Positions 1 through 64,000 of a stretch of 64,000 nt of DNA are shown here, piece after piece. Position numbers and translations under genes: made by a program. Source of the DNA: an uncultured cyanobacterium (GTDB lineage Bacteria > Cyanobacteriota > Cyanobacteriia > CAKZMO01). Position 1 is the first letter of the stretch. Every line of letters begins with the position of its first letter. The stretch is from assembly GCA_963719515.1 (NCBI GenBank), contig CAVRCJ010000001.1, positions 310,942-374,941 on the forward strand. Direction: 5' to 3'. The notes below the pieces were generated by a model. That model saw only the letters and a list, made by a program, of their open reading frames with translations. It did no database searches and was not told where the DNA came from.

Positions 1-3000
1 TGATCGCTAGTCGCCCGGCCAATATGCAAGCTGCCGATTTCAACGCCAGCAGTATGGATAGGTAAGCACAAGAGAGCAGAAATGCCAGACGATTTGAGCT
101 TATCGATTAGGGTTTCATTGTGTGGCTCTGTCAAGCTGTCGATGCGGTAGATTTGATTGTTAATAATGCTCTCAAAGAGTTGAGGAAAATTTTCAGAACG
201 ATAGGTTCCGACACAGCTGCGCAGCCCGCTCACTTTCCTCTCTTCTACCACCTCTATCTGCCCTGAGGGCAGACCTGAGCTGTCGCTATCTTTGGTGTAC
301 CAAGCAAAAACGCAGCTATCCACCGGAAACTCCACAACAATGCCAGTGACGAGATTGCGTAGAATAATGTTGAGATCGAGGGAGTCGCGAATTTCTGAAC
401 CGATGCGGTTGAGGAGCTGCGCTCGGCTAAGCAAGTGGTGGACCTGCGCTTCAGCTTGCCGGCGATCGGTTACATCTTGTATAGTGACCACCACCCCAAA
501 AACGCTCCCGTTTAGATCTTTTAGAGGCGCTTTGTTGGTCACAAGCCAGCGCTGTTCACCACCGGGTACCGTCAAGGGCTCCTCAATTCCAAGCGTTGGT
601 TTACCCGACTCCATCACCTCTCTATCGTCAGCGCGAAAGTGCTCAGCTTCGCTTTGGTCTACGACAATTTCGAAATCGGTCTTGCCGACAATTTCAGCTG
701 AGGATTTAAATCCAAGAATTGTGGCGAGCTGCTGATTACAGCCTAAATAGACAGAATTACGATCTTTCCAATTGACCGGTATTGGCAGCGTGTCTAGCAC
801 CGTCTGCAAGAACTGCTCTCGCTCTCGCAGGGCAGCTGTACGTTCCTCAACCTTAATCTCTAGCTGTTGGTTGAGCTGCTCCGACAAAACTAATGCCCGC
901 TGGCGCTCTAGCTCCGCTGCTGCGCGAGCAGCAAAGACGTGCAGAATTCGGATTGTCTGCTGTGGCGCTTGAAGAGCCTGCTTGTGCATGACAAACAGGG
1001 TACCGATAGCATTTCCTGCACCATCGCGCAGGGCGACACCGAGATAGGCCCGCAGATCGCCCCAGGGGTGATCTGCGGCCTCCGCAAAGGTATCTTTGAT
1101 GGGGCCTTCCAAGTAAAACGAGCCGTCTTGTAAGGTACGCCCGCAGGGAAGGGTGGTGGCATCAAAGGGGGGCAAGTCTTGAAGCTTGCCATCAGCCCAA
1201 GATGCCAAGACATGAAGCTTGTTGTCAATCCATTCAGTGATACCGGCGTGGGAAACGTTGAGGCCCTGTGAGATATGCCTGGCCAATGCAGGAAAAAAGT
1301 CCTGCCCGGTGGTCGCTGCTGTGCCCTCAAATAGGTTTTGCAGCTGTGCTTCAGCTTGCTTACGCTCGGTAATATCTCGAACGACAACCAAAACCTCTTG
1401 CGCGTTGAGAGGAGCAATGCGAACTTCTTCGTGGCGCAAGTCTCCGTCGAAATCGAAGATCTGCTCGTAAACCTGTAGGCTCTCGCTTTCAATGGCCTGG
1501 TTAGCGTAATGGAGGCGCTGCTGTGCTAGCTCAGGGGGCAGCGCCGCATAGACGTCTCGGTTATCAAGCAATTGGGGAGGATGTTTGATGTGAACGGCGC
1601 TTCCCCCAGCGATGCGGCTGTAGCGCCCGTGCCGATCCATCTGAATCAGCAGGTCAGGCATCGTGTTGATGATGGCGCGGTTGGTCAATTCACTCTGCCG
1701 CAAAGCCGCCTCGGCCCGCTTCCGCTCGCTGATGTCCCGAATCATCAGCAAGACTTCATCGTCACCGCTCTTGATCAGGCGCACCTCCTCGTCCTGAAAG
1801 CGATCGCCCACCTGCACCCGCTGCTCGTAGATCTGCAGCTCTCCGGTGCGTAAAGCCTGCTCTATATAGTAGCGCTGTTTAACCGCAATTTTCTCTGGAA
1901 GCACATCTGCCATCGCCAGCCCAGTCGGATCGACAGATTCAGGAATGATGACGAGTCCGCGCCGGTCCGTTACAGCTTCCCGATAAACGCCATCAGCACC
2001 GATGCGCAGCATGTAGTCCGGAATGACGGCCAAAAGCGCTCGGCTTTCAGCCTCTCGCTGCTGCAGCGCTATCTCGGCCTGCTTGCGATCGCTAATGTCA
2101 ATAAGGATACCGACATAGCCAACAATTTTCCCGCAGCCATCGTGCTCTGCCATAGCCTGACAGTAGGCCCAAACGACCGTCCCATCAGGTCGAAGGAAAC
2201 GGCACTCAAGCCGAATTTCGCGCTGCTCTTGAACCGATTGCTCCCAAGCTCCGACGACAGGGCTGTGGTCCTCGGGATGGATGGACTGCTGCCAGCCGGC
2301 TCTGAGAGAGGACTCTAAGGTCGCGCCCGTGATTTTACAGTAGCGATCGTTGACATAGGTGCAGCTGCCTAACGCATCGGTGCGGAAAATGCCGACAGGG
2401 ACCACAGCGGCTAGAGACGCATAACGACGCTCGCTTTCAAGCAAAAGCGCTTCGATTCGCCGGCGTTCGTTCAGCTCTTGGTCTAATGCGAGCTGGAGGC
2501 TTTCACAGGTGACTAAACCGATGGGGTAGTCCTGTTCATTCAAGATGGGCAGCTGCCGACCGCAATGCTGCTGAATTAGGGCGATCGCCGCAGACACATC
2601 GACCAGCTCAGCCTCCCTGAGGCTAAGGGTAGCCGGCGTCATGACTTGTCCAACAGTGTCGGAGGGCGATCGCTGTTGGGCGCTCAGGCGCACGACGTCC
2701 GCCTCGGTCAACATCCCGGCGTATCGTCCATTGTCTACAACGAGCACGCAGCTTGACCGTATCCGCTGATGGAGCGGCAAGTTGCTCCCCCTATGCTGGA
2801 AGGAGGGCGACCCGGAGGCCTTTGGTAGGGAGGCACCGCCTCGGACGCGACGCCCCTGTACATTGCTTACCGCGACGCCGCTCCTCTGAACCTCGTTGGT
2901 CTGGGCAATCTCCCCCTGGGCCTTACTCATCAGAACAATCGCGTCTACTGCTGCCGTATCCGGCGAAACAATGAGCGGGTTCCGTATGATAAACGGTCCA

Positions 3001-3023
3001 AGGTCTGCAAGATTTGAGGGCAT
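1..3023 (-). CDS. Multi-domain sensor protein (CBS pair, several PAS, GAF); C-terminus runs off the left edge, output domain not visible
   Basis: Hand translation from ATG at 3023: MPSNLADLGPFIIRNPLIVSPDT...SSCVLVVDNGRYAGMLTEADVVRL (CBS), ERRYASLAAVVPVGIFRTDALGSCTYVNDRY (PAS), FAARAAAELER (GAF end). Not in the ORF track because no stop falls in the window. Confidence 0.8.
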   Translation of the reverse strand, partial: MPSNLADLGPFIIRNPLIVSPDTAAVDAIVLMSKAQGEIAQTNEVQRSGVAVSNVQGRRVRGGASLPKASGSPSFQHRGSNLPLHQRIRSSCVLVVDNGRYAGMLTEADVVRLSAQQRSPSDTVGQVMTPATLSLREAELVDVSAAIALIQQHCGRQLPILNEQDYPIGLVTCESLQLALDQELNERRRIEALLLESERRYASLAAVVPVGIFRTDALGSCTYVNDRYCKITGATLESSLRAGWQQSIHPEDHSPVVGAWEQSVQEQREIRLECRFLRPDGTVVWAYCQAMAEHDGCGKIVGYVGILIDISDRKQAEIALQQREAESRALLAVIPDYMLRIGADGVYREAVTDRRGLVIIPESVDPTGLAMADVLPEKIAVKQRYYIEQALRTGELQIYEQRVQVGDRFQDEEVRLIKSGDDEVLLMIRDISERKRAEAALRQSELTNRAIINTMPDLLIQMDRHGRYSRIAGGSAVHIKHPPQLLDNRDVYAALPPELAQQRLHYANQAIESESLQVYEQIFDFDGDLRHEEVRIAPLNAQEVLVVVRDITERKQAEAQLQNLFEGTAATTGQDFFPALARHISQGLNVSHAGITEWIDNKLHVLASWADGKLQDLPPFDATTLPCGRTLQDGSFYLEGPIKDTFAEAADHPWGDLRAYLGVALRDGAGNAIGTLFVMHKQALQAPQQTIRILHVFAARAAAELERQRALVLSEQLNQQLEIKVEERTAALREREQFLQTVLDTLPIPVNWKDRNSVYLGCNQQLATILGFKSSAEIVGKTDFEIVVDQSEAEHFRADDREVMESGKPTLGIEEPLTVPGGEQRWLVTNKAPLKDLNGSVFGVVVTIQDVTDRRQAEAQVHHLLSRAQLLNRIGSEIRDSLDLNIILRNLVTGIVVEFPVDSCVFAWYTKDSDSSGLPSGQIEVVEERKVSGLRSCVGTYRSENFPQLFESIINNQIYRIDSLTEPHNETLIDKLKSSGISALLCLPIHTAGVEIGSLHIGRATSD

Positions 3024-3313
3024 AGGGCTGTGGGCTTATTCCTTCTTCCGGCGGCAGCACCTCTCTAAATACTTAGAGGCAAAGATTCACCTTGCGATCG
3101 CTGTCTCGTGCATAGGATTGAGAGATCTATTATTTAGACTGAACTTCGCGGGCGATCGCTGTCTTGACATGGGTTTCCCGCACCCTAGATAGATTATAGT
3201 CGAAGGCTTCCCTACAGCAATTTCTCTAAAAACTATTCCTTATTGCCAAAACTGCTGCGGTTTGATCTTTAAACCAGCAGGCCCAGCGCCGCAAATCTCC
3301 GCTGCCGCCCGTC

Positions 3314-4831
3314 TCAACGCTGCCATTCTAGCCACTTCGCCGCAAGCTTCTTAATCAACGGCGTGAACTGCTGCAGGCTATACGCTTCTGCGGCTTTGCG
3401 GATCACCTCCGCCTGGGTGGGGTAGGGGTGAATGACGTCAGCGATCGCCCCGAGCCCTAGTCCCTTGGTCATCGCCAGGGTGATTTCGTTGATTATTTCC
3501 CCCGCGTGGGCCGCCACCACCGTCGCCCCCAAGATGCGGTCTTTGCTTGGGGCTAGGTAAATCTTGGCAAACCCCTCGGTCTCCCCATCGGCGATCGCCC
3601 GATCGACGTCGCCCAAAGGCACGTGAAAGACGCGACAGCCCGCCTGTGACGCCTCGCTCGCCGAGAGACCCACCTGTGCGAGCTCAGGGTCGGTATAAAC
3701 GCAGGACGGCATCGTGAGATCGTTCAGCTCACGACACCCGATGCCAAAGGGGGCAAACAGAGCATTTTGAACAACAATGCGGGCCGCTGCATCCGCCGCG
3801 TGGGTAAACTTCCAGGCCATGCAGCAGTCCCCTACGGCGTAGATGGTAGGGCTGGAGGTTTGTAGACGCTCGTTGATGAGGATGCCTTTCTTTTTGTCGG
3901 CTTTGACGCCCCCCTGCTCTAGCCCCAAGCTGCTGATGTTGGGGGCACGGCCGACGCTCACCAGCACGGCGTCCACCTCCACCGAGCGGGCGGCCCCGTT
4001 GCTCTCGTAATGCACGACCTTTGCGCTACCCTGCTGCGCTACCCGCGTCACGTCGGCGTTGAGCAGCAGGGTTACCCCCTCATGGGCAAACCGGCGCTGC
4101 AGGAGCTCCGACACTTCAGGCTCACCAGCGCTGAGAATGCGATCGCCTCGCTGCAGCAGCGTTACCGCCGTTCCCAGGCGCTGAAACGCCTGGGCCAGCT
4201 CGCAGCCGATATAGCCGCCGCCAATCACCGCCAGTCGTTGAGGACGCTCGGTGAGGTTGAAGATATTCTCGTTGGTGAGGTGCTCTACGGTGTCTAGTCC
4301 CTCAATGGGCGGCAGCACCGGACTAGAGCCGGTAGCAATGACGGCTTTCTTGAACCGCAGAATTTGGGTGCCGACGGCGATCGCATCTTTGCTGATAAAT
4401 TTGGCTTCGCCGAAGAAAAGGTCAATGCCATATGTCTTGACCATATGCTCGGCGGAGTCGTTCTCGCTGATTTCGGCCCGCACCTGGCGCACCCGTTCCA
4501 TTACTTCAGAAAAATTGACTGCGACGCCTTCAGGGACATTGACGCCAAAGCGATGAGCCTGCCGCACCTCATGGGCGGCGCGGGCGGCGCGAATCAAGGT
4601 TTTGGAGGGGATGCAGCCGACGTTGGTGCAGTCGCCCCCTAGCAAATGCTTTTCGATTAGAGCGACTTTACCGCCCAATAGACCGGCCCCGCCCGCGGTG
4701 ACTAGGCCAGCAGTGCCGCCGCCAATGACAACCAGGTTATAGCGCTCGGCGGGGGTGGGATTTTGCCAGTTTGGAGGGTGAACGTGGGAGAGAAGGGTGC
4801 GGTTGTGGTGGTCGAGGGGAGAAAGGGTCAT
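3314..4831 (-). CDS. FAD-dependent pyridine nucleotide-disulfide oxidoreductase (mercuric reductase/dihydrolipoamide dehydrogenase-like)
   Basis: GGGTAG FAD motif, GGDCTNVGC redox disulfide, GGGYIG NAD(P) motif, HPYPTQAE. Likely ATG at 4831. Confidence 0.9.
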   Translation of the reverse strand: MTLSPLDHHNRTLLSHVHPPNWQNPTPAERYNLVVIGGGTAGLVTAGGAGLLGGKVALIEKHLLGGDCTNVGCIPSKTLIRAARAAHEVRQAHRFGVNVPEGVAVNFSEVMERVRQVRAEISENDSAEHMVKTYGIDLFFGEAKFISKDAIAVGTQILRFKKAVIATGSSPVLPPIEGLDTVEHLTNENIFNLTERPQRLAVIGGGYIGCELAQAFQRLGTAVTLLQRGDRILSAGEPEVSELLQRRFAHEGVTLLLNADVTRVAQQGSAKVVHYESNGAARSVEVDAVLVSVGRAPNISSLGLEQGGVKADKKKGILINERLQTSSPTIYAVGDCCMAWKFTHAADAAARIVVQNALFAPFGIGCRELNDLTMPSCVYTDPELAQVGLSASEASQAGCRVFHVPLGDVDRAIADGETEGFAKIYLAPSKDRILGATVVAAHAGEIINEITLAMTKGLGLGAIADVIHPYPTQAEVIRKAAEAYSLQQFTPLIKKLAAKWLEWQR

Positions 4832-4951
4832 GGCGATCGCCCAATGTTTAGCGCTGTCAGCGGCTATTGCTTTTGCAGGCTGCACCGGCAGTCGTAAGAA
4901 AGAATCATATACTGAAAAAACGTGGCGCAGTAGTTATCTGGAAGCTGTCAT

Positions 4952-5443
4952 ATGAATCGCCGGCTGTTCTCTAAGCTCTCGCTCGCTTTTGCGGCAGGGG
5001 GCATTGCCTTATCAGGCTGCTCAGGGGCCAGAAGCAGTGCCGCAGGTCGGCAAACGTCCCTCTCAGCGGTGAACAAGCTGATGGTATTCCGCAGCCCAAC
5101 CTGCGGCTGCTGCGAACAGTGGGTCGACCACATGACGGCAGCAGGCTTTCAGGTGCAGGATAAGGTTACCGATGAGATGGTGATGGTGAAGCAGCGCTAT
5201 GGGGTGCCGCCGCAGCTAGAGTCTTGCCACACCGCCCTGGTCAATGGCTACGTTATCGAAGGTCATGTCCCAGCGGCGGATGTGCAGCGGCTGCTCGCGG
5301 AGCGTCCCGACGTGGCGGGAATTGCGGCACCGGGGATGCCTGCCGGCTCTCCTGGTATGGAGCAGGGCGATCGCATCGATCCCTACAGGGTAGTTTCCTT
5401 CACGGCAGGCGGGGCAACAGCTATTTTCGCAGAGCATTTATAA
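4952..5443 (+). CDS. DUF411-family periplasmic metal-binding protein
   Basis: MNRRLF Tat-like leader with lipobox-like LSGC; SPTCGCCEQW, SCHT, EGHVPA, PGMPAGSPGME motifs. Confidence 0.85.
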   Translation: MNRRLFSKLSLAFAAGGIALSGCSGARSSAAGRQTSLSAVNKLMVFRSPTCGCCEQWVDHMTAAGFQVQDKVTDEMVMVKQRYGVPPQLESCHTALVNGYVIEGHVPAADVQRLLAERPDVAGIAAPGMPAGSPGMEQGDRIDPYRVVSFTAGGATAIFAEHL

Positions 5444-5683
5444 CCACTGATCGCTTTCTAGCAGACGCTTCGACTGGGCGGGCATCTCTTGGTGGCAAGA
5501 GCCACATCGCCAATACACTTCGCCGGAACGAACGTGACGCAGCAGTACGTCGGAACAACAGAGGCAGGTTCGTCGACCTCGGGGAGCTGAGCATTTCTTC
5601 GAATCGGTCAACGGATGAAGGACTTCTTTGAAAGGAACAACGTGATGTAGAGACGATGCGTTGGTATTCAGCAGTGCTTTCAT
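5438..5683 (-). CDS. Small putative zinc-ribbon protein
   Basis: CLCCSDVLLRHVRSGEVYWRCGSCHQEMP contains two CxxC pairs. Confidence 0.6.
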   Translation of the reverse strand: MKALLNTNASSLHHVVPFKEVLHPLTDSKKCSAPRGRRTCLCCSDVLLRHVRSGEVYWRCGSCHQEMPAQSKRLLESDQWL

Positions 5684-6210
5684 GGTAATCACCGTTAAAT
5701 TTAAAGTGGTTTTGTTAAAGCGAAGTTAGTTTTTAAAGGATTTAGCCGCGACAGTTAAACTATCGGTTTAAATTGGGGTCGTTAAATTGGTGAAAGAAAC
5801 GATCACAGCATGCTATGAGAGACTTGATTTATTAGGTAAGTGTCAACTTATCTAAATCCGACATGCGTTTCTTCTACACAAAGGCGTAAATCGAGGTTTG
5901 AAGGCGTAGGTCTATAAGCGGACTAGCAGTACTTTAGAGCAATCTATTGGCCTCGAATTTAGTCTATGCTACGGTGCCCAGCCTGTGCTAGGACTACCAA
6001 ACGTTTTGTTAACTTGTATCAAGCCAGGTAAACTTTAGAAAGTATCTTATATCGCTTAAGGAAGAAGAAAAGAGCCTAGCAGAGCTTTTGCAGCTGCCTC
6101 CTCTTATGGGTTTGGGTATGAGGGCGTGGCAAACGCTTTCCCTCTGGATAACCGCAAAGAAAATCAACAGTTATACACATTAATTGTGTAGCGATAACTA
6201 AACGTAGCTA

Positions 6211-7431
6211 TCAGGAGGAGATCGAATCGTCCCCGCGAACTGCATCGAGAATAGCCGCAAAAATACTGTCTACATCCGCCAGTGGATTGGCGGCAACAGA
6301 GCGCAGCCAATGTCGGTTATCCAGCACGCAGGTTGACAGCATCCCGTCCGGTAAGCGGCGGCGGGCTTCTTCCGTTGAGCAGGTTAGAGGGCGAAATACC
6401 GTGACCCCGGTTTTGGGCATCGCCCACAGCTCAATATCCGATTCAGCGCTGAGTCGCTCGGCCAAGCGGGTCGCGATCGCCATCGACCGGTCAATCCGCT
6501 CGGCAACGCCGGCCCGGCCCCAAGCCAGCAGCGTGGCCAGCAGCGGGACTGCCGCAGCACCACGAGACCCTTGAACACCTATATTCGGGTCGGTGAGATA
6601 GCTGCCGCTAAAGCTGATGGCCTTGTGGGCGTCGGGCTCCCGAAACAAAATTAAGGCTGATTCTTTGGGCTGAAAGAGCCATTTATGGGCCGATAGGGTC
6701 ACCGAGTCTGCTGCCTCAACGCCCGCTAGCAAATGTCCGTGAACGGCACTGAGCCGCAGCGGTCCGCCCCAGGCGGCATCGACGTGGGTCCATTGCGCCT
6801 GGCCTATAAGATGAAGTGGGTCAATCGCTCCTGTCGTAGTGGTTCCAGCAATGAGCACGAGTGCAGCATCAGCCAGGTCGCCCAAACGACTGGCATCGAG
6901 CCGACCTCGAGCATCGAGAGGCACCTGCTCATAGGGGAGCCCCAGGATACGGGCGGCTTTCTCAACACTAACGTGAGCGGCCTGTGAAGCAACCACTCTT
7001 TTGACGCCTTTTCCATCCCGCGCGGCCCACAGGGCTGTCAGGTTGGCCAGCGTCGAACCGGAACAGAGGTGACCACTCGCCATCCCAAAAAAAGGCGTCA
7101 GCCAATCTATGACGAGCCGTTCGGCCTCGGTGGCGAAGGGGGCAGTGGAGCGGTGGAGCAGGTTTTGATTGAGACGGGCATTCCAAAGCGCCATGGCCCA
7201 GGTAATCCATGGGGTGGGCGGATCCATATGGGCAAGAACATGGCGATCGCCAAGGGCAGCTGCACCGCCCAGAACATGGGGCGCAAGGCGCTCTAAGGTC
7301 TCTAGCTCTCCTAAACCCTGCTCGGGGCATGAGGCGGGTAGATCAGCCGCATTGAAGGGGGCCTGGCGCAGTAGCTCAACCGCGCGCTCTAGTCCGGCAT
7401 TAGGTGAAAAACTGCTATCAAAATGACTCAT
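6211..7431 (-). CDS. Group II PLP-dependent decarboxylase-family protein
   Basis: GSTLANL, AHVSVEKAA, GTTTTGAIDP, HVDAAWGG, SAHKWL (PLP lysine). Confidence 0.9.
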   Translation of the reverse strand: MSHFDSSFSPNAGLERAVELLRQAPFNAADLPASCPEQGLGELETLERLAPHVLGGAAALGDRHVLAHMDPPTPWITWAMALWNARLNQNLLHRSTAPFATEAERLVIDWLTPFFGMASGHLCSGSTLANLTALWAARDGKGVKRVVASQAAHVSVEKAARILGLPYEQVPLDARGRLDASRLGDLADAALVLIAGTTTTGAIDPLHLIGQAQWTHVDAAWGGPLRLSAVHGHLLAGVEAADSVTLSAHKWLFQPKESALILFREPDAHKAISFSGSYLTDPNIGVQGSRGAAAVPLLATLLAWGRAGVAERIDRSMAIATRLAERLSAESDIELWAMPKTGVTVFRPLTCSTEEARRRLPDGMLSTCVLDNRHWLRSVAANPLADVDSIFAAILDAVRGDDSISS

Positions 7432-7616
7432 GCGATTCTGCCGTTACCCTCCATCCAACTCGCTCTTAAAGCTAATATCTATAAAAATCTTTGCAGACTA
7501 GCGCCATGCGCCCCCAAAGCGAAGAACCAGAACGGCGACGGTGCCCCCCCGCAAAACCTCTCGATTGTATACTCGAATTCTAAGGGAACGAGCGTTTATG
7601 GGATTTTGCGACCACT

Positions 7617-8396
7617 ATGCTACCGAAGGACGACTTGCTCAAGGCGGTTGAGAATCGAGAAACCGCGACTCGTGTGATCGACCAGGCGGAGCAGGCGCTG
7701 CGCACCTGGGAGATTGTTCAGACGGGGTTCCTATCGCCGCCGGAGCTGATGGATGCTGAGGCTATGTTTCAGCAGCTTACAGAGCTGACTAGCCTTGCGG
7801 GCGGGGGCTATCCTCAGGCTGAGCGCCAGCGCCTCGCGATCGCCCGCTCTGAGCTACCCCTAGACCCCTCTCAGATTGAGCTTACCGCCATTAGCATCGC
7901 CGGAAATTTCCTCTTTGACACGGCGACCCACCGCGACTTTATGGGGGCGCTGCTAGGGACAGGTATCGTGCGCGATAAGGTGGGAGACATCGTCGTGCTG
8001 GGCGATCGCGGGGCGCAGGCGGTGGTGGTGCCGGAACTGGTAGAGTTTTTGCAGATGAGCTTGACCCAGGTGCGTACGGTGCCGGTGAAGGTGGAGCCCA
8101 TCGATCTAGGTGAGCTGAAGGTGCGCGAACCCCGCCGCAAGGAGATGACTACGGTGGAGGCGTCGCTGCGGTTAGACGCGATCGCCTCGGCGGGCTTTGG
8201 TATGTCCCGCAGCAAGATGGTGGACCTGATCAGCGGCGGCAGCGTGCGGGTGAACTGGCGGGATGTGACCCAATCTAGCCACCAGCTTGCTGCGGGGGAT
8301 CTAGTGGCGATTCGCGGTAAGGGGCGGCTGGAAATTGGGGAGGTCAGCGTGACGAAGAAGGACCGTTATCGAGTGAATCTGACGCGGCTGGTGTAA
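7617..8396 (+). CDS. Photosystem II S4-domain protein (Sll1252/YlmH family)
   Basis: FLSPPE, GGYPQAERQR, HRDFMGAL, SLRLDAIASAGF...VNW...GDLVAIRGKGRL S4 domain. Confidence 0.9.
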   Translation: MLPKDDLLKAVENRETATRVIDQAEQALRTWEIVQTGFLSPPELMDAEAMFQQLTELTSLAGGGYPQAERQRLAIARSELPLDPSQIELTAISIAGNFLFDTATHRDFMGALLGTGIVRDKVGDIVVLGDRGAQAVVVPELVEFLQMSLTQVRTVPVKVEPIDLGELKVREPRRKEMTTVEASLRLDAIASAGFGMSRSKMVDLISGGSVRVNWRDVTQSSHQLAAGDLVAIRGKGRLEIGEVSVTKKDRYRVNLTRLV

Positions 8397-8469
8397 GTGC
8401 TATGCGTCTTGGCTGATGCTGTGTTATCTTGGTTATCCGCGTGGGTGTTACTTACCTGCTGTGGATTCC

Positions 8470-8543
8470 GGACGTATAGCTCAGTTGGTTAGAGCACCAC
8501 GTTGACATCGTGGGGGTCACTGGTTCGAGTCCAGTTACGTCCA
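8470..8543 (+). tRNA. tRNA-Val(GAC)
   Basis: Acceptor stem GGACGTA/TACGTCC, D arm GCTC...GAGC, anticodon stem CCACG/CGTGG with GAC at 8504-8506, T loop GGTTCGAGTCC. Confidence 0.97.
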
Positions 8544-8587
8544 TCTCCTAAAGCATAGTGCTCGGTACAAATACGGTACGGTGCTAT

Positions 8588-8622
8588 TTTCTAGCCCCCG
8601 TAATCGTTTCGGGGTCTAGAAA
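8588..8622. terminator. Stem-loop between the tRNA and the convergent caspase gene
   Basis: TTTCTAGCCCCCG...CGGGGTCTAGAAA imperfect inverted repeat. Confidence 0.55.
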
Positions 8623-8659
8623 GTGCCCTATCCTGACCTTTGCGACCTGGCGCGACGAT

Positions 8660-10942
8660 CTAACGCTCTACGACTTCAATAACTGTCGAGAAAACAGCAA
8701 TCGCATCCGTGCTGATAGGCGTTTGGTCTTCAGCCATTGGCACCAAATCGAGACTTGCAGCGCTGCGGGAAACATCGCCCACATCGCCGAGTAAGCTATC
8801 CAAAATATCCAGCTCCTCCCCACGTAGCCCAACTGCCCCTCGCTTCTGGCCGCCCCGCTCAGCGATCGCCTTCAGCCCCCGTAAGGCGCGATTGAGCGGC
8901 TGACGGCTGACCAAGGTAAGCAATTCAACAAAGCCGCTGCCGCTCAATCGCAGCTCAACCTCATCCTCTTGGCGCGGAACGACTAGCTCCTCGCCTGGGG
9001 CGATTAGGGCCGCTTCTGCCGGTGCGTCCCAATTGGCAGGATGAAGAACGACAATGTCGCCGCTGCCAGCAATGGCGATCGCGCTCAGATAAACGTCGGT
9101 GTCCTCATCATTGCGTACGCGAATTTTGACGTTCTCCCCCGCCTGAAAGGCCTGGGCCGCGATCGCAGCCTGGAAGCCCCGCCCTGCGGCCTGTGCCCCC
9201 CGACTGGCAATGGGAATCGCAGACCCCCGCCCGCCCTCTGCAAACAGCTCTCCGCTAATGTTGAGGTTCGAGGCCGTGGATGCCATCTCCTGCAAAACCT
9301 TGGCGACCAATAGTGACTTCAAACGGTCCCCAAGTCGGCTGATGGCGGCAGTGATAGATTCCCCAACAGGCCCTTCAGACTCAGACACGTACTCAGAAAA
9401 GTCGGGGGCAAATAGCGCTAGCGTCCCTAAGGGCGGTTGCTCGACGGCTCCAGCCTCATCCATCAGCTGACGAATGTCTTCAGTAGTGCGGGCTAGATTA
9501 AACGCTACGTCGGCCTGGGTGGTTACCGGTTCAGCCGTGACGCGACGCTGAAGCGCTGAGCGGATAGCGGTCTCAGCCTCTGCACTCTCTTCGCTAAGGG
9601 ACTCATGCAGGCCAATGCGCAGGGTGGGGTCGGGAATCGCCAACACCTGCTCCCGCAGCAGCATGCCTTCCGTGACAGTGAAGGACTCTCCCTCGACAAG
9701 GCCAGCCGTCCCGAGCAGACCGTTTCGTCTCGAAAGCCGGAGGCTGCCCAGCGGCGCACCATCTGAACCCAGCGCGGTATAGATGGCGTCTGGAGCCGCC
9801 GCCTCTAGGTTTTGATACGCCGTGCCACCGAACCAAACTTCGATTTCAGGGCCGGAAGCAGTGGGTGTTGTTGTTCTAACGACGGCATCGGCAAAGGATC
9901 GAGAGGGCGCTAGAAAAAACAGGTTCGCCTGACTGTAGTTGCTGCCGGGGGCGTACTCAAAAATAGGAATCTGGGCGCTACGCTTTTGTGAGGTTGCTGC
10001 CGCTTTGGTGCTGCGGACCAGGTTGGTTCGAATGGTATCAGCAGGTTCAGCGTTAGGCGACTGCCAAAGGTAGCTGGTGAGCAGGTAGGTGAAAATTCCC
10101 GATACTTTGCCCGACTCGTAGGGAAGCTCTAGGGCCACCTGGTCGCAGCTTGCTGAGCCGATGGCAACTCCTTTGGAGATGCCGAGCGATCGCCGCCGCT
10201 GAAACTCGTCTGGCTCCATTCCCAGGTCTTTCAGCCAGCGCTGCTGATTCTCAAGCTCGGCCTCGCTGGCCACTAGGGGTACGCCGCTGCGCGACAGCCG
10301 CGACTGCACCGCTCGCGCCTGGGCCGTGCCCCGGGTGCCTGCCCCGGAGAAGCAGCTGTCGAGCACCAGGGTGACGTTATCTGTAGGGATGCGCTCAGTG
10401 AGCAAAAAGAGCGATCGCCCCATGATATCGGGCACTACAATGCGATCGCCGGTTTGTCCCTCGGGGGTAATGTCTTGAGGCACTAGGGTACCGTTGAGTC
10501 CATCACCGCTGCTAGCCCCGCAGGCTTCAACGGTAATAGGGTCCGGATCTTCTACCTTAGACCCATGGCCAGAGTAGTGCACCACCACCACGTCGCCTGG
10601 CCGAGCCTGAGCGATGAGGTGCTCCTCGAATGCCTGCAGAATATTGGCGCGAGTCGGCTCTAAGGCTTCACCGTCGGCGACCTTGAGCACGTCGCTGGGG
10701 TTGAAGCCGTAGCGATGGACGAGCAGCTGGTACTGCATCTCAATATCCGTCAGGCAGCCTGAAAGAGTTGGGACGCTAGAGTCAGGGTAGTTGTTGATGC
10801 CGATAAGCAGAGCGAGCTTACGCGGCGTGGACTGGGCCACAGCGCGGTTGAACCGGCTGGCCTGCTGCAAAAAGCCTGCTTGGCTAAGGCCGATGGCTCC
10901 GAGGGCGGAACCGGTAAATTGGAGGAAGTGGCGACGCTTCAT
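8660..10942 (-). CDS. Caspase-family (peptidase C14) protein with Tat signal and C-terminal DUF4384-like domain
   Basis: MKRRHFLQ leader; KLALLIGINNY; HYSGHG and LDSCFSG dyad; C-terminal FQAGENVKIRVRNDEDTDVYL...IVVLHP. Confidence 0.9.
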   Translation of the reverse strand: MKRRHFLQFTGSALGAIGLSQAGFLQQASRFNRAVAQSTPRKLALLIGINNYPDSSVPTLSGCLTDIEMQYQLLVHRYGFNPSDVLKVADGEALEPTRANILQAFEEHLIAQARPGDVVVVHYSGHGSKVEDPDPITVEACGASSGDGLNGTLVPQDITPEGQTGDRIVVPDIMGRSLFLLTERIPTDNVTLVLDSCFSGAGTRGTAQARAVQSRLSRSGVPLVASEAELENQQRWLKDLGMEPDEFQRRRSLGISKGVAIGSASCDQVALELPYESGKVSGIFTYLLTSYLWQSPNAEPADTIRTNLVRSTKAAATSQKRSAQIPIFEYAPGSNYSQANLFFLAPSRSFADAVVRTTTPTASGPEIEVWFGGTAYQNLEAAAPDAIYTALGSDGAPLGSLRLSRRNGLLGTAGLVEGESFTVTEGMLLREQVLAIPDPTLRIGLHESLSEESAEAETAIRSALQRRVTAEPVTTQADVAFNLARTTEDIRQLMDEAGAVEQPPLGTLALFAPDFSEYVSESEGPVGESITAAISRLGDRLKSLLVAKVLQEMASTASNLNISGELFAEGGRGSAIPIASRGAQAAGRGFQAAIAAQAFQAGENVKIRVRNDEDTDVYLSAIAIAGSGDIVVLHPANWDAPAEAALIAPGEELVVPRQEDEVELRLSGSGFVELLTLVSRQPLNRALRGLKAIAERGGQKRGAVGLRGEELDILDSLLGDVGDVSRSAASLDLVPMAEDQTPISTDAIAVFSTVIEVVER

Positions 10943-10975
10943 AGGATAAATCGTTGAAGTAGGGCTGATTACGGC

Positions 10976-11878
10976 TTATTGGGCAAGAATGTCTTGGAGC
11001 TTGGCTGAGAGACGCGAGAGATCCACGGCGTAGTTGACAACTCCGGCATTGGCCTCTCCTGCAGTAAACTCCGCTGAATTCAAGGCAACGATCGCCGGTT
11101 CGCCTTCTACAAAGCCAAGAATTGGTCCCCCCGAAGAGCCGCTAAAGGTATCGCAGTTGTGGCGCAAAAACTCGTCTTCGGCGCTGCCCAAGATGCTGCA
11201 TCCGTCGTGGACGCTGGCTGTCATGCCGGGATTATCCGCTGGAAAGTCACCGGAGTAACCTACAAGGATGTACTGCTCAGGGTTGTCAAGTAAGACCGAC
11301 AGCGGCAGCACCTTCCAGGCTACGGTGCCGTAGCGCTCTCCTAAGGGCTGGTCTAGCTTGATGAAGGCCCAATCGTCGGGGTGGGGTGGCTGGGGGCGAT
11401 CGCGAAAGTCTGTACCCGGCAATACTTCAACAGCGTTTGCGATGTCATCCTGCGACAGGATTTCGCCATTGATGACGTTGGGCGCAAACTTAATGTCGCT
11501 GTAGAACTCGTGGGTTTCTGGGTCGACAACGCAGTGAGCGTTGGTCAGCACGATGTCAGTCTCAACCAGGGTGCCGCTGCAGTGACCGCTGCCGTCTGCG
11601 GTCTGAAAGTCGACCCGCCCAATAGCGGACCAAGGGTGACTGCGGCTAGTCATCACCACGCGATCGTCCCGCTGACCAATGACGCCTCGGCTCCCGCCTT
11701 CAGTAGGGCTGCGGGCCTGCCCGAGTCCTTCTGGAACGAACGTCGTGGGGTCGGGGTCAAGGTTGAGTGAGCTGTCTAGGCTGGGCTGGGCCTGCACGGC
11801 GGCGAGACCGGCAAGGGCGGCTCCGGTGAAACCGGCGATCGCCAACAATACGTTGGTGGGTAGGCGATGATGAGTCAT
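10976..11878 (-). CDS. Secreted trypsin-like (S1, glutamyl endopeptidase/V8-like) serine protease
   Basis: Signal peptide; CSGTLV, LTNAHC, DWAFIKL, GSSGGP triad motifs. ATG at 11878. Confidence 0.9.
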   Translation of the reverse strand: MTHHRLPTNVLLAIAGFTGAALAGLAAVQAQPSLDSSLNLDPDPTTFVPEGLGQARSPTEGGSRGVIGQRDDRVVMTSRSHPWSAIGRVDFQTADGSGHCSGTLVETDIVLTNAHCVVDPETHEFYSDIKFAPNVINGEILSQDDIANAVEVLPGTDFRDRPQPPHPDDWAFIKLDQPLGERYGTVAWKVLPLSVLLDNPEQYILVGYSGDFPADNPGMTASVHDGCSILGSAEDEFLRHNCDTFSGSSGGPILGFVEGEPAIVALNSAEFTAGEANAGVVNYAVDLSRLSAKLQDILAQ

Positions 11879-12208
11879 GGTGGTGTTGAACAGGGGCAAA
11901 GAACGGTATGCGTAAAAATGGCTCAGTTGACGTTGCGAATCAAGGTGAACGCGGCCCAAAGACGCGGGTTGGGTGCTGCTCTATGGTGGTGAGCATGGTC
12001 TGCCGTAAGGCTTGGGCTTTGTCCACAGGGTTGTCGGGGTCTTGTCACAGGCAGTAGAACTGCGGTTGCCTACGGAACTTCGAGCTTTCAGCCGCTTGAA
12101 CTGTCACAAGCAACCGCGCCAACGCAATAGATCTCAACTAATTTTCCTTAGAAGAGGATACCGCAGCCACCCGACCCCTGGCGTCAGTGTTACAGAATTG
12201 TGAACAGC

Positions 12209-13066
12209 TCAAATCCGCGCCTGCTGCCGCTGCCGAATTGCATCGATATTCTCCTGAGCCTCCGCCAAATTCGGGTTCAGCGTCAGGGTTCGCTCAAACG
12301 CCGCGATCGCCTCCTCATTTCGCTCCAGCGCCATCAGCACCACGCCCTTGTAATACCAGCCGCTCACATTGCTAGCGTTGAGCTGCAGCACCCGCTCAAA
12401 CGATAGTAGCGCCGTCTCCAGCTGCCCCAACTGCCCCGCCATTCTGCCCCGGTTTAGCCAAGCCCGCTCGAAGCTGGGGTTTAGCGTCACGGCTTTGTCG
12501 TAGGCCGCGAAGGCGTCCTCATAGCGCTCTAGCCGGGTGAGCGTAATCCCCTGGTGGAACCACGCGTCGGCGTTGTCGGGATTGAGGGCGATCGCCTCCG
12601 CGTAGGCCCCTAGGGCCTCTTGGGGGCGACCCGCATCGTCGAGGGAAATGCCCAGCCAAATCCAGGCGTATTGGTGGCTGCTGTCGAGGGTGGTTGCCTG
12701 TTTGAGGGACGCGATCGCTTCCTCGTAGCGCTCTAAGTGATACAGCGCGTAGCCTTTGCCGACGTGGGCTGGGGCGTGGGCTGCATTGAGGGCAATCGCT
12801 TCTTCAAAGGCGGCGATCGCGTCGGTATAGCGGCCTGCATCAATTGCGGCAATGCCCTGGTCCATCCAAGTTTGGAGGGTATCGGCGGTCTTCTGGGAAA
12901 TGACTATGGGTGAGGCAAACTGCTGAGGGGTGGTGGTCGTTGGCACAGCTGCTAAGGAGCTAGGCCGATCCTGAAGCCCCATCGCCACGCTTTTAGGCGA
13001 TGCGCCCAGCGTCAAGCTGGCCGTAGTGGATAGGAGTAATCCGATTCCGAGCTGAGTAATACGCAT
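12209..13066 (-). CDS. Secreted TPR-repeat protein
   Basis: Hydrophobic N-terminus followed by about six 34-aa TPRs (AW..G..L..L.RYE.A..A..A..LNP). Confidence 0.85.
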   Translation of the reverse strand: MRITQLGIGLLLSTTASLTLGASPKSVAMGLQDRPSSLAAVPTTTTPQQFASPIVISQKTADTLQTWMDQGIAAIDAGRYTDAIAAFEEAIALNAAHAPAHVGKGYALYHLERYEEAIASLKQATTLDSSHQYAWIWLGISLDDAGRPQEALGAYAEAIALNPDNADAWFHQGITLTRLERYEDAFAAYDKAVTLNPSFERAWLNRGRMAGQLGQLETALLSFERVLQLNASNVSGWYYKGVVLMALERNEEAIAAFERTLTLNPNLAEAQENIDAIRQRQQARI

Positions 13067-13116
13067 TGTTGTTGTCCTCGGTTAAGTCAATAGAAAATGC
13101 TGTGCTCTGCTGAAAC

Positions 13117-13143
13117 GTACGTCTCGCTGTGAGAGACCTATGG
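13117..13143 (-). promoter_or_regulatory. Island motif copy CCATAGGT-N11-AGACGTAC
   Basis: 50 bp upstream of the TPR gene start at 13066, same strand. Confidence 0.6.
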
Positions 13144-13150
13144 GATTTTT

Positions 13151-13201
13151 GGCGTTGCTGATTTTGGGTATGCATTTTGTAGGGACATGGCAGTGCCATG
13201 T
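13151..13201. repeat. REP-like dispersed repeat, copy 1
   Basis: Near-identical inverted copy at 43121-43171; core palindrome ACATGGCA-G-TGCCATGT. Confidence 0.8.
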
Positions 13202-13337
13202 ACTTGTTTAGCGTCCTGGAAGCCCCTATCCCTAGCCCTTCCCTCAGAATTGATACCGCTGGCGAATTTCATGTCTTGTTACATCTCGGCTATTTCTTGC
13301 CCCGGAGAAGGCCCCCTTTTCTGGTATGCCCGAAGGG

Positions 13338-13561
13338 CTTTAAGCCCCCAATTCTGGGGGACTTCTAGAGCGGTCAGAACTCCTTAAAGGCAATAGCCGC
13401 GAATAGTATGGCCACTGCTCCGGTTCCCCCAGAATTGGGGGTTAGGGGGCCTCGAAAGCGTGCAGCTCGATTACGAAATATTTCGCCAGCGGTATCAGAA
13501 TTGGGGGAAGGGAACCAGACTCCCCTCTCCCAGTATTGGGAGAGGGGCCGGGAGTGAGGGC
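13338..13561. repeat. Cluster of short palindromic dispersed repeats
   Basis: CCCCCAATTCTGGGGG, CCCCCAGAATTGGGGG, CCCCTCTCCCAGTATTGGGAGAGGGG hairpins. Confidence 0.65.
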
Positions 13562-13595
13562 CTTCGATACGCTAAACAGATACAGTGCCATATCC

Positions 13596-15077
13596 GAATG
13601 GCACTGACATAAGCTGTATCAGGCTGCCAGTTTAGCTTTGAGGACAGAACGCGGTTGCTGCATGCGAGGAAAAGGCTTGGGTCTGCGTTTGACCACTCTC
13701 GGTTCGTGGCGATTGGGGCGAAAGGGAACGATGAGCTGAGCAATCAGACGCAGCAATATCTGATACTGCTGGGAGCGTTGCTGGTGGGTTGCGCCAATAA
13801 ATGCAGGACGGGCGTGATTCAGCTGCTGTCTTGTGCCCTGCAGCGACAAGCGCAATGCCGCTGCTGTTGAGTGCTCCGAGGCTTGCCACATCAAGGTGCG
13901 CAGCAGATTGTAGGCGAGCAGGTGCATCCATAGGTCCTTTTTGACTATCTGTGGGGTCTTGGCTGCAATCATCTCCATGCCTAGCGTGGTTTTGAGGTGC
14001 TTGAGGTTGACCTCAGTGGCCTGCCAGCGCTGGTGATAGAGGTCAATGAGCTTGGCCTTTGGATAGCGTTTGGGATCGCTTAAGGTGGTCACCACAATGA
14101 TCTCAGTTGGCCGAAATCCGCGCTGAGTAATCAGTAGATGCACTTCCCTCACCTCCAGATACAACGGCAGCGACTCAAACGCTGCGCTGCTCATTGAGGC
14201 TGGACAGCGGGCGGGGCGCTGCCAAACGACACGGTGGTCGCCAATGCCCAGCTTCTTGCCTCGGCGAAAGTCGCAGCGGCGAGCATGATGCTTGCGAAAC
14301 ACCCCATCAGCACCAGCCGCCTGGACAAGCGCTAAGTCAGCATAGGTGCCATAGGCGGAATCAGCTACCACCACATCCTCTGGAGCCAAACAGGCATACA
14401 GTTGCCGCGCCAGTTGCCATTCGCTGGTGCCAAACGGAGCAATGGCCGCTTCGAGTACCGCCCCACTGTTCAGACAAAACCACACCACCACCCGGGCGAT
14501 GGGAAACCCACAGCCGGGCTTTTGCGTACTCACCTGCGGATATTCCGCCTGATTGGCAGCAGTATCGCTCATCTGTACTCCGGTGCCATCAAACGCTTTC
14601 ACCCGTCTGCCACACCAGTACTGCTCAACTGGTACTTGCGCGTGTAGGGCACTCGCGCTGCGCTTGAGTAACGATGGGAGAATCGCCCAGGGCAGCCGTT
14701 TGCGGGCTTTGCTATACCCTCCAGTATCCGATGACGGCACCGCCTCACCTGTCATCGCCATCCAGGTGGTCACCCGCTTGACTGCGTTGCTCAGGCTGCT
14801 GTCACCATCTATCACTTGCGATATCCACGCCCACACAACCACCATCGGCGTGTAAAGCACTTGTCGATAAGTTACTTGGTGTTCCTCTAGCACCTGGGCA
14901 ATTTGAGATTCGCTGAGCACCTGGGCAAACGGCAGGCCCAGACTGTTTTGGTATTGCTGCTTGAGAATTTCGGCTCGATTCGGCATAGTAGAGACAGTAT
15001 TTTGTGGCTTTGATCCCCTGATTGTCCCTAATCATGGGGCTCGAAGCCTTTTTTTGTCTCTTACGTCAGTGCCATTC
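13596..15077 (-). mobile_element. IS4-family insertion sequence
   Basis: 18-bp IRs GAATGGCACTGAC(A/G)TAAG at 13596-13613 and 15060-15077; 10-bp target duplication TGCCATATCC at 13586-13595 and 15078-15087. Confidence 0.93.
13619..14986 (-). CDS. IS4-family DDE transposase
   Basis: KAFDGT, VADSAY, YHQRWQATEVNLKHLK, PNRHEPRVVKRRPK. Confidence 0.92.
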   Translation of the reverse strand: MPNRAEILKQQYQNSLGLPFAQVLSESQIAQVLEEHQVTYRQVLYTPMVVVWAWISQVIDGDSSLSNAVKRVTTWMAMTGEAVPSSDTGGYSKARKRLPWAILPSLLKRSASALHAQVPVEQYWCGRRVKAFDGTGVQMSDTAANQAEYPQVSTQKPGCGFPIARVVVWFCLNSGAVLEAAIAPFGTSEWQLARQLYACLAPEDVVVADSAYGTYADLALVQAAGADGVFRKHHARRCDFRRGKKLGIGDHRVVWQRPARCPASMSSAAFESLPLYLEVREVHLLITQRGFRPTEIIVVTTLSDPKRYPKAKLIDLYHQRWQATEVNLKHLKTTLGMEMIAAKTPQIVKKDLWMHLLAYNLLRTLMWQASEHSTAAALRLSLQGTRQQLNHARPAFIGATHQQRSQQYQILLRLIAQLIVPFRPNRHEPRVVKRRPKPFPRMQQPRSVLKAKLAA

Positions 15078-15087
15078 TGCCATATCC

Positions 15088-15504
15088 CTACTGCCTGCCG
15101 TTGGGTTTATCCAACGCTGCAAATTCATACCTTGATTTATTAACGCCTCTCTTTGGTTTAGGAAGGCTGCACCAATGCACGTCGCCCAATGCTCGCGCTA
15201 GGGTGAGTGCCTCTTGGTAGCAGCAGTACGCGGCCTGAATCTGACCCAAATGCCAGTAGCAGCTCCCCAGCCGCTGAAAGATCTGCCGCTCTGCCTGAAA
15301 GTTGCCCAAAACCGTCCACAGCGTCAGCGCCGACTCTAGGTATGGGGCGGCGTCGGCGTATTGACCTTGGTCATAGAAGGTCATCCCTGTGGTCTGTAGT
15401 ACTAGGGCGCGGCTCTGCTGCTCGCGAGCGGTAGATGATGCTAGACAAATTTTTTCGGTGACGTGGTCGCGAAGCTGGCAAAGCAGGTTGACTAAATTTT
15501 TCAT
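15088..15504 (-). CDS. Small TPR protein
   Basis: GMTFYDQGQYADAAPYLESAL, LGSCYWHLGQIQAAYCCYQEALTLARALGD. The 3' end abuts the IS target duplication. Confidence 0.6.
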   Translation of the reverse strand: MKNLVNLLCQLRDHVTEKICLASSTAREQQSRALVLQTTGMTFYDQGQYADAAPYLESALTLWTVLGNFQAERQIFQRLGSCYWHLGQIQAAYCCYQEALTLARALGDVHWCSLPKPKRGVNKSRYEFAALDKPNGRQ

Positions 15505-15549
15505 CACAGCTCTCCTAAATCTGAAAAGGTTCCTCTCTCTTGCTGATGC

Positions 15550-15576
15550 ATACTTCTCGGCAAGGCAGACATATGG
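15550..15576 (-). promoter_or_regulatory. Island motif copy CCATATGT-N11-AGAAGTAT
   Basis: Upstream of the minus-strand small TPR gene. Confidence 0.6.
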
Positions 15577-15628
15577 AAATCGTGTTGGCGCTTGCAGGCG
15601 TTTTAGCCTTCAGGCAAAGTTTCTGCTT

Positions 15629-15655
15629 CCATATCTTTTGCTAAACGAGAGCTAT
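15629..15655 (+). promoter_or_regulatory. Island motif copy CCATATCT-N11-AGAGCTAT
   Basis: Upstream of the plus-strand small TPR gene; divergent from the previous copy. Confidence 0.6.
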
Positions 15656-15690
15656 TTCGTAATGTCCCAAGGCGAACCTATAGGAGAGAT

Positions 15691-16170
15691 ATGATGTGCA
15701 ATGCTGTGCTGCTTCACGTTTGGACGAGCGCTGCCCTGCCGCTGCTGGCGGTCCCCCAGGCAATCGCGGTGGATATTGGTCGCTATGTGGAGCATCAGAC
15801 GAACAAAGCTGCCATTTTTAGCGCCGTTGGCGCTGGCCTGTGCGAGGTGGGTCATGTGTCTCGCGGCGTGGAGTGCCTGGAGCGATCGCGGGCTATCTAC
15901 GTTGTTTTGGGCGATGAGCGGGCGGAGCGGCGAGTGCTGCTGCAGATGGGGGAGACCTATCTGCAGGTGGGGCGCTTCACCCTGGCTATCTGCTGTTTTC
16001 AGGAGGCGCTTGCCCTAAGCCAGCGGCTGGGCCGGGTGGCGGAGGTGGAAGCGTTACGGCTGCTGGCGATAGGCTATGAGCAGGCGGCAATGCCGTTTTC
16101 GGCGGCGGATGTGACGCAGCAGGCGGCGCTGCTGGATGGCAGCGGCGTGGTGGATGTCCCAGTGCATTAG
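15691..16170 (+). CDS. Small TPR protein
   Basis: AGGAGA RBS; MGETYLQVGRFTLAICCFQEALALSQRLG resembles the divergent paralog. Confidence 0.65.
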   Translation: MMCNAVLLHVWTSAALPLLAVPQAIAVDIGRYVEHQTNKAAIFSAVGAGLCEVGHVSRGVECLERSRAIYVVLGDERAERRVLLQMGETYLQVGRFTLAICCFQEALALSQRLGRVAEVEALRLLAIGYEQAAMPFSAADVTQQAALLDGSGVVDVPVH

Positions 16171-16260
16171 GGCCACTGCTATATGCCAGCGTTGAGAGCG
16201 GCAGCGTTTACTGCACGGTGAGCCTGTAGTCACCGCGCAGCCTGGTTATCTCTACATTTC

Positions 16261-16638
16261 CTACCGAATAGGCCGCTGCTGCACCAGGTAGCTCAGCACC
16301 TGACCGTGGGCGGGGGTGATGTGGACCCCCTTTGCGCCGATGGTGATCAGCGGTGTCCAGTAGTGGCGCTGTACGTAGTCCAGCAGATGGAGGCGGGCGA
16401 TCGCCTCCTGGACGCCAGCGGGGGAGCCGATGAGCAGGTGCCGCAGGTGTGAGTCTTCGACTGGTCCTGAAGGACCAACGCAGCCCGGAGCGGGGGAGGG
16501 CTCTAGCAGGGTGGGGATGTTGGGCTGGGCTTCTAGAGGTGAGTCTAGCCGCGTGGACTGGTCCGCAGCGAGCTGTTGGCGCACTGCGAGTTGGGCGGCC
16601 TCTTGAGGAAGAGACAGCGCGGGGTATTGAATTGTCAT
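16261..16638 (-). CDS. Small hypothetical protein (paralog of 57224-57559)
   Basis: LRHLLIGSPAGVQEAIARLHLLDYV...W aligns with LRLIAIGPPQAVENCRFQLHHLGYA...W. Confidence 0.7.
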   Translation of the reverse strand: MTIQYPALSLPQEAAQLAVRQQLAADQSTRLDSPLEAQPNIPTLLEPSPAPGCVGPSGPVEDSHLRHLLIGSPAGVQEAIARLHLLDYVQRHYWTPLITIGAKGVHITPAHGQVLSYLVQQRPIR

Positions 16639-17063
16639 GAGGGACTCCAGTTTTATGTGTTGGGTTGGAGCCCCCCAAAGAATCTGGGCATTCCAGACGT
16701 GTTAAGGGCTCGGTATGACTCAGCTACAATCGACGCTAGGTCATCCAAACAGCTCACTCTGTTCTGGTGGCTTAGGGGCTGCATGTTGCTTGCGACAGCA
16801 TGCGGCTCCGCCAGACCGACTCTTTGGGAGACTAGAACCATGGGGACCACGGCTCATAGCTCCATAAGGTAGATCATTTGTGCGCCGATGGCAAGAGCCT
16901 TTTGGATCTTTGCTCAGGAGCGCTGCTACTGCTGAATGGCTTCGTTCACCGCTGCCTGCAACAGGTCATCGCTCATCCCGTGTCGCTTCAAGCTAACAAT
17001 CAGGGCAGAGACGAAGGATGCCTATAATCGAGAGGAGCGGTTGCAGCTAAGGGGACAAAGGCC

Positions 17064-17480
17064 ATGGCGGCTAAAGATAGGTTCCATCGCATCGTATGTA
17101 TCGCCTTGGAGAAGGAAGGATGGACGATTACAGATGACCCCTTATCTTTTCGGTTTGGAGGCGTAGATGTACACATTGACCTTGCTGCAGAACGATTCAT
17201 TGCGGCGGAGCGTGGCGGAGAGAAAATTGCTGTTGAAGTTAAAAGTTTTCTTGGCGCATCAGTTGTTTCAGAGTTTCATACGGCGCTAGGGCAGTTTATG
17301 AACTACCGCACCGTATTACGACGTAAAGATCCGGATCGGGTCCTTTATCTTGCCGTTCCTAAAGCCGCGTATGATGACTTCTTCAAGCGACAGTTTACGC
17401 AGTTAGTAATTCAAGATTATCAGCTCAGTATTGCTGTCTACGATATTGAGAAAGAGGTGATTTTCCAATGGCTTCCATAG
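17064..17480 (+). CDS. xisH: XisH-family protein
   Basis: MAAKDRFH..V..ALEKEGWTITDDPL, IDLAAE, KIAVEVKSF, FHTALGQFMNYR. Confidence 0.92.
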   Translation: MAAKDRFHRIVCIALEKEGWTITDDPLSFRFGGVDVHIDLAAERFIAAERGGEKIAVEVKSFLGASVVSEFHTALGQFMNYRTVLRRKDPDRVLYLAVPKAAYDDFFKRQFTQLVIQDYQLSIAVYDIEKEVIFQWLP

Positions 17481-17803
17481 AAGATTATCGGATCCATATT
17501 AAGCAGCTGCTGACTAAATATGGGAGCTATTCTTATCGCTACGGCGAAGTCGAATCTCAAACCCTATTCGATACAGACCATGATCATTATCAGTTAGTCC
17601 GAGTTGGCTGGGAAAATAAGCAGCGGGTCTACGGCTGCGTGCTTCACTTAGATATTAAAGACGGCAAGGTTTGGATTCAGTGGAATTCTTCGGATATTGA
17701 TATTGGTGAGGAGCTGGTGGCGCTCGGTGTGCCTAAGCAAGATATTGTGATTGGGTTTCAGCCTGAGTATTTACGCCAGTATTCGGAGTATGCGGTGGGG
17801 TGA
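17468..17803 (+). CDS. xisI: XisI-family protein
   Basis: FDTDHDHYQLVRVGW, LHLDIKDGKVWIQ, LVALGVPKQDIVIGF; overlaps xisH. Confidence 0.92.
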   Translation: MASIEDYRIHIKQLLTKYGSYSYRYGEVESQTLFDTDHDHYQLVRVGWENKQRVYGCVLHLDIKDGKVWIQWNSSDIDIGEELVALGVPKQDIVIGFQPEYLRQYSEYAVG

Positions 17804-17884
17804 GGTGTATCAAGAATTAATTGCGGTTGCTGTCAGCGATCGCGGGTGGTTGGGCCGCGTTGAGCTGAAGCTGGCCTATGATTT

Positions 17885-17911
17885 CCATACCTGATTCTAA
17901 GGGAGAGGTAT
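17885..17911 (+). promoter_or_regulatory. Island motif copy CCATACCT-N11-AGAGGTAT
   Basis: Upstream of the TPR-CHAT start at 17968. Confidence 0.65.
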
Positions 17912-18790
17912 AGGCTATTGATGGCCCTTTGCGCCTAACGCCGTTCCACGAATAGCTAACGAGGGTTATGAAAATGCGATCGCCTAATGGAATGAAGTGC
18001 TGGTCTGTGGCGGCTTGGATGTTGCCGGGGCTGCTGATGGTGGCGGCTCCGGTCGTGGGGATGGCGGAGGTAAGGGTGCAGGGGGTGGAGACGGACCGTA
18101 AGGCGGAGGCGGACCGGCTGCTTCAGCAGGGCATTGAGGAGTTTAACGGCAGTCAGTTTCGTGAGGCGCTGCAGTTTTGGGAGCGATCGCTAGAGATTTA
18201 TCGGGGGATAGGCGATCGCCGCGGGGAAGGCGCTGCCCTGGGCAACTTGGGCCTTGCCTACAGCAACCTAGGGCAATACCAACAGGCGATCGCCCTCTAT
18301 GAGCAACACCTTGAAATCGCCCGAGAGATAGGCGATCGCCGCGGGGAAGGCGCTGCCCTGGGCAACTTGGGCAATGCCTACCGCAACCTAGGGCAATACC
18401 AAGAGGCGATCGCGCTCTATGAACAGTCCCTTGAGATAGCCCGAGAGCTCGGCAACCGGCTCGCTGCAGGTAATGCCCTCGGCAACTTGGGTCTCGCTTA
18501 TGACAACCTAGGGCAATACCAACAGGCGCTCGCATTCCATGAGCAGTCCCTTGAAATAGCCCGAGAGATTGGCGACCGCCGTGGGGAAGGCAATGCTCTG
18601 GGAAGCTTGGGCAATGCCTTCCTCCAACTAGGGCAATATCAACAAGCGATCACGCTCTATGAGCAGTACCTTGAAATTTTTCAAGAGATTGGTGACCGCC
18701 GAGGGGAAGGGGTCGCTCTCGGTAACTTGGGTCTCATTTATGACAGCCTAGGGCAATATCAACAGGCGATTGCATCCTATCAGCAGTCCC

Positions 18791-20106
18791 CTTAGTGGTG
18801 CAGGGAAGTCCTGAAAGTATTGGTATACATAAAGTCTCAGCCTAGGACAGGGGTTAACGGTAGGGGTGTTCCATGAGAAGCTTAAGTTCCCCAACTCAAA
18901 GCTAAATCAATGGAAACACCCCTGCTTTATCGTCAGCTGATGGACCAACTACGTCAATGGGTCAACCCAAAAGACGAGCGTCACCTGCAAGGCGTTGCAG
19001 AAGCAGTCGCTGCTATCCTGCAATCTCAAAGCGCCTGTCTGGGGAAATGGGTCACCTACCTGAGCCATCGAAACTGCGAGGCTAGAGCACACATGGAGCG
19101 CCTAAGCTACTTGGTTCACAACCAGCACATCAGCGCTGAGCGCTTCTACGTACCGCTCCTACGCCATGCTCTGCAAGCATTTGACGGCAGCGAGATTACC
19201 CTAACTTTAGACACCAGCATGCTGTGGGAGCAGTTCTGTTTGGTGGAAGTCTGTCTGGTGTGGGGTGGGCGCTCGTTTGCCTTGGCTCAGGTGGTGCTAG
19301 AGCACAAGAGTGCTAGTGTCGCCTTCAAGGACTACAAACACGTTCTTGAGGCAGCCAAAGCGCTGGTGCCCTCCGGTTGCGGGGTGACGCTGTTGGCTGA
19401 CCGAGGCTTTGCCCACAGAGAACTGCTGGTCTGGCTCGAGGAGTGCCAGTGGCAGTGGGCGGTTCGGGTCAAGTGTGACATGCAGGTCCGCCTTGCTACT
19501 GGAGCGACTCGTTCGGTGCAATATCTATTCCCCCCAGAGCAGCAAGCTTATCTATTACACAATGTCACTGTCTTAGAGGACATTGAGGCGCACCTCGTCA
19601 CAGGCCACCTTCCCAACGCCAGCGAGCCCTGGGCGGTTCTATCAAGCACGCCCCCCTCCCTGCAAACCTTCGCGCTCTACGGCAAGCGCTTTGGCGGCAT
19701 AGAGCCGCACTTCAAAGACTACAAGTCGGCGGCCTTCAATGTTGTCGCTTCCGGTCTAAGGGATGCTCAAGCCCTGACGTGTCTATTCATGCTGTTGGAC
19801 ACGGCCTATCTGATTGCGCTGATTGTTGGCATGATCCTTGTTCAGAGCGGTCAACGCTCAAAGCTCGACTGGCATGGCGATAGGGGACTGAGTTTTCTGC
19901 AGCTTGGTCTGAGAAATATAGGACGGTGCTGCTACAGGCGAGTGCTACTGCCAACGCTGATTGCCCTGCCGCCCCAAAGTCCACCTAAAGCCTGTGCCTC
20001 GAGGCGCAAGCGAGCCGCTTTAGACTGCCAAATTGAGTTCTCAAGGGTGGTCGTCTTCTCATGATGAGTCCGCTTAAGCCTCCTTTGAGATTTCTGCACC
20101 ACTAAG
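18791..20106 (+). mobile_element. IS4-like insertion sequence inside the TPR-CHAT gene
   Basis: IRs CTTAGTGGTGCAG / CTGCACCACTAAG; 10-bp target duplication CAGCAGTCCC at 18781-18790 and 20107-20116. Confidence 0.93.
18910..20064 (+). CDS. DDE transposase (IS4-like)
   Basis: LTLDTS, LLADRGF, YGKRFGGIEPHFKDYKS. Confidence 0.88.
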   Translation: METPLLYRQLMDQLRQWVNPKDERHLQGVAEAVAAILQSQSACLGKWVTYLSHRNCEARAHMERLSYLVHNQHISAERFYVPLLRHALQAFDGSEITLTLDTSMLWEQFCLVEVCLVWGGRSFALAQVVLEHKSASVAFKDYKHVLEAAKALVPSGCGVTLLADRGFAHRELLVWLEECQWQWAVRVKCDMQVRLATGATRSVQYLFPPEQQAYLLHNVTVLEDIEAHLVTGHLPNASEPWAVLSSTPPSLQTFALYGKRFGGIEPHFKDYKSAAFNVVASGLRDAQALTCLFMLLDTAYLIALIVGMILVQSGQRSKLDWHGDRGLSFLQLGLRNIGRCCYRRVLLPTLIALPPQSPPKACASRRKRAALDCQIEFSRVVVFS

Positions 20107-22395
20107 CAGCAGTCCCTTAAAATAGCCCGAGAGATTGGTGACCGCCGCGGGGAAGGTAATGCCCTGGGTAACTTGGGCAGTACCCTTGGCAACCTAGGAC
20201 AATACAAAGAGGCGATCGCACTCTATGAGCAACAGCTTGAAATTTTTCAAGAGATAGGTGACCGCCAAGGGGAAGGGGTTACCTTTGGCAACTTGGGCAT
20301 TGCTTACAGTAACCTAGGGCAATATCAACAAGCGATCGCGCTCCTTGAGCAGCGCCTTGAGATAGCCCGAGAGATTGGCGACCGCCAAGGGGAAGGCAAT
20401 GCCATCGGCAGCTTGGGTAACGCTTACCTCCGACTAGGACAATACCAACAGGGGATCGCATTTCATAAGCAATACCTTGAGATAGCCCGAGAGATTGGCG
20501 ACCGCCAAGGGGAAGGCAACGCCCTCGGCAACTTAGGCAATGCTTACCTTCAGGTAGGGCAATACCAACAGGCCATCGCTTCTTATCAGCAGGCTCTAGC
20601 CATCCACCAAGACATCGGCGATCGCGCTGCCGTAGGGCTTGGGTTTAGCAACATCGGCAACCTCTTCGCCACGCAAGACCAACCTCAACTCGCCATCCTC
20701 TTCCTCAAACAGTCCGTCAACGTCCGCGAATCTATACGCAACGACATCCGCCAGCTCCCCACCGACCAACAGCAATCCTTTACCGACACCGTCGCGGACA
20801 CCTACCGCCAGCTAGCCGACCTCCTCCTCCAAGAGAACCGAATCCTAGAAGCCCAGCGCGTCCTCGACCTCCTCAAAGTCCAAGAGCTAGGCGACTACCT
20901 CGGCACCGTCCGCAGCAGCCCCAACACCCAAACCGGCATCGACCTCACCACACCCGAACGCCCCGTCCGCGATCGCCAGCAGGCCATCACCAACCGAGCG
21001 ATCGCCGTGGGCCAGCAAATCGCCCAGCTGCGGCAGATAGACGAAGGGCGATCGCCCCAGCAGCAGGCGCAGCTCATTGAACTCGAAGCCGAACAGGACG
21101 ACATCCGCGCCGAATTCTTCGCCTTTATCGACGGGCCAGAGGTGCAGGCCCTGGTTGACGCTCTCAGCCGCGACCAGGCTAAGCAAGATCTAGTGGCCAA
21201 CCTAGAGGAGCTAGTCAACCTGCAAAACAACCTCAAAGACCTGAACCAAAACGCGGTCCTCATCTATCCCCTAGTCCTAGAAGATCGCCTAGAGCTAGTG
21301 CTGGTCACTCCCTTCAGCGAACCCACCCGCTACCCCATCACCGTCCCTCGGGAAGAGCTGAACCAGGCCATCGTCCAGTTTCGCCAAGCTTTAGAAGATC
21401 CCACCAGCAACCCGCTGCCCGCCGCCCAGCAGCTCTACGACTGGCTGATTGCTCCCATGGCCGATGACCTAGCCGCCATTGACGCTCAAACCCTGCTCTA
21501 CGCCCCCGATAGCATCCTGCGCTACATCCCCCTCGCCGCCCTGCACAACGGCGACAGATGGCTAGCAGAAGATTACCGCGTCAACCACATCACCGCCGCC
21601 AGCCTGGGCAACCTCAACCTGCGCCCCGACTCAGAACTCGACATCCTAGCCGCCGCCTTCAGCGACGGGTTCCACAGCGTTGCCGTGGGAGAGCGCAATC
21701 TCGACTTTGACGGCCTCCCCTTCGCCGGGCAGGAGGTAGAGAACTTGGCCAAGGCCTTCCCCGGCACCACAACTCTGGTCAACGACGACTTCAGCCTTGA
21801 TGATACTGTCCTGCTCATGGATGATCACACCGTGGTCCACCTGGCCACCCACGCCGCCTTTGTCCAGGGCACCCCCCAAGATTCCTTCATCCTATTCGGC
21901 AACGGCGATCGCATTACCCTGGAGGAAATGAAGCAGTGGCGGGGCCGCTTCAACGCTATCGACCTAATTGTGCTCAGCGCCTGTGAAACAGGGCTAGGAG
22001 ACGATGGCTCCGGCACCGGGGAAGAGATTCTCGGCTTTGGCTACCTGATGCAGCAGGCGGGGGCCGCAGCGGCGATCGCCTCTCTATGGCAAGTGAGCGA
22101 CGGCGGCACCCAAGCGCTGATGAACGCCTTTTACACCGCGCTGAGCAACGGCTACAGCAAAGCAGAGGCCCTGCAGCGATCGCAGCGGGCGTTGATTGAG
22201 GGTGACCTCTCGGTTGTGGGGGAACAGCGCGGCACCATTGAGCTGATCAGCACGGCAACAGGGGAGCCGATTAGCGCTGATGACCTCAGCCATCCATACT
22301 ACTGGGCACCGTTCATCCTCATCGGCAACGGGCTGTAGGATGTGCAGGATACCCATGCCCTACTAAAGAGCAGTCACTAGCGCAGATCCTCTGGG

Positions 22396-23148
22396 TCAAT
22401 TTGGGCAAAGTACCTCGGGCGCTTCACTGATCAGAGTTACCAGCTCCGCTGAAGGATTCTCCACCAAAAGGACTTCCCTCCAAAAATCGGACCAAAAGCC
22501 TTTAGCCGCGAAGTAGTCAGCGCGTCGTCTGGCCTTTTCTTCAGAGGAGCCCCCCGCCGCCGCTAGGGCGTCTAGCTCCTCGTTAATTTGCGCCTGCTGG
22601 GCTGACGTCAGGGTCACAAACGGCACCTCGACTGGAGGCTGGTCGGTCTCGGGTGAGTAAATTAGCCACTGGTATATCTGACCTGGAGCGATGGAGGGGG
22701 TGCCATTGTAGATGGCGTGACCCTGCTCACCCGTGGTCTGCCACAACGGTGACTGCGCCCCTTGCAACCGCAGCTCAACGGTCTCTACATCGCCTTTCCA
22801 CACCAAGGTTGGCCCCGATATCGTCGTCTGGGTCACTTCCAGGTTGGCAACGGATGTCAATGGCGCAATCAGGCAAAGGTCAGTCGCGATGGCGCTAGGA
22901 GAATCGCCTCTGCTGCCGCCGGGATCAGTCGGGACCGGTGGCTCAATCCTGCGCTCTTGCAAACTGCCTCGGCTTCCCCCCCCTTCAGCAGGCACCGGGG
23001 GATCGCTGCTAAAAATATCGCTCCAAGAGATCCAAGCCGTTGAGGTGAACTGGGCGATCGCCTCTGTTGCGGGCAGCGCTAGCCCTAACGTGAGACTAGC
23101 GACAAGGGACAGGCGAACGGTAGCGCGAGCTGAGCAGTAGAGCATCAT
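22396..23148 (-). CDS. Secreted DUF928-like protein
   Basis: Signal peptide, two PPVP...GGSRG repeats, CLIAP, PTLVW, PGQIYQW, YFAAKGFWSD. The start overlaps the upstream TGA (ATGA coupling). Confidence 0.7.
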   Translation of the reverse strand: MMLYCSARATVRLSLVASLTLGLALPATEAIAQFTSTAWISWSDIFSSDPPVPAEGGGSRGSLQERRIEPPVPTDPGGSRGDSPSAIATDLCLIAPLTSVANLEVTQTTISGPTLVWKGDVETVELRLQGAQSPLWQTTGEQGHAIYNGTPSIAPGQIYQWLIYSPETDQPPVEVPFVTLTSAQQAQINEELDALAAAGGSSEEKARRRADYFAAKGFWSDFWREVLLVENPSAELVTLISEAPEVLCPN

Positions 23149-25531
23149 GACTTTTTCCTGGTGAGTGCTGGAAAGCTGTAAAAGACTATCGTCAGAACCG
23201 GAAGCACAACGGGCAGCAAAACTGCCGTAGAAACGAAGAGTTGAAAGCTGATGCCGGTGCAAAGAGCGGTGCCTGCCGCAAAGATGAGCCACCGCGATCG
23301 CCGACTAAGCTGTTCTAGAGAGGATGATCCCGGCTTAGAAAACCGCTGGCGCTGAACATATACCGTCAACGCTTTACCGATAAGAGCCATCAACCCAATC
23401 ATCCAGAGATTGGGAACCGAGACAACGTACCGTTGATCAAAGTAATGGCTGAGCTGGTAAGCGTGGATCTCACCGCCCGTGAGAATTTTGCGATTGTCTG
23501 ATGAGGTCAGCTGTCGCCGCCAGTAGGCAACAGCGGCGGGCGTCGGTTGACTATCTTGGTTTGCCTTGTGAATTCCAGCCTCGCGATACCCTCCTGCGGC
23601 AATCATGACAACCTGATGCTCAAGGGATTGCAGTCGTTCAGGGGTTTCGTTGCTAGAATCAGCTGCAAGCAGCTCCCACGCCGAAATCCGCTCATAGACT
23701 TGGGGGGGGGAACTGAGAAATCAACTATTGGATGAAGCCACATCTGCCGAAGTCGATAGCCAATCTCCGAAATCAGCATGGAGCGAGGGGGGGCTAGTTG
23801 AGAGACATGACGCGGGTGATAGCGTGTCAGCTCATAGCTAAAGGGCTGAGGTTCAGTCGGGTCCGCTGACAGCAATTTGAGGTAGTAGGTGTTTCCCAAG
23901 CGGCGGTAGCGGATATCGCCGTGGATGCTTTCCTCAAACTGGGCCAGTTCTGGCAGAGCAAATAGCCAAGCATCATTGAGCGATGGAGTCGCGGCAAAAA
24001 CAACGTCAACATCTCGATCAGCAGCGGCCTGAAGCGATAGGGCCAGTTGCGCATCGTTATCTTGGGGGTAGTCCAAAAGGTAATCCAATCCAATCACTTG
24101 GGCATTGAGTGACACTAGCTGATCCACTATCTGCGCCAAATAGCCGCGATCCATCACCTTCGGATCGCTGATGTTTGCCTTCGCGATCGAGGTGTCATCG
24201 ATTTGCACCAGCAGCACGGGCGGCACTTGGTCCGCTGTGAACTGCTGAGTTGCGTGGCGATAAAAGGCCTGCGCCACCATCCGCCGCTCCAATAGCCAGC
24301 TCTGCACCGGCAACTGCCAGCTCAGCGCCGCCAATAGCCCCACCGCGATCGCCTCCCGACGGCTAGGTATCAGTTTCTGCAGCCGCTGCCGCCAGCCGTA
24401 GGGCTGAAGCTGAAATAGCGGGGCGCTGGGGCGGCAAAAGAGGGAGGGGACCAAATCTGCAGAAGGATAGGTCAGTTCGGCCTTACTTTTGAGAAACTCG
24501 GTGGCGGCAATCAGAGCGGTGTGGACATCCGCGTAGGCAGCGAGGCTCTGTAAGAACTGCGGCAAAAAGAGCTGGGCCACCCGGTTGTGGATCGGTTCGC
24601 GCATCACCGCCACTTGGTTCAGCCCCAGGCCAATGAGGGCGGCGGCGATATCCATGCCGTTGCAGGAATTGAACAGAGCAAACTGCAGCCCCCGCTGCTG
24701 GGCTTTCTCCAGGTGGGGCTGCAGTTCACTAAGGGCAATAGCCGTATTGGGCGCAATCGCCAGCTCTCCCCCTAGCCCTGGCTTCTCGTTGCTGTGCCCC
24801 GCAAAAAAGAGGATGTCCCACCCCTGCTCGGCGGCGATCGCCGCGACGATATCGCGCTTGAGGGTCTCGATGTCAGCCCCCGGCTGCCAGCCCACAAAGC
24901 GGATCTCAGCCAGAGAGGCCAGCGACTGTACCGCCTTGCGGTCTTCCGCAAAATTGAGGCCGGTATCATCCCCCATAATCGCCAAAATGCGAAGACGACG
25001 GCGTGAAGACTGGGGCACAGCCGCCGCAGCGCGAATATTGTCTGGGGTACGGGCAATGCGGATGCTGCCCGTGGCGGCAAACTCGCGACCAATCTCCCAC
25101 GCCTCCCACGGCAGGCGGGCGATGTCATCTGTCGAGCAAGTCAGGAAAATATTGACGGCGGCATCGGCGCGGCTTGCTTTCGCAATCTCAGAGCGGATAT
25201 CGTGCAGCTCTGGCGATCGCAGCCACTGGTGGAAGTCGTGCAGCAGCCGCGACTTTGCCTCGACAAGCCGCATCCGCCGGTCATTGGGTGTGGCAATCAC
25301 GCTACCGCCGCCAACGGCCTTGCCGCGCAGCCCATCCCCAGCCTCTGGTGGGTCTAGAGAAATCGGCAGCGTTTGATAAAAGCTGAGGTAAGTTCGCTGC
25401 CAATCGCGATAGCGCTGCATCAGCACGTCTGGAAAGGTGACCGGGACGCTCAACTGCCGTTCTCCGTCCCACCTTAAGGTAAACAGGCAGTCTTGCCCCA
25501 CGTGCCGTACCAAAAGTCGAAAGTTAGTCAT
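23145..25531 (-). pseudogene. CHAT-TM-CHASE2-TM transmembrane protease-receptor, frameshifted at a C9 tract
   Basis: LPWEAWE, FFAGHS, FNSCNG (CHAT dyad); hydrophobic segment; VLLVQIDD...DRGYLAQIVDQL...VIGLDYLLD (CHASE2). The C-terminal part (MIAAGGY...GGEIHAY plus TM helices) lies in another frame past G9 at 23702-23710. Confidence 0.85.
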
Positions 25532-26843
25532 GACGAATATAGGTAAAAGGCGGTAAGGTGATTTCCGCGCCGTTGGTTAAATTAACCGTGACCTGAAACT
25601 GCTCGCGCCACTCGCCAACGACCTGGGAGAACAAGTAGGCGTCAGGCCCTGTTTCCGATAGGGTCTGCTGGTCTAGCACCTGTATATCGTCGCTGATCCT
25701 GAGGGTAATGCCAGCGGGTAGCTCTCGGTTGGGCTGTGGCCCGAGCAGCAGCAGTAGGCACCAAGCCTGGTCCGATGCGGTGGAGAGATCCCAGGTGATG
25801 GCGTAGAGGCGCACCGACACCGTTTCCCAGGTGAGGTCGCGGTAGGCGGCGCGGGCCTGGGAGGGAATCGGGGTACCGCTTTGGGATATCGTGGTCACGA
25901 TGTCCTCGAACTGCTCCACGGGCGATCGCGCATACCGCATTGAGGTTGCCTCCTGGAGCCGCGATAGGGGCGGCAGCAATCGCCAGTCTTGGTCTTGAGG
26001 AATTTGTACTGAGTCTTGGAACCACTGCCTGACGTTGACGACAGCCTGCGCCACTGGGCCGGGTGATGGACTAGGCAATAGCGATCGCCCTAGCTCAGGC
26101 TGGGTGAGGACTACCGCTGCCTGCTCCCAGGTGAGCAGCTTCCAAATAGGCACCTGAGATTGAAGTCGACCTGCGAGAGTGGATAGGGTCTCTTGCACCT
26201 GAGCTACAGAGGGCAGCGTAGGGGGCGCGATCGCCACTGAGCCTGACGCCACTGAGCCTGACGCCAGAGCTTCGGGCGGCAGGCAGCGCAGGTAAAGCAG
26301 CAAGGCATCGGGGTCAAGATCAAACCAGGTTCGGGGGATGGTGTAAGTCCAGTCGCGATGAGCGGTCAATTCTTCTGGCAGCGCCGCGATATGGGCGCGC
26401 ATCTGGTCATAGCGCAGGCATCCCTGCACATCGACCTGTCCGACTTCCTCCCGCACGTCGACTAGCACCAATAGCTGTGGCACAAACGCGGCTAGCTCTA
26501 AAGCAGCTCGGGGAATGGTAACGGCCTCGTCGTCCAGGCTCCCAGCGGGAATGAGACAGAGGCGAAAGCCGTTAACCTCTAGGCTGCACACGGCGCTCAG
26601 CAGCCCCGCCACCTCAGGCCGCGTCACCGAACAGGCGGGGTTTTCTACGGCGATGCCCCGCTCAGATAGCCACTGCTGAAATCCCACCCAGGCGATCGCA
26701 TTGAGATGAGCTTGCCAGCCCTCGGCGGGACGGAGGGTTTCAGTTTGTGCAACCGCTCGCTCTAGATCTTCTTCTGACAAAACAATTAGGTTGGGAGACT
26801 GTGTCTCGGCTTCGAGAGCCAGCGAATCTTCAGTAAGTGTCAT
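25524..26843 (-). CDS. DUF1822-like protein (candidate anti-sigma/CHAT substrate)
   Basis: WQAHLNAIA..F..WL, GFRLCLIP, VTIPRAALEL..FVPQ, VNVRQW, LPAGITLRISD, YLFSQVVGEWREQFQV, TLPPF; overlaps the receptor start. Confidence 0.75.
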   Translation of the reverse strand: MTLTEDSLALEAETQSPNLIVLSEEDLERAVAQTETLRPAEGWQAHLNAIAWVGFQQWLSERGIAVENPACSVTRPEVAGLLSAVCSLEVNGFRLCLIPAGSLDDEAVTIPRAALELAAFVPQLLVLVDVREEVGQVDVQGCLRYDQMRAHIAALPEELTAHRDWTYTIPRTWFDLDPDALLLYLRCLPPEALASGSVASGSVAIAPPTLPSVAQVQETLSTLAGRLQSQVPIWKLLTWEQAAVVLTQPELGRSLLPSPSPGPVAQAVVNVRQWFQDSVQIPQDQDWRLLPPLSRLQEATSMRYARSPVEQFEDIVTTISQSGTPIPSQARAAYRDLTWETVSVRLYAITWDLSTASDQAWCLLLLLGPQPNRELPAGITLRISDDIQVLDQQTLSETGPDAYLFSQVVGEWREQFQVTVNLTNGAEITLPPFTYIRHD

Positions 26844-26862
26844 GATATTTAATCTCCTAATC

Positions 26863-28227
26863 TTAAATTCTGGTGTCTAAATATCGGCACAGGTGGCGGG
26901 CAAATCGACTTTTCAGGGGACCGTTGCGGCGAACGCTAGTTTCCACTTCGGTTTCGTGAATCAGGTCTGTAATCTCTTCGTCTAGCGCCTGAGCGAGGCG
27001 CTGGTCGAGATCCTGTAGATTAGCGGCATTGGTGAAGGTTTTTGCCAGCAGCAGGATGCGATCGCGCAGCAGCTGCAGCATCTGGTGCCGCACATCGGTC
27101 CGCAGGGGCTTTAGCTTCAGCAAAGCGGTCACCTGATCTTGACGGATATAGCCAATTTTGGGGGCAATGTCTTTCATGGCTTCTCCCAGGCAGTGAAACA
27201 GATGCAGCCCCTTGAGAAACCGCTGGGGGCGATCGCCCTTCCGCCGTCCTAGAAAGCTGACCCGCTGCTCAACGACGGTTTTTAGGGCGTCGTCTAGGCT
27301 AGAGAGAAACTGCTGCCGGTATTCGCCCAGAAAGACGTCGGCTTGGACGTCATCTGAGCTGGCATCGGTGGCGGAGAGACTATTTAGCGTTTTGGCTTGG
27401 TCGGGGTTGTCTAAAGAATCGGTGGGCAGCACCTTGCTGCGGTTGTGGATGCGCAGGGCGCGAAGCTGCTGGGCCAGGCTCTGCAGCTGCTGCATGACCT
27501 GGTTAGCCGATAGCGACAGCGAATACTCGTCGGCCAGATATGCGGCAATGCGCTGCAGCTGGTCAGTGCTTGGGGGGGCGCACCGTCCTACCCGCTGCTT
27601 TTGCTTCTGCCGCCAGCGATCGCTCCGGTAGACGGCATTATAGCCTTCTAGGAGGGCGCTAGCCTGGGACATTTCGACGGCGCTCAGCAGATGAAACATC
27701 CCTGACGCCTCAAGCTGAGAGGGTTTGGTATCGTTTAATATAGCCCAATCGCTGACCAAATAAACGCCGTGCTCTAGGAGGACGGCATTAACCTCGCTGT
27801 GCTGGCGAACAAGCCGAATAGTCCAGGTGCTGAGGCTGCTCTGCTGTGGGTCGAAACTGTCGAGAACTTTGCTGGCGAATGACTGGTACGACGATTGGGG
27901 GCGATCGCGGATTAGGGAAGTGTCGTCCAGCACCAGATGCAGCAGGTCGTAGCGGCTGACGCCGTGGCGCTTGCCAAAGCCCGCTTCTAGGTCTTGGCAA
28001 GCGTAGACAATCTGGTGAGAGATGAAGCATCGCAAACAGGCTTCTGCAGCTTCCGCCTGATGGGCTTTCAGCCACCGCTGGATGTCGCGGTGGGGCAGCT
28101 CCTGGCGCGATATGCGATCGCTGCCCTCTCGCTCAAGCCAGGTGCGGGTGCTGTCAATGGTTCTACGCTGTGGGGTTCCAGCGGCGGTGAGATGCAGAAA
28201 GGTCCAGTATTGAGAGATGTCATCCAT
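26863..28227 (-). CDS. Divergent sigma-70-like DNA-binding protein
   Basis: CLRCFISH, VLDSFDPQQSSLSTWTIRLVRQH (region-2-like), DSLDNP, C-terminal HTH-like GEAMKDIAPKIGYIRQDQVTALLK. AGAGGA RBS before ATG at 28227. Confidence 0.6.
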   Translation of the reverse strand: MDDISQYWTFLHLTAAGTPQRRTIDSTRTWLEREGSDRISRQELPHRDIQRWLKAHQAEAAEACLRCFISHQIVYACQDLEAGFGKRHGVSRYDLLHLVLDDTSLIRDRPQSSYQSFASKVLDSFDPQQSSLSTWTIRLVRQHSEVNAVLLEHGVYLVSDWAILNDTKPSQLEASGMFHLLSAVEMSQASALLEGYNAVYRSDRWRQKQKQRVGRCAPPSTDQLQRIAAYLADEYSLSLSANQVMQQLQSLAQQLRALRIHNRSKVLPTDSLDNPDQAKTLNSLSATDASSDDVQADVFLGEYRQQFLSSLDDALKTVVEQRVSFLGRRKGDRPQRFLKGLHLFHCLGEAMKDIAPKIGYIRQDQVTALLKLKPLRTDVRHQMLQLLRDRILLLAKTFTNAANLQDLDQRLAQALDEEITDLIHETEVETSVRRNGPLKSRFARHLCRYLDTRI

Positions 28228-28301
28228 TATCAGTCCTCTAGGTCGTTGAGCGGCAGGGCACGACTCCGCCACTAGACTACAGAATTCTTCACTAATGGGA
28301 A

Positions 28302-28328
28302 ATAGCTCTGAGCATTTTGAACCTATGG
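28302..28328 (-). promoter_or_regulatory. Island motif copy CCATAGGT-N11-AGAGCTAT
   Basis: Upstream of the sigma-like operon. Confidence 0.65.
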
Positions 28329-28414
28329 AAGTTTTGAGGTGCTGCCTGAGGTTCTGAATTCTGAATGGGTTGGGACGCAGTTTGATGCGCCCATACTACT
28401 TGTGGATTGTGGAA

Positions 28415-29863
28415 TTAAAGGCCGTTGCCGATGAGGATAAAGGGTGCCCAGTAGTAGGGGTGGGCTAAGGGATTTCGCTCAAGGCTTGCGCCTTCTATGA
28501 CAGTGCCTCTCAGGCTTGGAGAGACATCTTCGCGCTTGATCATCGAAAGCTGCGCCTGCCGCAGGGCCGCGCCGTAGGAACTGCCCTCCTGCAGCGCTCG
28601 ATAAAACGCTTCCATAAACGCAGGCGTGCTGCCGTCGCTGATGGCCCATAGAGAGGCGATCGCCGCTCTGGCACCAGCCTGCTGCGCTAAATAGCCAAAG
28701 CCCAAAATTTCTTCGCCGTTGTCAAAACCGCCTATCCCCGTTTCACAGGCGCTCAGCACGACTAAATCCACGTTTTGCAGGGACCAGTTACGCATATCGG
28801 CGAGGGTGACGCGATCGCCATTGCCCATCAAGATAAAGGAGTCCTGCGGGGAGCCGGGGACAAAGACGGAGTTAGAAGCTAGGTGCAGGACGGTGTAGTT
28901 GTTCATTTGAGACCGGAGCGCCGCCGTCGTGAACGCCTCGTTGAGCAACACCGTCGTTTCAGGCACGATCGCAGCGATCGCCTCCACTTCAGCGCCGGTT
29001 CCAGGCAGGCCCGTCAGCGAAACTGGGCGATCGCCAAGTTCAATGTCGTATGTGCCTTCCGTGTGGGCTGCGGCTAAGACCCTCAGAGGTGCCTGGGGCG
29101 ATCGCTCTAAATCGGTCAGGGTTGCCGCTGTGATACGGTTGACGATAAAGCGCTCTGTGAGCCAGCTTTCCCCATCGTGGAGTGCGGCAAGGGGAATATA
29201 GCGCAGCGCGCCGTCTGGGGCGTAGAGCAGCGCTTCGGTGCCCGCAGCGGTGAGGGCTACCTCCATGGGCTGGATGAGCCACTGGTAGAGCTGCTCAGCG
29301 ACGGGGCGCGGGTCGCTGCTGGGGTCGCCCAAGCTTTGGCGGAACGCTGCGACAGCTTGGCTGACCTCAGCGCGAGAAACCGGTACGGTGTAGGTGAGCG
29401 GCGACGCGTCGGGGGTGAGCAGAACAAGCTCGATGCGGTCTTCTAGCAGCAGGGGGTAGAAGATCGCCGCTGGCCGCTCTAAGCGCTGTAAGTTATCTTG
29501 CAGGGCGGCGAGATCTTCGAGGGGAAGGGTCGCCTGTCGCTGCCGGGACGCTTCAAGCTGCTGGACTTCTGGGCTGTCGAGGAACTCACGAAACTGATGA
29601 ACGAACTGCCGCTGGAGAATGCGTAGGTCTTCGAGCCGCTGCTGTTGCTCAGGAGTGCGCTCGTCTAGTGGAATGCGCTCTAAGTGACGGCGATCGCGGC
29701 CCGCTTCGATGGCGGTGGTGTACTGCTCAGTTAACTGTGACTCAGCCCCCCGAAGTTCGATGCCCTGTTCTGTTTGTGCAGATTCGGCAGGGGCGATCGC
29801 GGTGGGGTTGAGCAGGGCGATCGCGCTTAGGAGGGCGGTGAGGGTGGGTTTGATAGATTTCAT
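28415..29863 (-). CDS. Secreted stand-alone CHAT protein with catalytic His replaced by Asn
   Basis: Signal peptide from ATG 29863 (MKSIKPTLTALL), no TPRs; HLASNS instead of HLATH(A/G); LSACETG retained. Confidence 0.85.
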   Translation of the reverse strand: MKSIKPTLTALLSAIALLNPTAIAPAESAQTEQGIELRGAESQLTEQYTTAIEAGRDRRHLERIPLDERTPEQQQRLEDLRILQRQFVHQFREFLDSPEVQQLEASRQRQATLPLEDLAALQDNLQRLERPAAIFYPLLLEDRIELVLLTPDASPLTYTVPVSRAEVSQAVAAFRQSLGDPSSDPRPVAEQLYQWLIQPMEVALTAAGTEALLYAPDGALRYIPLAALHDGESWLTERFIVNRITAATLTDLERSPQAPLRVLAAAHTEGTYDIELGDRPVSLTGLPGTGAEVEAIAAIVPETTVLLNEAFTTAALRSQMNNYTVLHLASNSVFVPGSPQDSFILMGNGDRVTLADMRNWSLQNVDLVVLSACETGIGGFDNGEEILGFGYLAQQAGARAAIASLWAISDGSTPAFMEAFYRALQEGSSYGAALRQAQLSMIKREDVSPSLRGTVIEGASLERNPLAHPYYWAPFILIGNGL

Positions 29864-29878
29864 GGTGATTATGGGGTT

Positions 29879-29951
29879 GGGCACAGCATGCTGTGCCGGT
29901 ACGTTTGGGGATGGTTTGGATGGGTTGGGGCACAGCATGCTGCGCCCGTAC
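29879..29951. repeat. REP-like doublet
   Basis: GGGCACAGCATGCTGTGCCGGTAC and GGGGCACAGCATGCTGCGCCCGTAC palindromes. Confidence 0.7.
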
Positions 29952-29969
29952 GACTTGTGGATTGTAGAA

Positions 29970-32900
29970 TTAAAGGCCGTTGCCGATGAGGATGAAGGGT
30001 GCCCAGTAGTGGGGATGGCTGAGGCCGGTCGAGCTAGCTCTTGCGCCTGTGGGGACGATGGTGGCGGGTCCGCCGCCTTGCGGAGCTGCGATCGCATCTG
30101 CGGTTCCATCATCTTCGCTGGAGGTGGCTTCGCCCTGGGCAATCAGGGTTTGCTGGGCGAGCTGTAGGGCTCTAGACTTAGATTCACCCTGCTGCAGCGC
30201 ATCGTAAAAGGCGGTCATCAGCACTTGGGTACCCTGATCGTTTACCTGCCACAGCGAAGCCAACGTTGCCCTGGCCCCAGCCCGCTGAAACTGATAGCCC
30301 AGCCCCAAAATCTCTTCCCCGTTGCCAAAGCCGCCCAGCCCCGTTTCGCAGGCGCTCAGCACGACTAAATCGACGTTTTGCAGGGACCAGTCGCGCACGT
30401 CAGCTAGGGTAGGGCGATCGCCGTTGCCAAACAGTATGAAGGAGTCTTCGGGAACGCCGGGGACGAAGGCGGCGTGGGTAGCAAAGTGGATGATGTCGTG
30501 CTCGTTGAGGCGCGATCGCACTGCAGCGAGGCTAAAGTCTTGGTCGAGGAAGGGGGTGATGTTGGGCAGGCTGGCGATTAGGGTTTCGACTTCTATTCCG
30601 GCAAAGGGCAAACCCTGAAAGTCGACGCTGCGCTGCCCCACCTGCACAGGGTAGCTGAGAGTCTCGTCGGCGAAGGCTCCGGCCAGGACGCTGGGCGATT
30701 TGGCGGGCTGGGCGGCAAGATCGGTGAGCGATCGCGCGGTGATGTTGTTGACGGCGTAGCGCTGGGCCAGCCAGGTCTCGCCGTCGTGGAGGGCCGCGAG
30801 GGGAACGTAGCGCAGCTGTCCGTCGGGGGCGTAGATGATGGTGTCGATGTCGAGGTTGGCGAGGTCGTCTTCTAAGGGTTCAACCAGCCACTGGTAGAGC
30901 TGATGGGCGGGGGTGATGACGTCGCTATTGGGGTTTTCGAGAGCCTGCCGGAAGGCGAGGATGGCGCGGTTGAGGTCTTCTCGGGTGACGTTCTCGACGG
31001 TGCGCCGCAGGGGGGGAGAGTCGGGGGTGGTGAGCACGAGTTCGAGCCGGTCGTCTAGGATGAGCGGGTAGAGCAGGACGGCGTTGAGCTGGCCCAGGTC
31101 GTTCCGCAGGGCGGCGATATCGGCGGGGTTGAGGGTTTGCTGGCGGGTGGTGGTGCTGAGCTGGCTGATGAGAGTAAGGATTTCGTCGCTGTCGATGAAG
31201 TTGTTGAACTGGCGGGTCAGCTCTTGCTCTAGGTCAACGAGTTCGCGGATGCGGGCTTGCTGAGCGGGGGTGCGATCGCTCTCTGGGGTTTGGCGGAGCT
31301 GGGTGAGTTCTTGGCCGAGTTCGATGGCTTGCTGCTGGCGGGCGTTGAAGCGCTCCAGGATTTCTTGCTCGGGTTGCCAGTATTCGACGCCGCTGGCGGT
31401 GGTGGCGTTGCCGCGAACACCGCGCAGGTAGTCATCGAGTTCTTGGACTTTGAGCAGGTCTAAGACTTGCTGTGCTTCTAGGATGCGGTTTTGTTGGAGG
31501 AGGAGGTCGGCGAGTTTGCGGTAGGTGCTTTCAATAGTGTCGGTGAAGGACTGCTGTTGCTCGGTGGGTAAGTCACGCAAGCCGTCGCGGATGTCTTCGC
31601 GAACATTGACGGACTGCTTGAGAAAGAGGATGGCGAGCTGGGGATGGTTCTGGTCGGTAAGGAGGTTGCCGATATTGCTGAGCCAGGTTCCTTGAGCAGC
31701 GCGATCGCCAATATCTTGGTGAATGGCTAGAGCTTGCTGGTAGGAAGCGATCGCCTGTTGGTATTGCCCCAGGTTGCGGTAAGCGAGGCCCAAATTGCCC
31801 AGGGCGGCACCTTCCCCGCGCCTGTCCCCTATCTCTTGGGCTATCTCAAGGTGCTGCTCATAGAAGGCGATCGCCTGTTGGTATTGCCCCAGGTTGAGGT
31901 AAGCGATGCCCAAGCCGCCCAGGGCATTGCCTTCCCCGCGCCGGTCCCCTATCTCTCGGACAATGTCAAGCTGCTGCTCATAGAACGCGATCGCCTGTTG
32001 GTATTGCCCCAGGTTGTCGTAAGCGATGCCTAAGTTGCCCAGGGCATTGCCTTCCCCGCGCCGGTCCCCTATCTCTCGGGCTATCTCAAGTCGTTGCTCA
32101 TAGAGTGCGATCGCCTGCTGATATTGCCCTAGATTGTCGTAAGCGCTGCCCAAGTTGCCCAGGGCATTGCCTTCCCCGCGCCGGTCCCCTATCTCTCGGA
32201 CAATGTCAAGCTGCTGCTCATAGAAGGCGATCGCCTCTTGGTATTGCCCTAGGTTGCGGTAGGCACTGCCCAAGTTGCCGAGGGCAACGCCTTCCCCTTG
32301 TCGGTCGCCAATCTCTCGGGCGATTTCAAGGTGCTGCTCATAGAAGGCGATCGCCTGTTGGTATCGCCCTAGCCTGAGGTAAGTAGTGCCCAAGTTACCG
32401 AGGGCAACGCCTTCCCCTTGTCGGTCGCCAATCTCTCGGGCGATTTCAAGGTGCTGCTCATAGAAGGCGATCGCCTCTTGGTATTGCCCTAGGTTGCTGT
32501 AGGCACTGCCCAAGTTGCCCAGGGCATTGCCTTCCCCGCGCCGGTCGCCAATCTCTCGGGCGATTTCAAGGTGCTGCTCATAGAAGGCGATCGCCTCTTG
32601 GTATTGCCCTAGGTTGCGGTAGGCACTGCCCAAGTTGCCCAGGGCATTGCCTTCCCCGCGCCGGTCCCCTATCTCTCGGGCGATTTCAAGTCTTTGCTCA
32701 TAGAGTGCGATCGCCTCTTGGTATTGCCCTAGGTTGCGGTAGGCACTGCCCAAGTTGCCCAGGGCATTGCCTTCCCCGCGCCGGTTGCCTATCTCTCGGA
32801 CAATGTCAAGGGATTGCTCATAGAATGCGATCGCCTGTTGGTATTGCCCCAGGTTGTTGTATGTAAGGCCCAAATTGCCCAGGGCATTGCCTTCCCCTTG

Positions 32901-33488
32901 CCGGTCCCCTATCTTCCGATAAATCTCTAACGCCTGCTCCCACGACTGCAGCGCCTCGCGAAACTGACTCACATTGAACTGCTCAATCCCCTCCTGGAAC
33001 AGCCGATCGGCCTCTGCCTTGCGATCATCCTCAACTGGTGACTCCGCCTCACTGCCCTGAGATTGTCCTTCTGTGGCCACCTCCCGCACCATCAGCCGAT
33101 ACCGCCCCCGATTCTCCGCATCAGCCGCATTAGCAATCACCATGTAGGTGCCATCCTCCGGCAGCGTCACCACCAGGCCCGCATTCGTCGTCGTTTCGTC
33201 CAAATTGTTGTTCTGAGCGATCGCCTCCCCCTGCGGGTCTAGCAGCAGCAGGTAGGTGTCAAACGCCTCGCTCTCCATCACAATCTGCAAGGTCTGGCCC
33301 GCTCGCCCTTCCACAGGATAGGCATCATAGAGGCTGTCATCGTCTGGAACAACGCGATCGCCCTCCTCCAGCACCCCTTCCACCTGCAAAATCGGCTCCG
33401 CCTCCTGCGCCAGCACCCCGCCCGCCACCATCCCCTCTACCACAAGCGCCACTGCCGCTATGCCAATCCACGTGATGAGGAAACGCAT
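29970..33488 (-). CDS. Secreted PPC-TPR-CHAT protease
   Basis: Signal peptide; PPC-like GRAGQTLQIVMESEAFDTYLLLLD...GTYMV; ~11 40-aa TPRs; HFATHA, LSACETG. Confidence 0.9.
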   Translation of the reverse strand: MRFLITWIGIAAVALVVEGMVAGGVLAQEAEPILQVEGVLEEGDRVVPDDDSLYDAYPVEGRAGQTLQIVMESEAFDTYLLLLDPQGEAIAQNNNLDETTTNAGLVVTLPEDGTYMVIANAADAENRGRYRLMVREVATEGQSQGSEAESPVEDDRKAEADRLFQEGIEQFNVSQFREALQSWEQALEIYRKIGDRQGEGNALGNLGLTYNNLGQYQQAIAFYEQSLDIVREIGNRRGEGNALGNLGSAYRNLGQYQEAIALYEQRLEIAREIGDRRGEGNALGNLGSAYRNLGQYQEAIAFYEQHLEIAREIGDRRGEGNALGNLGSAYSNLGQYQEAIAFYEQHLEIAREIGDRQGEGVALGNLGTTYLRLGRYQQAIAFYEQHLEIAREIGDRQGEGVALGNLGSAYRNLGQYQEAIAFYEQQLDIVREIGDRRGEGNALGNLGSAYDNLGQYQQAIALYEQRLEIAREIGDRRGEGNALGNLGIAYDNLGQYQQAIAFYEQQLDIVREIGDRRGEGNALGGLGIAYLNLGQYQQAIAFYEQHLEIAQEIGDRRGEGAALGNLGLAYRNLGQYQQAIASYQQALAIHQDIGDRAAQGTWLSNIGNLLTDQNHPQLAILFLKQSVNVREDIRDGLRDLPTEQQQSFTDTIESTYRKLADLLLQQNRILEAQQVLDLLKVQELDDYLRGVRGNATTASGVEYWQPEQEILERFNARQQQAIELGQELTQLRQTPESDRTPAQQARIRELVDLEQELTRQFNNFIDSDEILTLISQLSTTTRQQTLNPADIAALRNDLGQLNAVLLYPLILDDRLELVLTTPDSPPLRRTVENVTREDLNRAILAFRQALENPNSDVITPAHQLYQWLVEPLEDDLANLDIDTIIYAPDGQLRYVPLAALHDGETWLAQRYAVNNITARSLTDLAAQPAKSPSVLAGAFADETLSYPVQVGQRSVDFQGLPFAGIEVETLIASLPNITPFLDQDFSLAAVRSRLNEHDIIHFATHAAFVPGVPEDSFILFGNGDRPTLADVRDWSLQNVDLVVLSACETGLGGFGNGEEILGLGYQFQRAGARATLASLWQVNDQGTQVLMTAFYDALQQGESKSRALQLAQQTLIAQGEATSSEDDGTADAIAAPQGGGPATIVPTGARASSTGLSHPHYWAPFILIGNGL
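31735..32900 (-). repeat. Tandem ~120-bp TPR-coding repeats (~10 units)
   Basis: Near-identical sequence recurs every 120 nt. Confidence 0.92.
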
Positions 33489-33521
33489 CAAATTCTCTCC
33501 GCCAAATGACTCCAGTAGTCT

Positions 33522-33548
33522 ATACCGCTAGGCCGAATAGAGGTATGG
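33522..33548 (-). promoter_or_regulatory. Island motif copy CCATACCT-N11-AGCGGTAT
   Basis: Upstream of the PPC-TPR-CHAT gene. Confidence 0.65.
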
Positions 33549-33651
33549 AAATTAACAGTGTTTGATGGTGGCCCTCAGACCCCTGGAATCTAGCAGCTTT
33601 TCTCCAACACCACCCGTATTTTGTAGAGATTCCAGCGGTCCACTTCAAGCG

Positions 33652-33678
33652 CCATACCCTTTGACACCTCAGAGCTAC
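33652..33678 (+). promoter_or_regulatory. Island motif copy CCATACCC-N11-AGAGCTAC
   Basis: Upstream of the subtilase; divergent from the previous copy. Confidence 0.65.
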
Positions 33679-33715
33679 TTAGCCTATGACTAAGACGTGT
33701 TGAGGAGAAAAAACA

Positions 33716-35857
33716 ATGAAGCGACCTACGGGAACCCCGCTACTAGGCGCGATCGCCCTATCCACTGGCCTGCTCACCCTGCTCGCCGCCCACCGCCAGC
33801 CCGCCACCGCCCAGTTCCAGCCCGCCCCCCAGGACTCCTATTCCTTCTTCGGCCAGCAGATTCCGCTGACGACCCAGTCCGACGTCGTTGCCGTCGCCTT
33901 TGCGCCACAGTCCGGCACGCGGGGCGTTGGGCAGCCGGCCTACGCTCAGCTTGAGGCCGACCTTCGGGGAGAGCCTACAGGAACGCGGGGCGGTCGCTCC
34001 CCCTCCCCCTTGCGCTTCGACGTGTGGGTCAGTCCCTTAGGCGATCGCTACGCCTTGGTCACCACTGAAGACGGGGAAACCGTCCGTCAGGCGATCGCCC
34101 AGCGTCCCTACGTCGAGGCAACTCTGCCCGTGTTGACGGTGGGCAGTGGGGAGGACGCTGCGCAAGTGGTGCTACCCAACGAGATTTTGCTCAGCCTGGA
34201 GCCGGATTTGTCGGGCAGCGAGCGGCAGGCGCTGCTCAATCGCTACGGCCTAGAGGTGGTGAGGCCCCTACAGTTTGCCCGCGATCGCTACCTCGTGCGA
34301 TCGCGGCGCGAGGTGGGGCTAGCGGTGCTGGAGGTGGCCAATCGCCTCCACGGCGCTGTGGGAGTTGAGTCCGCCACGCCCAACTTCATTCAGTCGGTGC
34401 CCTACCGGGTGCAGGCGCAGGATATCGAAGACGCGACGTTGAGCGATCGCCCCAACGCCGCCGCCCAGCTCCAGCAGCTTCTGGGCTCATTCCCCAAAAT
34501 CGACACCGCTTTCCCCAGCAGCCTGTCTCCCCTCGCCTGGCACCTCGACAGTACGCCTCAGCGCGGCAGACTGCAGCCCCGCACCGACATCCGCGCCACG
34601 GAAGCCTGGGGCGAGGGCAACGGCGGCGAGGGCGTAGTGGTAGCCGTTATCGACAGCCTTATCCAGTGGGACCACCCCGACCTAGCGCAAAACCTCTACT
34701 CCACCCAAGATCACCCCGACCGCTACCCCGGCGAAGAGTACGGCTGGGATTTCACCAGCGAGGCCAACTGCCCAAACGCCCAGCCCGACTGCATTCCCGG
34801 CGACCCCGATACCCGCATCAGCGCCGCCGAGGTGGACCTGCTACGCCCCCACCTGCAAAACACCTTCCAGCTTTCAGACGCCGCCCTGCTGGAGACCTAC
34901 AGCGGTTTGGCAGGGCGGATCAAGGAGCGCTATCCCAGCCTCTCCAGCGCCCGCACCGCTAGCCTCATCCGCAACCTCATTCGTGGTGATATCTCGTCCG
35001 AGTTCCACGGCACCTGGTCCGCCGGGGTAGTGGCTGCCCATCCCCAGGGCGGGGAGGGGGCGATTGGGGTTGCACCTATGGCCAAGATTTTGCCGGTGCG
35101 GGTATTTGGCATTGAGGGGGAAATCACCACAGCGCGGCTGATTGAAGCGGTGGGCTATGCCGCCGACCGAGGCGCGGATGTAATCAACATGAGCTTGGGT
35201 AGCGCGGTACCCGACCAGGCGTTTGTTGACCAGATTTTCGCCGTTTTAGACGAGAACCCCGAGCTTGTGATTGTCGCTTCGGCGGGCAACGACAGCGTCG
35301 ACGGCGTGGGCTTTCCCGCCGCGACGCCGGGGGTGCTCTCGGTGGGGGCGACCAATCTGGAGGGCCAGCGCACTTACTACAGCAGCTACGGCGGGCGGCT
35401 CGACGTGGTGGCCCCCGGTGGGGAGACAAATCTGTTCCAGCAGGGCGGCATTCTCACCACGGGGGGCACTTGGGTCGATGGGTTTTGGAGCGCTTTAGAG
35501 GCCCCGCCCTACGGCTGGGGTGCGGCCCTAGACCCGTTAGGTAAGTACGTCCAGGTTCAGGGCACCTCCTTCTCGGCTCCGGCGGTTTCCGGGGTGGTGG
35601 CGCTGATGAAGGGGGTAAACCCGTCGCTGGAGCGCGATCGCCTGCTGGCGGTTTTGCGGGAGACGGCGAGCTATGAGGGCCTGACGCTCACCCGCGCGGA
35701 CCTAAACCGCTACCGACTGCAGCGGGAGGTAGGTCTGACGCTGATGGAGGACCGGGTATCGGGCCTATTTCCGTTCCCGGAGCCGATTTCGCCAGAGGAG
35801 TATTTCTTTGGTGCGGGGTTGGTGGACGCGGAAGCGGCAGTGGAGGCGGTGCGGTAG
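33716..35857 (+). CDS. Secreted S8 subtilisin-like serine protease
   Basis: Signal peptide, long prodomain, VAVIDS, FHGT, SAGN, GTSFSAP. Confidence 0.92.
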   Translation: MKRPTGTPLLGAIALSTGLLTLLAAHRQPATAQFQPAPQDSYSFFGQQIPLTTQSDVVAVAFAPQSGTRGVGQPAYAQLEADLRGEPTGTRGGRSPSPLRFDVWVSPLGDRYALVTTEDGETVRQAIAQRPYVEATLPVLTVGSGEDAAQVVLPNEILLSLEPDLSGSERQALLNRYGLEVVRPLQFARDRYLVRSRREVGLAVLEVANRLHGAVGVESATPNFIQSVPYRVQAQDIEDATLSDRPNAAAQLQQLLGSFPKIDTAFPSSLSPLAWHLDSTPQRGRLQPRTDIRATEAWGEGNGGEGVVVAVIDSLIQWDHPDLAQNLYSTQDHPDRYPGEEYGWDFTSEANCPNAQPDCIPGDPDTRISAAEVDLLRPHLQNTFQLSDAALLETYSGLAGRIKERYPSLSSARTASLIRNLIRGDISSEFHGTWSAGVVAAHPQGGEGAIGVAPMAKILPVRVFGIEGEITTARLIEAVGYAADRGADVINMSLGSAVPDQAFVDQIFAVLDENPELVIVASAGNDSVDGVGFPAATPGVLSVGATNLEGQRTYYSSYGGRLDVVAPGGETNLFQQGGILTTGGTWVDGFWSALEAPPYGWGAALDPLGKYVQVQGTSFSAPAVSGVVALMKGVNPSLERDRLLAVLRETASYEGLTLTRADLNRYRLQREVGLTLMEDRVSGLFPFPEPISPEEYFFGAGLVDAEAAVEAVR

Positions 35858-35878
35858 GGATGAGGGGCGATCGCTTTC

Positions 35879-35905
35879 CCATACCTTCTCTTGGCCGAGA
35901 GGTAT
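35879..35905 (+). promoter_or_regulatory. Island motif copy CCATACCT-N11-AGAGGTAT
   Basis: Upstream of the giant TPR-CHAT gene. Confidence 0.65.
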
Positions 35906-35938
35906 ACACTGCTATGTGTCTCGGTCGGAGCAATTCTC

Positions 35939-38900
35939 ATGCGGTTTTCTGTCTTGTGGTTGGGTTTGACGGTGCTGATGGTGGAGGGGGCGATCGCTCC
36001 TCGCGTCCTCGCACAGTCTGAGGGGTCTGCACCGTCAGTGCAGACTGAGGGGGAGGCGTCGCTTGAGATAAGCGAGGCTGAGGCGCTGCTAGCGGAGGGC
36101 GATCGCCTATTCTATCAAGGCCGCCTTCTAGAGGCCCTAGAAACACTAGAGCAAGCCCGAAACCTGTATCAGGAGCGTGGCGATGCCTTGGGCGAGGCGA
36201 ACGCGCTGGTCTCCTTATCTCTTGTGCAGGGGTGGCTATCTGAGTATGAGGAGGGGCGATCGCTGGTACAGGCTGCCCTTGATATCTATCAGAGTCTAGA
36301 ATCTGATGCCGAAACGCAATTGGCGGAGGCCCGTGCGCTACATCGGCTCGCAGTCACACAATACGGGCTTGACGAGCGGGAGACGGCGCTGGAAACCCTA
36401 GCGCGATCGCGGAGCCTGTTTCGCGAGTTGGGAGCATCGGTGGATGAGGGAATTGCCTTACTGGATACAGGAGCTATCAGCATCCGCGAGGGAGAGCCAG
36501 AGGATGGATTAGAGCCCTTGAATGAGGGCCTAGCCTTGCTAAATAATACTAGCGCCGATGCTGAAGCTGGTTCAATTGCCGAGCTACGTCGGGAGTACTA
36601 CAAAGCACTGGGTCTAGCCTGGATTGGCCGGGGCTATGGTCTGCTGGAGCAGCCGAATGAGGCATTGGAGGCGATCGCCGCGTCGCTGACAATAAGCCGG
36701 AGCATTGATGCTCGACTGGTTGAGAATTCTGCCCTATTGTCCAAAGGCCTGATCTATGAAAATCAGCAAGAGTTTGATTTGGCTGAGGAGGCCTACAAGC
36801 AGGCACTGACTGTCCTACAGCCGATAGGGAGCATGATTTCTGAGGGGAACGTATGGAATCGGCTCGGGAATCTCTATAAGCAGCAAGAACAATATGATGA
36901 GGCTTTGGCGGCTTATCAACAGGCGCTCTCCCTGTTTCAGCAGGCGGAAAACTTGGAAGAAATTGGGTCTGCGTGGTACTTCATTGCTACGGTGCATCAA
37001 TCCCTAGAGCAGTTCGATGAAGCGATCGCCGCCTATCAAAAATCGATTGACATATTTACCGCATCAGACGAACTCGGCTTGAGCGGAATCGTTCTTCAGG
37101 CTCTTGGAACTCTATACCAAATCCAAGAGCGATATGAGGAGGCGCTAGCAACGTATCAGCAAGCATTACCCATTCTTCAGGAGGCAGAAGAGCAAGAGCA
37201 GGAGGGATGGACTTGGTACTGGATCGCTCAAAACTACACCCTACAGAATCAACAGGAAGAGGCTATTGAGGCTTACCAGCGATCGCTGACTATATTCACT
37301 GAATTGGAGCAGCCCCGCACGCAGGCAACCATGCTCAAGCTGATGGGCGACACCTATCAGAATCAAGGCCAGTTTGAGCCAGCCATTGAGGCCTACGAGC
37401 AAGCCTTAGCGATTCGTCGTGAGGTAGGGGACCAGCCCGAGGAAGCGGTGACTCTCAATAGTATTGGTCTTGTGCGCGACAGCCAAGAACGCTACGACCA
37501 GGCTCTGGATGCCTATGAGCAAGCTTTAGCCATTGTCCGAGGGATGGACGAGCGTTCGGGAGAAGACATCATTCTTAGTAATGTTGGCAGCATCTATGAG
37601 GACCAGGGACGCTATGACGAGGCCTTAGAGACCTACGAGCAGGTTCTGGACATTCGCCGGGAGGCGGGCGATCGCGCTGGGGAATGCACGACTCTCAATA
37701 CCATTGGTTTGATATACGATGATCTTGACCAATATCTCCAAGCCTTAGAAACTCACCAGCAAGCCTTAATAGTCTGCCGCGAGGTAGGCGATCGCGCGAC
37801 AGAGAGTTCCGTGCTCGGCAACATCGGCATAGTCTACCGGGCTTTAGGACGCTATGAATCCGTCCTGGATGTCTTTCAGCAGGCCTTAATCATTAAGCGG
37901 GAGCTAGGCGATCGCGCTGGGGAAGGCCTTGTCCTCAATCATATTGGATTGACTCACAGCGATCTAGGGCAGTATCTTCAGGCTTTAGAGGCCTATGAGC
38001 AATCGCTAGCTATCCGCCGAGAGTTGGGCGATCGCGCTGGGGAAAGTGCTGTCCTCAATAATATTGGTGCTATATATAAGGCTCAAAGCCGATATGAGCT
38101 AGCCCTCGAGCTTTATGAGCAGTCGCTAGCGATTGACCGAGAGATTGGCGATCGCATTGGGGAAAGCACAACCCTCGCCAATATAGGTGTAGTGCATAAT
38201 GTGCAAGGCCGCTATGAGCTGGCCCTAGAACTTACTCAGCAAGCGTTGGCAATCAAACGCGAAGTGAAGGATCGCGCTGGGCAAGGTGCAGTTCTCGATA
38301 ATATTGGCTCGGTGTACAACAGCTTAGGGCAGTATGAACTTGCCCTTGAGTTCTACCAACAGGCTCTAGAAATTCGCCGAGAGGTGAGCGCTAGGTTAGG
38401 GGAGAGCATCACCCTCAGTAGCATCGGTCAAGTCTATATCAACACAGGGCAATATCAACAGGCGCTGGACACCTTTCAGCAGGCGCTAGACATCAGTCAG
38501 CAGCTCGGCAGTCCTGCCCAAGAGGGAGCAATCCTCAACGATATCGGCATAGTGTATGACAGATTGGGGCGCTATCAACCGGCTCTAGAAACTTATGAGC
38601 AGGCCTTGGCCATTAACCGAGAGATTGGCAATCGCGCTGGTGAAGGCACTACTCTCAACAACATTGGCTTAACTTACGGCAATTTGGGACAGTATCAGGT
38701 AGCGCTAGACCTCTTTCAGCAGTCCCTGGCTATCAAGCAGGAGATTGGCGATCGCCCTGGAGAGGGGACTACCTTCAACAATCTTGCTGGCATCTACGGC
38801 GGCTTGGGCCAATATCAGCTCTCGCTAGAGACCTACGAGCAGGCCCTCGCTATCCTTCGAGATGTTGGCGATCGCGCTGGAGAGGGTAATATCCTCAACA

Positions 38901-41659
38901 ACATCGGCTCAATCCACAACAGTCTTGGGCGCTACTCGCTAGCGCTGGAGACTTTTGAGCAGGCGCTGGCCATTCAACAAGATATCGGCGATCGCGATCG
39001 GGAAGCCACGACCCTCAACAATATTGGTGGCGTCTACCAAAACCTAGCGCAGTACGAAAAGGCACTAGATTTCTATCAGCAGGCCCTTACCATTACCCAG
39101 GAACTTGAGGATCGCGCCGGGGAGGGCGACATCCTCAACAATATAGGTTTTGCTTATAAAAGCTTGGGACAGTATCAGCAAGCGCTGAATCTTTACGAGA
39201 AATCCCTAGCCATTCGCCGAGAAATTGGCGATCGGGTTGGGGAGGGAGTCAACATGGGCAATATTAGCTTAGTCTACTTCGATTTAGGACAGCCTCAGCT
39301 GGCTCTGAAGACCTCCCAGGAAGCCTTAACCATCCTTCGAGACATCGGCGCTCGTGCCGAGGAGGGAAGTGCTATCAATATTCTTGGTGGGCTTTATGAC
39401 AGCTTGGGACAGTATCAGCAGGCGCTGGAGCTCTACGAGCAGTCCCTAGCCATTCGCCAAGAAATTGGCGATCGCCTTGGCGAAGGAATTACCCTCAACA
39501 ATATTGGCGTGACCTATGGCCAGCTAGGGCAGTATCAGCTTGCACTGGAGACCGCTCAGCGAGCCTTAGCCATCTCCCAAGATATCGGTGCTCGCGCTGA
39601 GGAAGCAAATACCCTGACTAACATCGGCGTGCTGTATGCCGATCTTGAACAATATCAGCGCGCCTCAGAGTTCTATCAGCAGGCTCTGGCCATCCGGCAG
39701 GAGATTGGCGACCAGGCAGGGGTAGGCCACACGCTCCACAACATCGGCGCAAACTACCGTGAACTAGGGCAGTATTCTCAAGCGCTAGCGTTTCATCAAC
39801 AGGCCGTCGCCATTGGTCAAGACATTGGTAATCAGGCCGTAGTAGGCTCTGCCCTCAACGGAGTAGGCCTAGCCTACGAGAAGCTCGCTCAATACGAAGA
39901 AGCGGTAGCGGCCTATCAGCAAGCTTTAGCTATTCGCCAAGAAGTGGGCGATCGCGCTGGAATAGGACAAACCTTAGGTGATATGGGCTCTGCACTCAGC
40001 GCTCTAGATCAGCCTGAACTCGCCATTCTCTTCCTCAAGCAGTCGGTGAATCAGTACGAAGCCATCCGCGATGACATTCGTGGCCTCAGCGACGAGCAGC
40101 AGCAGTCCTATACTGATACGGTTGAAGAAACCTACCGCGAACTCGCCGATCTGCTGCTGCAGGAAAACCGTATCCTCGAAGCCCAGCGCGTTTTGGACCT
40201 GCTAAAAGTCCAAGAACTCGACGACTACCTAGAAAACGTCCGTAGCACTCCCGAAACTCGTCAAGGTGTCGAGACGCTGCCTCCAGAAAACGAACTTCTC
40301 GAAGAATACAATGCCCGTCTCGCCCGAGCCGTTGAGCTGGGCAAACAGCTCCAGGCTATCCCCAACGACCTCACCCAGCGCACCCCTGAGCAAGAGCAGC
40401 AGCGCCGCGACATCGAAGACGAGCAAAAGGCGATTCTCAGAGAATTTCTCGACTTCATCGACACACCTCAGGTCCAAGACCTCGTCGCCCAGCTGCGGCA
40501 AACCACCGAAGGAGGAAATCTAGAACCTGCCCTGCTCCGCAGCCTCCAAGACGACCTACTAGAGCTAGGGGAAGACGCCGCCCTCATCTATCCTCTCGTC
40601 CTTGAAGATCGACTAGAGCTAGTGCTCGTCACACCTTATGCCCCGCCCATCAGTCGCCCCGTCGGCGTCGGCAAGGCCGAGTTAAATGAAGCCATCTTGG
40701 CCTACCGCCAAGCCTTGGATAACCCCACGAGTAATCCTGAACCGCTGGCTCAACAGCTCTACGACTGGCTCATCCGTCCACTAGATGCTGCCCTGCAAGA
40801 AGCCGATACCCAAACCCTGATTTACGCCCCCGACGGGCAACTACGCTATATCCCGCTGGCCGCCCTTCATGACGGGGAGCAGTGGCTCGCCGAGCGATAC
40901 CGCGTCAACCACATCACCGCCCTAAGCCTCGCCGACTGGGATGACGCCTCTCAAGCCCCAAAAATTCTCGCTGGAGCCTTTGGGTCGCAGGGGCAAAGCG
41001 TTGAGGTTACGGGCGATCGCCTCACGTTTGACGGCTTGCCGTTCACTATCGACGAGGTTCAAACCCTAGCCGACAGCATCGATAACACCACCACCCTACT
41101 CGACGCCAACTTCACCCTCGATGAAACCGAAGCGCGCATGAGCGACTATTCCATTTTGCACCTAGCAACCCACGCCGCTTTCGTCATTGGTGACCCTAGC
41201 GAGTCCTTCATTCTGTTTGGCAACGGCGATCGCGCCACCTTCCGCGATGTTGAGCTATGGCCCCTGAACAACACCGACTTAGTAGTGCTGAGCGCCTGTG
41301 AGACAGGAGTAGGCGGTATTCGCGATGGCGATGGACGAGAGATCTTAGGCTTCGGTTACCTGATGCAGGAAGCCGGGGCCAAAGCGGCAATCGCCTCCCT
41401 CTGGCAGGTAAGCGACGGCGGCACCCAAACCCTAATGAACGCCTTTTACACCGCGTTGAACAACGGCTACAGCAAAGCCGAAGCCCTACAGCGATCGCAG
41501 CAGGCCCTAATCACTGGCGACGAAGCCGTCGTTGCAGGAGAGCGCAGCGCTGACGTCGAAGTCCTTGATGGGCGCACCGGAACGCCCCTAGCGGCCAGCG
41601 GAGACTTGAGCCATCCTTATTACTGGGCACCATTCATCCTGATTGGCAACGGGCTATAG
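35939..41659 (+). CDS. Giant secreted TPR-CHAT protease (~1900 aa)
   Basis: MRFSVLWLG signal peptide, roughly 30 TPRs, HLATHA, LSACETG, HPYYWAPF. Confidence 0.92.
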   Translation: MRFSVLWLGLTVLMVEGAIAPRVLAQSEGSAPSVQTEGEASLEISEAEALLAEGDRLFYQGRLLEALETLEQARNLYQERGDALGEANALVSLSLVQGWLSEYEEGRSLVQAALDIYQSLESDAETQLAEARALHRLAVTQYGLDERETALETLARSRSLFRELGASVDEGIALLDTGAISIREGEPEDGLEPLNEGLALLNNTSADAEAGSIAELRREYYKALGLAWIGRGYGLLEQPNEALEAIAASLTISRSIDARLVENSALLSKGLIYENQQEFDLAEEAYKQALTVLQPIGSMISEGNVWNRLGNLYKQQEQYDEALAAYQQALSLFQQAENLEEIGSAWYFIATVHQSLEQFDEAIAAYQKSIDIFTASDELGLSGIVLQALGTLYQIQERYEEALATYQQALPILQEAEEQEQEGWTWYWIAQNYTLQNQQEEAIEAYQRSLTIFTELEQPRTQATMLKLMGDTYQNQGQFEPAIEAYEQALAIRREVGDQPEEAVTLNSIGLVRDSQERYDQALDAYEQALAIVRGMDERSGEDIILSNVGSIYEDQGRYDEALETYEQVLDIRREAGDRAGECTTLNTIGLIYDDLDQYLQALETHQQALIVCREVGDRATESSVLGNIGIVYRALGRYESVLDVFQQALIIKRELGDRAGEGLVLNHIGLTHSDLGQYLQALEAYEQSLAIRRELGDRAGESAVLNNIGAIYKAQSRYELALELYEQSLAIDREIGDRIGESTTLANIGVVHNVQGRYELALELTQQALAIKREVKDRAGQGAVLDNIGSVYNSLGQYELALEFYQQALEIRREVSARLGESITLSSIGQVYINTGQYQQALDTFQQALDISQQLGSPAQEGAILNDIGIVYDRLGRYQPALETYEQALAINREIGNRAGEGTTLNNIGLTYGNLGQYQVALDLFQQSLAIKQEIGDRPGEGTTFNNLAGIYGGLGQYQLSLETYEQALAILRDVGDRAGEGNILNNIGSIHNSLGRYSLALETFEQALAIQQDIGDRDREATTLNNIGGVYQNLAQYEKALDFYQQALTITQELEDRAGEGDILNNIGFAYKSLGQYQQALNLYEKSLAIRREIGDRVGEGVNMGNISLVYFDLGQPQLALKTSQEALTILRDIGARAEEGSAINILGGLYDSLGQYQQALELYEQSLAIRQEIGDRLGEGITLNNIGVTYGQLGQYQLALETAQRALAISQDIGARAEEANTLTNIGVLYADLEQYQRASEFYQQALAIRQEIGDQAGVGHTLHNIGANYRELGQYSQALAFHQQAVAIGQDIGNQAVVGSALNGVGLAYEKLAQYEEAVAAYQQALAIRQEVGDRAGIGQTLGDMGSALSALDQPELAILFLKQSVNQYEAIRDDIRGLSDEQQQSYTDTVEETYRELADLLLQENRILEAQRVLDLLKVQELDDYLENVRSTPETRQGVETLPPENELLEEYNARLARAVELGKQLQAIPNDLTQRTPEQEQQRRDIEDEQKAILREFLDFIDTPQVQDLVAQLRQTTEGGNLEPALLRSLQDDLLELGEDAALIYPLVLEDRLELVLVTPYAPPISRPVGVGKAELNEAILAYRQALDNPTSNPEPLAQQLYDWLIRPLDAALQEADTQTLIYAPDGQLRYIPLAALHDGEQWLAERYRVNHITALSLADWDDASQAPKILAGAFGSQGQSVEVTGDRLTFDGLPFTIDEVQTLADSIDNTTTLLDANFTLDETEARMSDYSILHLATHAAFVIGDPSESFILFGNGDRATFRDVELWPLNNTDLVVLSACETGVGGIRDGDGREILGFGYLMQEAGAKAAIASLWQVSDGGTQTLMNAFYTALNNGYSKAEALQRSQQALITGDEAVVAGERSADVEVLDGRTGTPLAASGDLSHPYYWAPFILIGNGL

Positions 41660-41666
41660 TCACAAG

Positions 41667-43086
41667 CAGCAATTCTCAGTTTGGCGAAAGGGTAGCGATG
41701 GTTGAGGGATTAGGAGTAGTGTGATGACATCGAGACGCAGCTGAGCGTGACGCTGATTGAAGCAACCAGGCAAATTTGACGCCATCGTAAGCTACTTCCG
41801 CCAAGTGCTGGCAACGCTACCGGACCAGCGCAGGGGGAGCAATAGTCGATATGGGATGGAAGATGCAGCGCTGAGCGCGTTCAGCGTGTTCTTCACTCAG
41901 ACGCCATCGTTTCTAGCGTATCAGCGGGCAATGGAGGGGAACAAGGGCAGTAGTAATGCTCAAAGCCTGTTCGGGGTGCATCAGATACCGAGCGACAACC
42001 AGGTTCGCAGCTTGCTCGATGGGGTGAGTCCGAGCTGCCTTTTGGCGGTGTTTGAGCACATCATAGCGGTGCTAGAGGAGAGCGGGCATCTAGAGGGGAT
42101 GCGCTCGGTGGGCGGGACGGTGCTGATAGCGCTAGACGGCACGGAGTATTTCAGCTCCAAGAAGATCCACTGCCCAGCATGCTCAACGCGAGCGCTCAAG
42201 AATGGGCAGACCCACTACTTCCACAGCGTAGTGACGCCAGTGGTAGTTTGCCCTGGGCGCAGCGAGGTGCTGCCGCTGATGCCAGAGTTTGTGGTGCCGC
42301 AGGATGGTCATGACAAGCAAGACTGCGAGAGTGCAGCAGCAAAGCGCTGGCTGCTGGGTCATGGCGCACGCTACAGCGCCTGGAATACAACGCTGCTGGG
42401 CGATGACCTCTATTGCCGCCAGCCCCTAGTCAAGCTACTGCAAGAGCAACAGTTCAACTTCATCTTCACCTGCCGCCCTGAGTCTCACACCACGCTCTAC
42501 GAGCATCTAGAGGGTATCGAGATACCGACAGTCGTCACCCAGCGCTGGACCGGCAAGATGCAGGAGACTTACACCTACCGCTACCTCAATGGGGTGCCGC
42601 TGATTGACCACAAGGACGCCCTGAGCGTCAACTGGTGTGAGCTGACGGTGACTCGCCCTGACGGCCAGGTCCTCTACAAGAACGCTTTTGCCACCAATCA
42701 CGCCATTACTGACGGCACCGTCGCTGAGCTAGTGCAGGCCGCTCGCTCCCGCTGGAAGATTGAGAACGAGAACAACAACACGCTCAAAACCAAGGGCTAC
42801 AACCTAGAGCACAACTTCGGCCACGGCCAGCAGCATCTGGCCTCCTTCTTGTTGACCCTCAATGTCCTAGCGCTACTATTCCACACCCTGCTGGAGTTGC
42901 TCGATACTAAGTACAAGTTGCTCAGGACGCATCTAAGCGCCCGTAAGACCTTTTTTGATGACTTGCGGGCACTGACCCGCTACATGTATTTCGACAGTTG
43001 GGACCATCTACTCACCTTCATGCTCGACGGTCTAGAGCTAGAGATACCGCCCGACACCAGCTGATTTCCTAAACTGAGAATTGCTG
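41667..43086 (+). mobile_element. Insertion sequence (ISNCY-like)
   Basis: 16-bp perfect IRs CAGCAATTCTCAGTTT; 9-bp target duplication AGTCACAAG at 41658-41666 and 43087-43095. Confidence 0.93.
41757..43064 (+). CDS. DDE transposase (ISNCY-like)
   Basis: IALDGTEYFSS, KQDCE, LGDDLY, RSRWKIENE, GYNLEHNFGHG. Confidence 0.88.
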   Translation: MKQPGKFDAIVSYFRQVLATLPDQRRGSNSRYGMEDAALSAFSVFFTQTPSFLAYQRAMEGNKGSSNAQSLFGVHQIPSDNQVRSLLDGVSPSCLLAVFEHIIAVLEESGHLEGMRSVGGTVLIALDGTEYFSSKKIHCPACSTRALKNGQTHYFHSVVTPVVVCPGRSEVLPLMPEFVVPQDGHDKQDCESAAAKRWLLGHGARYSAWNTTLLGDDLYCRQPLVKLLQEQQFNFIFTCRPESHTTLYEHLEGIEIPTVVTQRWTGKMQETYTYRYLNGVPLIDHKDALSVNWCELTVTRPDGQVLYKNAFATNHAITDGTVAELVQAARSRWKIENENNNTLKTKGYNLEHNFGHGQQHLASFLLTLNVLALLFHTLLELLDTKYKLLRTHLSARKTFFDDLRALTRYMYFDSWDHLLTFMLDGLELEIPPDTS

Positions 43087-43114
43087 AGTCACAAGATAGG
43101 TCTAAAGTCAGGCG

Positions 43115-43171
43115 GTAGGGACATGGCACTGCCATGTCCTTACAAAAGGCATACCCCAAATCAGCAACGCC
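43115..43171. repeat. REP-like dispersed repeat, copy 2
   Basis: GTAGGGACATGGCACTGCCATGTCCTTAC hairpin plus a tail matching the reverse complement of 13151-13201. Confidence 0.8.
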
Positions 43172-43179
43172 CTAAGTAA

Positions 43180-43209
43180 AGAGGCCCAGGGGCATATCCC
43201 TGGACCTCT
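43180..43209. terminator. Stem-loop downstream of the peroxidase gene
   Basis: AGAGGCCCAGGG...CCCTGGACCTCT. Confidence 0.5.
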
Positions 43210-43233
43210 TCTCAACACAGCGGAGAGCACACC

Positions 43234-46104
43234 TTAGACAAATACAAAGCTGTTGCGAATCGCAGTGGCGTTATCCGTCACGTTATCCAAGATAGCAATC
43301 AGCTCCACCTGGTTTGTCGCATCATCGCGATAGAGCAGCTGCGCATCAGCTGTACCGACCCCTATCGAAAACAGCTCGATTTCGTAGTTTGAGCCATTGC
43401 CCTGCAGCTGAATCTCATCTTGACCCGGCTGGAAGTCGGTGATCTCCGCGAAGTCTTGGAAGCCAAAATTAGAGGGATGGCCGTCCAGGTAGTAAATCGC
43501 CTCGATATCGCCCAAAATAAAGCGATCGCTGCCTGCCCCTCCGGTCAATACGTCGTGCTGACCGACGCCAGCAGAGCGGGCATTCGCGCCGTTGAGAATG
43601 TCGTTGCCGCTACCCCCCAGGAGCGTGTCGCTGCCCCCGTCGCCTCGAAGGATGTCGTTGCCGGTGCTGCCATAGAGGCGATCGCCTTGGCTACCGCCAA
43701 ACAGGGTGTCGTTACCGCTACTGCCGATGAGGGTGTCTTCGCCGGCAAAGCCGACGATAAAGTCGTCTCCGCCGTTGCCAAAGATCAGGTCCTCGCCCAA
43801 GCCACCGTCTAGCCGCTCGTCTGCCTCGCTGCCCGAGTTCGTCAGCGAGAAGGCGTTGTCTTGAATGATGGTGGTGTTGGTGTTGCGGCGGATGATATCC
43901 GACAGGCTCACATCTTGGATGGCCTCCACCTCTTCGGGGAGCAGGGTATTTTCGAAGTAGAAGCGATCGCCATTCCGCAGCCGCAAAAACTGATCTTGCA
44001 AAATCACGCCCACCGTTTCGCCGACGCTACTGCCTGGCTCTAAATCTTCGGCCAGCAGTCCGACAAAGGCGTCGATGTCGTTGACGCTGCCGTAGATCTC
44101 CTGCAAGGTCTGCTGAATCTCAGGGCTAGTACTGATTTGGGAGAAGCTTGTAACCCGCGCCAGCCCGAAGGACTCGCGCACCGTATTGTAGTCGGCAACG
44201 CCGTTCAGCCGTCCCCGCTCAATGTTGATGGCGGCGAGGTCGCGTGCTGGGGAGTTGGGGCCTTCTCCAAACAGGAGGCTGCGCACGTCTTCAATCACCA
44301 GGTTGTCCACCCGCTGACTCTGGGAAGACGCGACGCCTCGCAAAAAGCCGTCGATGCCTTCCTCCTGCAGCAGCCCAACGCCGGGGAAGAAGATCTCGCT
44401 CAGTCGGCGATCGCTCCCACTGGGAGTACCGTCGACGTTGAGCTGCGGCACAACGGAGCTGAGCTGGGTGTGCCCTAGGCGGAACGCGGCGACCGAAAAG
44501 ACCCGTTGAATAGAGGGATTAACTAACGAGTTATATCCGGTGTAGTCCGGCAGCGCCTCGCCCAGCAGCGTCGGTAGGTATTCGTTGAAGGTGATGTTCT
44601 GCATCTGGGCGATGTTGATCTGGCGGGCGCGCTGGAATAGCTGTTCATCCGTCCAGTCCGCGTGGGTTTGTGCGAGCCTGCCAGCAATCTGATTGTGCTC
44701 GCGGACGAACAGCGTGTGCAGGGAGGTGAGCACCGAGTTTTCGTTAGCCCGCTCGTCTCCAGCAAGGAACTGGGGACGACCCTCGAAGGAAATCGGGAGC
44801 AGGTTGCCGCTGCTGGTGCGCAGTCGTCCGCCGCCAAAGGACCGTAGCTCCGTGAGCTGGGCCTCGTCAGAGCCATAAACGTTAGAGCCGTCTACGAAGT
44901 GGGTGATGGCATTGGGCAGCTGTCGGGGGTTGTTGGGGCTGGTGCCCGTTCCTTCTACAAATTGGCTTTCCCGCAGGCTGATGACGTTGCTGGGGCTGAG
45001 AGCCGGGTCGTCCGCTGGAATCTCAATCTCCACAATTAGCCCTTCGGCTTCGGCCTCTTCCTCCGGAACGTCGCGGTTGAGGGTGATGTCGTGGTCCAAG
45101 AACTGCCCCCAGCCCCAGATCAAATTGGTCAGGCCGCGCGGCTCAGGAACCACGCCCTCCTGCTGAGAGATGGCGTTGCTGATCACACGGGGGTTGGGCC
45201 GGTCTTGACCAGCGGGGGTGGAGAAGCCGTTGCCGTAGTCGAGGGGAACGGTGTCGAGGAGTGGTGACCCCGCCGAACCCAGCGCCGGGTTCAAAATGTT
45301 GTTGCCAAAGCCGTCGGTGGGGCTGTTGAGGTCAGCGGGCGTAAAGCCAGCGCTGTAAGGGTCAAACCCGATCAGGGGATCGCCGGGTGTGTTGGGGCGA
45401 ACCGATTGGACGCTGAGGGTGTAGTTTCCCGTTACGTCAGCGCCGAAGGAGGTGGCCTGGACAATGTAGTTGCGGCCTGGAGTGGCAATGAAAGAAAGCG
45501 AGGCATCGAGGTTGGGGCCGCTGTCGTCGTCTTGGGCCAGCAGCGCCCCTGTGTCTGCGTCGACAAGCTGTAAGAAGGTGTCAAAGCTGCCGGCGGCGTC
45601 GATAGTCACAACTTCCCCTGGCTGTGTGCTCAAGAGGTAGCCGTCGTAGAACCGACCGTTGCGGTTGGGGTTGGAAAAGTCGCCGGAGCTAAGGCTGCCG
45701 CCGATCACCTGGTTGCTGGAGAGCGGGCTTGCCGGGGTAAGCAGACCGTCGTCGGTGGAGAGAGTATAGCTGCCGGTGTCGCCTACGGCGAAGGTGGTGG
45801 TTCGAACGATGTAGTCGATATTTGGCTGAGCGGTGAATGAAAGCTGGGAGTTGAGGCTGCCGTTGCTGTCATCGTTGAATGAAATAACTTCGCCAGTATC
45901 GGCGTTAATGAGCTGCAAAAAGGCGTCAATTTCATTAGAGGCAAGGTCAACGGTAACCTCGCTTCCTGGTGCGATGCTCTGCAGGTAAAAGTCATCGGAA
46001 AAGCGACCGTTTCGGGTCAGATTATTCGGGTCGAATTCCTCTAACAATCCAGTCCAGTTTTGCAATAGAAAAGATGAGCTTATCGGGTTGAAGTTGCCTT
46101 CCAT
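43234..46104 (-). CDS. Animal-type heme peroxidase (peroxidase-cyclooxygenase family) with two N-terminal PPC-like domains and C-terminal RTX Ca-binding repeats
   Basis: WGQFLDHDI, AGDERANEN, AAFRLGH, LRNGDRFYFEN; GGxGxDxL nonapeptides; DAFLQL...NDDS repeats. Confidence 0.9.
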   Translation of the reverse strand: MEGNFNPISSSFLLQNWTGLLEEFDPNNLTRNGRFSDDFYLQSIAPGSEVTVDLASNEIDAFLQLINADTGEVISFNDDSNGSLNSQLSFTAQPNIDYIVRTTTFAVGDTGSYTLSTDDGLLTPASPLSSNQVIGGSLSSGDFSNPNRNGRFYDGYLLSTQPGEVVTIDAAGSFDTFLQLVDADTGALLAQDDDSGPNLDASLSFIATPGRNYIVQATSFGADVTGNYTLSVQSVRPNTPGDPLIGFDPYSAGFTPADLNSPTDGFGNNILNPALGSAGSPLLDTVPLDYGNGFSTPAGQDRPNPRVISNAISQQEGVVPEPRGLTNLIWGWGQFLDHDITLNRDVPEEEAEAEGLIVEIEIPADDPALSPSNVISLRESQFVEGTGTSPNNPRQLPNAITHFVDGSNVYGSDEAQLTELRSFGGGRLRTSSGNLLPISFEGRPQFLAGDERANENSVLTSLHTLFVREHNQIAGRLAQTHADWTDEQLFQRARQINIAQMQNITFNEYLPTLLGEALPDYTGYNSLVNPSIQRVFSVAAFRLGHTQLSSVVPQLNVDGTPSGSDRRLSEIFFPGVGLLQEEGIDGFLRGVASSQSQRVDNLVIEDVRSLLFGEGPNSPARDLAAINIERGRLNGVADYNTVRESFGLARVTSFSQISTSPEIQQTLQEIYGSVNDIDAFVGLLAEDLEPGSSVGETVGVILQDQFLRLRNGDRFYFENTLLPEEVEAIQDVSLSDIIRRNTNTTIIQDNAFSLTNSGSEADERLDGGLGEDLIFGNGGDDFIVGFAGEDTLIGSSGNDTLFGGSQGDRLYGSTGNDILRGDGGSDTLLGGSGNDILNGANARSAGVGQHDVLTGGAGSDRFILGDIEAIYYLDGHPSNFGFQDFAEITDFQPGQDEIQLQGNGSNYEIELFSIGVGTADAQLLYRDDATNQVELIAILDNVTDNATAIRNSFVFV

Positions 46105-46218
46105 GGCGCTGTGTTCCTCACACGTTTGAAGTCTGAAAATAGATGACGGTATTCGTCGGGCGATCGCTTACGGTGGTGATGGGCTGGTTCCGTAGGGGCG
46201 ATCGCCTTGTGTCATCAC

Positions 46219-46245
46219 GTACCTCTAGCAGCGCAAGGGGTATGG
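46219..46245 (-). promoter_or_regulatory. Island motif copy CCATACCC-N11-AGAGGTAC
   Basis: Upstream of the peroxidase gene. Confidence 0.65.
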
Positions 46246-46276
46246 ATTTTCTTTTGCGAAAGGGCGAGGTGATGCG

Positions 46277-46599
46277 CGGGTGGAGTACCCGCTTACTGTG
46301 AGCAACTGGTTGAAGGGCAGCTTCAGCTACTACTTTGAAGCCAGCAATTTTCTGATTGTTGAGGCTGAGCGGGAGAACCTATACAGCGGGTTTACCCAGC
46401 TTGGTGCGGACTGCTGGCTTTAGATCAGTGGATTGAGAGCGATGTGCCGATGCTTTATGGGGCGGTTAGCGTAAGGCAGATTTGGCAGTTTGACTTGCTG
46501 TACTGGGGGGAGAAACACTTAATCCTTCATCGAGTTCCACAGGAACTAGAGCCGATGATCCGAATGTTGGTTGGTGTTATTTCAGGTGTGTCGAGGTAA
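46277..46599 (+). pseudogene. Truncated, frameshifted paralog of 57890-58510
   Basis: RVEYPLTV...LIVEAERE...FTQLGA / LLALDQW...LYGAVS..IWQF...HRVPQELE, with a frame break near 46410. Confidence 0.75.
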
Positions 46600-47049
46600 G
46601 AGGGCTGATGAGATGGCGAGGATAGATGATTGGCCAGCAGCATCGATTAAGTCTTGGAGTTACTGCTAGGCTTTGTTAACTGAAATTGTAATTTTCTCTG
46701 TCGCAGAAATAGATGACTTCCTGTAAGTAGATACTAATCAATTAGGCTCAATTGGCAGTCAAGCGCGTAAAAAATGCTTGAGCGTAGTCAAGGCCATAGG
46801 TCTCTTTTATAAAGAAATTGTTGCAAATTAGCTATGCTGTTCCCTCTGTACAGTTTGATTAGAAGTAAGCGGATAGGCTTGAGAAATTGTAGTTAGATCG
46901 TAAAATGCAAACTATATCAGCACGTTTCCTTAACTAGGCTCTCAGAACCGTCTTTACAAAATCTAACTTGCGTAGGTTAATTTGCACTGCAGGTTAACTT
47001 GTACTAATCTGCTTATTTAGTCTTAGTTACTCTCACCGATCTTCAAATC

Positions 47050-49830
47050 ATGCGCTATTATCTAAAATTTCTATTGCCGGTATGTATTGCTGCTTTACCT
47101 ATTACAGCGGCTGTTTCGTCTCAATCTTTGACCATCGCTAACTTGATCGTATTGAAGACTCCTCTAGTTGTAGCTCAAGCTCGATTACGTACTGAACTAG
47201 AGAGGGCAGACGAATTTCATAATCGAGGCATACAACAGTTCAATGACAGAAACTTCCGTGAGGCGATAGAATCACTACAATCTGCATTGGAGTTATATCA
47301 AAAACTTGGAGAGCGGCAATTAGAAGGACGTACACTAAATGCAATAGGTTCAGCCCTTCGTGCGGTAGGAGATTATCAAGCTGGAATCGACTATCATCAG
47401 CAGGCTCTCATCGTTGCTCAAGATACTAATAGCCCTAGACAAGAAGCCTCAGCTTTATATAATTTAGGTAGCGCTTATCGCCAAGTAGGTATTTTTCAGC
47501 AAGCTGTAGATTTATACAGAAAAGTAATAGAAATTGCTATTGAAATTGATGATTCAGAGCTAGAAAGGAAAGCCATGAACGATCTGAATCTTGCTATTAG
47601 TAATGTAGATCAATCTCAACAGCAAAATGACAGTATTGACTACTTTTCACAGCAGCTAGAAGCTGCCCGCGATGCTGGCGACCGTATAAGAATTACCCGC
47701 GCTCTGGGCGATTTAGCTAACGCGTATAGCGCCTTTGAATTGTATCCACAAGCTTTTCCTCTTTATGAGGAGCAGCTAGAGCTTGCTCGCGAAATCAATG
47801 AGCGTGCAATGGAGGCTAGTGCATTACGTGGTTTAGGTGAGGCTTACTATAATTTGGGAAAATATCGACAAGCTGTCTCTTTATACGAGCAACAGCTAGC
47901 TATTACTCGTGAGATTAGCGATCCCATTTTCGAGATGCAAGCTTTAACCGCGCTAGCATATTCGCACAACGCACTAAGACAATTTAAAGAAGCTATTGAT
48001 TATTATGAGCAGCAGCTTGTAATTATCCAAGAAATAGATTTTCCCGCAGGAAAAGGAATTATCTTGAGTAACATAGGACTTCTATTTTTACAAGATGGCC
48101 AATCTGAGCTTGCAACCATCTTTTTAAAAGAGTCTGTTAATGTTTGGGAAGAAGTTCGCCAGAGAATCGATGACGAAGAACTAATTCAATCTTATACTAA
48201 TACTATCTCGGACACCTATCGCAATCTCGCTAGTTTACTTCTCGAACAAGACCGTTTGCTTGAAGCGGAGCAGGTCTTAGATCTACTTAAAATTCAAGAA
48301 ATCAAACAGTATACCCGAGGGCAAGTCCTTGCCCCCACCAGTCGTCTCGTCTTCCTCAGTCCTGCTGAACAAGACATTTATCGTAAATATGAAAGCATCA
48401 TTGGCTTTGCTAAAGAAGTTGCTGCCTGTCGACAAGCTTCCGACTGTTTTGGAAGCGATCGCATGCAAATCCTACAGGCCGACCGCCGCGCCCTCACCGC
48501 TGAATTTGACCAAGCGGTCCAGGAATTTGCCGCTGAGATTCAGCGACGTATTGGAGGAGGAGAGCCCCTTATTGCCATTAATACCCTCACCGGTGCTGGT
48601 CAAGACATTGTCAACGCCCAGCCAGATACTGTTCTTATTTATCCTGTTGTGCTTGACGACAGCCTCTGGCTGATGTGGGTCACAGAAGCCGGGGTGCCCA
48701 ACGCTATTAAAGTCAACGACATCGGCAAAGCTGAGATTGATAAAGCTGTGCTGAAATTTCGCCTACTCATGCGCAAGTGCGAAGATAACAGCCTCTATTG
48801 CCAATCTGAAACTGGCATTCAAGCGATTCAGACGGTGTCTCAGCAGCTCTATACTTGGTTGATGCCCGACCTACTGGAAACTGAGCTGCGCGAGAATGGC
48901 ATCCAAAACCTGGTGTTTTCCCTAGACCAGTCCATTCGCTACATCCCCATCGCTGCCTTGTTTGATGGCGATCGCTACCTAGCCGAAAGTTATACTATCT
49001 CCACTGTCAACAGCGCTAGCCTCACTAACCGCGACCGCCCCCTGCCCGATCGCCCCAACGAAACCTCCGTTCTCGCCTTGGGACTATCCGACCCCGTCCC
49101 CGCCAACCCCGACATAGGTATCCCTAGCTTCAGGGCATTAGACAATGTCCCCGCCGAAATTAACGCAATCGTCAAGCAAAACGGAGCAGACGAGGGCGTC
49201 TACCAAGGTACTGAGCAGCTCAATGCCGAGTTTGACGAATCCGCTATCCTCCAGGCACCGGGCCATCAGATTCTGCATATTGCTACCCATGGCCTATTTG
49301 ACCCTACTAGCCTCGTCTCCTCATTTCTAGTTCTAGGGACTCAAGAACCCTGGCGCATCTCTGATATCAACCTCGATCGCCAGCTCTTTTCAGATATCAG
49401 TCTTGTTGTCCTCTCTGCTTGTGAAACTGGCTTAGCACAAAATGACTGGGCAGCAAATCCGGGAGAGAACGTAGAATTATCTGACGGGCGAGAGGTTTCT
49501 AGCATCGCCCAAGCCTTCATCACTGCGGGCGCAAACACTGTCATTGCCTCTCTGTGGCAAGTAAGCGACGCAGCTACCAGCGAAGTCATGCAGTCCTTCT
49601 ACGGCAGCCTAGCCCAAAACACCGCCGACACCCCCGTCACCATCGCTCAAGCCATGCAGACTGCCCAGCTTCAGATGCTTTATGGCAGTACTGACGCCGA
49701 CTTTGGGCCGAACCGAAGCACCGAGCAGGACGCGACTATCGACGTGCAGACCACTGCTAGCAGCGCATCATCCCGCTATGCCCATCCCTACTACTGGTCA
49801 CCCTTCGTCATCATCGGCAACGGTCTTTAA
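47050..49830 (+). CDS. TPR-CHAT protease with probable signal peptide
   Basis: TPRs; HIATHG, LSACETG, HPYYWSPF. Confidence 0.9.
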   Translation: MRYYLKFLLPVCIAALPITAAVSSQSLTIANLIVLKTPLVVAQARLRTELERADEFHNRGIQQFNDRNFREAIESLQSALELYQKLGERQLEGRTLNAIGSALRAVGDYQAGIDYHQQALIVAQDTNSPRQEASALYNLGSAYRQVGIFQQAVDLYRKVIEIAIEIDDSELERKAMNDLNLAISNVDQSQQQNDSIDYFSQQLEAARDAGDRIRITRALGDLANAYSAFELYPQAFPLYEEQLELAREINERAMEASALRGLGEAYYNLGKYRQAVSLYEQQLAITREISDPIFEMQALTALAYSHNALRQFKEAIDYYEQQLVIIQEIDFPAGKGIILSNIGLLFLQDGQSELATIFLKESVNVWEEVRQRIDDEELIQSYTNTISDTYRNLASLLLEQDRLLEAEQVLDLLKIQEIKQYTRGQVLAPTSRLVFLSPAEQDIYRKYESIIGFAKEVAACRQASDCFGSDRMQILQADRRALTAEFDQAVQEFAAEIQRRIGGGEPLIAINTLTGAGQDIVNAQPDTVLIYPVVLDDSLWLMWVTEAGVPNAIKVNDIGKAEIDKAVLKFRLLMRKCEDNSLYCQSETGIQAIQTVSQQLYTWLMPDLLETELRENGIQNLVFSLDQSIRYIPIAALFDGDRYLAESYTISTVNSASLTNRDRPLPDRPNETSVLALGLSDPVPANPDIGIPSFRALDNVPAEINAIVKQNGADEGVYQGTEQLNAEFDESAILQAPGHQILHIATHGLFDPTSLVSSFLVLGTQEPWRISDINLDRQLFSDISLVVLSACETGLAQNDWAANPGENVELSDGREVSSIAQAFITAGANTVIASLWQVSDAATSEVMQSFYGSLAQNTADTPVTIAQAMQTAQLQMLYGSTDADFGPNRSTEQDATIDVQTTASSASSRYAHPYYWSPFVIIGNGL

Positions 49831-49846
49831 AGGCCGCTAAACCTCC

Positions 49847-52798
49847 CTACTCCGCCGCCCCAAATAGAGTAAACGCCGCCCACCGCGCCGGGTCATCCGG
49901 ATAGCGATCGCGGGTGGCCAACATCGCCTGCTGAAGGGCGATCGCCCGATTCGGCTGCTGCTGGAGCTGACGATAGAACTCTTCCATCAGCTCCGCCGTT
50001 GGCCCATCGGGAATGGCCCACAGCGTCACCACCAAGCTTTCTACCCCCGCTGTCAAAAACGAGCGGGATAAACCAATGACGCCATCTCCCGTAATACGAC
50101 CCTGCCCTGTGTCGCAGGCGCTCAGTACCACTAGCCGAGCGCTCATAGACAAGTCAGTAATTTCGGCGGCGGTAAGATAGCCGTCGTCGTCATCTGTTGG
50201 CGCTAATGCCAAAGCGCCTGGAATGCCAGTGTCCAGATCGTCGAGCAGGCCATGGGTGGCTAGATGTACAATCGATGCCGTCTGCATTTGCGACACCACC
50301 GCCTTCTCCGTCGCCGCAGTGTCTATCAGAGGTGTAGCGCTGAGCAGCGGCGACACTTGTTCTGCTTCTCGTCTGGCCCCCGGGAGCTGATTCCAAGGGA
50401 CGATGCTGCCTGGCCGATTAGGCATTTTAGGATCGCCAACAACTAGGGCAGCATCGGTACCGACGCGCAGGGGCGATCGCTGCGGCGAGACGTTGAGCAG
50501 GCCGATGGCGGGGGCAAATAGCAGCGGGTGCTTTTCGATTAGCGCAGTGTTATTTTCGTCAGGTAGGGCGGCGAAGGGGACTAAAAATAGGGCATCGTGG
50601 GGAATGATGACGACCGGGGTGTTGTGGTTCGCGCCGTTTTCGCCATGCAAAACATCAGAGATAGGCTCAATCAAGAGCTGGTGTAAGGGATAGAGCACCT
50701 CTTTGCTCGGCAGCGGATTTCTTCCGATGACCTCGATACCGGCGCTGCGCAGCAGCACCCCTGGTATACCCAAAGCTCTGCGGCTTTGAATCACCCAATC
50801 GGCCAGTGGCTTATCTATCGGACTTTGGCGAAAGTGGATTTGTCCCGTCGGTTCGATTACCCAGATGTAAAGCTCGTCTTCCACCAGCGAGTACTCCACC
50901 AGGATGGCGTCCTGTGCCTGGGCGATCGCCTTAATCTTCTCGATGCTGGGGGGCTGCACCTGCTGATCTGGAAGCGGTTCACCCCGCAGCGATAGCCTGT
51001 GGGCAAGCAGTTCCGCAAAGGCTCGCGATCGCCCTTGTTCGGAGACTTCTAGGGCTTGGTCGCTGTTGCCCACAGCAACTAGAGCCTGCTGCAATAGGCG
51101 GTAGGTGTGAGACTGGGTCTCGATGATCGAGATTTTGTCTGCGTCGGTTAGCCCCGGTCGCTGCTGCTCCCAGGCAAGCACTGCATCTCGCAGGACAATC
51201 GCCGCATCCTCTGGCTTATTTTGCAGCAACAGTTCTCCCTTGGCGCTGAGGGTTTCGGCTTCACCGCTGACGTAGGTGTTGTCGGTACTGTCGCCACCAT
51301 CCTCAATATTGTGCCATAGGTATAGAGCCTGATCGTACTGCGTTAGAGCTTCGCTGACTTCATCTTGTCGGACAGCGAGCTGACCTAAGCCGTAGTGACT
51401 GCGGGCCATGGCGGTTGGGTCATTTGCGGCTTGGGAAATTTCTAGCGCTTTTGTGAGGTAGAGCCGTGCTTTGTCTAGGTTGCCTAGCTCTAAGTAGGCC
51501 TCCCCGACGCGGCTGAGGGCGATCGCCTCCCCGGCATCATCGCTGTTCTTTCGGTAGTCAGCTAGACTGAGTTTAGCAAACCGCAGAGCCTGGGTGAGAT
51601 TGTCGGAGCGGCTGTAGGCCAGCGCTAGCGCCCTGAAAATTAGTCCTTCTTGACCCTGTCCTTCGCGGTCAGAACTTCGTCGATCAGTGCCCTGGGGGAT
51701 AGGCTGGTATTGCTCAAGAGCTCGCTTCAGTAAGGCAATCGCCCGCTCAGTTTGTCCTAGGCGAATGTAAGTTTCGCCCAAGTAAGCTAAGGAGTCCACG
51801 TCCCCCTGCGGATCGCCGATGGCTTGTCGAACGGCCTGACTCTGCTGATAGTAGTCCAGGGCGTTGGCATATTCTCCCCGCTCGGCGTAGAGGTTACCAA
51901 TTTGGTCTAGGGCGTCGCTCTCCCGCAGGCGGTTACCCGTGGTGCGGTACACCTGTAGCGCCGCTTCAAAAGTGGTTTGTGCGCCGTCCAGGTCACCCCC
52001 TTCGGATTGCTGCTGGCCTGTTTGGTACAGTTCGGCGGCATCATCGCTAAAGGCGCAGATAGTTGCAGGATAGACAGGACAACCTTTAATTCTGAGAGGG
52101 AGGTTTCTTAGTTCGAACTCAATAAGCTGCTGAAGCGGCGATAGACTGCTGATGTCGCGAATTGCATTTCCACTAAGTCTGAGACTTTTGAGCTCTACCA
52201 ATTGGGCTAGCGGTTCTACTAACTCTATGCGGTTGCTAATCAAGTCAAGGTTAGTTAGTGTAGTAAGAGAGCTTAAGGGTGACAAGTCACTAATCCAATT
52301 GTTTTTGATGTAGAGTTCGGTTAAGTAAAGGCGAGCTATAGGTTTTATATTTTCAATACGGTTCTCGTCGACAGAGAGAATCTCTAACCGGGTTAGACTT
52401 GTCAGCGGACTGAGGTTCCGAATCTGATTCTTACTTAGATCGAGAGTTTGCAAATTAGTAAGAGCTGACAGTGGGCCAATGTCTTCAACTTCGTTATTTC
52501 CAAGAGATAATACTCGTAGCTGAGTCAAACTGGTTAGAGGAGCTAGAGATTTGATTTGACGATTGTCAAGCCGTAAGCGCTCCAGACCGTGAAGATATTT
52601 ATCTGCTACGTTACAGTCATTAGTTTCCGCCGTCTCCAGCAATACTTCAATAGTGTGACGCTCAGCGGCGGGGAGATCCTCCCGTTGAGCGCACAAGCTA
52701 GCAAAGCGGAGAGGCTGCGCGACGGCTAAAGTTGCGGGTAACAAAGCCGAGACGGAGGGTAAGGTAAATACCAAGGGAGCTAATAAATTTATAATCAT
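49847..52798 (-). CDS. LRR-TPR-CHAT protease
   Basis: Internalin-like 22-aa LRRs (L..L.L..N.I.DLSPL), TPRs, HLATHG, LSACDTG, WAAF. Confidence 0.9.
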   Translation of the reverse strand: MIINLLAPLVFTLPSVSALLPATLAVAQPLRFASLCAQREDLPAAERHTIEVLLETAETNDCNVADKYLHGLERLRLDNRQIKSLAPLTSLTQLRVLSLGNNEVEDIGPLSALTNLQTLDLSKNQIRNLSPLTSLTRLEILSVDENRIENIKPIARLYLTELYIKNNWISDLSPLSSLTTLTNLDLISNRIELVEPLAQLVELKSLRLSGNAIRDISSLSPLQQLIEFELRNLPLRIKGCPVYPATICAFSDDAAELYQTGQQQSEGGDLDGAQTTFEAALQVYRTTGNRLRESDALDQIGNLYAERGEYANALDYYQQSQAVRQAIGDPQGDVDSLAYLGETYIRLGQTERAIALLKRALEQYQPIPQGTDRRSSDREGQGQEGLIFRALALAYSRSDNLTQALRFAKLSLADYRKNSDDAGEAIALSRVGEAYLELGNLDKARLYLTKALEISQAANDPTAMARSHYGLGQLAVRQDEVSEALTQYDQALYLWHNIEDGGDSTDNTYVSGEAETLSAKGELLLQNKPEDAAIVLRDAVLAWEQQRPGLTDADKISIIETQSHTYRLLQQALVAVGNSDQALEVSEQGRSRAFAELLAHRLSLRGEPLPDQQVQPPSIEKIKAIAQAQDAILVEYSLVEDELYIWVIEPTGQIHFRQSPIDKPLADWVIQSRRALGIPGVLLRSAGIEVIGRNPLPSKEVLYPLHQLLIEPISDVLHGENGANHNTPVVIIPHDALFLVPFAALPDENNTALIEKHPLLFAPAIGLLNVSPQRSPLRVGTDAALVVGDPKMPNRPGSIVPWNQLPGARREAEQVSPLLSATPLIDTAATEKAVVSQMQTASIVHLATHGLLDDLDTGIPGALALAPTDDDDGYLTAAEITDLSMSARLVVLSACDTGQGRITGDGVIGLSRSFLTAGVESLVVTLWAIPDGPTAELMEEFYRQLQQQPNRAIALQQAMLATRDRYPDDPARWAAFTLFGAAE

Positions 52799-52815
52799 AT
52801 CAATTGCGCTATTGG

Positions 52816-53946
52816 TTATGGTATCAATGTTTCTCGCTCACATGGGCCTAACTCGTCATTCGGCAAAGTGGCTTGACAAAAATTAGTATCTTGTAGGCTA
52901 GCCCCATCTAGCTGCGCGTTGAGCAGGCTAGCCCGCTCCAAATCTGCCCCTGCTAAATTAGCGTTGCGTAAATTAGCGTTGTCCAAAATGGCACCGGCTA
53001 AATCGGCTCCTTGCAAATTACTACTAGATAAGTCAGCACCTTTGAGTTGAACTCCAATCAGGTCAGCATTGCTGAAGTCTATGTTACTAAGGTTGCAGTA
53101 TAAGCACTCATTTCCAGCTCTAAGCCGTCGTAAGTGAGCCGCCTGCTCAATTTTAAGGCGATCGCTTTCAGCAATAGAATTATTTTGCAAACTAAGTCTC
53201 GTCACCTGTTCTAAAAGTAATAGAGGGGAAGCATCTACAACTTGATTTGAGATAAGCCTTATTGTCGCCAGCGCTGTTAAGTTTCTTAGCGGCTCTAGGT
53301 CTTCAACTTGATTGTTGTTGAGATGGAGATTTTCTAAATAAGTCAGCTCTTGTAAAGGATATATATCGTATATTTGATTTGTAGACAAATTGAGCTCATT
53401 TAGTGCAATAAGTCTACTCAATGGCGCTAAATCTCGAATGGCGTTGTCCTCAAGCTCCAGAACTTCTAAATTAGTCAAGGATACTAGAGGACGTAGATCT
53501 TCAACTTGATTTCTTGATAGCCTAAGGGTCCGTAAACTCACAAGTTGAGCAAGCGGGCTCAAGTCGCTTACCGAGTTACCGCTAAAAGTCAAATCGTATA
53601 GGTTAGTGAGCTGTGATAGTGGAGTTAAATCGGTAATCTGATTGTTGTCTAAGTACAGTTTGTTAAGCTGGGTAAAATCGGCTAGAACACCAATGTCTTG
53701 AAGACGAGAATTTCCGAGCTGAAGGCTATCTGCTTCGAGTAAGATGCGATTGGCTTCTTCGCAGTCATCAACATCTGCAAGCGTCAAAAGTACCTCTATA
53801 GTCTGCTGCCTATTCTCATTTATGCGATCGCGCTGTTCACACTGCGACAGAAACCGCTTCGGAGTGGTAGACAAAGGCCGTAGCGTAGGCGTCGATTTGG
53901 GCATCAAGCCGATCAATAGGGCGATCGCAGGTCCCCACGTCAACAT
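52816..53946 (-). CDS. LRR plus pentapeptide-repeat protein
   Basis: LRRs, then CLYCNLS and A(D/N)Lxx pentapeptides. Start uncertain (53946 or 53964). Confidence 0.85.
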   Translation of the reverse strand: MLTWGPAIALLIGLMPKSTPTLRPLSTTPKRFLSQCEQRDRINENRQQTIEVLLTLADVDDCEEANRILLEADSLQLGNSRLQDIGVLADFTQLNKLYLDNNQITDLTPLSQLTNLYDLTFSGNSVSDLSPLAQLVSLRTLRLSRNQVEDLRPLVSLTNLEVLELEDNAIRDLAPLSRLIALNELNLSTNQIYDIYPLQELTYLENLHLNNNQVEDLEPLRNLTALATIRLISNQVVDASPLLLLEQVTRLSLQNNSIAESDRLKIEQAAHLRRLRAGNECLYCNLSNIDFSNADLIGVQLKGADLSSSNLQGADLAGAILDNANLRNANLAGADLERASLLNAQLDGASLQDTNFCQATLPNDELGPCERETLIP

Positions 53947-54216
53947 GTTATGAAAAATATACACTCTTAAGAAAGTATTGAATTCTGGGGGTTTCTTTCG
54001 AAACGCGGTAAATTATATTCACTGGTCTTACGGTACGACTATCTTGTTCAGCATTGTAGAGATTTAATATCCTCAGATTCTCAATGCAGCAATAGAAATT
54101 CTACTAACAAGAATGGACCAGCGACGGTTCATATTACAAATCTTCACGTTCTGATAGAGGCGTAGCGGTACGACTCAATAGGATGAGTCCCCATTTATTG
54201 CATGTACTTAGACTAA

Positions 54217-55671
54217 ATGATCACAACTATTAAGGCTGTCAAAACTTGCAAGCTGATAGCTATTTTGGGTATTTCTACAGGTTTAGCAGTAGCGATAGGC
54301 CTCAACGTATCTGCAGATATTCCTGAGGAGGCAATCGTTGAAAGCATTTCTCATAATAGCGCTAAATTTTTTATCCGTACTGAAGGAAACGAGACAATTC
54401 CTGTAGAGGTGAACACCGCATTCCGACCGGGTCGAGATTTGATTACTAAGGAAGCAGATCTTGAAACCTTTGCTGAACTAGGATTTCGCACCAGCGGTAG
54501 CGTTCTTGACTTTCACGTCATAGCGGCGGCTGGAGAAGAGCCGGGGATCTACTACTTTCCATGTCAACTTCAGACCTCTGAGACCACTATCATTGGTTGG
54601 GGGCTAGGGGGCGATCGCGCCAAGGGCTGCGAGAAGGGTGTGGAGGTTAGAGGTGGGCGGACTGCATCTCAAGCTACACTGCCGTTTACGGTGGCATGGC
54701 TCAAGCAGCTGGCTCAAGCGCCTATTCGGCGTGTTTCCTACTGTAATGTAGTCGGAGAGACAGGTGTCAACTTTGCCACAGCGCTGTCAGGAAATCCCTG
54801 CAATAAGGCGCTAGAACAGTGTCAAACGGCGGGCAACAGCACATGCGAAACTTCAACTCAGGGCTTCTGGTGGAGCAACGAGGAGCAGATGAATGCCACT
54901 CTAGATTGCGGCCTAGAAGAACCCTTCACGATTGAAGGGACAGGTGAAACCATCGTCTCGCAGGTACAAACGCTACTGCAAAATACGCCAGGACAGAGCG
55001 GTGCTTGCATCTTGCATGTGCTTCGTCCTCAGGACTTGGTCATAGTACCGTTCTCCGATGAGGAGGTTGCTAGCCTTGGCAATGAAGACATTTGGGTTGA
55101 GACCCAAATGTCTACAGATGGCAAGCTTGAGGTGAGAAGTATCAGCGGGGGAGTCCACGTCCGCACCGGGACTGAACCATCCAAGCTGCAGCCCGTTCCT
55201 CAAGGCAAGCGCTTAATCCATCCATCGGAAGAGGATCCTATCAGCAGCTTCAATCGGCAAGAAAGTCTCACATCGACTAACGCAGCGGTTTTGTGCGCCT
55301 TTGCTTCCCAGGAAGACAGCAACTTGCCAGAGTTTGAGGTTTGTTACGAGGCAGGCTATCTTCCAGTTGCTTACCCAGTAGAGTTTTGCGACACCGAACT
55401 CGCTTATGGAAGCCGGGGTATCTATGAGCAATATTTGCAGATGAACAGCAACAGCGGTGAGCTCGAAATCGAGTACAACATGGTTAACATTCCCGACCAG
55501 CTACAGCTTTATTACGAAAACCGACTAATCTTCGACACCGGCCTTACTTCTGGTACTGGCCGTATCTCGGTTCCCTACAGCGGTATATCTAGTCGTATCA
55601 AGGTCGTCATGACCGGCAACTTGAATGAACCTGACACGCTCTGGAGATACAAGCTTCTCTGCTCTAATTAG
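54217..55671 (+). CDS. Cys-rich secreted hypothetical protein
   Basis: 484-aa ORF with an N-terminal hydrophobic segment and many Cys; no family confidently recognised. Confidence 0.7.
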   Translation: MITTIKAVKTCKLIAILGISTGLAVAIGLNVSADIPEEAIVESISHNSAKFFIRTEGNETIPVEVNTAFRPGRDLITKEADLETFAELGFRTSGSVLDFHVIAAAGEEPGIYYFPCQLQTSETTIIGWGLGGDRAKGCEKGVEVRGGRTASQATLPFTVAWLKQLAQAPIRRVSYCNVVGETGVNFATALSGNPCNKALEQCQTAGNSTCETSTQGFWWSNEEQMNATLDCGLEEPFTIEGTGETIVSQVQTLLQNTPGQSGACILHVLRPQDLVIVPFSDEEVASLGNEDIWVETQMSTDGKLEVRSISGGVHVRTGTEPSKLQPVPQGKRLIHPSEEDPISSFNRQESLTSTNAAVLCAFASQEDSNLPEFEVCYEAGYLPVAYPVEFCDTELAYGSRGIYEQYLQMNSNSGELEIEYNMVNIPDQLQLYYENRLIFDTGLTSGTGRISVPYSGISSRIKVVMTGNLNEPDTLWRYKLLCSN

Positions 55672-55687
55672 TCTCAACCTTCAAACG

Positions 55688-57163
55688 ATGAAACACCTAA
55701 AAAGTTTAGTGCTATTGCTGCTTAGTGCGGCTCTAGTTATTTGGGGATGGCCTGCAGCGGGTCACTCAGTTCAACCGTCAGCGGTACAAATCAATACCGT
55801 TGGTTCGGCAACAGCTAACGAGCTGATAGTAAGCCAAGCAAACGGGAGCACGAGCAGCCCTTTCATAGAGGCCGATCAGCTCTACCGCAATGGTCAGATT
55901 GATGAGGCAGTGGCACTCTACCGGCAGCTCAAACCCGAGTTTGAGCCTGCTGTTGAGATTGTAGACCCCATCTATGAAGCTGGTTCGCTTTCGCCCGAAG
56001 CCCAGGTCTATTGGACTAACGCCCAAACCGCTATAGATGACGGCGATGAGGCGCTCGCCCTTGAGACACTTCAGCAGCTTTACGCTGCCGACCCCGAATT
56101 TATTCCCGGAACGCTGGCTCTAGCAGAAATATTGGCAGAAGAGGACCAGGAAGATGAGGCGCTCGAGCTCTTAGAAAGAGCGGCTACCAACTACCCCTAT
56201 CTACCTGATGTGATTATGACCAGGGTAGAAGCCCTCTCAGATGCCGACGATCACTTAGAGGCTTCAATCGCTGCGCGCGAATTTGCCCTGGTAAACCTAG
56301 ATCATCCCCAAGCAGAAGACTTTGAGGAGATTGGCGACAAAGAATACAAGCGTTTTACCCGCAGTCGACGGAGAGGCGGTATCATTGGCGGCCTTGTCAA
56401 CATGGCAACCCGCGTAATTACCGGAGATGGACCGTTTGAATCTTTGGATAACGCCCTTGAAACCGCAGACATCATAAAGATGATGGTAGGTGATGAGTCG
56501 GCTTTAGGGGCGCAGCTCGCTGAGGGCTACAAGCAACAGCTCACCTTGGTCGAGGATGAGGATAAAGAGCAAGCTTCAGTCGCTAGGTATGTCACTCAGC
56601 TCGGGCTAGAGATGGCGCAACTCTCTGGACGGGAACTTGAGTATGAGTTTTTTGTAGTTCAGGACACCAGCATCAACGCCTTTGCTCTCCCTGGCGGTAA
56701 GATTTTTGTCAACACCGGAGCTATTAAAGCGGCTCATTCGCAGGCTGAACTGGCGGGACTGTTAGCCCATGAGGTGTCTCACTCAGTACTTTCGCACGGC
56801 GTACAGAGTTTCTTCCGCGATGACATGATCAGCCGATTCGCAGGCGAGGCAAATATACAGGCTACAGACTTTTTGGCGACGCTGGTAAGCCTACATTACA
56901 GTCGACAGCAGGAGCAACGTGCTGATGTTTTGGGCAACCGAATTTTATCCACTTCGAGCTATGCAGCAGATGGGTTACGCAACTTTATGCAGACGTTGGG
57001 TCAGGCTACTCAGTCCTCTGGACCAGAGATCGAGTACCTCTCTAGCCATCCGCTCACAGAAGACCGAGTGGACTATCTAGAAGAGATCATTCAGCGTAAT
57101 GGCTACAACCGCTATGCCTTAGAAGGGGTAGATCGGCATTCAGAGATTCAGGCGATGCTGTAG
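55688..57163 (+). CDS. M48-family zinc metallopeptidase with TPR-like N-terminus
   Basis: Signal peptide; INAFALPGG, ELAGLLAHEVSH, YSRQQEQRAD, YLSSHP. Confidence 0.9.
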   Translation: MKHLKSLVLLLLSAALVIWGWPAAGHSVQPSAVQINTVGSATANELIVSQANGSTSSPFIEADQLYRNGQIDEAVALYRQLKPEFEPAVEIVDPIYEAGSLSPEAQVYWTNAQTAIDDGDEALALETLQQLYAADPEFIPGTLALAEILAEEDQEDEALELLERAATNYPYLPDVIMTRVEALSDADDHLEASIAAREFALVNLDHPQAEDFEEIGDKEYKRFTRSRRRGGIIGGLVNMATRVITGDGPFESLDNALETADIIKMMVGDESALGAQLAEGYKQQLTLVEDEDKEQASVARYVTQLGLEMAQLSGRELEYEFFVVQDTSINAFALPGGKIFVNTGAIKAAHSQAELAGLLAHEVSHSVLSHGVQSFFRDDMISRFAGEANIQATDFLATLVSLHYSRQQEQRADVLGNRILSTSSYAADGLRNFMQTLGQATQSSGPEIEYLSSHPLTEDRVDYLEEIIQRNGYNRYALEGVDRHSEIQAML

Positions 57164-57223
57164 GGATAACCCTCATGGCGTCACTGATTACAGGTTAGTT
57201 CAGCAACGCCACGATTCGCTATG

Positions 57224-57559
57224 TTAATCCATCTTGCGAGGGCGGGGTATGCGTTTGGTGAGGATGCGCATCACGTGACTAGGGTTGATGACGCGCAGGG
57301 AGTCGGTGGTGACGCCGGGCATGGGGTGCGACCAGTCGTTGGCCTCTGCGTAGCCGAGGTGATGAAGCTGGAAGCGGCAGTTTTCGACGGCTTGGGGCGG
57401 GCCGATGGCGATTAGCCGTAGGGTGTCGTGGCCGTCGGAGCGGTAGCCGTCGGGGCTAGGGCCGCTGGTGTCCGGGTTGGTGGCGGCGTTGGCCGGGCTA
57501 GCGGAACTGTCGCCCTGCTCTTCAACGAGCTCAGGGCGCGGCGTAGATTCGTAAGTCAT
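57224..57559 (-). CDS. Small hypothetical protein (paralog of 16261-16638)
   Basis: Similarity to the 16261 ORF; GAGG RBS upstream. Confidence 0.7.
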   Translation of the reverse strand: MTYESTPRPELVEEQGDSSASPANAATNPDTSGPSPDGYRSDGHDTLRLIAIGPPQAVENCRFQLHHLGYAEANDWSHPMPGVTTDSLRVINPSHVMRILTKRIPRPRKMD

Positions 57560-57889
57560 GGATTTTACCTCTGTGGTGTTGGGTTATTGCCCTCAAAACC
57601 AAGCCACCCCGCGCATCACGAACGGGGTGGCTACCACAGGATAAAATCCATGTTAGCCGCCGCGCTGCTGATGTCAGCGTTGGGGGTTAGCGTCCTGGTT
57701 GTGCGTCTTCACTTCCAGGGCGCGCCGAGTTCCTCGGGCGTTGGGTTGTGTTTATAGAACGCAGTGGTCCTATGGCTTGGAATAGTAGCGGGTTTTTGGG
57801 GCGATCGCAACCGTGCCGAGAAATTTATTCGCGAGACGATCCATCGAATAGACTTTAAAGGTGTCTCACAACGGCAAGGTTTGATTCTG

Positions 57890-58510
57890 ATGTCGATTCT
57901 TGAGCCTCAGCAGCCCTATACCTTCAGCCAAATCGGGAAGCTTACGGTCACGACGGACGATCTTCTGGCCGAATACGGCTATGGCTTCACCCGTCAGCAT
58001 ATTCAGCTTCCCCAGTTCACGGGCTCCCTGCACCAGCTCACCGAGACTCGCCAGCGGATCGACAACATGCTGCCGCTGGTGGATCTCGCCAACGAAACCT
58101 CTCGCCGCGAAACCCTGATTGCTCCGGTGCTGATGGATGTTGCCGTGCGCGCTCAGGCCCAGCTGAGGATTGAGTATGCGATCGCCGTATTGCCTCAGCT
58201 TCAGGGGGTGCTGGACTATCTGCTCCTGCAGCCCCAGGGTCCGGTGCTGGTGGTGGAGGCCAAGCAGGAAGACGTGACGAAAGAGTTTAACCAGCTGGCG
58301 GTGGAGCTAATTGCCCTCGACCAGTGGGAGAAAGCTCCACCCCTAGAGCAGCAACCGCGATTGATGGGGGCGGTGACGACGGGGGACGTGTGGCGGTTTG
58401 GCTTGCTGGACCGGCGAGAGAAGCATGTGATTCAGAGCCTGTCGCTTTACCGGGTGCCGGAGGATATTGAAGCGGTGGAGCGAATTTTGATGGCGGCGCT
58501 GGTGGAGTGA
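57890..58510 (+). CDS. PD-(D/E)XK-like nuclease-fold protein
   Basis: NETSRRETLIAPVL, GVLDYLL, VVEAK, QLAVEL, GAVTTGDVWRF. Confidence 0.7.
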   Translation: MSILEPQQPYTFSQIGKLTVTTDDLLAEYGYGFTRQHIQLPQFTGSLHQLTETRQRIDNMLPLVDLANETSRRETLIAPVLMDVAVRAQAQLRIEYAIAVLPQLQGVLDYLLLQPQGPVLVVEAKQEDVTKEFNQLAVELIALDQWEKAPPLEQQPRLMGAVTTGDVWRFGLLDRREKHVIQSLSLYRVPEDIEAVERILMAALVE

Positions 58511-58640
58511 GTTTTGATTGAGGGTGATTAAGATTGATGCGGAAAGCTTTGCTGTTGGGCGAGCGGCTCCTGATTCATTGGCAAAAGATCTTCAAATCAT
58601 TCTCAGGTAGGCTTGAGTTGTCTCCTAGAGGGAAAAAGCT

Positions 58641-59402
58641 ATGACGACCTTCGATACGACTCAAACAGCCCTTGATGCGGCTCAGTCCGATCAGCAGGCT
58701 CCAAATGGTGTTATCTTTCCTCCCGGTGACCTGTATAGCGATGAACCGCCGTTGGAAAGCTCCCTGCATCTAGAACAGATTATCCTGCTGCTGAGCTGCC
58801 TCAACTGGGTATGGCAAGACCGGCAGGACTACTTTGCCGCCGGTAATTTGACGGTCTACTTCAGCCCCAATCAGCGCAAGTCTGAAGATTTCCGTGGACC
58901 CGATTTTTTTGTAATCCTCGGGGCTGAAAAACGTCCCCGTAAGAGCTGGGTGGTTTGGGAGGAGGGGGGTAAGTACCCCAACGTGATTGTGGAGCTGCTA
59001 TCAAGCTCAACGGCGAAGACGGACCGAGGGCCAAAGAAAGAGGTTTACGGCGACATTTTTCGCACCCCAGAATACTTTTGGTTTGACCCCGATTCACTGG
59101 AATTTGAGGGGTTTGAGCTCATGAATGGGACGTACCGACCGATCGCGTTGGATGAGCAGGGGCGACGCTGGAGTCACCAGCTGCAGCTCTATTTGGGCGT
59201 TTGTGAGGGTAAGCTGCGCTTTTTTACCCCGGAGGGGGCGCTGGTGCCGACGCCGGAGGAAGCGGCCCGGGCAGCAGGGCAGCAGGTGGAGGCGGAGCGC
59301 CAACGGGCGGAAGCGGAGCGCCAGCGGGCGGAGGCGGAGCGTCAGCGAGGTGAGCGGCTTGCGGCAAAGCTGCGGGAGTTGGGGGTTAGCCCAGAGGATT
59401 AG
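58641..59402 (+). CDS. Uma2-family endonuclease-like protein with coiled-coil tail
   Basis: SDEPPLES, GPDFFV, RKSWVVWEE, IVELLS.ST, EYFWFDP; (AEAERQR)n tail. Confidence 0.9.
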   Translation: MTTFDTTQTALDAAQSDQQAPNGVIFPPGDLYSDEPPLESSLHLEQIILLLSCLNWVWQDRQDYFAAGNLTVYFSPNQRKSEDFRGPDFFVILGAEKRPRKSWVVWEEGGKYPNVIVELLSSSTAKTDRGPKKEVYGDIFRTPEYFWFDPDSLEFEGFELMNGTYRPIALDEQGRRWSHQLQLYLGVCEGKLRFFTPEGALVPTPEEAARAAGQQVEAERQRAEAERQRAEAERQRGERLAAKLRELGVSPED

Positions 59403-59431
59403 GGACGATAACGCGATCGCAGCGGTTATTT

Positions 59432-59459
59432 TCATACCTTCTCCTTAGCCCAGAGCTAT
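59432..59459 (+). promoter_or_regulatory. Island motif variant TCATACCT-N12-AGAGCTAT
   Basis: Upstream of the TPR-CHAT start at 59493; the whole leader resembles that of 35939. Confidence 0.55.
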
Positions 59460-59492
59460 ATACTGCTAGATGTCTTTGGCCCAGAAATACTT

Positions 59493-62400
59493 ATGCGGTT
59501 TCCTATCTTGTGGTTAGGTTTGGCGGTGCTGTTGGTAGAGGGGACGGTTGCGCCTCGGGCCATGGCTCAGGTTGAGGGGGCTATGCCGCAGGTTGAGGGA
59601 GAGTCGCCGGTCAGTGAGGCTGAGGCGCTGATGTCGGAGGGCGATCGCCTCTTTGGTGAAGTCCTGCAGCTGTGGCAAACGAGTCAATATCAGCCCGCAC
59701 TCGAAAAGCTAGAGCAAGCTTTAGAAATTTACCGCAACCCCGAAGTCCGCGCAGCGTTTCCGCAGGAGAGCCGTCAGGGAGAAGGTCGAAGCTTGACGGG
59801 ACTGGGGGCAATTTCTCGTAGCTTTGGTCAATATGAGCCTGCCTTGGACTATTACCAGCAGGCTCTAGCGATTAATCAGGAGATCGGCGATCGCCAAGGG
59901 GAAGGGGTCACACTCAACAACATTGGCTTGGTCTATGACAACCTCGGGCAATATCAACCCGCCCTCGATACCTACCAGCAAGCCCTCGCCATCCGCCAGG
60001 AAATCGGCGATCGCAATGGGGAAGGCACCACACTTAATAACATTGGCGCGGTTTATGACAACCTCGGGCAATATCAACGCGCCCTCGATACCTACCAGCA
60101 AGCCCTCGCCATCCTCCAAGAAATCGGCGATCGTAAGGTGGAAGGGGTCACACTCAACAACATTGGCTTGGTCTATGACAACCTCGGGCAATATCAACGC
60201 GCCCTCGATACCTACCAGCAAGCCCTCGCCATCCGCCAGGAAATCGGCGATCGCGCTGGGGAAGGGGCCACACTCAACAACATTGGCGCGGTCTATCAGA
60301 GCCTCGGGCAATATCAACGCGCCCTCGCTACCTACCAGCAAGCCCTCGCCATCCGCCAGGAAATCGGCGATCGCGCTGGGGAAGGGGCCACACTCAACAA
60401 CATTGGCGCGGTCTATCAGAGCCTCGGGCAATATCAACGCGCCCTCGCTACCTACCAGCAAGCCCTCGCCATCCGCCAGGAAATCGGCGATCGCAATGGG
60501 GAAGGCACCACACTCAACAACATTGGCTTGGTCTATCGCAACCTCGGGCAATATCAACCCGCCCTCGATACCTACCAGCAAGCCCTCGCCATCCGCCAGG
60601 AAATCGGCGATCGCAATGGGGAAGGCACCACACTTAATAACATTGGTGCGGTCTATGATACCCTCGGGCAATATCAACGCGCCCTCGCTACCTACCAGCA
60701 AGCCCTCGCCATCCGCCAGGAAATCGGCGATCGCAATGGGGAAGGCACCACACTTAATAACATTGGTGCGGTCTATGATACCCTCGGGCAATATCAACGC
60801 GCCCTCGCTACCTACCAGCAGGCCCTCGTCATCCTCCAAGAAATCGGCGATCGTAAGGTGGAAGGGGTCACACTCAACAACATTGGCTTGGTCTATCGCA
60901 ACCTCGGGCAATATCAACCGGCACTTGATACCTACCAGCAAGCCCTCGCCATCTTCCAGGAAATCGGCGATCGCGCCGGAGAAGGCAGAACCCTCAACAA
61001 CATTGGCTACGTACTTGAATCCCTAGAGCAACCCGAACTCGCCATCCTCTTCCTTAAGCAGTCCGTCAACCAATACGAAGAAATTCGCGGAGAAATTCGC
61101 GGCCTCCCCACCGAGCAGCAGCAATCCTTCACCGACACCGTCGAAGGCACCTACCGTAAACTCGCCGACCTCCTCCTCCAAGCCGATCGCATCCTCGAAG
61201 CCCAGCGCGTCCTAGACCTGCTCAAAGTCCAGGAACTCGAAGACTACCTCGAAGACGTGCAGCGCAACGGCAACACCGCCCAAGGCATCCCCAACCGCCC
61301 CCCCGAAGCCAACATCGAAGACACCCTCACAAGTCGCCTCAACCAAGTCATCACCCTCAGCCGCCAGCTCAAAGAGATAGAAGATATCCCCACAGGCGAT
61401 CGCACCCCCACCCAGCAAGAGCAAATCATCGCCCTCCGCCGCCAAAGCCGACAGCTAATCGAAGGCTTCAACGACTTCCTGCAGAGCCCCAACGTCCAAG
61501 ACCAGGTCGCCCTGCTGCGGCAGACCACCGACAACGAAAGCCTAGATCTGAGCAACTACCAAGACCTCAAAGACAGCCTCGCCGCCTTAAACCAAAACGC
61601 CGTACTGCTCTACCCCTTCGTCCTCGAAGATCGCCTAGAGCTAGTGCTCGTCACCCCAGACGCCCGCATCCCCCTGCGAGAAACCGTCGACGTGGGGCGC
61701 GTGGAACTCAATGAGGCGATCGCCGCTTACCGCTCGGCCCTCGAAGACCCCAGCAGCGACCCCCTGCCCCTAGCCCAAAAGCTCTACGGCTGGCTGCTAG
61801 AACCCCTGGCCGACGAGCTAGAAACCCTCAACGCCGAGACCCTCATCTACGCCCCCGACGGTCAGCTGCGCTACATTCCGCTGGGGGCGCTGCACGACGG
61901 TGACCAGTGGGTGGTGCAAGACTTCCGCATCAACAACATCACCGCCGCTAGCCTCACCGATATCGCCCTGAAAGAGCGCCGCGAAGAGCCGCTGGTGTTT
62001 GCCGGGGCCTTCACCGAGGGCAGCTACCCCATCACGGTGGGCGACCAGCAGCAAACCTTTACCGGACTAAAGTTTGCCGGTCAAGAAGTGGAAAACCTGG
62101 CCACGCTGCTGCCAGAAACGACCCAAGTGCTCAACGCCAACTTCCACCCCGACACCATCTATCAGATGAACGACTATTCCATCGTGCATCTGGCGACCCA
62201 CGCCACTTTTGTCCCCGGAGACGCCAGCCAATCCTTCATTTTGTTTGGCGACGGCACCCCCGTCTCTTTGGTTGACGTAAAATCTTGGGAGCTGCCCAAC
62301 GTCGATCTCATCGTCCTTAGCGCCTGCGAAACCGGCGTTGGCGACACCCTGGGGGACGGGCGGGAAATTTTGGGATTGGGCTACCAGATGCAGCGCACCG

Positions 62401-62684
62401 GGGCCGACGCGGCGATCGCCTCCCTGTGGTCCGTCAGCGACGGCGGCACTCAAGTGCTGATGGACGCCTTTTATGCCGCCCTCAACAACGGCTACAGCGC
62501 CACCGAGTCTCTGCAGCGATCGCAGCAGGCGTTGATTACCGGCGATCAAACAGTCTTAGAAGGCGAGCGGGGCGTTGAGGTTGAAATCATCGACGCCCGC
62601 ACGGGGGAGCCCTTAGCCCAAAGCGGCGAGCTGACCCACCCCTACTATTGGGCACCCTTCATCGTGATTGGTAATGGGCTGTAG
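59493..62684 (+). CDS. Secreted TPR-CHAT protease
   Basis: MRFPILWLG signal peptide, TPR array, HLATHA, LSACETG, HPYYWAPF. Confidence 0.92.
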   Translation: MRFPILWLGLAVLLVEGTVAPRAMAQVEGAMPQVEGESPVSEAEALMSEGDRLFGEVLQLWQTSQYQPALEKLEQALEIYRNPEVRAAFPQESRQGEGRSLTGLGAISRSFGQYEPALDYYQQALAINQEIGDRQGEGVTLNNIGLVYDNLGQYQPALDTYQQALAIRQEIGDRNGEGTTLNNIGAVYDNLGQYQRALDTYQQALAILQEIGDRKVEGVTLNNIGLVYDNLGQYQRALDTYQQALAIRQEIGDRAGEGATLNNIGAVYQSLGQYQRALATYQQALAIRQEIGDRAGEGATLNNIGAVYQSLGQYQRALATYQQALAIRQEIGDRNGEGTTLNNIGLVYRNLGQYQPALDTYQQALAIRQEIGDRNGEGTTLNNIGAVYDTLGQYQRALATYQQALAIRQEIGDRNGEGTTLNNIGAVYDTLGQYQRALATYQQALVILQEIGDRKVEGVTLNNIGLVYRNLGQYQPALDTYQQALAIFQEIGDRAGEGRTLNNIGYVLESLEQPELAILFLKQSVNQYEEIRGEIRGLPTEQQQSFTDTVEGTYRKLADLLLQADRILEAQRVLDLLKVQELEDYLEDVQRNGNTAQGIPNRPPEANIEDTLTSRLNQVITLSRQLKEIEDIPTGDRTPTQQEQIIALRRQSRQLIEGFNDFLQSPNVQDQVALLRQTTDNESLDLSNYQDLKDSLAALNQNAVLLYPFVLEDRLELVLVTPDARIPLRETVDVGRVELNEAIAAYRSALEDPSSDPLPLAQKLYGWLLEPLADELETLNAETLIYAPDGQLRYIPLGALHDGDQWVVQDFRINNITAASLTDIALKERREEPLVFAGAFTEGSYPITVGDQQQTFTGLKFAGQEVENLATLLPETTQVLNANFHPDTIYQMNDYSIVHLATHATFVPGDASQSFILFGDGTPVSLVDVKSWELPNVDLIVLSACETGVGDTLGDGREILGLGYQMQRTGADAAIASLWSVSDGGTQVLMDAFYAALNNGYSATESLQRSQQALITGDQTVLEGERGVEVEIIDARTGEPLAQSGELTHPYYWAPFIVIGNGL
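59878..61005 (+). repeat. Tandem 120-bp TPR-coding repeats (~9 units)
   Basis: Near-identical units every 120 nt; 60241-60360 recurs almost exactly at 60361-60480. Confidence 0.95.
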
Positions 62685-62695
62685 CGACTACTTTG

Positions 62696-62732
62696 GGCGA
62701 TCGCTAGCTGGTACTGCTAACTAGCGATCGCC
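62696..62732. terminator. HIP1-containing hairpin between convergent genes
   Basis: GGCGATCGCTAG...CTAGCGATCGCC 12-bp stem. Confidence 0.55.
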
Positions 62733-62749
62733 GCTTTGCAACAGGTCGA

Positions 62750-63568
62750 TTAACCAAAGACCTTGAGCTGACTGATGTCAATAAATTCATCAGCTGCCTC
62801 TCTCAGAACACGGCTCATGCTGGAAGGAAAGCCAACCACCTCAACCCGGCGGCCCTTTTGCTGTACTCGTTGAACAGCACCCAGCATATCTCCATCGCCC
62901 GTGATTAAAACAGCGGTATCGTACTCATCCATCAGTTCCACCATCTTCAGCACAATTTCAGTATCTATGCCTTTCTCCCTCATGCTGCTGCCCTCTCCGT
63001 GGGCTACTGCTTTACCAATAATTTCTATCGGATGGTTCAGCCGACGGAGATAGCCGAAGAAGCCTTGTTGCGCTAAATTGGCTCTATCAACGCCCGTAAA
63101 GAACATCACTTTGGCCAGCTCTGAAGCGCCCTGCTTGAAGCAGTTGAACAGCTTGTCGTAGTCGATGCGCCCTGTGTTCTCATTCACTGCTGAGATATGT
63201 AAATTAGAGCCATCTACGAACACAGCCACGCGGCCACGCGGGTGAACGGCTTTTCTCAAATGAGCTAGTTCGGCGTTGACCTGATTTAGCTGCCCCTCGG
63301 TAAACTCCTCGAGAGAAGACTGCCGGTCGCGAAGCGTGATCATTTCAGTACGCTTGGCATAAGTAGGATCGAGTAGCCCTAAGCCCACCGTAGCCGATGC
63401 AGACAAAACGCCTAAGTTCGCGCTTCCCGAGAAACCTCCAATTAGGGCTCCAACCAAAGCTGGCTTGACAACTTTAAGAAACGTAGGCCTAGCGATGATT
63501 CTGCCCAGCGTAGAAACAGCAGTCGTTTGATAAAATCTAGAATCTGCAATCATTAGTCTGTACCTCAT
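62750..63568 (-). CDS. NYN (LabA/DUF88) domain protein with N-terminal hydrophobic segment
   Basis: VAVFVDGSNL, EKGIDTEI, LITGDGD, GRRVEVVG, LREAADEFIDI. Confidence 0.88.
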   Translation of the reverse strand: MRYRLMIADSRFYQTTAVSTLGRIIARPTFLKVVKPALVGALIGGFSGSANLGVLSASATVGLGLLDPTYAKRTEMITLRDRQSSLEEFTEGQLNQVNAELAHLRKAVHPRGRVAVFVDGSNLHISAVNENTGRIDYDKLFNCFKQGASELAKVMFFTGVDRANLAQQGFFGYLRRLNHPIEIIGKAVAHGEGSSMREKGIDTEIVLKMVELMDEYDTAVLITGDGDMLGAVQRVQQKGRRVEVVGFPSSMSRVLREAADEFIDISQLKVFG

Positions 63569-64000
63569 ACTCTATAGAACGTTGGCTTAAGGACCGTGTG
63601 TCCTATCGCTACGTATTTCTCGCCAGAGGAAGGCTATGTGTTCAGAGGTTCAGATCAAGGTCTGTAGGTCTAACTGTCTTCACTGCGTTCTACTGCATTT
63701 GAAGAGCGATCGAAGGGTAACTCAAAAACTCAAAGCTTTTGAGTTGAAAGGACTTGGGCCGATCGAATGCCAATTTCAACAAAAGGCAACTGTTCTTACT
63801 TGCCCAGCTACAACACTTGGTCAATTCATTACAAATTATTACGGCCAATACAATACGGATGCGGAGCTGATACGAGACTGGTAAGCGCGTAATCCACTTT
63901 GACACGTATATAGTCGCCCAAATTGACTCCAGACTGACTCCAATTCACGCAGAGAGCCCGAAATCCTTTGCGAGCAGGCGCTTTTGAGCAATTACGATCA

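Follow-up and report, generated by a model that had tools for sequence, protein, structure and literature searches.

Four co-oriented genes lie on the minus strand of the window, by which we mean the whole 64,000-nucleotide stretch of cyanobacterial DNA analyzed here. They encode a sigma-like protein (gene A), a DUF1822 protein (gene B), a CHAT-TM-CHASE2 receptor (gene C) and a secreted DUF928-like protein (gene D) (Table 1). Genes A and B are separated by 19 bp (26844-26862), genes B and C share 8 bp, and the stop of C overlaps the start of D in an ATGA. In the receptor, Pfam placed CHAT at residues 100-344 (E 1.8e-10) and CHASE2 from residue 399 (E 7e-12), and hydropathy revealed a weak hydrophobic segment after CHAT, at residues 395-413. 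The AGHS (H246) and NSC (C290) motifs were present, and both columns were invariant among 16 aligned receptors. Pfam detected neither a kinase nor a cyclase domain in the receptor. The original prediction had described this layout, with a 19-bp gap followed by overlapping junctions, an intact His/Cys dyad before the first TM, CHASE2 after it and no kinase or cyclase output, and all of it was borne out. The N-terminus of the gene D product is hydrophobic, and an ORF of 216-328 aa immediately follows the receptor gene in 29 loci scanned; because gene D scores below the PF06051 cut-off, "DUF928-like" is the correct wording.

Table 1. Genes and motif copies of the operon and its predicted targets in the window
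Feature	Coordinates	Strand	Description
Gene A	26863..28227	-	divergent sigma-70/ECF-type factor (profile and fold comparison), 454 aa; start taken at the ATG at 28227, as in relatives; frame open back to GTG at 28272 (longest ORF 26863-28272)
Gene B	25524..26843	-	DUF1822, 439 aa; Pfam PF08852 E 2.7e-35
Gene C	23145..25531	-	N-terminal conserved region, CHAT (caspase-like), TM, CHASE2, C-terminal TM helices; Pfam and hydropathy
Nine-C run in gene C	23702..23710	-	receptor frame shifts here; ten C would preserve the frame
Gene D	22396..23148	-	DUF928-like, 250 aa, signal-peptide-like N-terminal segment; PF06051 22.4 bits (cut-off 26)
Bipartite promoter-like motif of the sigma gene	28302..28334	-	cTTCCATAGG-N11-CAGAGCTA; local variant of TGCATAAG-N11-CAGAnnTA
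Motif copy 2	33522..33554	-	PWM 15.3; intergenic, correct strand; 31 nt upstream of the TPR-CHAT gene
TPR-CHAT, predicted target	29970..33491	-	1173 aa, signal-peptide-like N-terminus; Pfam
Weaker motif copy	33646..33678	+	PWM 8.6; 38 nt upstream of the subtilase gene
Secreted S8 subtilase, predicted target	33716..35857	+	713 aa; Peptidase_S8 E 8e-49 (Pfam); signal-peptide-like N-terminus
Motif copy	15550..15582	-	PWM 15.7; 43 nt upstream of TPR gene 15088-15507
Weak motif copy	17879..17911	+	PWM 7.6; 57 nt upstream of 17968-18795
Weak motif copy	46219..46251	-	PWM 10.5; 115 nt upstream of haem peroxidase-RTX gene 43234-46104 (Pfam)

The gene A protein matched no Pfam or NCBIfam model, a PDB profile search with it returned no sigma factor, and Sigma70 was absent from the commonest 25 of the 61 Pfam families matched by 42 A-family members. 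We aligned a profile of these 42 proteins with one of 34 canonical sigma factors, all 34 of which match TIGR02937 (sigma70-ECF). hhalign gave a probability of 97.3% (E 2e-11) over 260 columns that start no earlier than the end of region 2 and run through region 4. In VIA-align the rows for the gene A model were sigma factors, with colinear, whole-chain alignments across model residues 14-390. A fragment of RpoS regions 1.2-2 superposed on the N-terminal domain over 92 of 96 residues (rmsd 3.4, Z 7.0); all VIA Z scores for A were below 8, a range that, according to the tool, helical proteins commonly reach. Foldseek E-values were weak (best 1.1e-2), and the named clusters nearest to A in a protein atlas were cyanobacterial sigma-70 families. 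These profile and fold comparisons support the assignment of the gene A protein as a divergent sigma-70/ECF-type factor. The sigma here belongs to a subfamily that none of the family models picks up.

A relative of A is encoded in 453 loci, and a DUF1822 gene comes next after A in 77 of 80, a synteny far beyond chance. Where 3 kb or more of sequence follows gene B (62 loci), a receptor gene was found within 500 nt in 34, farther away in 8 and not at all in 20, suggesting that A and B can work without the receptor. Contig C3 of the same genome carries a paralogous operon with the same four genes in the same order, in which the sigma, DUF1822 and DUF928 proteins each pass the family cut-offs and a canonical ECF-type sigma occupies the position equivalent to A. 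The two sigmas are related at the profile level and the receptors are 27% identical (E 1e-32). The paralogue is joined to a two-partner secretion pair (TpsA, with TpsB divergent), whereas the window copy lacks this pair and lies among TPR-CHAT, subtilase and caspase genes.

We next considered whether DUF1822 could bind the sigma. The complex model scored an ipSAE of 0.78 (runs of 0.71, 0.78 and 0.79), a measure of confidence in a model from alignments built for this analysis, and the best control scored 0.00. Of 157 solved complexes, 116 reached the score mark used, as did 2 of 215 mismatched pairs. The runs had at least 47% of their contacts in common, with a partner pLDDT of at least 76. The predicted contacts fall on family-invariant residues, namely W161-T167, Y200, R204, R256 and R259 of the sigma and W43, E132 and E133 of DUF1822. 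This model supports sigma:DUF1822 binding, and DUF1822 is the predicted partner and inhibitor of the gene A sigma. The DUF1822 model is an alpha/beta fold whose C-terminal domain is Ig-like; it contains no TPR repeats, and fold comparison found no known anti-sigma architecture in it.

A promoter-like motif with fixed spacing, TGCATAAG-N11-CAGAnnTA, precedes the A-type sigma gene in most relatives. T[GC]CATA was found in 63 of 75 regions upstream of A relatives, with nAGAnnTA following at offset 19 in 48 cases and at offset 20 in 4 more. Across the remaining 16 offsets examined there were 4 matches in total, and shuffled sequences gave 0.017 per offset. With a PWM built without it, the site upstream of gene A scored 28.8 and ranked first of all matches in the 5.28 Mb genome, although the sites of the PWM were picked by seed and its scores are thus partly circular. 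The -35 variant in this clade is TCCATA. The region-4 helix of the sigma reads QDQV..LLKL in the TCCATA loci (n=3) and Q[YF]..[ST]RL in 40 of 40 TGCATA loci, a covariation that comes from a single clade, and hence from one event, and that leaves out 18 rows in which the pattern located no helix. Sigma-70-type promoter-like sites were not found across 22200-28450, upstream of A included (0, against 2.1 expected).

The motif also repeats before neighboring genes for secreted TPR-CHAT, subtilase and TPR proteins, which makes a regulon predictable. The window holds 7 matches scoring at least 7, compared with 1.0 in shuffles; all 7 fall between genes, and for 6 of them a co-oriented gene starts 30-115 nt downstream. 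Seven matches in the genome score at least 15, and 3 of these are within the window. In other loci, the 26 ORFs scanned downstream of extra copies comprise 11 TPR, 4 TPR-CHAT, 3 S8, 2 M48, 1 PrsW-TPR, 1 HTH, 1 YbjN and 3 unnamed. Subtilase genes are preceded by copies in three other loci.

Taken together, the computed results (the kinship of A to sigmas, the synteny, the interface predicted between sigma and DUF1822, and the motif with its distribution) lead us to give a probability of about one half to the operon being a protease-gated sigma factor switch, with a likely regulon that includes the operon itself. We infer that DUF1822 would bind the product of gene A, a very divergent ECF-type sigma, and keep it inactive, while the extracytoplasmic CHASE2 of the membrane receptor would control its cytoplasmic caspase-like CHAT and the secreted gene D product may act on or with CHASE2. 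Upon a signal, CHAT would cut DUF1822, the most plausible site being just behind the conserved Arg in the MR-SP loop motif (R306 here), and the released sigma would read its private promoter and turn on its own operon together with the neighboring secreted TPR-CHAT protease, S8 subtilase and TPR genes. The original prediction, in which a sigma-like factor would be released from DUF1822 to turn on the secreted protease set, is partly supported. The profile and fold comparisons agree with a sigma, even though family models miss the protein, a complex model places DUF1822 on it, and the motif that links the sigma gene to its neighbors fits control of the secreted protease set.

Somewhat less probable, though to be taken seriously, is that the receptor frameshift is real and the locus in this strain a decaying, non-functional copy in which the sigma and DUF1822 are uncoupled from the signal and the island is eroding. 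Gene C is split at the C run into two ORFs (23603-25531 and 23145-23606), whereas, of 39 relatives in which the two halves share a frame, 38 have a single unbroken ORF (796-947 aa) and the last runs off its contig. With gene C frameshifted, this strain may have a broken or phase-variable switch. Moreover, IS elements cut two neighboring genes: an IS4 element splits a TPR-CHAT gene, whose signal peptide and TPR head is 17968-18795 (BLASTP of the pieces), and a second IS lies behind TPR gene 15088-15507. The intact operon on C3 could make the window copy dispensable. However, assemblies commonly hold homopolymer length errors, and ten C, which restore the frame, occur in one metagenome contig from a near-identical strain (187 nt, depth 2.6, 6 other differences). 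The remaining genes of the operon are intact, and conserved residues are kept in both halves of the receptor.

It is unlikely that the same parts work on another protease target, with CHAT cleaving itself or a disordered linker in the sigma and DUF1822 serving as an adaptor to hold the sigma at the receptor rather than as a cleaved inhibitor. Autopeptidase activation was proposed for EACC2-caspase proteins by Kaur et al. (PMC8195603), the sigma model has a low-confidence linker of 21 residues (269-289) between its insertion and region 4, and the C-terminal Ig-like sandwich of DUF1822 is of a kind used by adaptors (first Foldseek row, the ClpX-associated factor PDIP38, E 7.1e-4). But HetF, the closest experimental case, cuts the partner of a sigma, PatU3, and not itself or HetR (PMC9457339). 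The low-confidence DUF1822 loop MRYAR306-SPVEQFE, the candidate cleavage loop, carries a conserved MRSP motif that resembles the mapped HetF site; the motif is confined to this DUF1822 subfamily, and of 11 further DUF1822 proteins compared only one had it, a protein that is paired with an A-type sigma. On the sigma, the predicted interface also takes in conserved residues of the insertion that follows region 2 and is specific to its family, as might be expected of an inhibitor. More improbable still, gene A would encode a helix-turn-helix transcription factor acting with the housekeeping holoenzyme at an operator rather than a promoter: all sigma family models fail to match it, its sequence resembles sigmas most strongly at the region-4 helix-turn-helix and the profile alignment starts late, but its N-terminal domain superposes on the RpoS fragment, the whole-chain alignments are colinear, the two boxes keep their spacing across an unconserved spacer, no sigma-70-type promoter-like site was found across 22200-28450 and a recognizable ECF-type sigma holds its position in the paralogue.

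The protease-gated switch has parallels in known systems. In those of the RseA/DegS/RseP type, an envelope signal leads to cutting of an inhibitor and release of an ECF sigma. There the anti-sigma is a membrane protein, whereas the candidate inhibitor here is soluble; the protease here, a cysteine peptidase of clan CD, is part of the same protein as the sensor, and the operon encodes no site-1 or site-2 protease. In type III-E CRISPR, Csx29 (a CHAT/TPR-caspase) cuts Csx30, which holds the ECF-like CASP-sigma. An RNA-guided complex activates that system, in contrast to the membrane sensor here. The canonical sigma family weakly matched NF041236, "type III-E CRISPR-associated RpoE-like sigma factor" (34 of 34, best E 2e-8, below the cut-off), and Pfam found no Cas gene or CRISPR-associated family among the window ORFs.

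The original prediction knew of no experimental description of the module; the description that exists is computational only. EACC2-caspase receptors with an ECF sigma and DUF1822 were catalogued by Kaur, Iyer, Burroughs and Aravind (eLife 2021, PMC8195603), so that, going by the available text of that paper, the gene set was already known and the window operon is a further member. As here, those receptors have a constant N-terminal region, a caspase-like domain and a variable C-terminus, for which TM helices with CHASE2 are given as one example, and the sigma and DUF1822 genes adjoin the receptor gene. The proposed logic is also the same, from stimulus through peptidase activation to sigma-driven transcription. 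The paper calls DUF1822 a TPR protein, unlike our model; DUF928 occurs 0 times in its available text, whereas our operon has a DUF928-like gene, and its section 9 names no promoter or regulon. What is new here is the promoter motif and, with it, the prediction of a regulon.

HetF, PatU3 and sigma-HetZ of Anabaena sp. PCC 7120, as far as the published descriptions available go, are an experimentally shown functional analogue. HetF, a CHAT protease, cleaves PatU3 after R117 in YR-SPE (PMC9457339), and PatU3 inhibits sigma-HetZ (PMC13342950), so that the HetF-PatU3 analogy drawn in the original prediction now reaches an experimentally shown sigma. In one heterocystous genome, HMM profiles of the A family and of the canonical sigmas retrieved no additional relative of ~400 aa. 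The genes for HetF, PatU3 and sigma-HetZ do not form one operon, HetF has periplasmic TPRs in place of CHASE2, and the sigma-HetZ promoter is TCCGGA / TGnA rather than TGCATAAG / CAGAnnTA. Alike in both systems, with some features only predicted here, are a membrane-anchored CHAT protease, a cytoplasmic inhibitor cut after an Arg in an R-S-P-E context, and, likened by its published description, an ECF-like sigma with large insertions and a private bipartite promoter.

The sigma-like, DUF1822, CHAT-TM-CHASE2 receptor and DUF928-like genes, here called A to D, are four ORFs that fill 22396-28272 on the minus strand. A gap of 19 bp separates A from B, the ends of B and C overlap over 8 bp, and the stop codon of C and the start codon of D have an ATGA in common. 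An NCBIfam scan of the four operon proteins named none of them.

Genes of the sigma-like/DUF1822/receptor/DUF928-like operon
Gene	Position	Strand	Remarks
A	26863-28272	-	sigma-like; start of relatives is the ATG at 28227, giving 454 aa
B	25524-26843	-	DUF1822, PF08852 E 2.7e-35, 122.6 bits vs cut-off 25 (Pfam)
C	23603-25531 and 23145-23606 (two pieces)	-	receptor; CHAT and CHASE2 (Pfam)
D	22396-23148	-	DUF928-like; N-terminus signal-peptide-like

In the receptor, Pfam placed a CHAT domain near the N-terminus (PF12770, E 1.8e-10, residues 100-344) and a CHASE2 domain (PF05226, E 7e-12, 45.9 bits vs cut-off 26.3), inside which the frameshift of the gene falls. The dyad motifs AGHS (H246) and NSC (C290) are invariant columns in an alignment of 16 receptors, and a conserved region of about 95 residues lies ahead of CHAT in the same alignment, with W44, Y48, Y52, R69 and D84 among its conserved positions. 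The hydropathy profile showed a weak segment at 395-413 behind CHAT and stronger ones at the C-terminus, so that CHASE2 is flanked on both sides. Gene layout, Pfam matches, motifs and hydropathy therefore confirm what the original prediction had read from the DNA, namely four co-oriented genes with tight junctions and a receptor with a His/Cys CHAT dyad before the TM segment and CHASE2 after it.

A run of nine C (23702-23710) marks the junction of the two pieces of C. The frame shifts there, and one extra base would hold it open; the receptor gene is broken in the present assembly. In 39 relatives the two halves share a frame; the receptor ORF continues without a break for 796-947 aa in 38 of them and leaves the contig in the other. 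The one public contig spanning 23702-23710 (187 nt, depth 2.6, 6 further differences) has one base more at the run, which is thin evidence, from one contig, that an in-frame form of the receptor is present in a near-identical strain. The shift may be an assembly error, a recent mutation or phase variation, among which a single contig cannot discriminate.

The cyanobacterial family of gene A is large: 358 proteins scored E <=0.001 among 8000 candidates, a relative is encoded at 453 genomic loci, and all 120 relatives listed bear the source name 'hypothetical protein'. Family models were silent on A. A Pfam scan gave nothing usable, no Sigma70_r2/r4 or TIGR02937 match was obtained with Pfam and NCBIfam, and no Sigma70 family was one of the 25 Pfam families matched most often by 42 A-family members (61 families matched overall). 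A profile search of the PDB with A also gave no sigma; its one short match, to endoglucanases, was judged to be chance. Fold comparison with the AlphaFold model of A (pLDDT 84.7) gave sigma factors. They were the top rows in Foldseek, weakly (best E 1.1e-2), and 47 of the 50 rows shown by VIA-align were titled RNAP initiation complexes or sigma fragments (best Z 7.5), the remaining three being integrative models named RPSB, RPSD and SIGA. Region 2 was aligned with 5h6x_B (RpoS region 1.2-2; Z 7.0, rmsd 3.4, 92/96 residues) and 1ku2_A (Z 5.6, rmsd 3.6, 98 residues), both in the tool's caution range of Z <8, values that are common according to its own warning.

Profile-profile comparison was then made with the canonical sigma family, that is, the relatives of a recognisable ECF-type sigma heading a paralogous operon on contig C3 of the same genome. 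This family matched the TIGR02937 sigma70-ECF model in 34 of 34 members and also SigF/FliA region 4 in the PDB. The hhalign comparison with the A family gave 97.3% (E 2e-11); the aligned stretch of 260 columns begins where region 2 ends and extends across the region-4 helix-turn-helix. In a protein atlas the nearest named clusters to A are cyanobacterial sigma-70 families. By the profile-profile alignment, the region-4 helix-turn-helix of A is homologous to those of known sigmas, and we regard A as a very divergent sigma of the ECF type in which a large insertion separates region 2 from region 4. Fold comparison, profile comparison and the paralogous operon thus agree on the sigma-like identity first proposed for A.

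The paralogous cluster (locus L084, 1-12295) consists of an ECF-type sigma, DUF1822, CHAT-CHASE2, DUF928 and TpsA genes, with TpsB divergent. Its sigma has detectable Sigma70_r2 and r4, its receptor is intact (834 aa), its DUF928 match has an E of 3.4e-39, its TpsA (1403 aa) has a P-domain, and its TpsB is of ShlB/FhaC type. A synteny survey, one of the checks proposed with the original prediction, placed a DUF1822 gene next after A in 77 of the 80 best loci (of 453); the three exceptions are one contig end, one deletion and one locus without DUF1822. Where at least 3 kb lie beyond B (62 loci), the receptor follows within 500 nt in 34, lies farther away in 8 and is missing in 20. Therefore, the A-B pair forms the core, to which the receptor is often but not always added. 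Directly behind the receptor, an ORF of 216-328 aa was present in 29 loci scanned, matching DUF928 at E <=0.01 in 15 of them and above cut-off in 4. D itself scored 22.4 bits against PF06051 (DUF928), under the gathering cut-off of 26, and hhalign of the D-family profile with the canonical DUF928 of the same genome gave 3% probability over 22 columns only.

The pairing of DUF1822 with sigmas was also seen in a Calothrix genome with 11 DUF1822 genes above cut-off, 8 of which have a sigma or sigma-like gene just upstream: three canonical-type sigmas, one further sigma variant of 510 aa, two A-type sigmas, one small ECF sigma above cut-off and one weak ECF-like ORF. The ORFs upstream of the other three match sigma models faintly or not at all. 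A miniature variant occurs at locus L104 (6255-9718, Calothrix genome G001), with proteins of 179, 201 and 766 aa. The 201-aa protein matches the C-terminal part of DUF1822 only, and the 766-aa protein has the N-terminal region and the CHAT motifs (AGHS, NSC), with a multi-TM C-terminus replacing CHASE2.

Structure prediction of the complex of sigma A with DUF1822, using both family alignments, gave an ipSAE of 0.78 (runs 0.71, 0.78 and 0.79) vs 0.00 for the best of three controls. This value is the confidence of a model, not a measurement; in the tool's calibration, 116 of 157 solved complexes and 2 of 215 mismatched pairs attained that mark. The runs had at least 47% of contacts in common, with a partner pLDDT of at least 76. 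Contacts were predicted at 151-171 (invariant W161, A162, L164, N165, D166, T167), 197-216 and 255-267 of sigma A and at 6-46 (invariant W43), 101-109, 131-136 (E132, E133) and 162-171 of DUF1822, and the confident ones coincide with the most conserved residues in both families. This modelling, which had likewise been proposed as a check, suggests that DUF1822 binds the sigma-like factor.

The DUF1822 model (pLDDT 85.0) is alpha/beta, and not TPR as the domain is named in PMC8195603. Its N-domain resembles PD-(D/E)xK nucleases (D212, Z 7.1, rmsd 3.7, 129 residues; I-Ssp6803I, Z 6.4) and its C-domain an Ig-like sandwich (Z 6-7), all of these matches being middling and below the tool's caution line. 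The fold search returned no clear relative and no anti-sigma fold, apart from the sensor domain of RsgI4, which was matched (Z 5.5) as a generic sandwich.

A candidate cut site came from comparison with PatU3, which HetF cleaves at R117/S118, within Y116-R117-S118-P119-E120, according to the available portion of PMC9457339. The DUF1822 subfamily paired with A-type sigmas has M-R-S-P-x-E-E-F in a loop ahead of helix 308-321. Among 37 aligned DUF1822 proteins, 26 have the R, 27 the S and 28 the P, and in the majority of the others an MRS is displaced by a few columns; the window protein reads MRYAR306-SPVEQFE in this loop, which is of low confidence in the model. The motif was found in one of 11 other DUF1822 proteins checked, and that one partners an A-type sigma. 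By resemblance, the MR-SP loop (R306) is a lead to a putative CHAT cut site.

The 320 nt before A were compared in 75 loci. TGCATA was found upstream of A in 59 and T[GC]CATA in 63 of the 75, and, counted from the T[GC]CATA anchor, 48 cases of nAGAnnTA are at offset 19 and 4 are at offset 20. A total of 4 matches is spread over the remaining 16 offsets examined, and shuffles gave 0.017 per offset. The consensus is a bipartite promoter-like motif, aaacTGCATAAG-N11-CAGAnnTA. A weight matrix was made without the window's own site and run on the window's own genome (5.28 Mb); its scores are partly circular because sites were seeded, and independent of this are the spacing test and the location of the sites between genes. 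There were 18 matches of at least 12, and the top one was the window site before A (28302-28334, score 28.8). The second best (25.2, C3:596657-596689, locus L136) lies 202 nt upstream of a sigma-70 gene of 449 aa with regions 1.2, 2, 3 and 4, which hints at a sigma cascade. The 64-kb window contains three of the seven matches of at least 15 in this genome; in three shuffles of 1 Mb there were 0, 1 and 0 such matches. A scan of 22200-28450 for consensus sigma-70 promoters found none, and terminator-like matches there (9 vs 5.2 expected) were unconvincing.

At a score of at least 7, the window has 7 sites vs 1.0 in 50 shuffles. All 7 lie between genes, and for 6 of them a co-oriented gene starts 30-115 nt downstream. 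These six genes are that of sigma A, those of a TPR-CHAT protein (1173 aa) and of an S8 subtilase, two TPR genes and a haem peroxidase-RTX gene, and the TPR-CHAT protein, the subtilase and one TPR protein have signal-peptide-like starts. The site at 59470-59502 (score 11.1), a window copy with no co-oriented gene behind it, is nearly identical to C3:729386 (12.6), and the two may be a repeated element instead of a promoter. Across 80 loci (1.08 Mb), 113 matches of at least 14 were obtained, about 62 of which are the sigmas' own promoters. Of the ORFs behind the other copies, 26 were scanned: 11 TPR, 4 TPR-CHAT, 3 S8, 2 M48, 1 PrsW-TPR, 1 HTH, 1 YbjN and 3 unnamed. Left out of the count were sites before B or C, sites followed by no ORF of at least 80 aa, and three ORFs, of which two were small and one was cut. 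The motif copies before TPR-CHAT and subtilase genes support a predicted protease regulon, in line with the claim that the sigma-like factor turns on a secreted protease set.

The first box of the motif varies together with the recognition helix of region 4. In the three loci with TCCATA (the window, L001 and L004) the helix is QDQV[AT][YA]LLKL, and TGCATA loci with a pattern-matched helix have Q[YF].[VI][ST]RL.KL in 40 of 40 cases (18 rows in which the pattern did not match were excluded). Because all three TCCATA loci form one clade, this covariation is one event, yet it would be expected if sigma A reads the box.

Behind the motif-bearing TPR gene at 15088-15507 (-) lie an IS transposase gene (13619-14986) and a TPR gene (12209-13066), and farther behind it are a trypsin-like peptidase gene (10976-11959) and a caspase C14-DUF4384 gene (8660-10942), all on the minus strand. 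An XisH/XisI pair is located at 17064-17803, between TPR genes. At 17968-22338, a TPR-CHAT gene is apparently split by an IS4-family transposase gene (18910-20064); its head (17968-18795, signal peptide and TPR) has 78% identity to residues 153-386, and its tail (20173-22338) 58% identity to residues 447-1173, of the intact TPR-CHAT protein encoded at 29970-33491. The G+C content is 0.44 at 46001-48000 and 52001-54000 vs about 0.57 elsewhere; the two stretches flank TPR-CHAT, LRR-CHAT and LRR-pentapeptide genes, which suggests a foreign origin. The context of the window is compatible with an IS-damaged island of genes for caspase-like and other peptidases.

The original prediction knew of no experimental description of the module, and we also found no experimental study in the literature on DUF1822, DUF928, CHASE2 with CHAT, caspase or sigma factor, and EACC2; the module has, however, been described computationally. 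As set out in the available portion of Kaur, Iyer, Burroughs and Aravind (eLife 2021, PMC8195603), the EACC2 domain is the constant part of proteins that also have a caspase domain and C-termini that vary, TM helices with CHASE2 among them, most EACC2-caspase neighbourhoods also carry an ECF sigma and DUF1822, and stimulus-induced autopeptidase activation together with sigma-driven transcription was proposed. DUF928 is absent from the text of that paper. With the system as described in that portion, the window operon has in common the CHAT domain near the N-terminus, the TM-CHASE2 C-terminus and the DUF1822 neighbour; the ECF-type sigma neighbour is matched by A via profile-profile and fold comparison only. 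The conserved region before CHAT fits, but does not prove, the constant alpha+beta EACC2 domain. The window operon is real and conserved, and it is a divergent member of this computationally known signalling system. The type III-E CRISPR system Csx29-Csx30-CASP-sigma is tied to a Cas7-11/CRISPR locus, and Pfam found no Cas family in 40 ORF translations of the window (38 called ORFs, two scanned twice, with another start or in part).

HetF cuts PatU3 through its CHAT domain (PMC9457339, available portion), and PatU3 inhibits HetZ, an ECF-like sigma with three insertions (PMC13342950, available portion); neither DUF1822 nor CHASE2 is mentioned in the four supplementary files of the latter that were searched. 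In the Calothrix genome, HetZ and PatU3 were found neither by profile searches with the A and canonical-sigma alignments nor by a TIGR02937 scan, from which a candidate of 398 aa was examined. Scanning for DUF1822 at E 10 did not find them, and they were absent from the PDB searched. A PatU3 candidate from a degenerate DNA pattern of the cleavage peptide was rejected, its single match being an unrelated membrane protein. Likened by published descriptions, HetF-PatU3-HetZ would be a working analogue of the window module. The promoters differ: that of sigma-HetZ has TCCGGA at -35 and TGnA at -10, and the A-family motif is TGCATAAG-N11-CAGAnnTA.

Filamentous cyanobacteria have many caspase-like CHAT proteins whose role is unknown. 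The mechanism first proposed, in which CHAT cuts DUF1822 and frees the sigma-like factor, is the best reading of the operon; it gained support in that A is a sigma by comparison, in its modelled binding to DUF1822 and in the predicted protease regulon; cleavage and sensing are putative steps. An envelope or cell-cell cue would be sensed via CHASE2 and the secreted DUF928-like protein, DUF1822 would be cut at the MR-SP loop to release the sigma, and the freed sigma would read its private promoter, TGCATAAG-N11-CAGAnnTA, and activate a whole arsenal of secreted proteases of the TPR-CHAT, subtilase and M48 types. The whole may be the transcriptional trigger of a caspase-based extracytoplasmic response in filamentous cyanobacteria. 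The operon offers a testable chain of sensor, protease, inhibitor, sigma, promoter and target genes, with concrete predictions in the interface residues, the R306 cut site, the catalytic C290, and the promoter boxes with the matching region-4 helix. If the chain holds, the regulon could be read directly from genomes via the predicted promoter. We tentatively propose, with a probability of about 0.4, that sigma A, DUF1822 and the CHAT-CHASE2 receptor form a widespread sister of the HetZ-PatU-HetF developmental switch, which senses a cue, cuts DUF1822 and frees a sigma with a private promoter for secreted proteases. If the chain holds, the HetF-PatU3-sigma-HetZ logic of heterocyst development would be one instance of a signalling design general to cyanobacteria.
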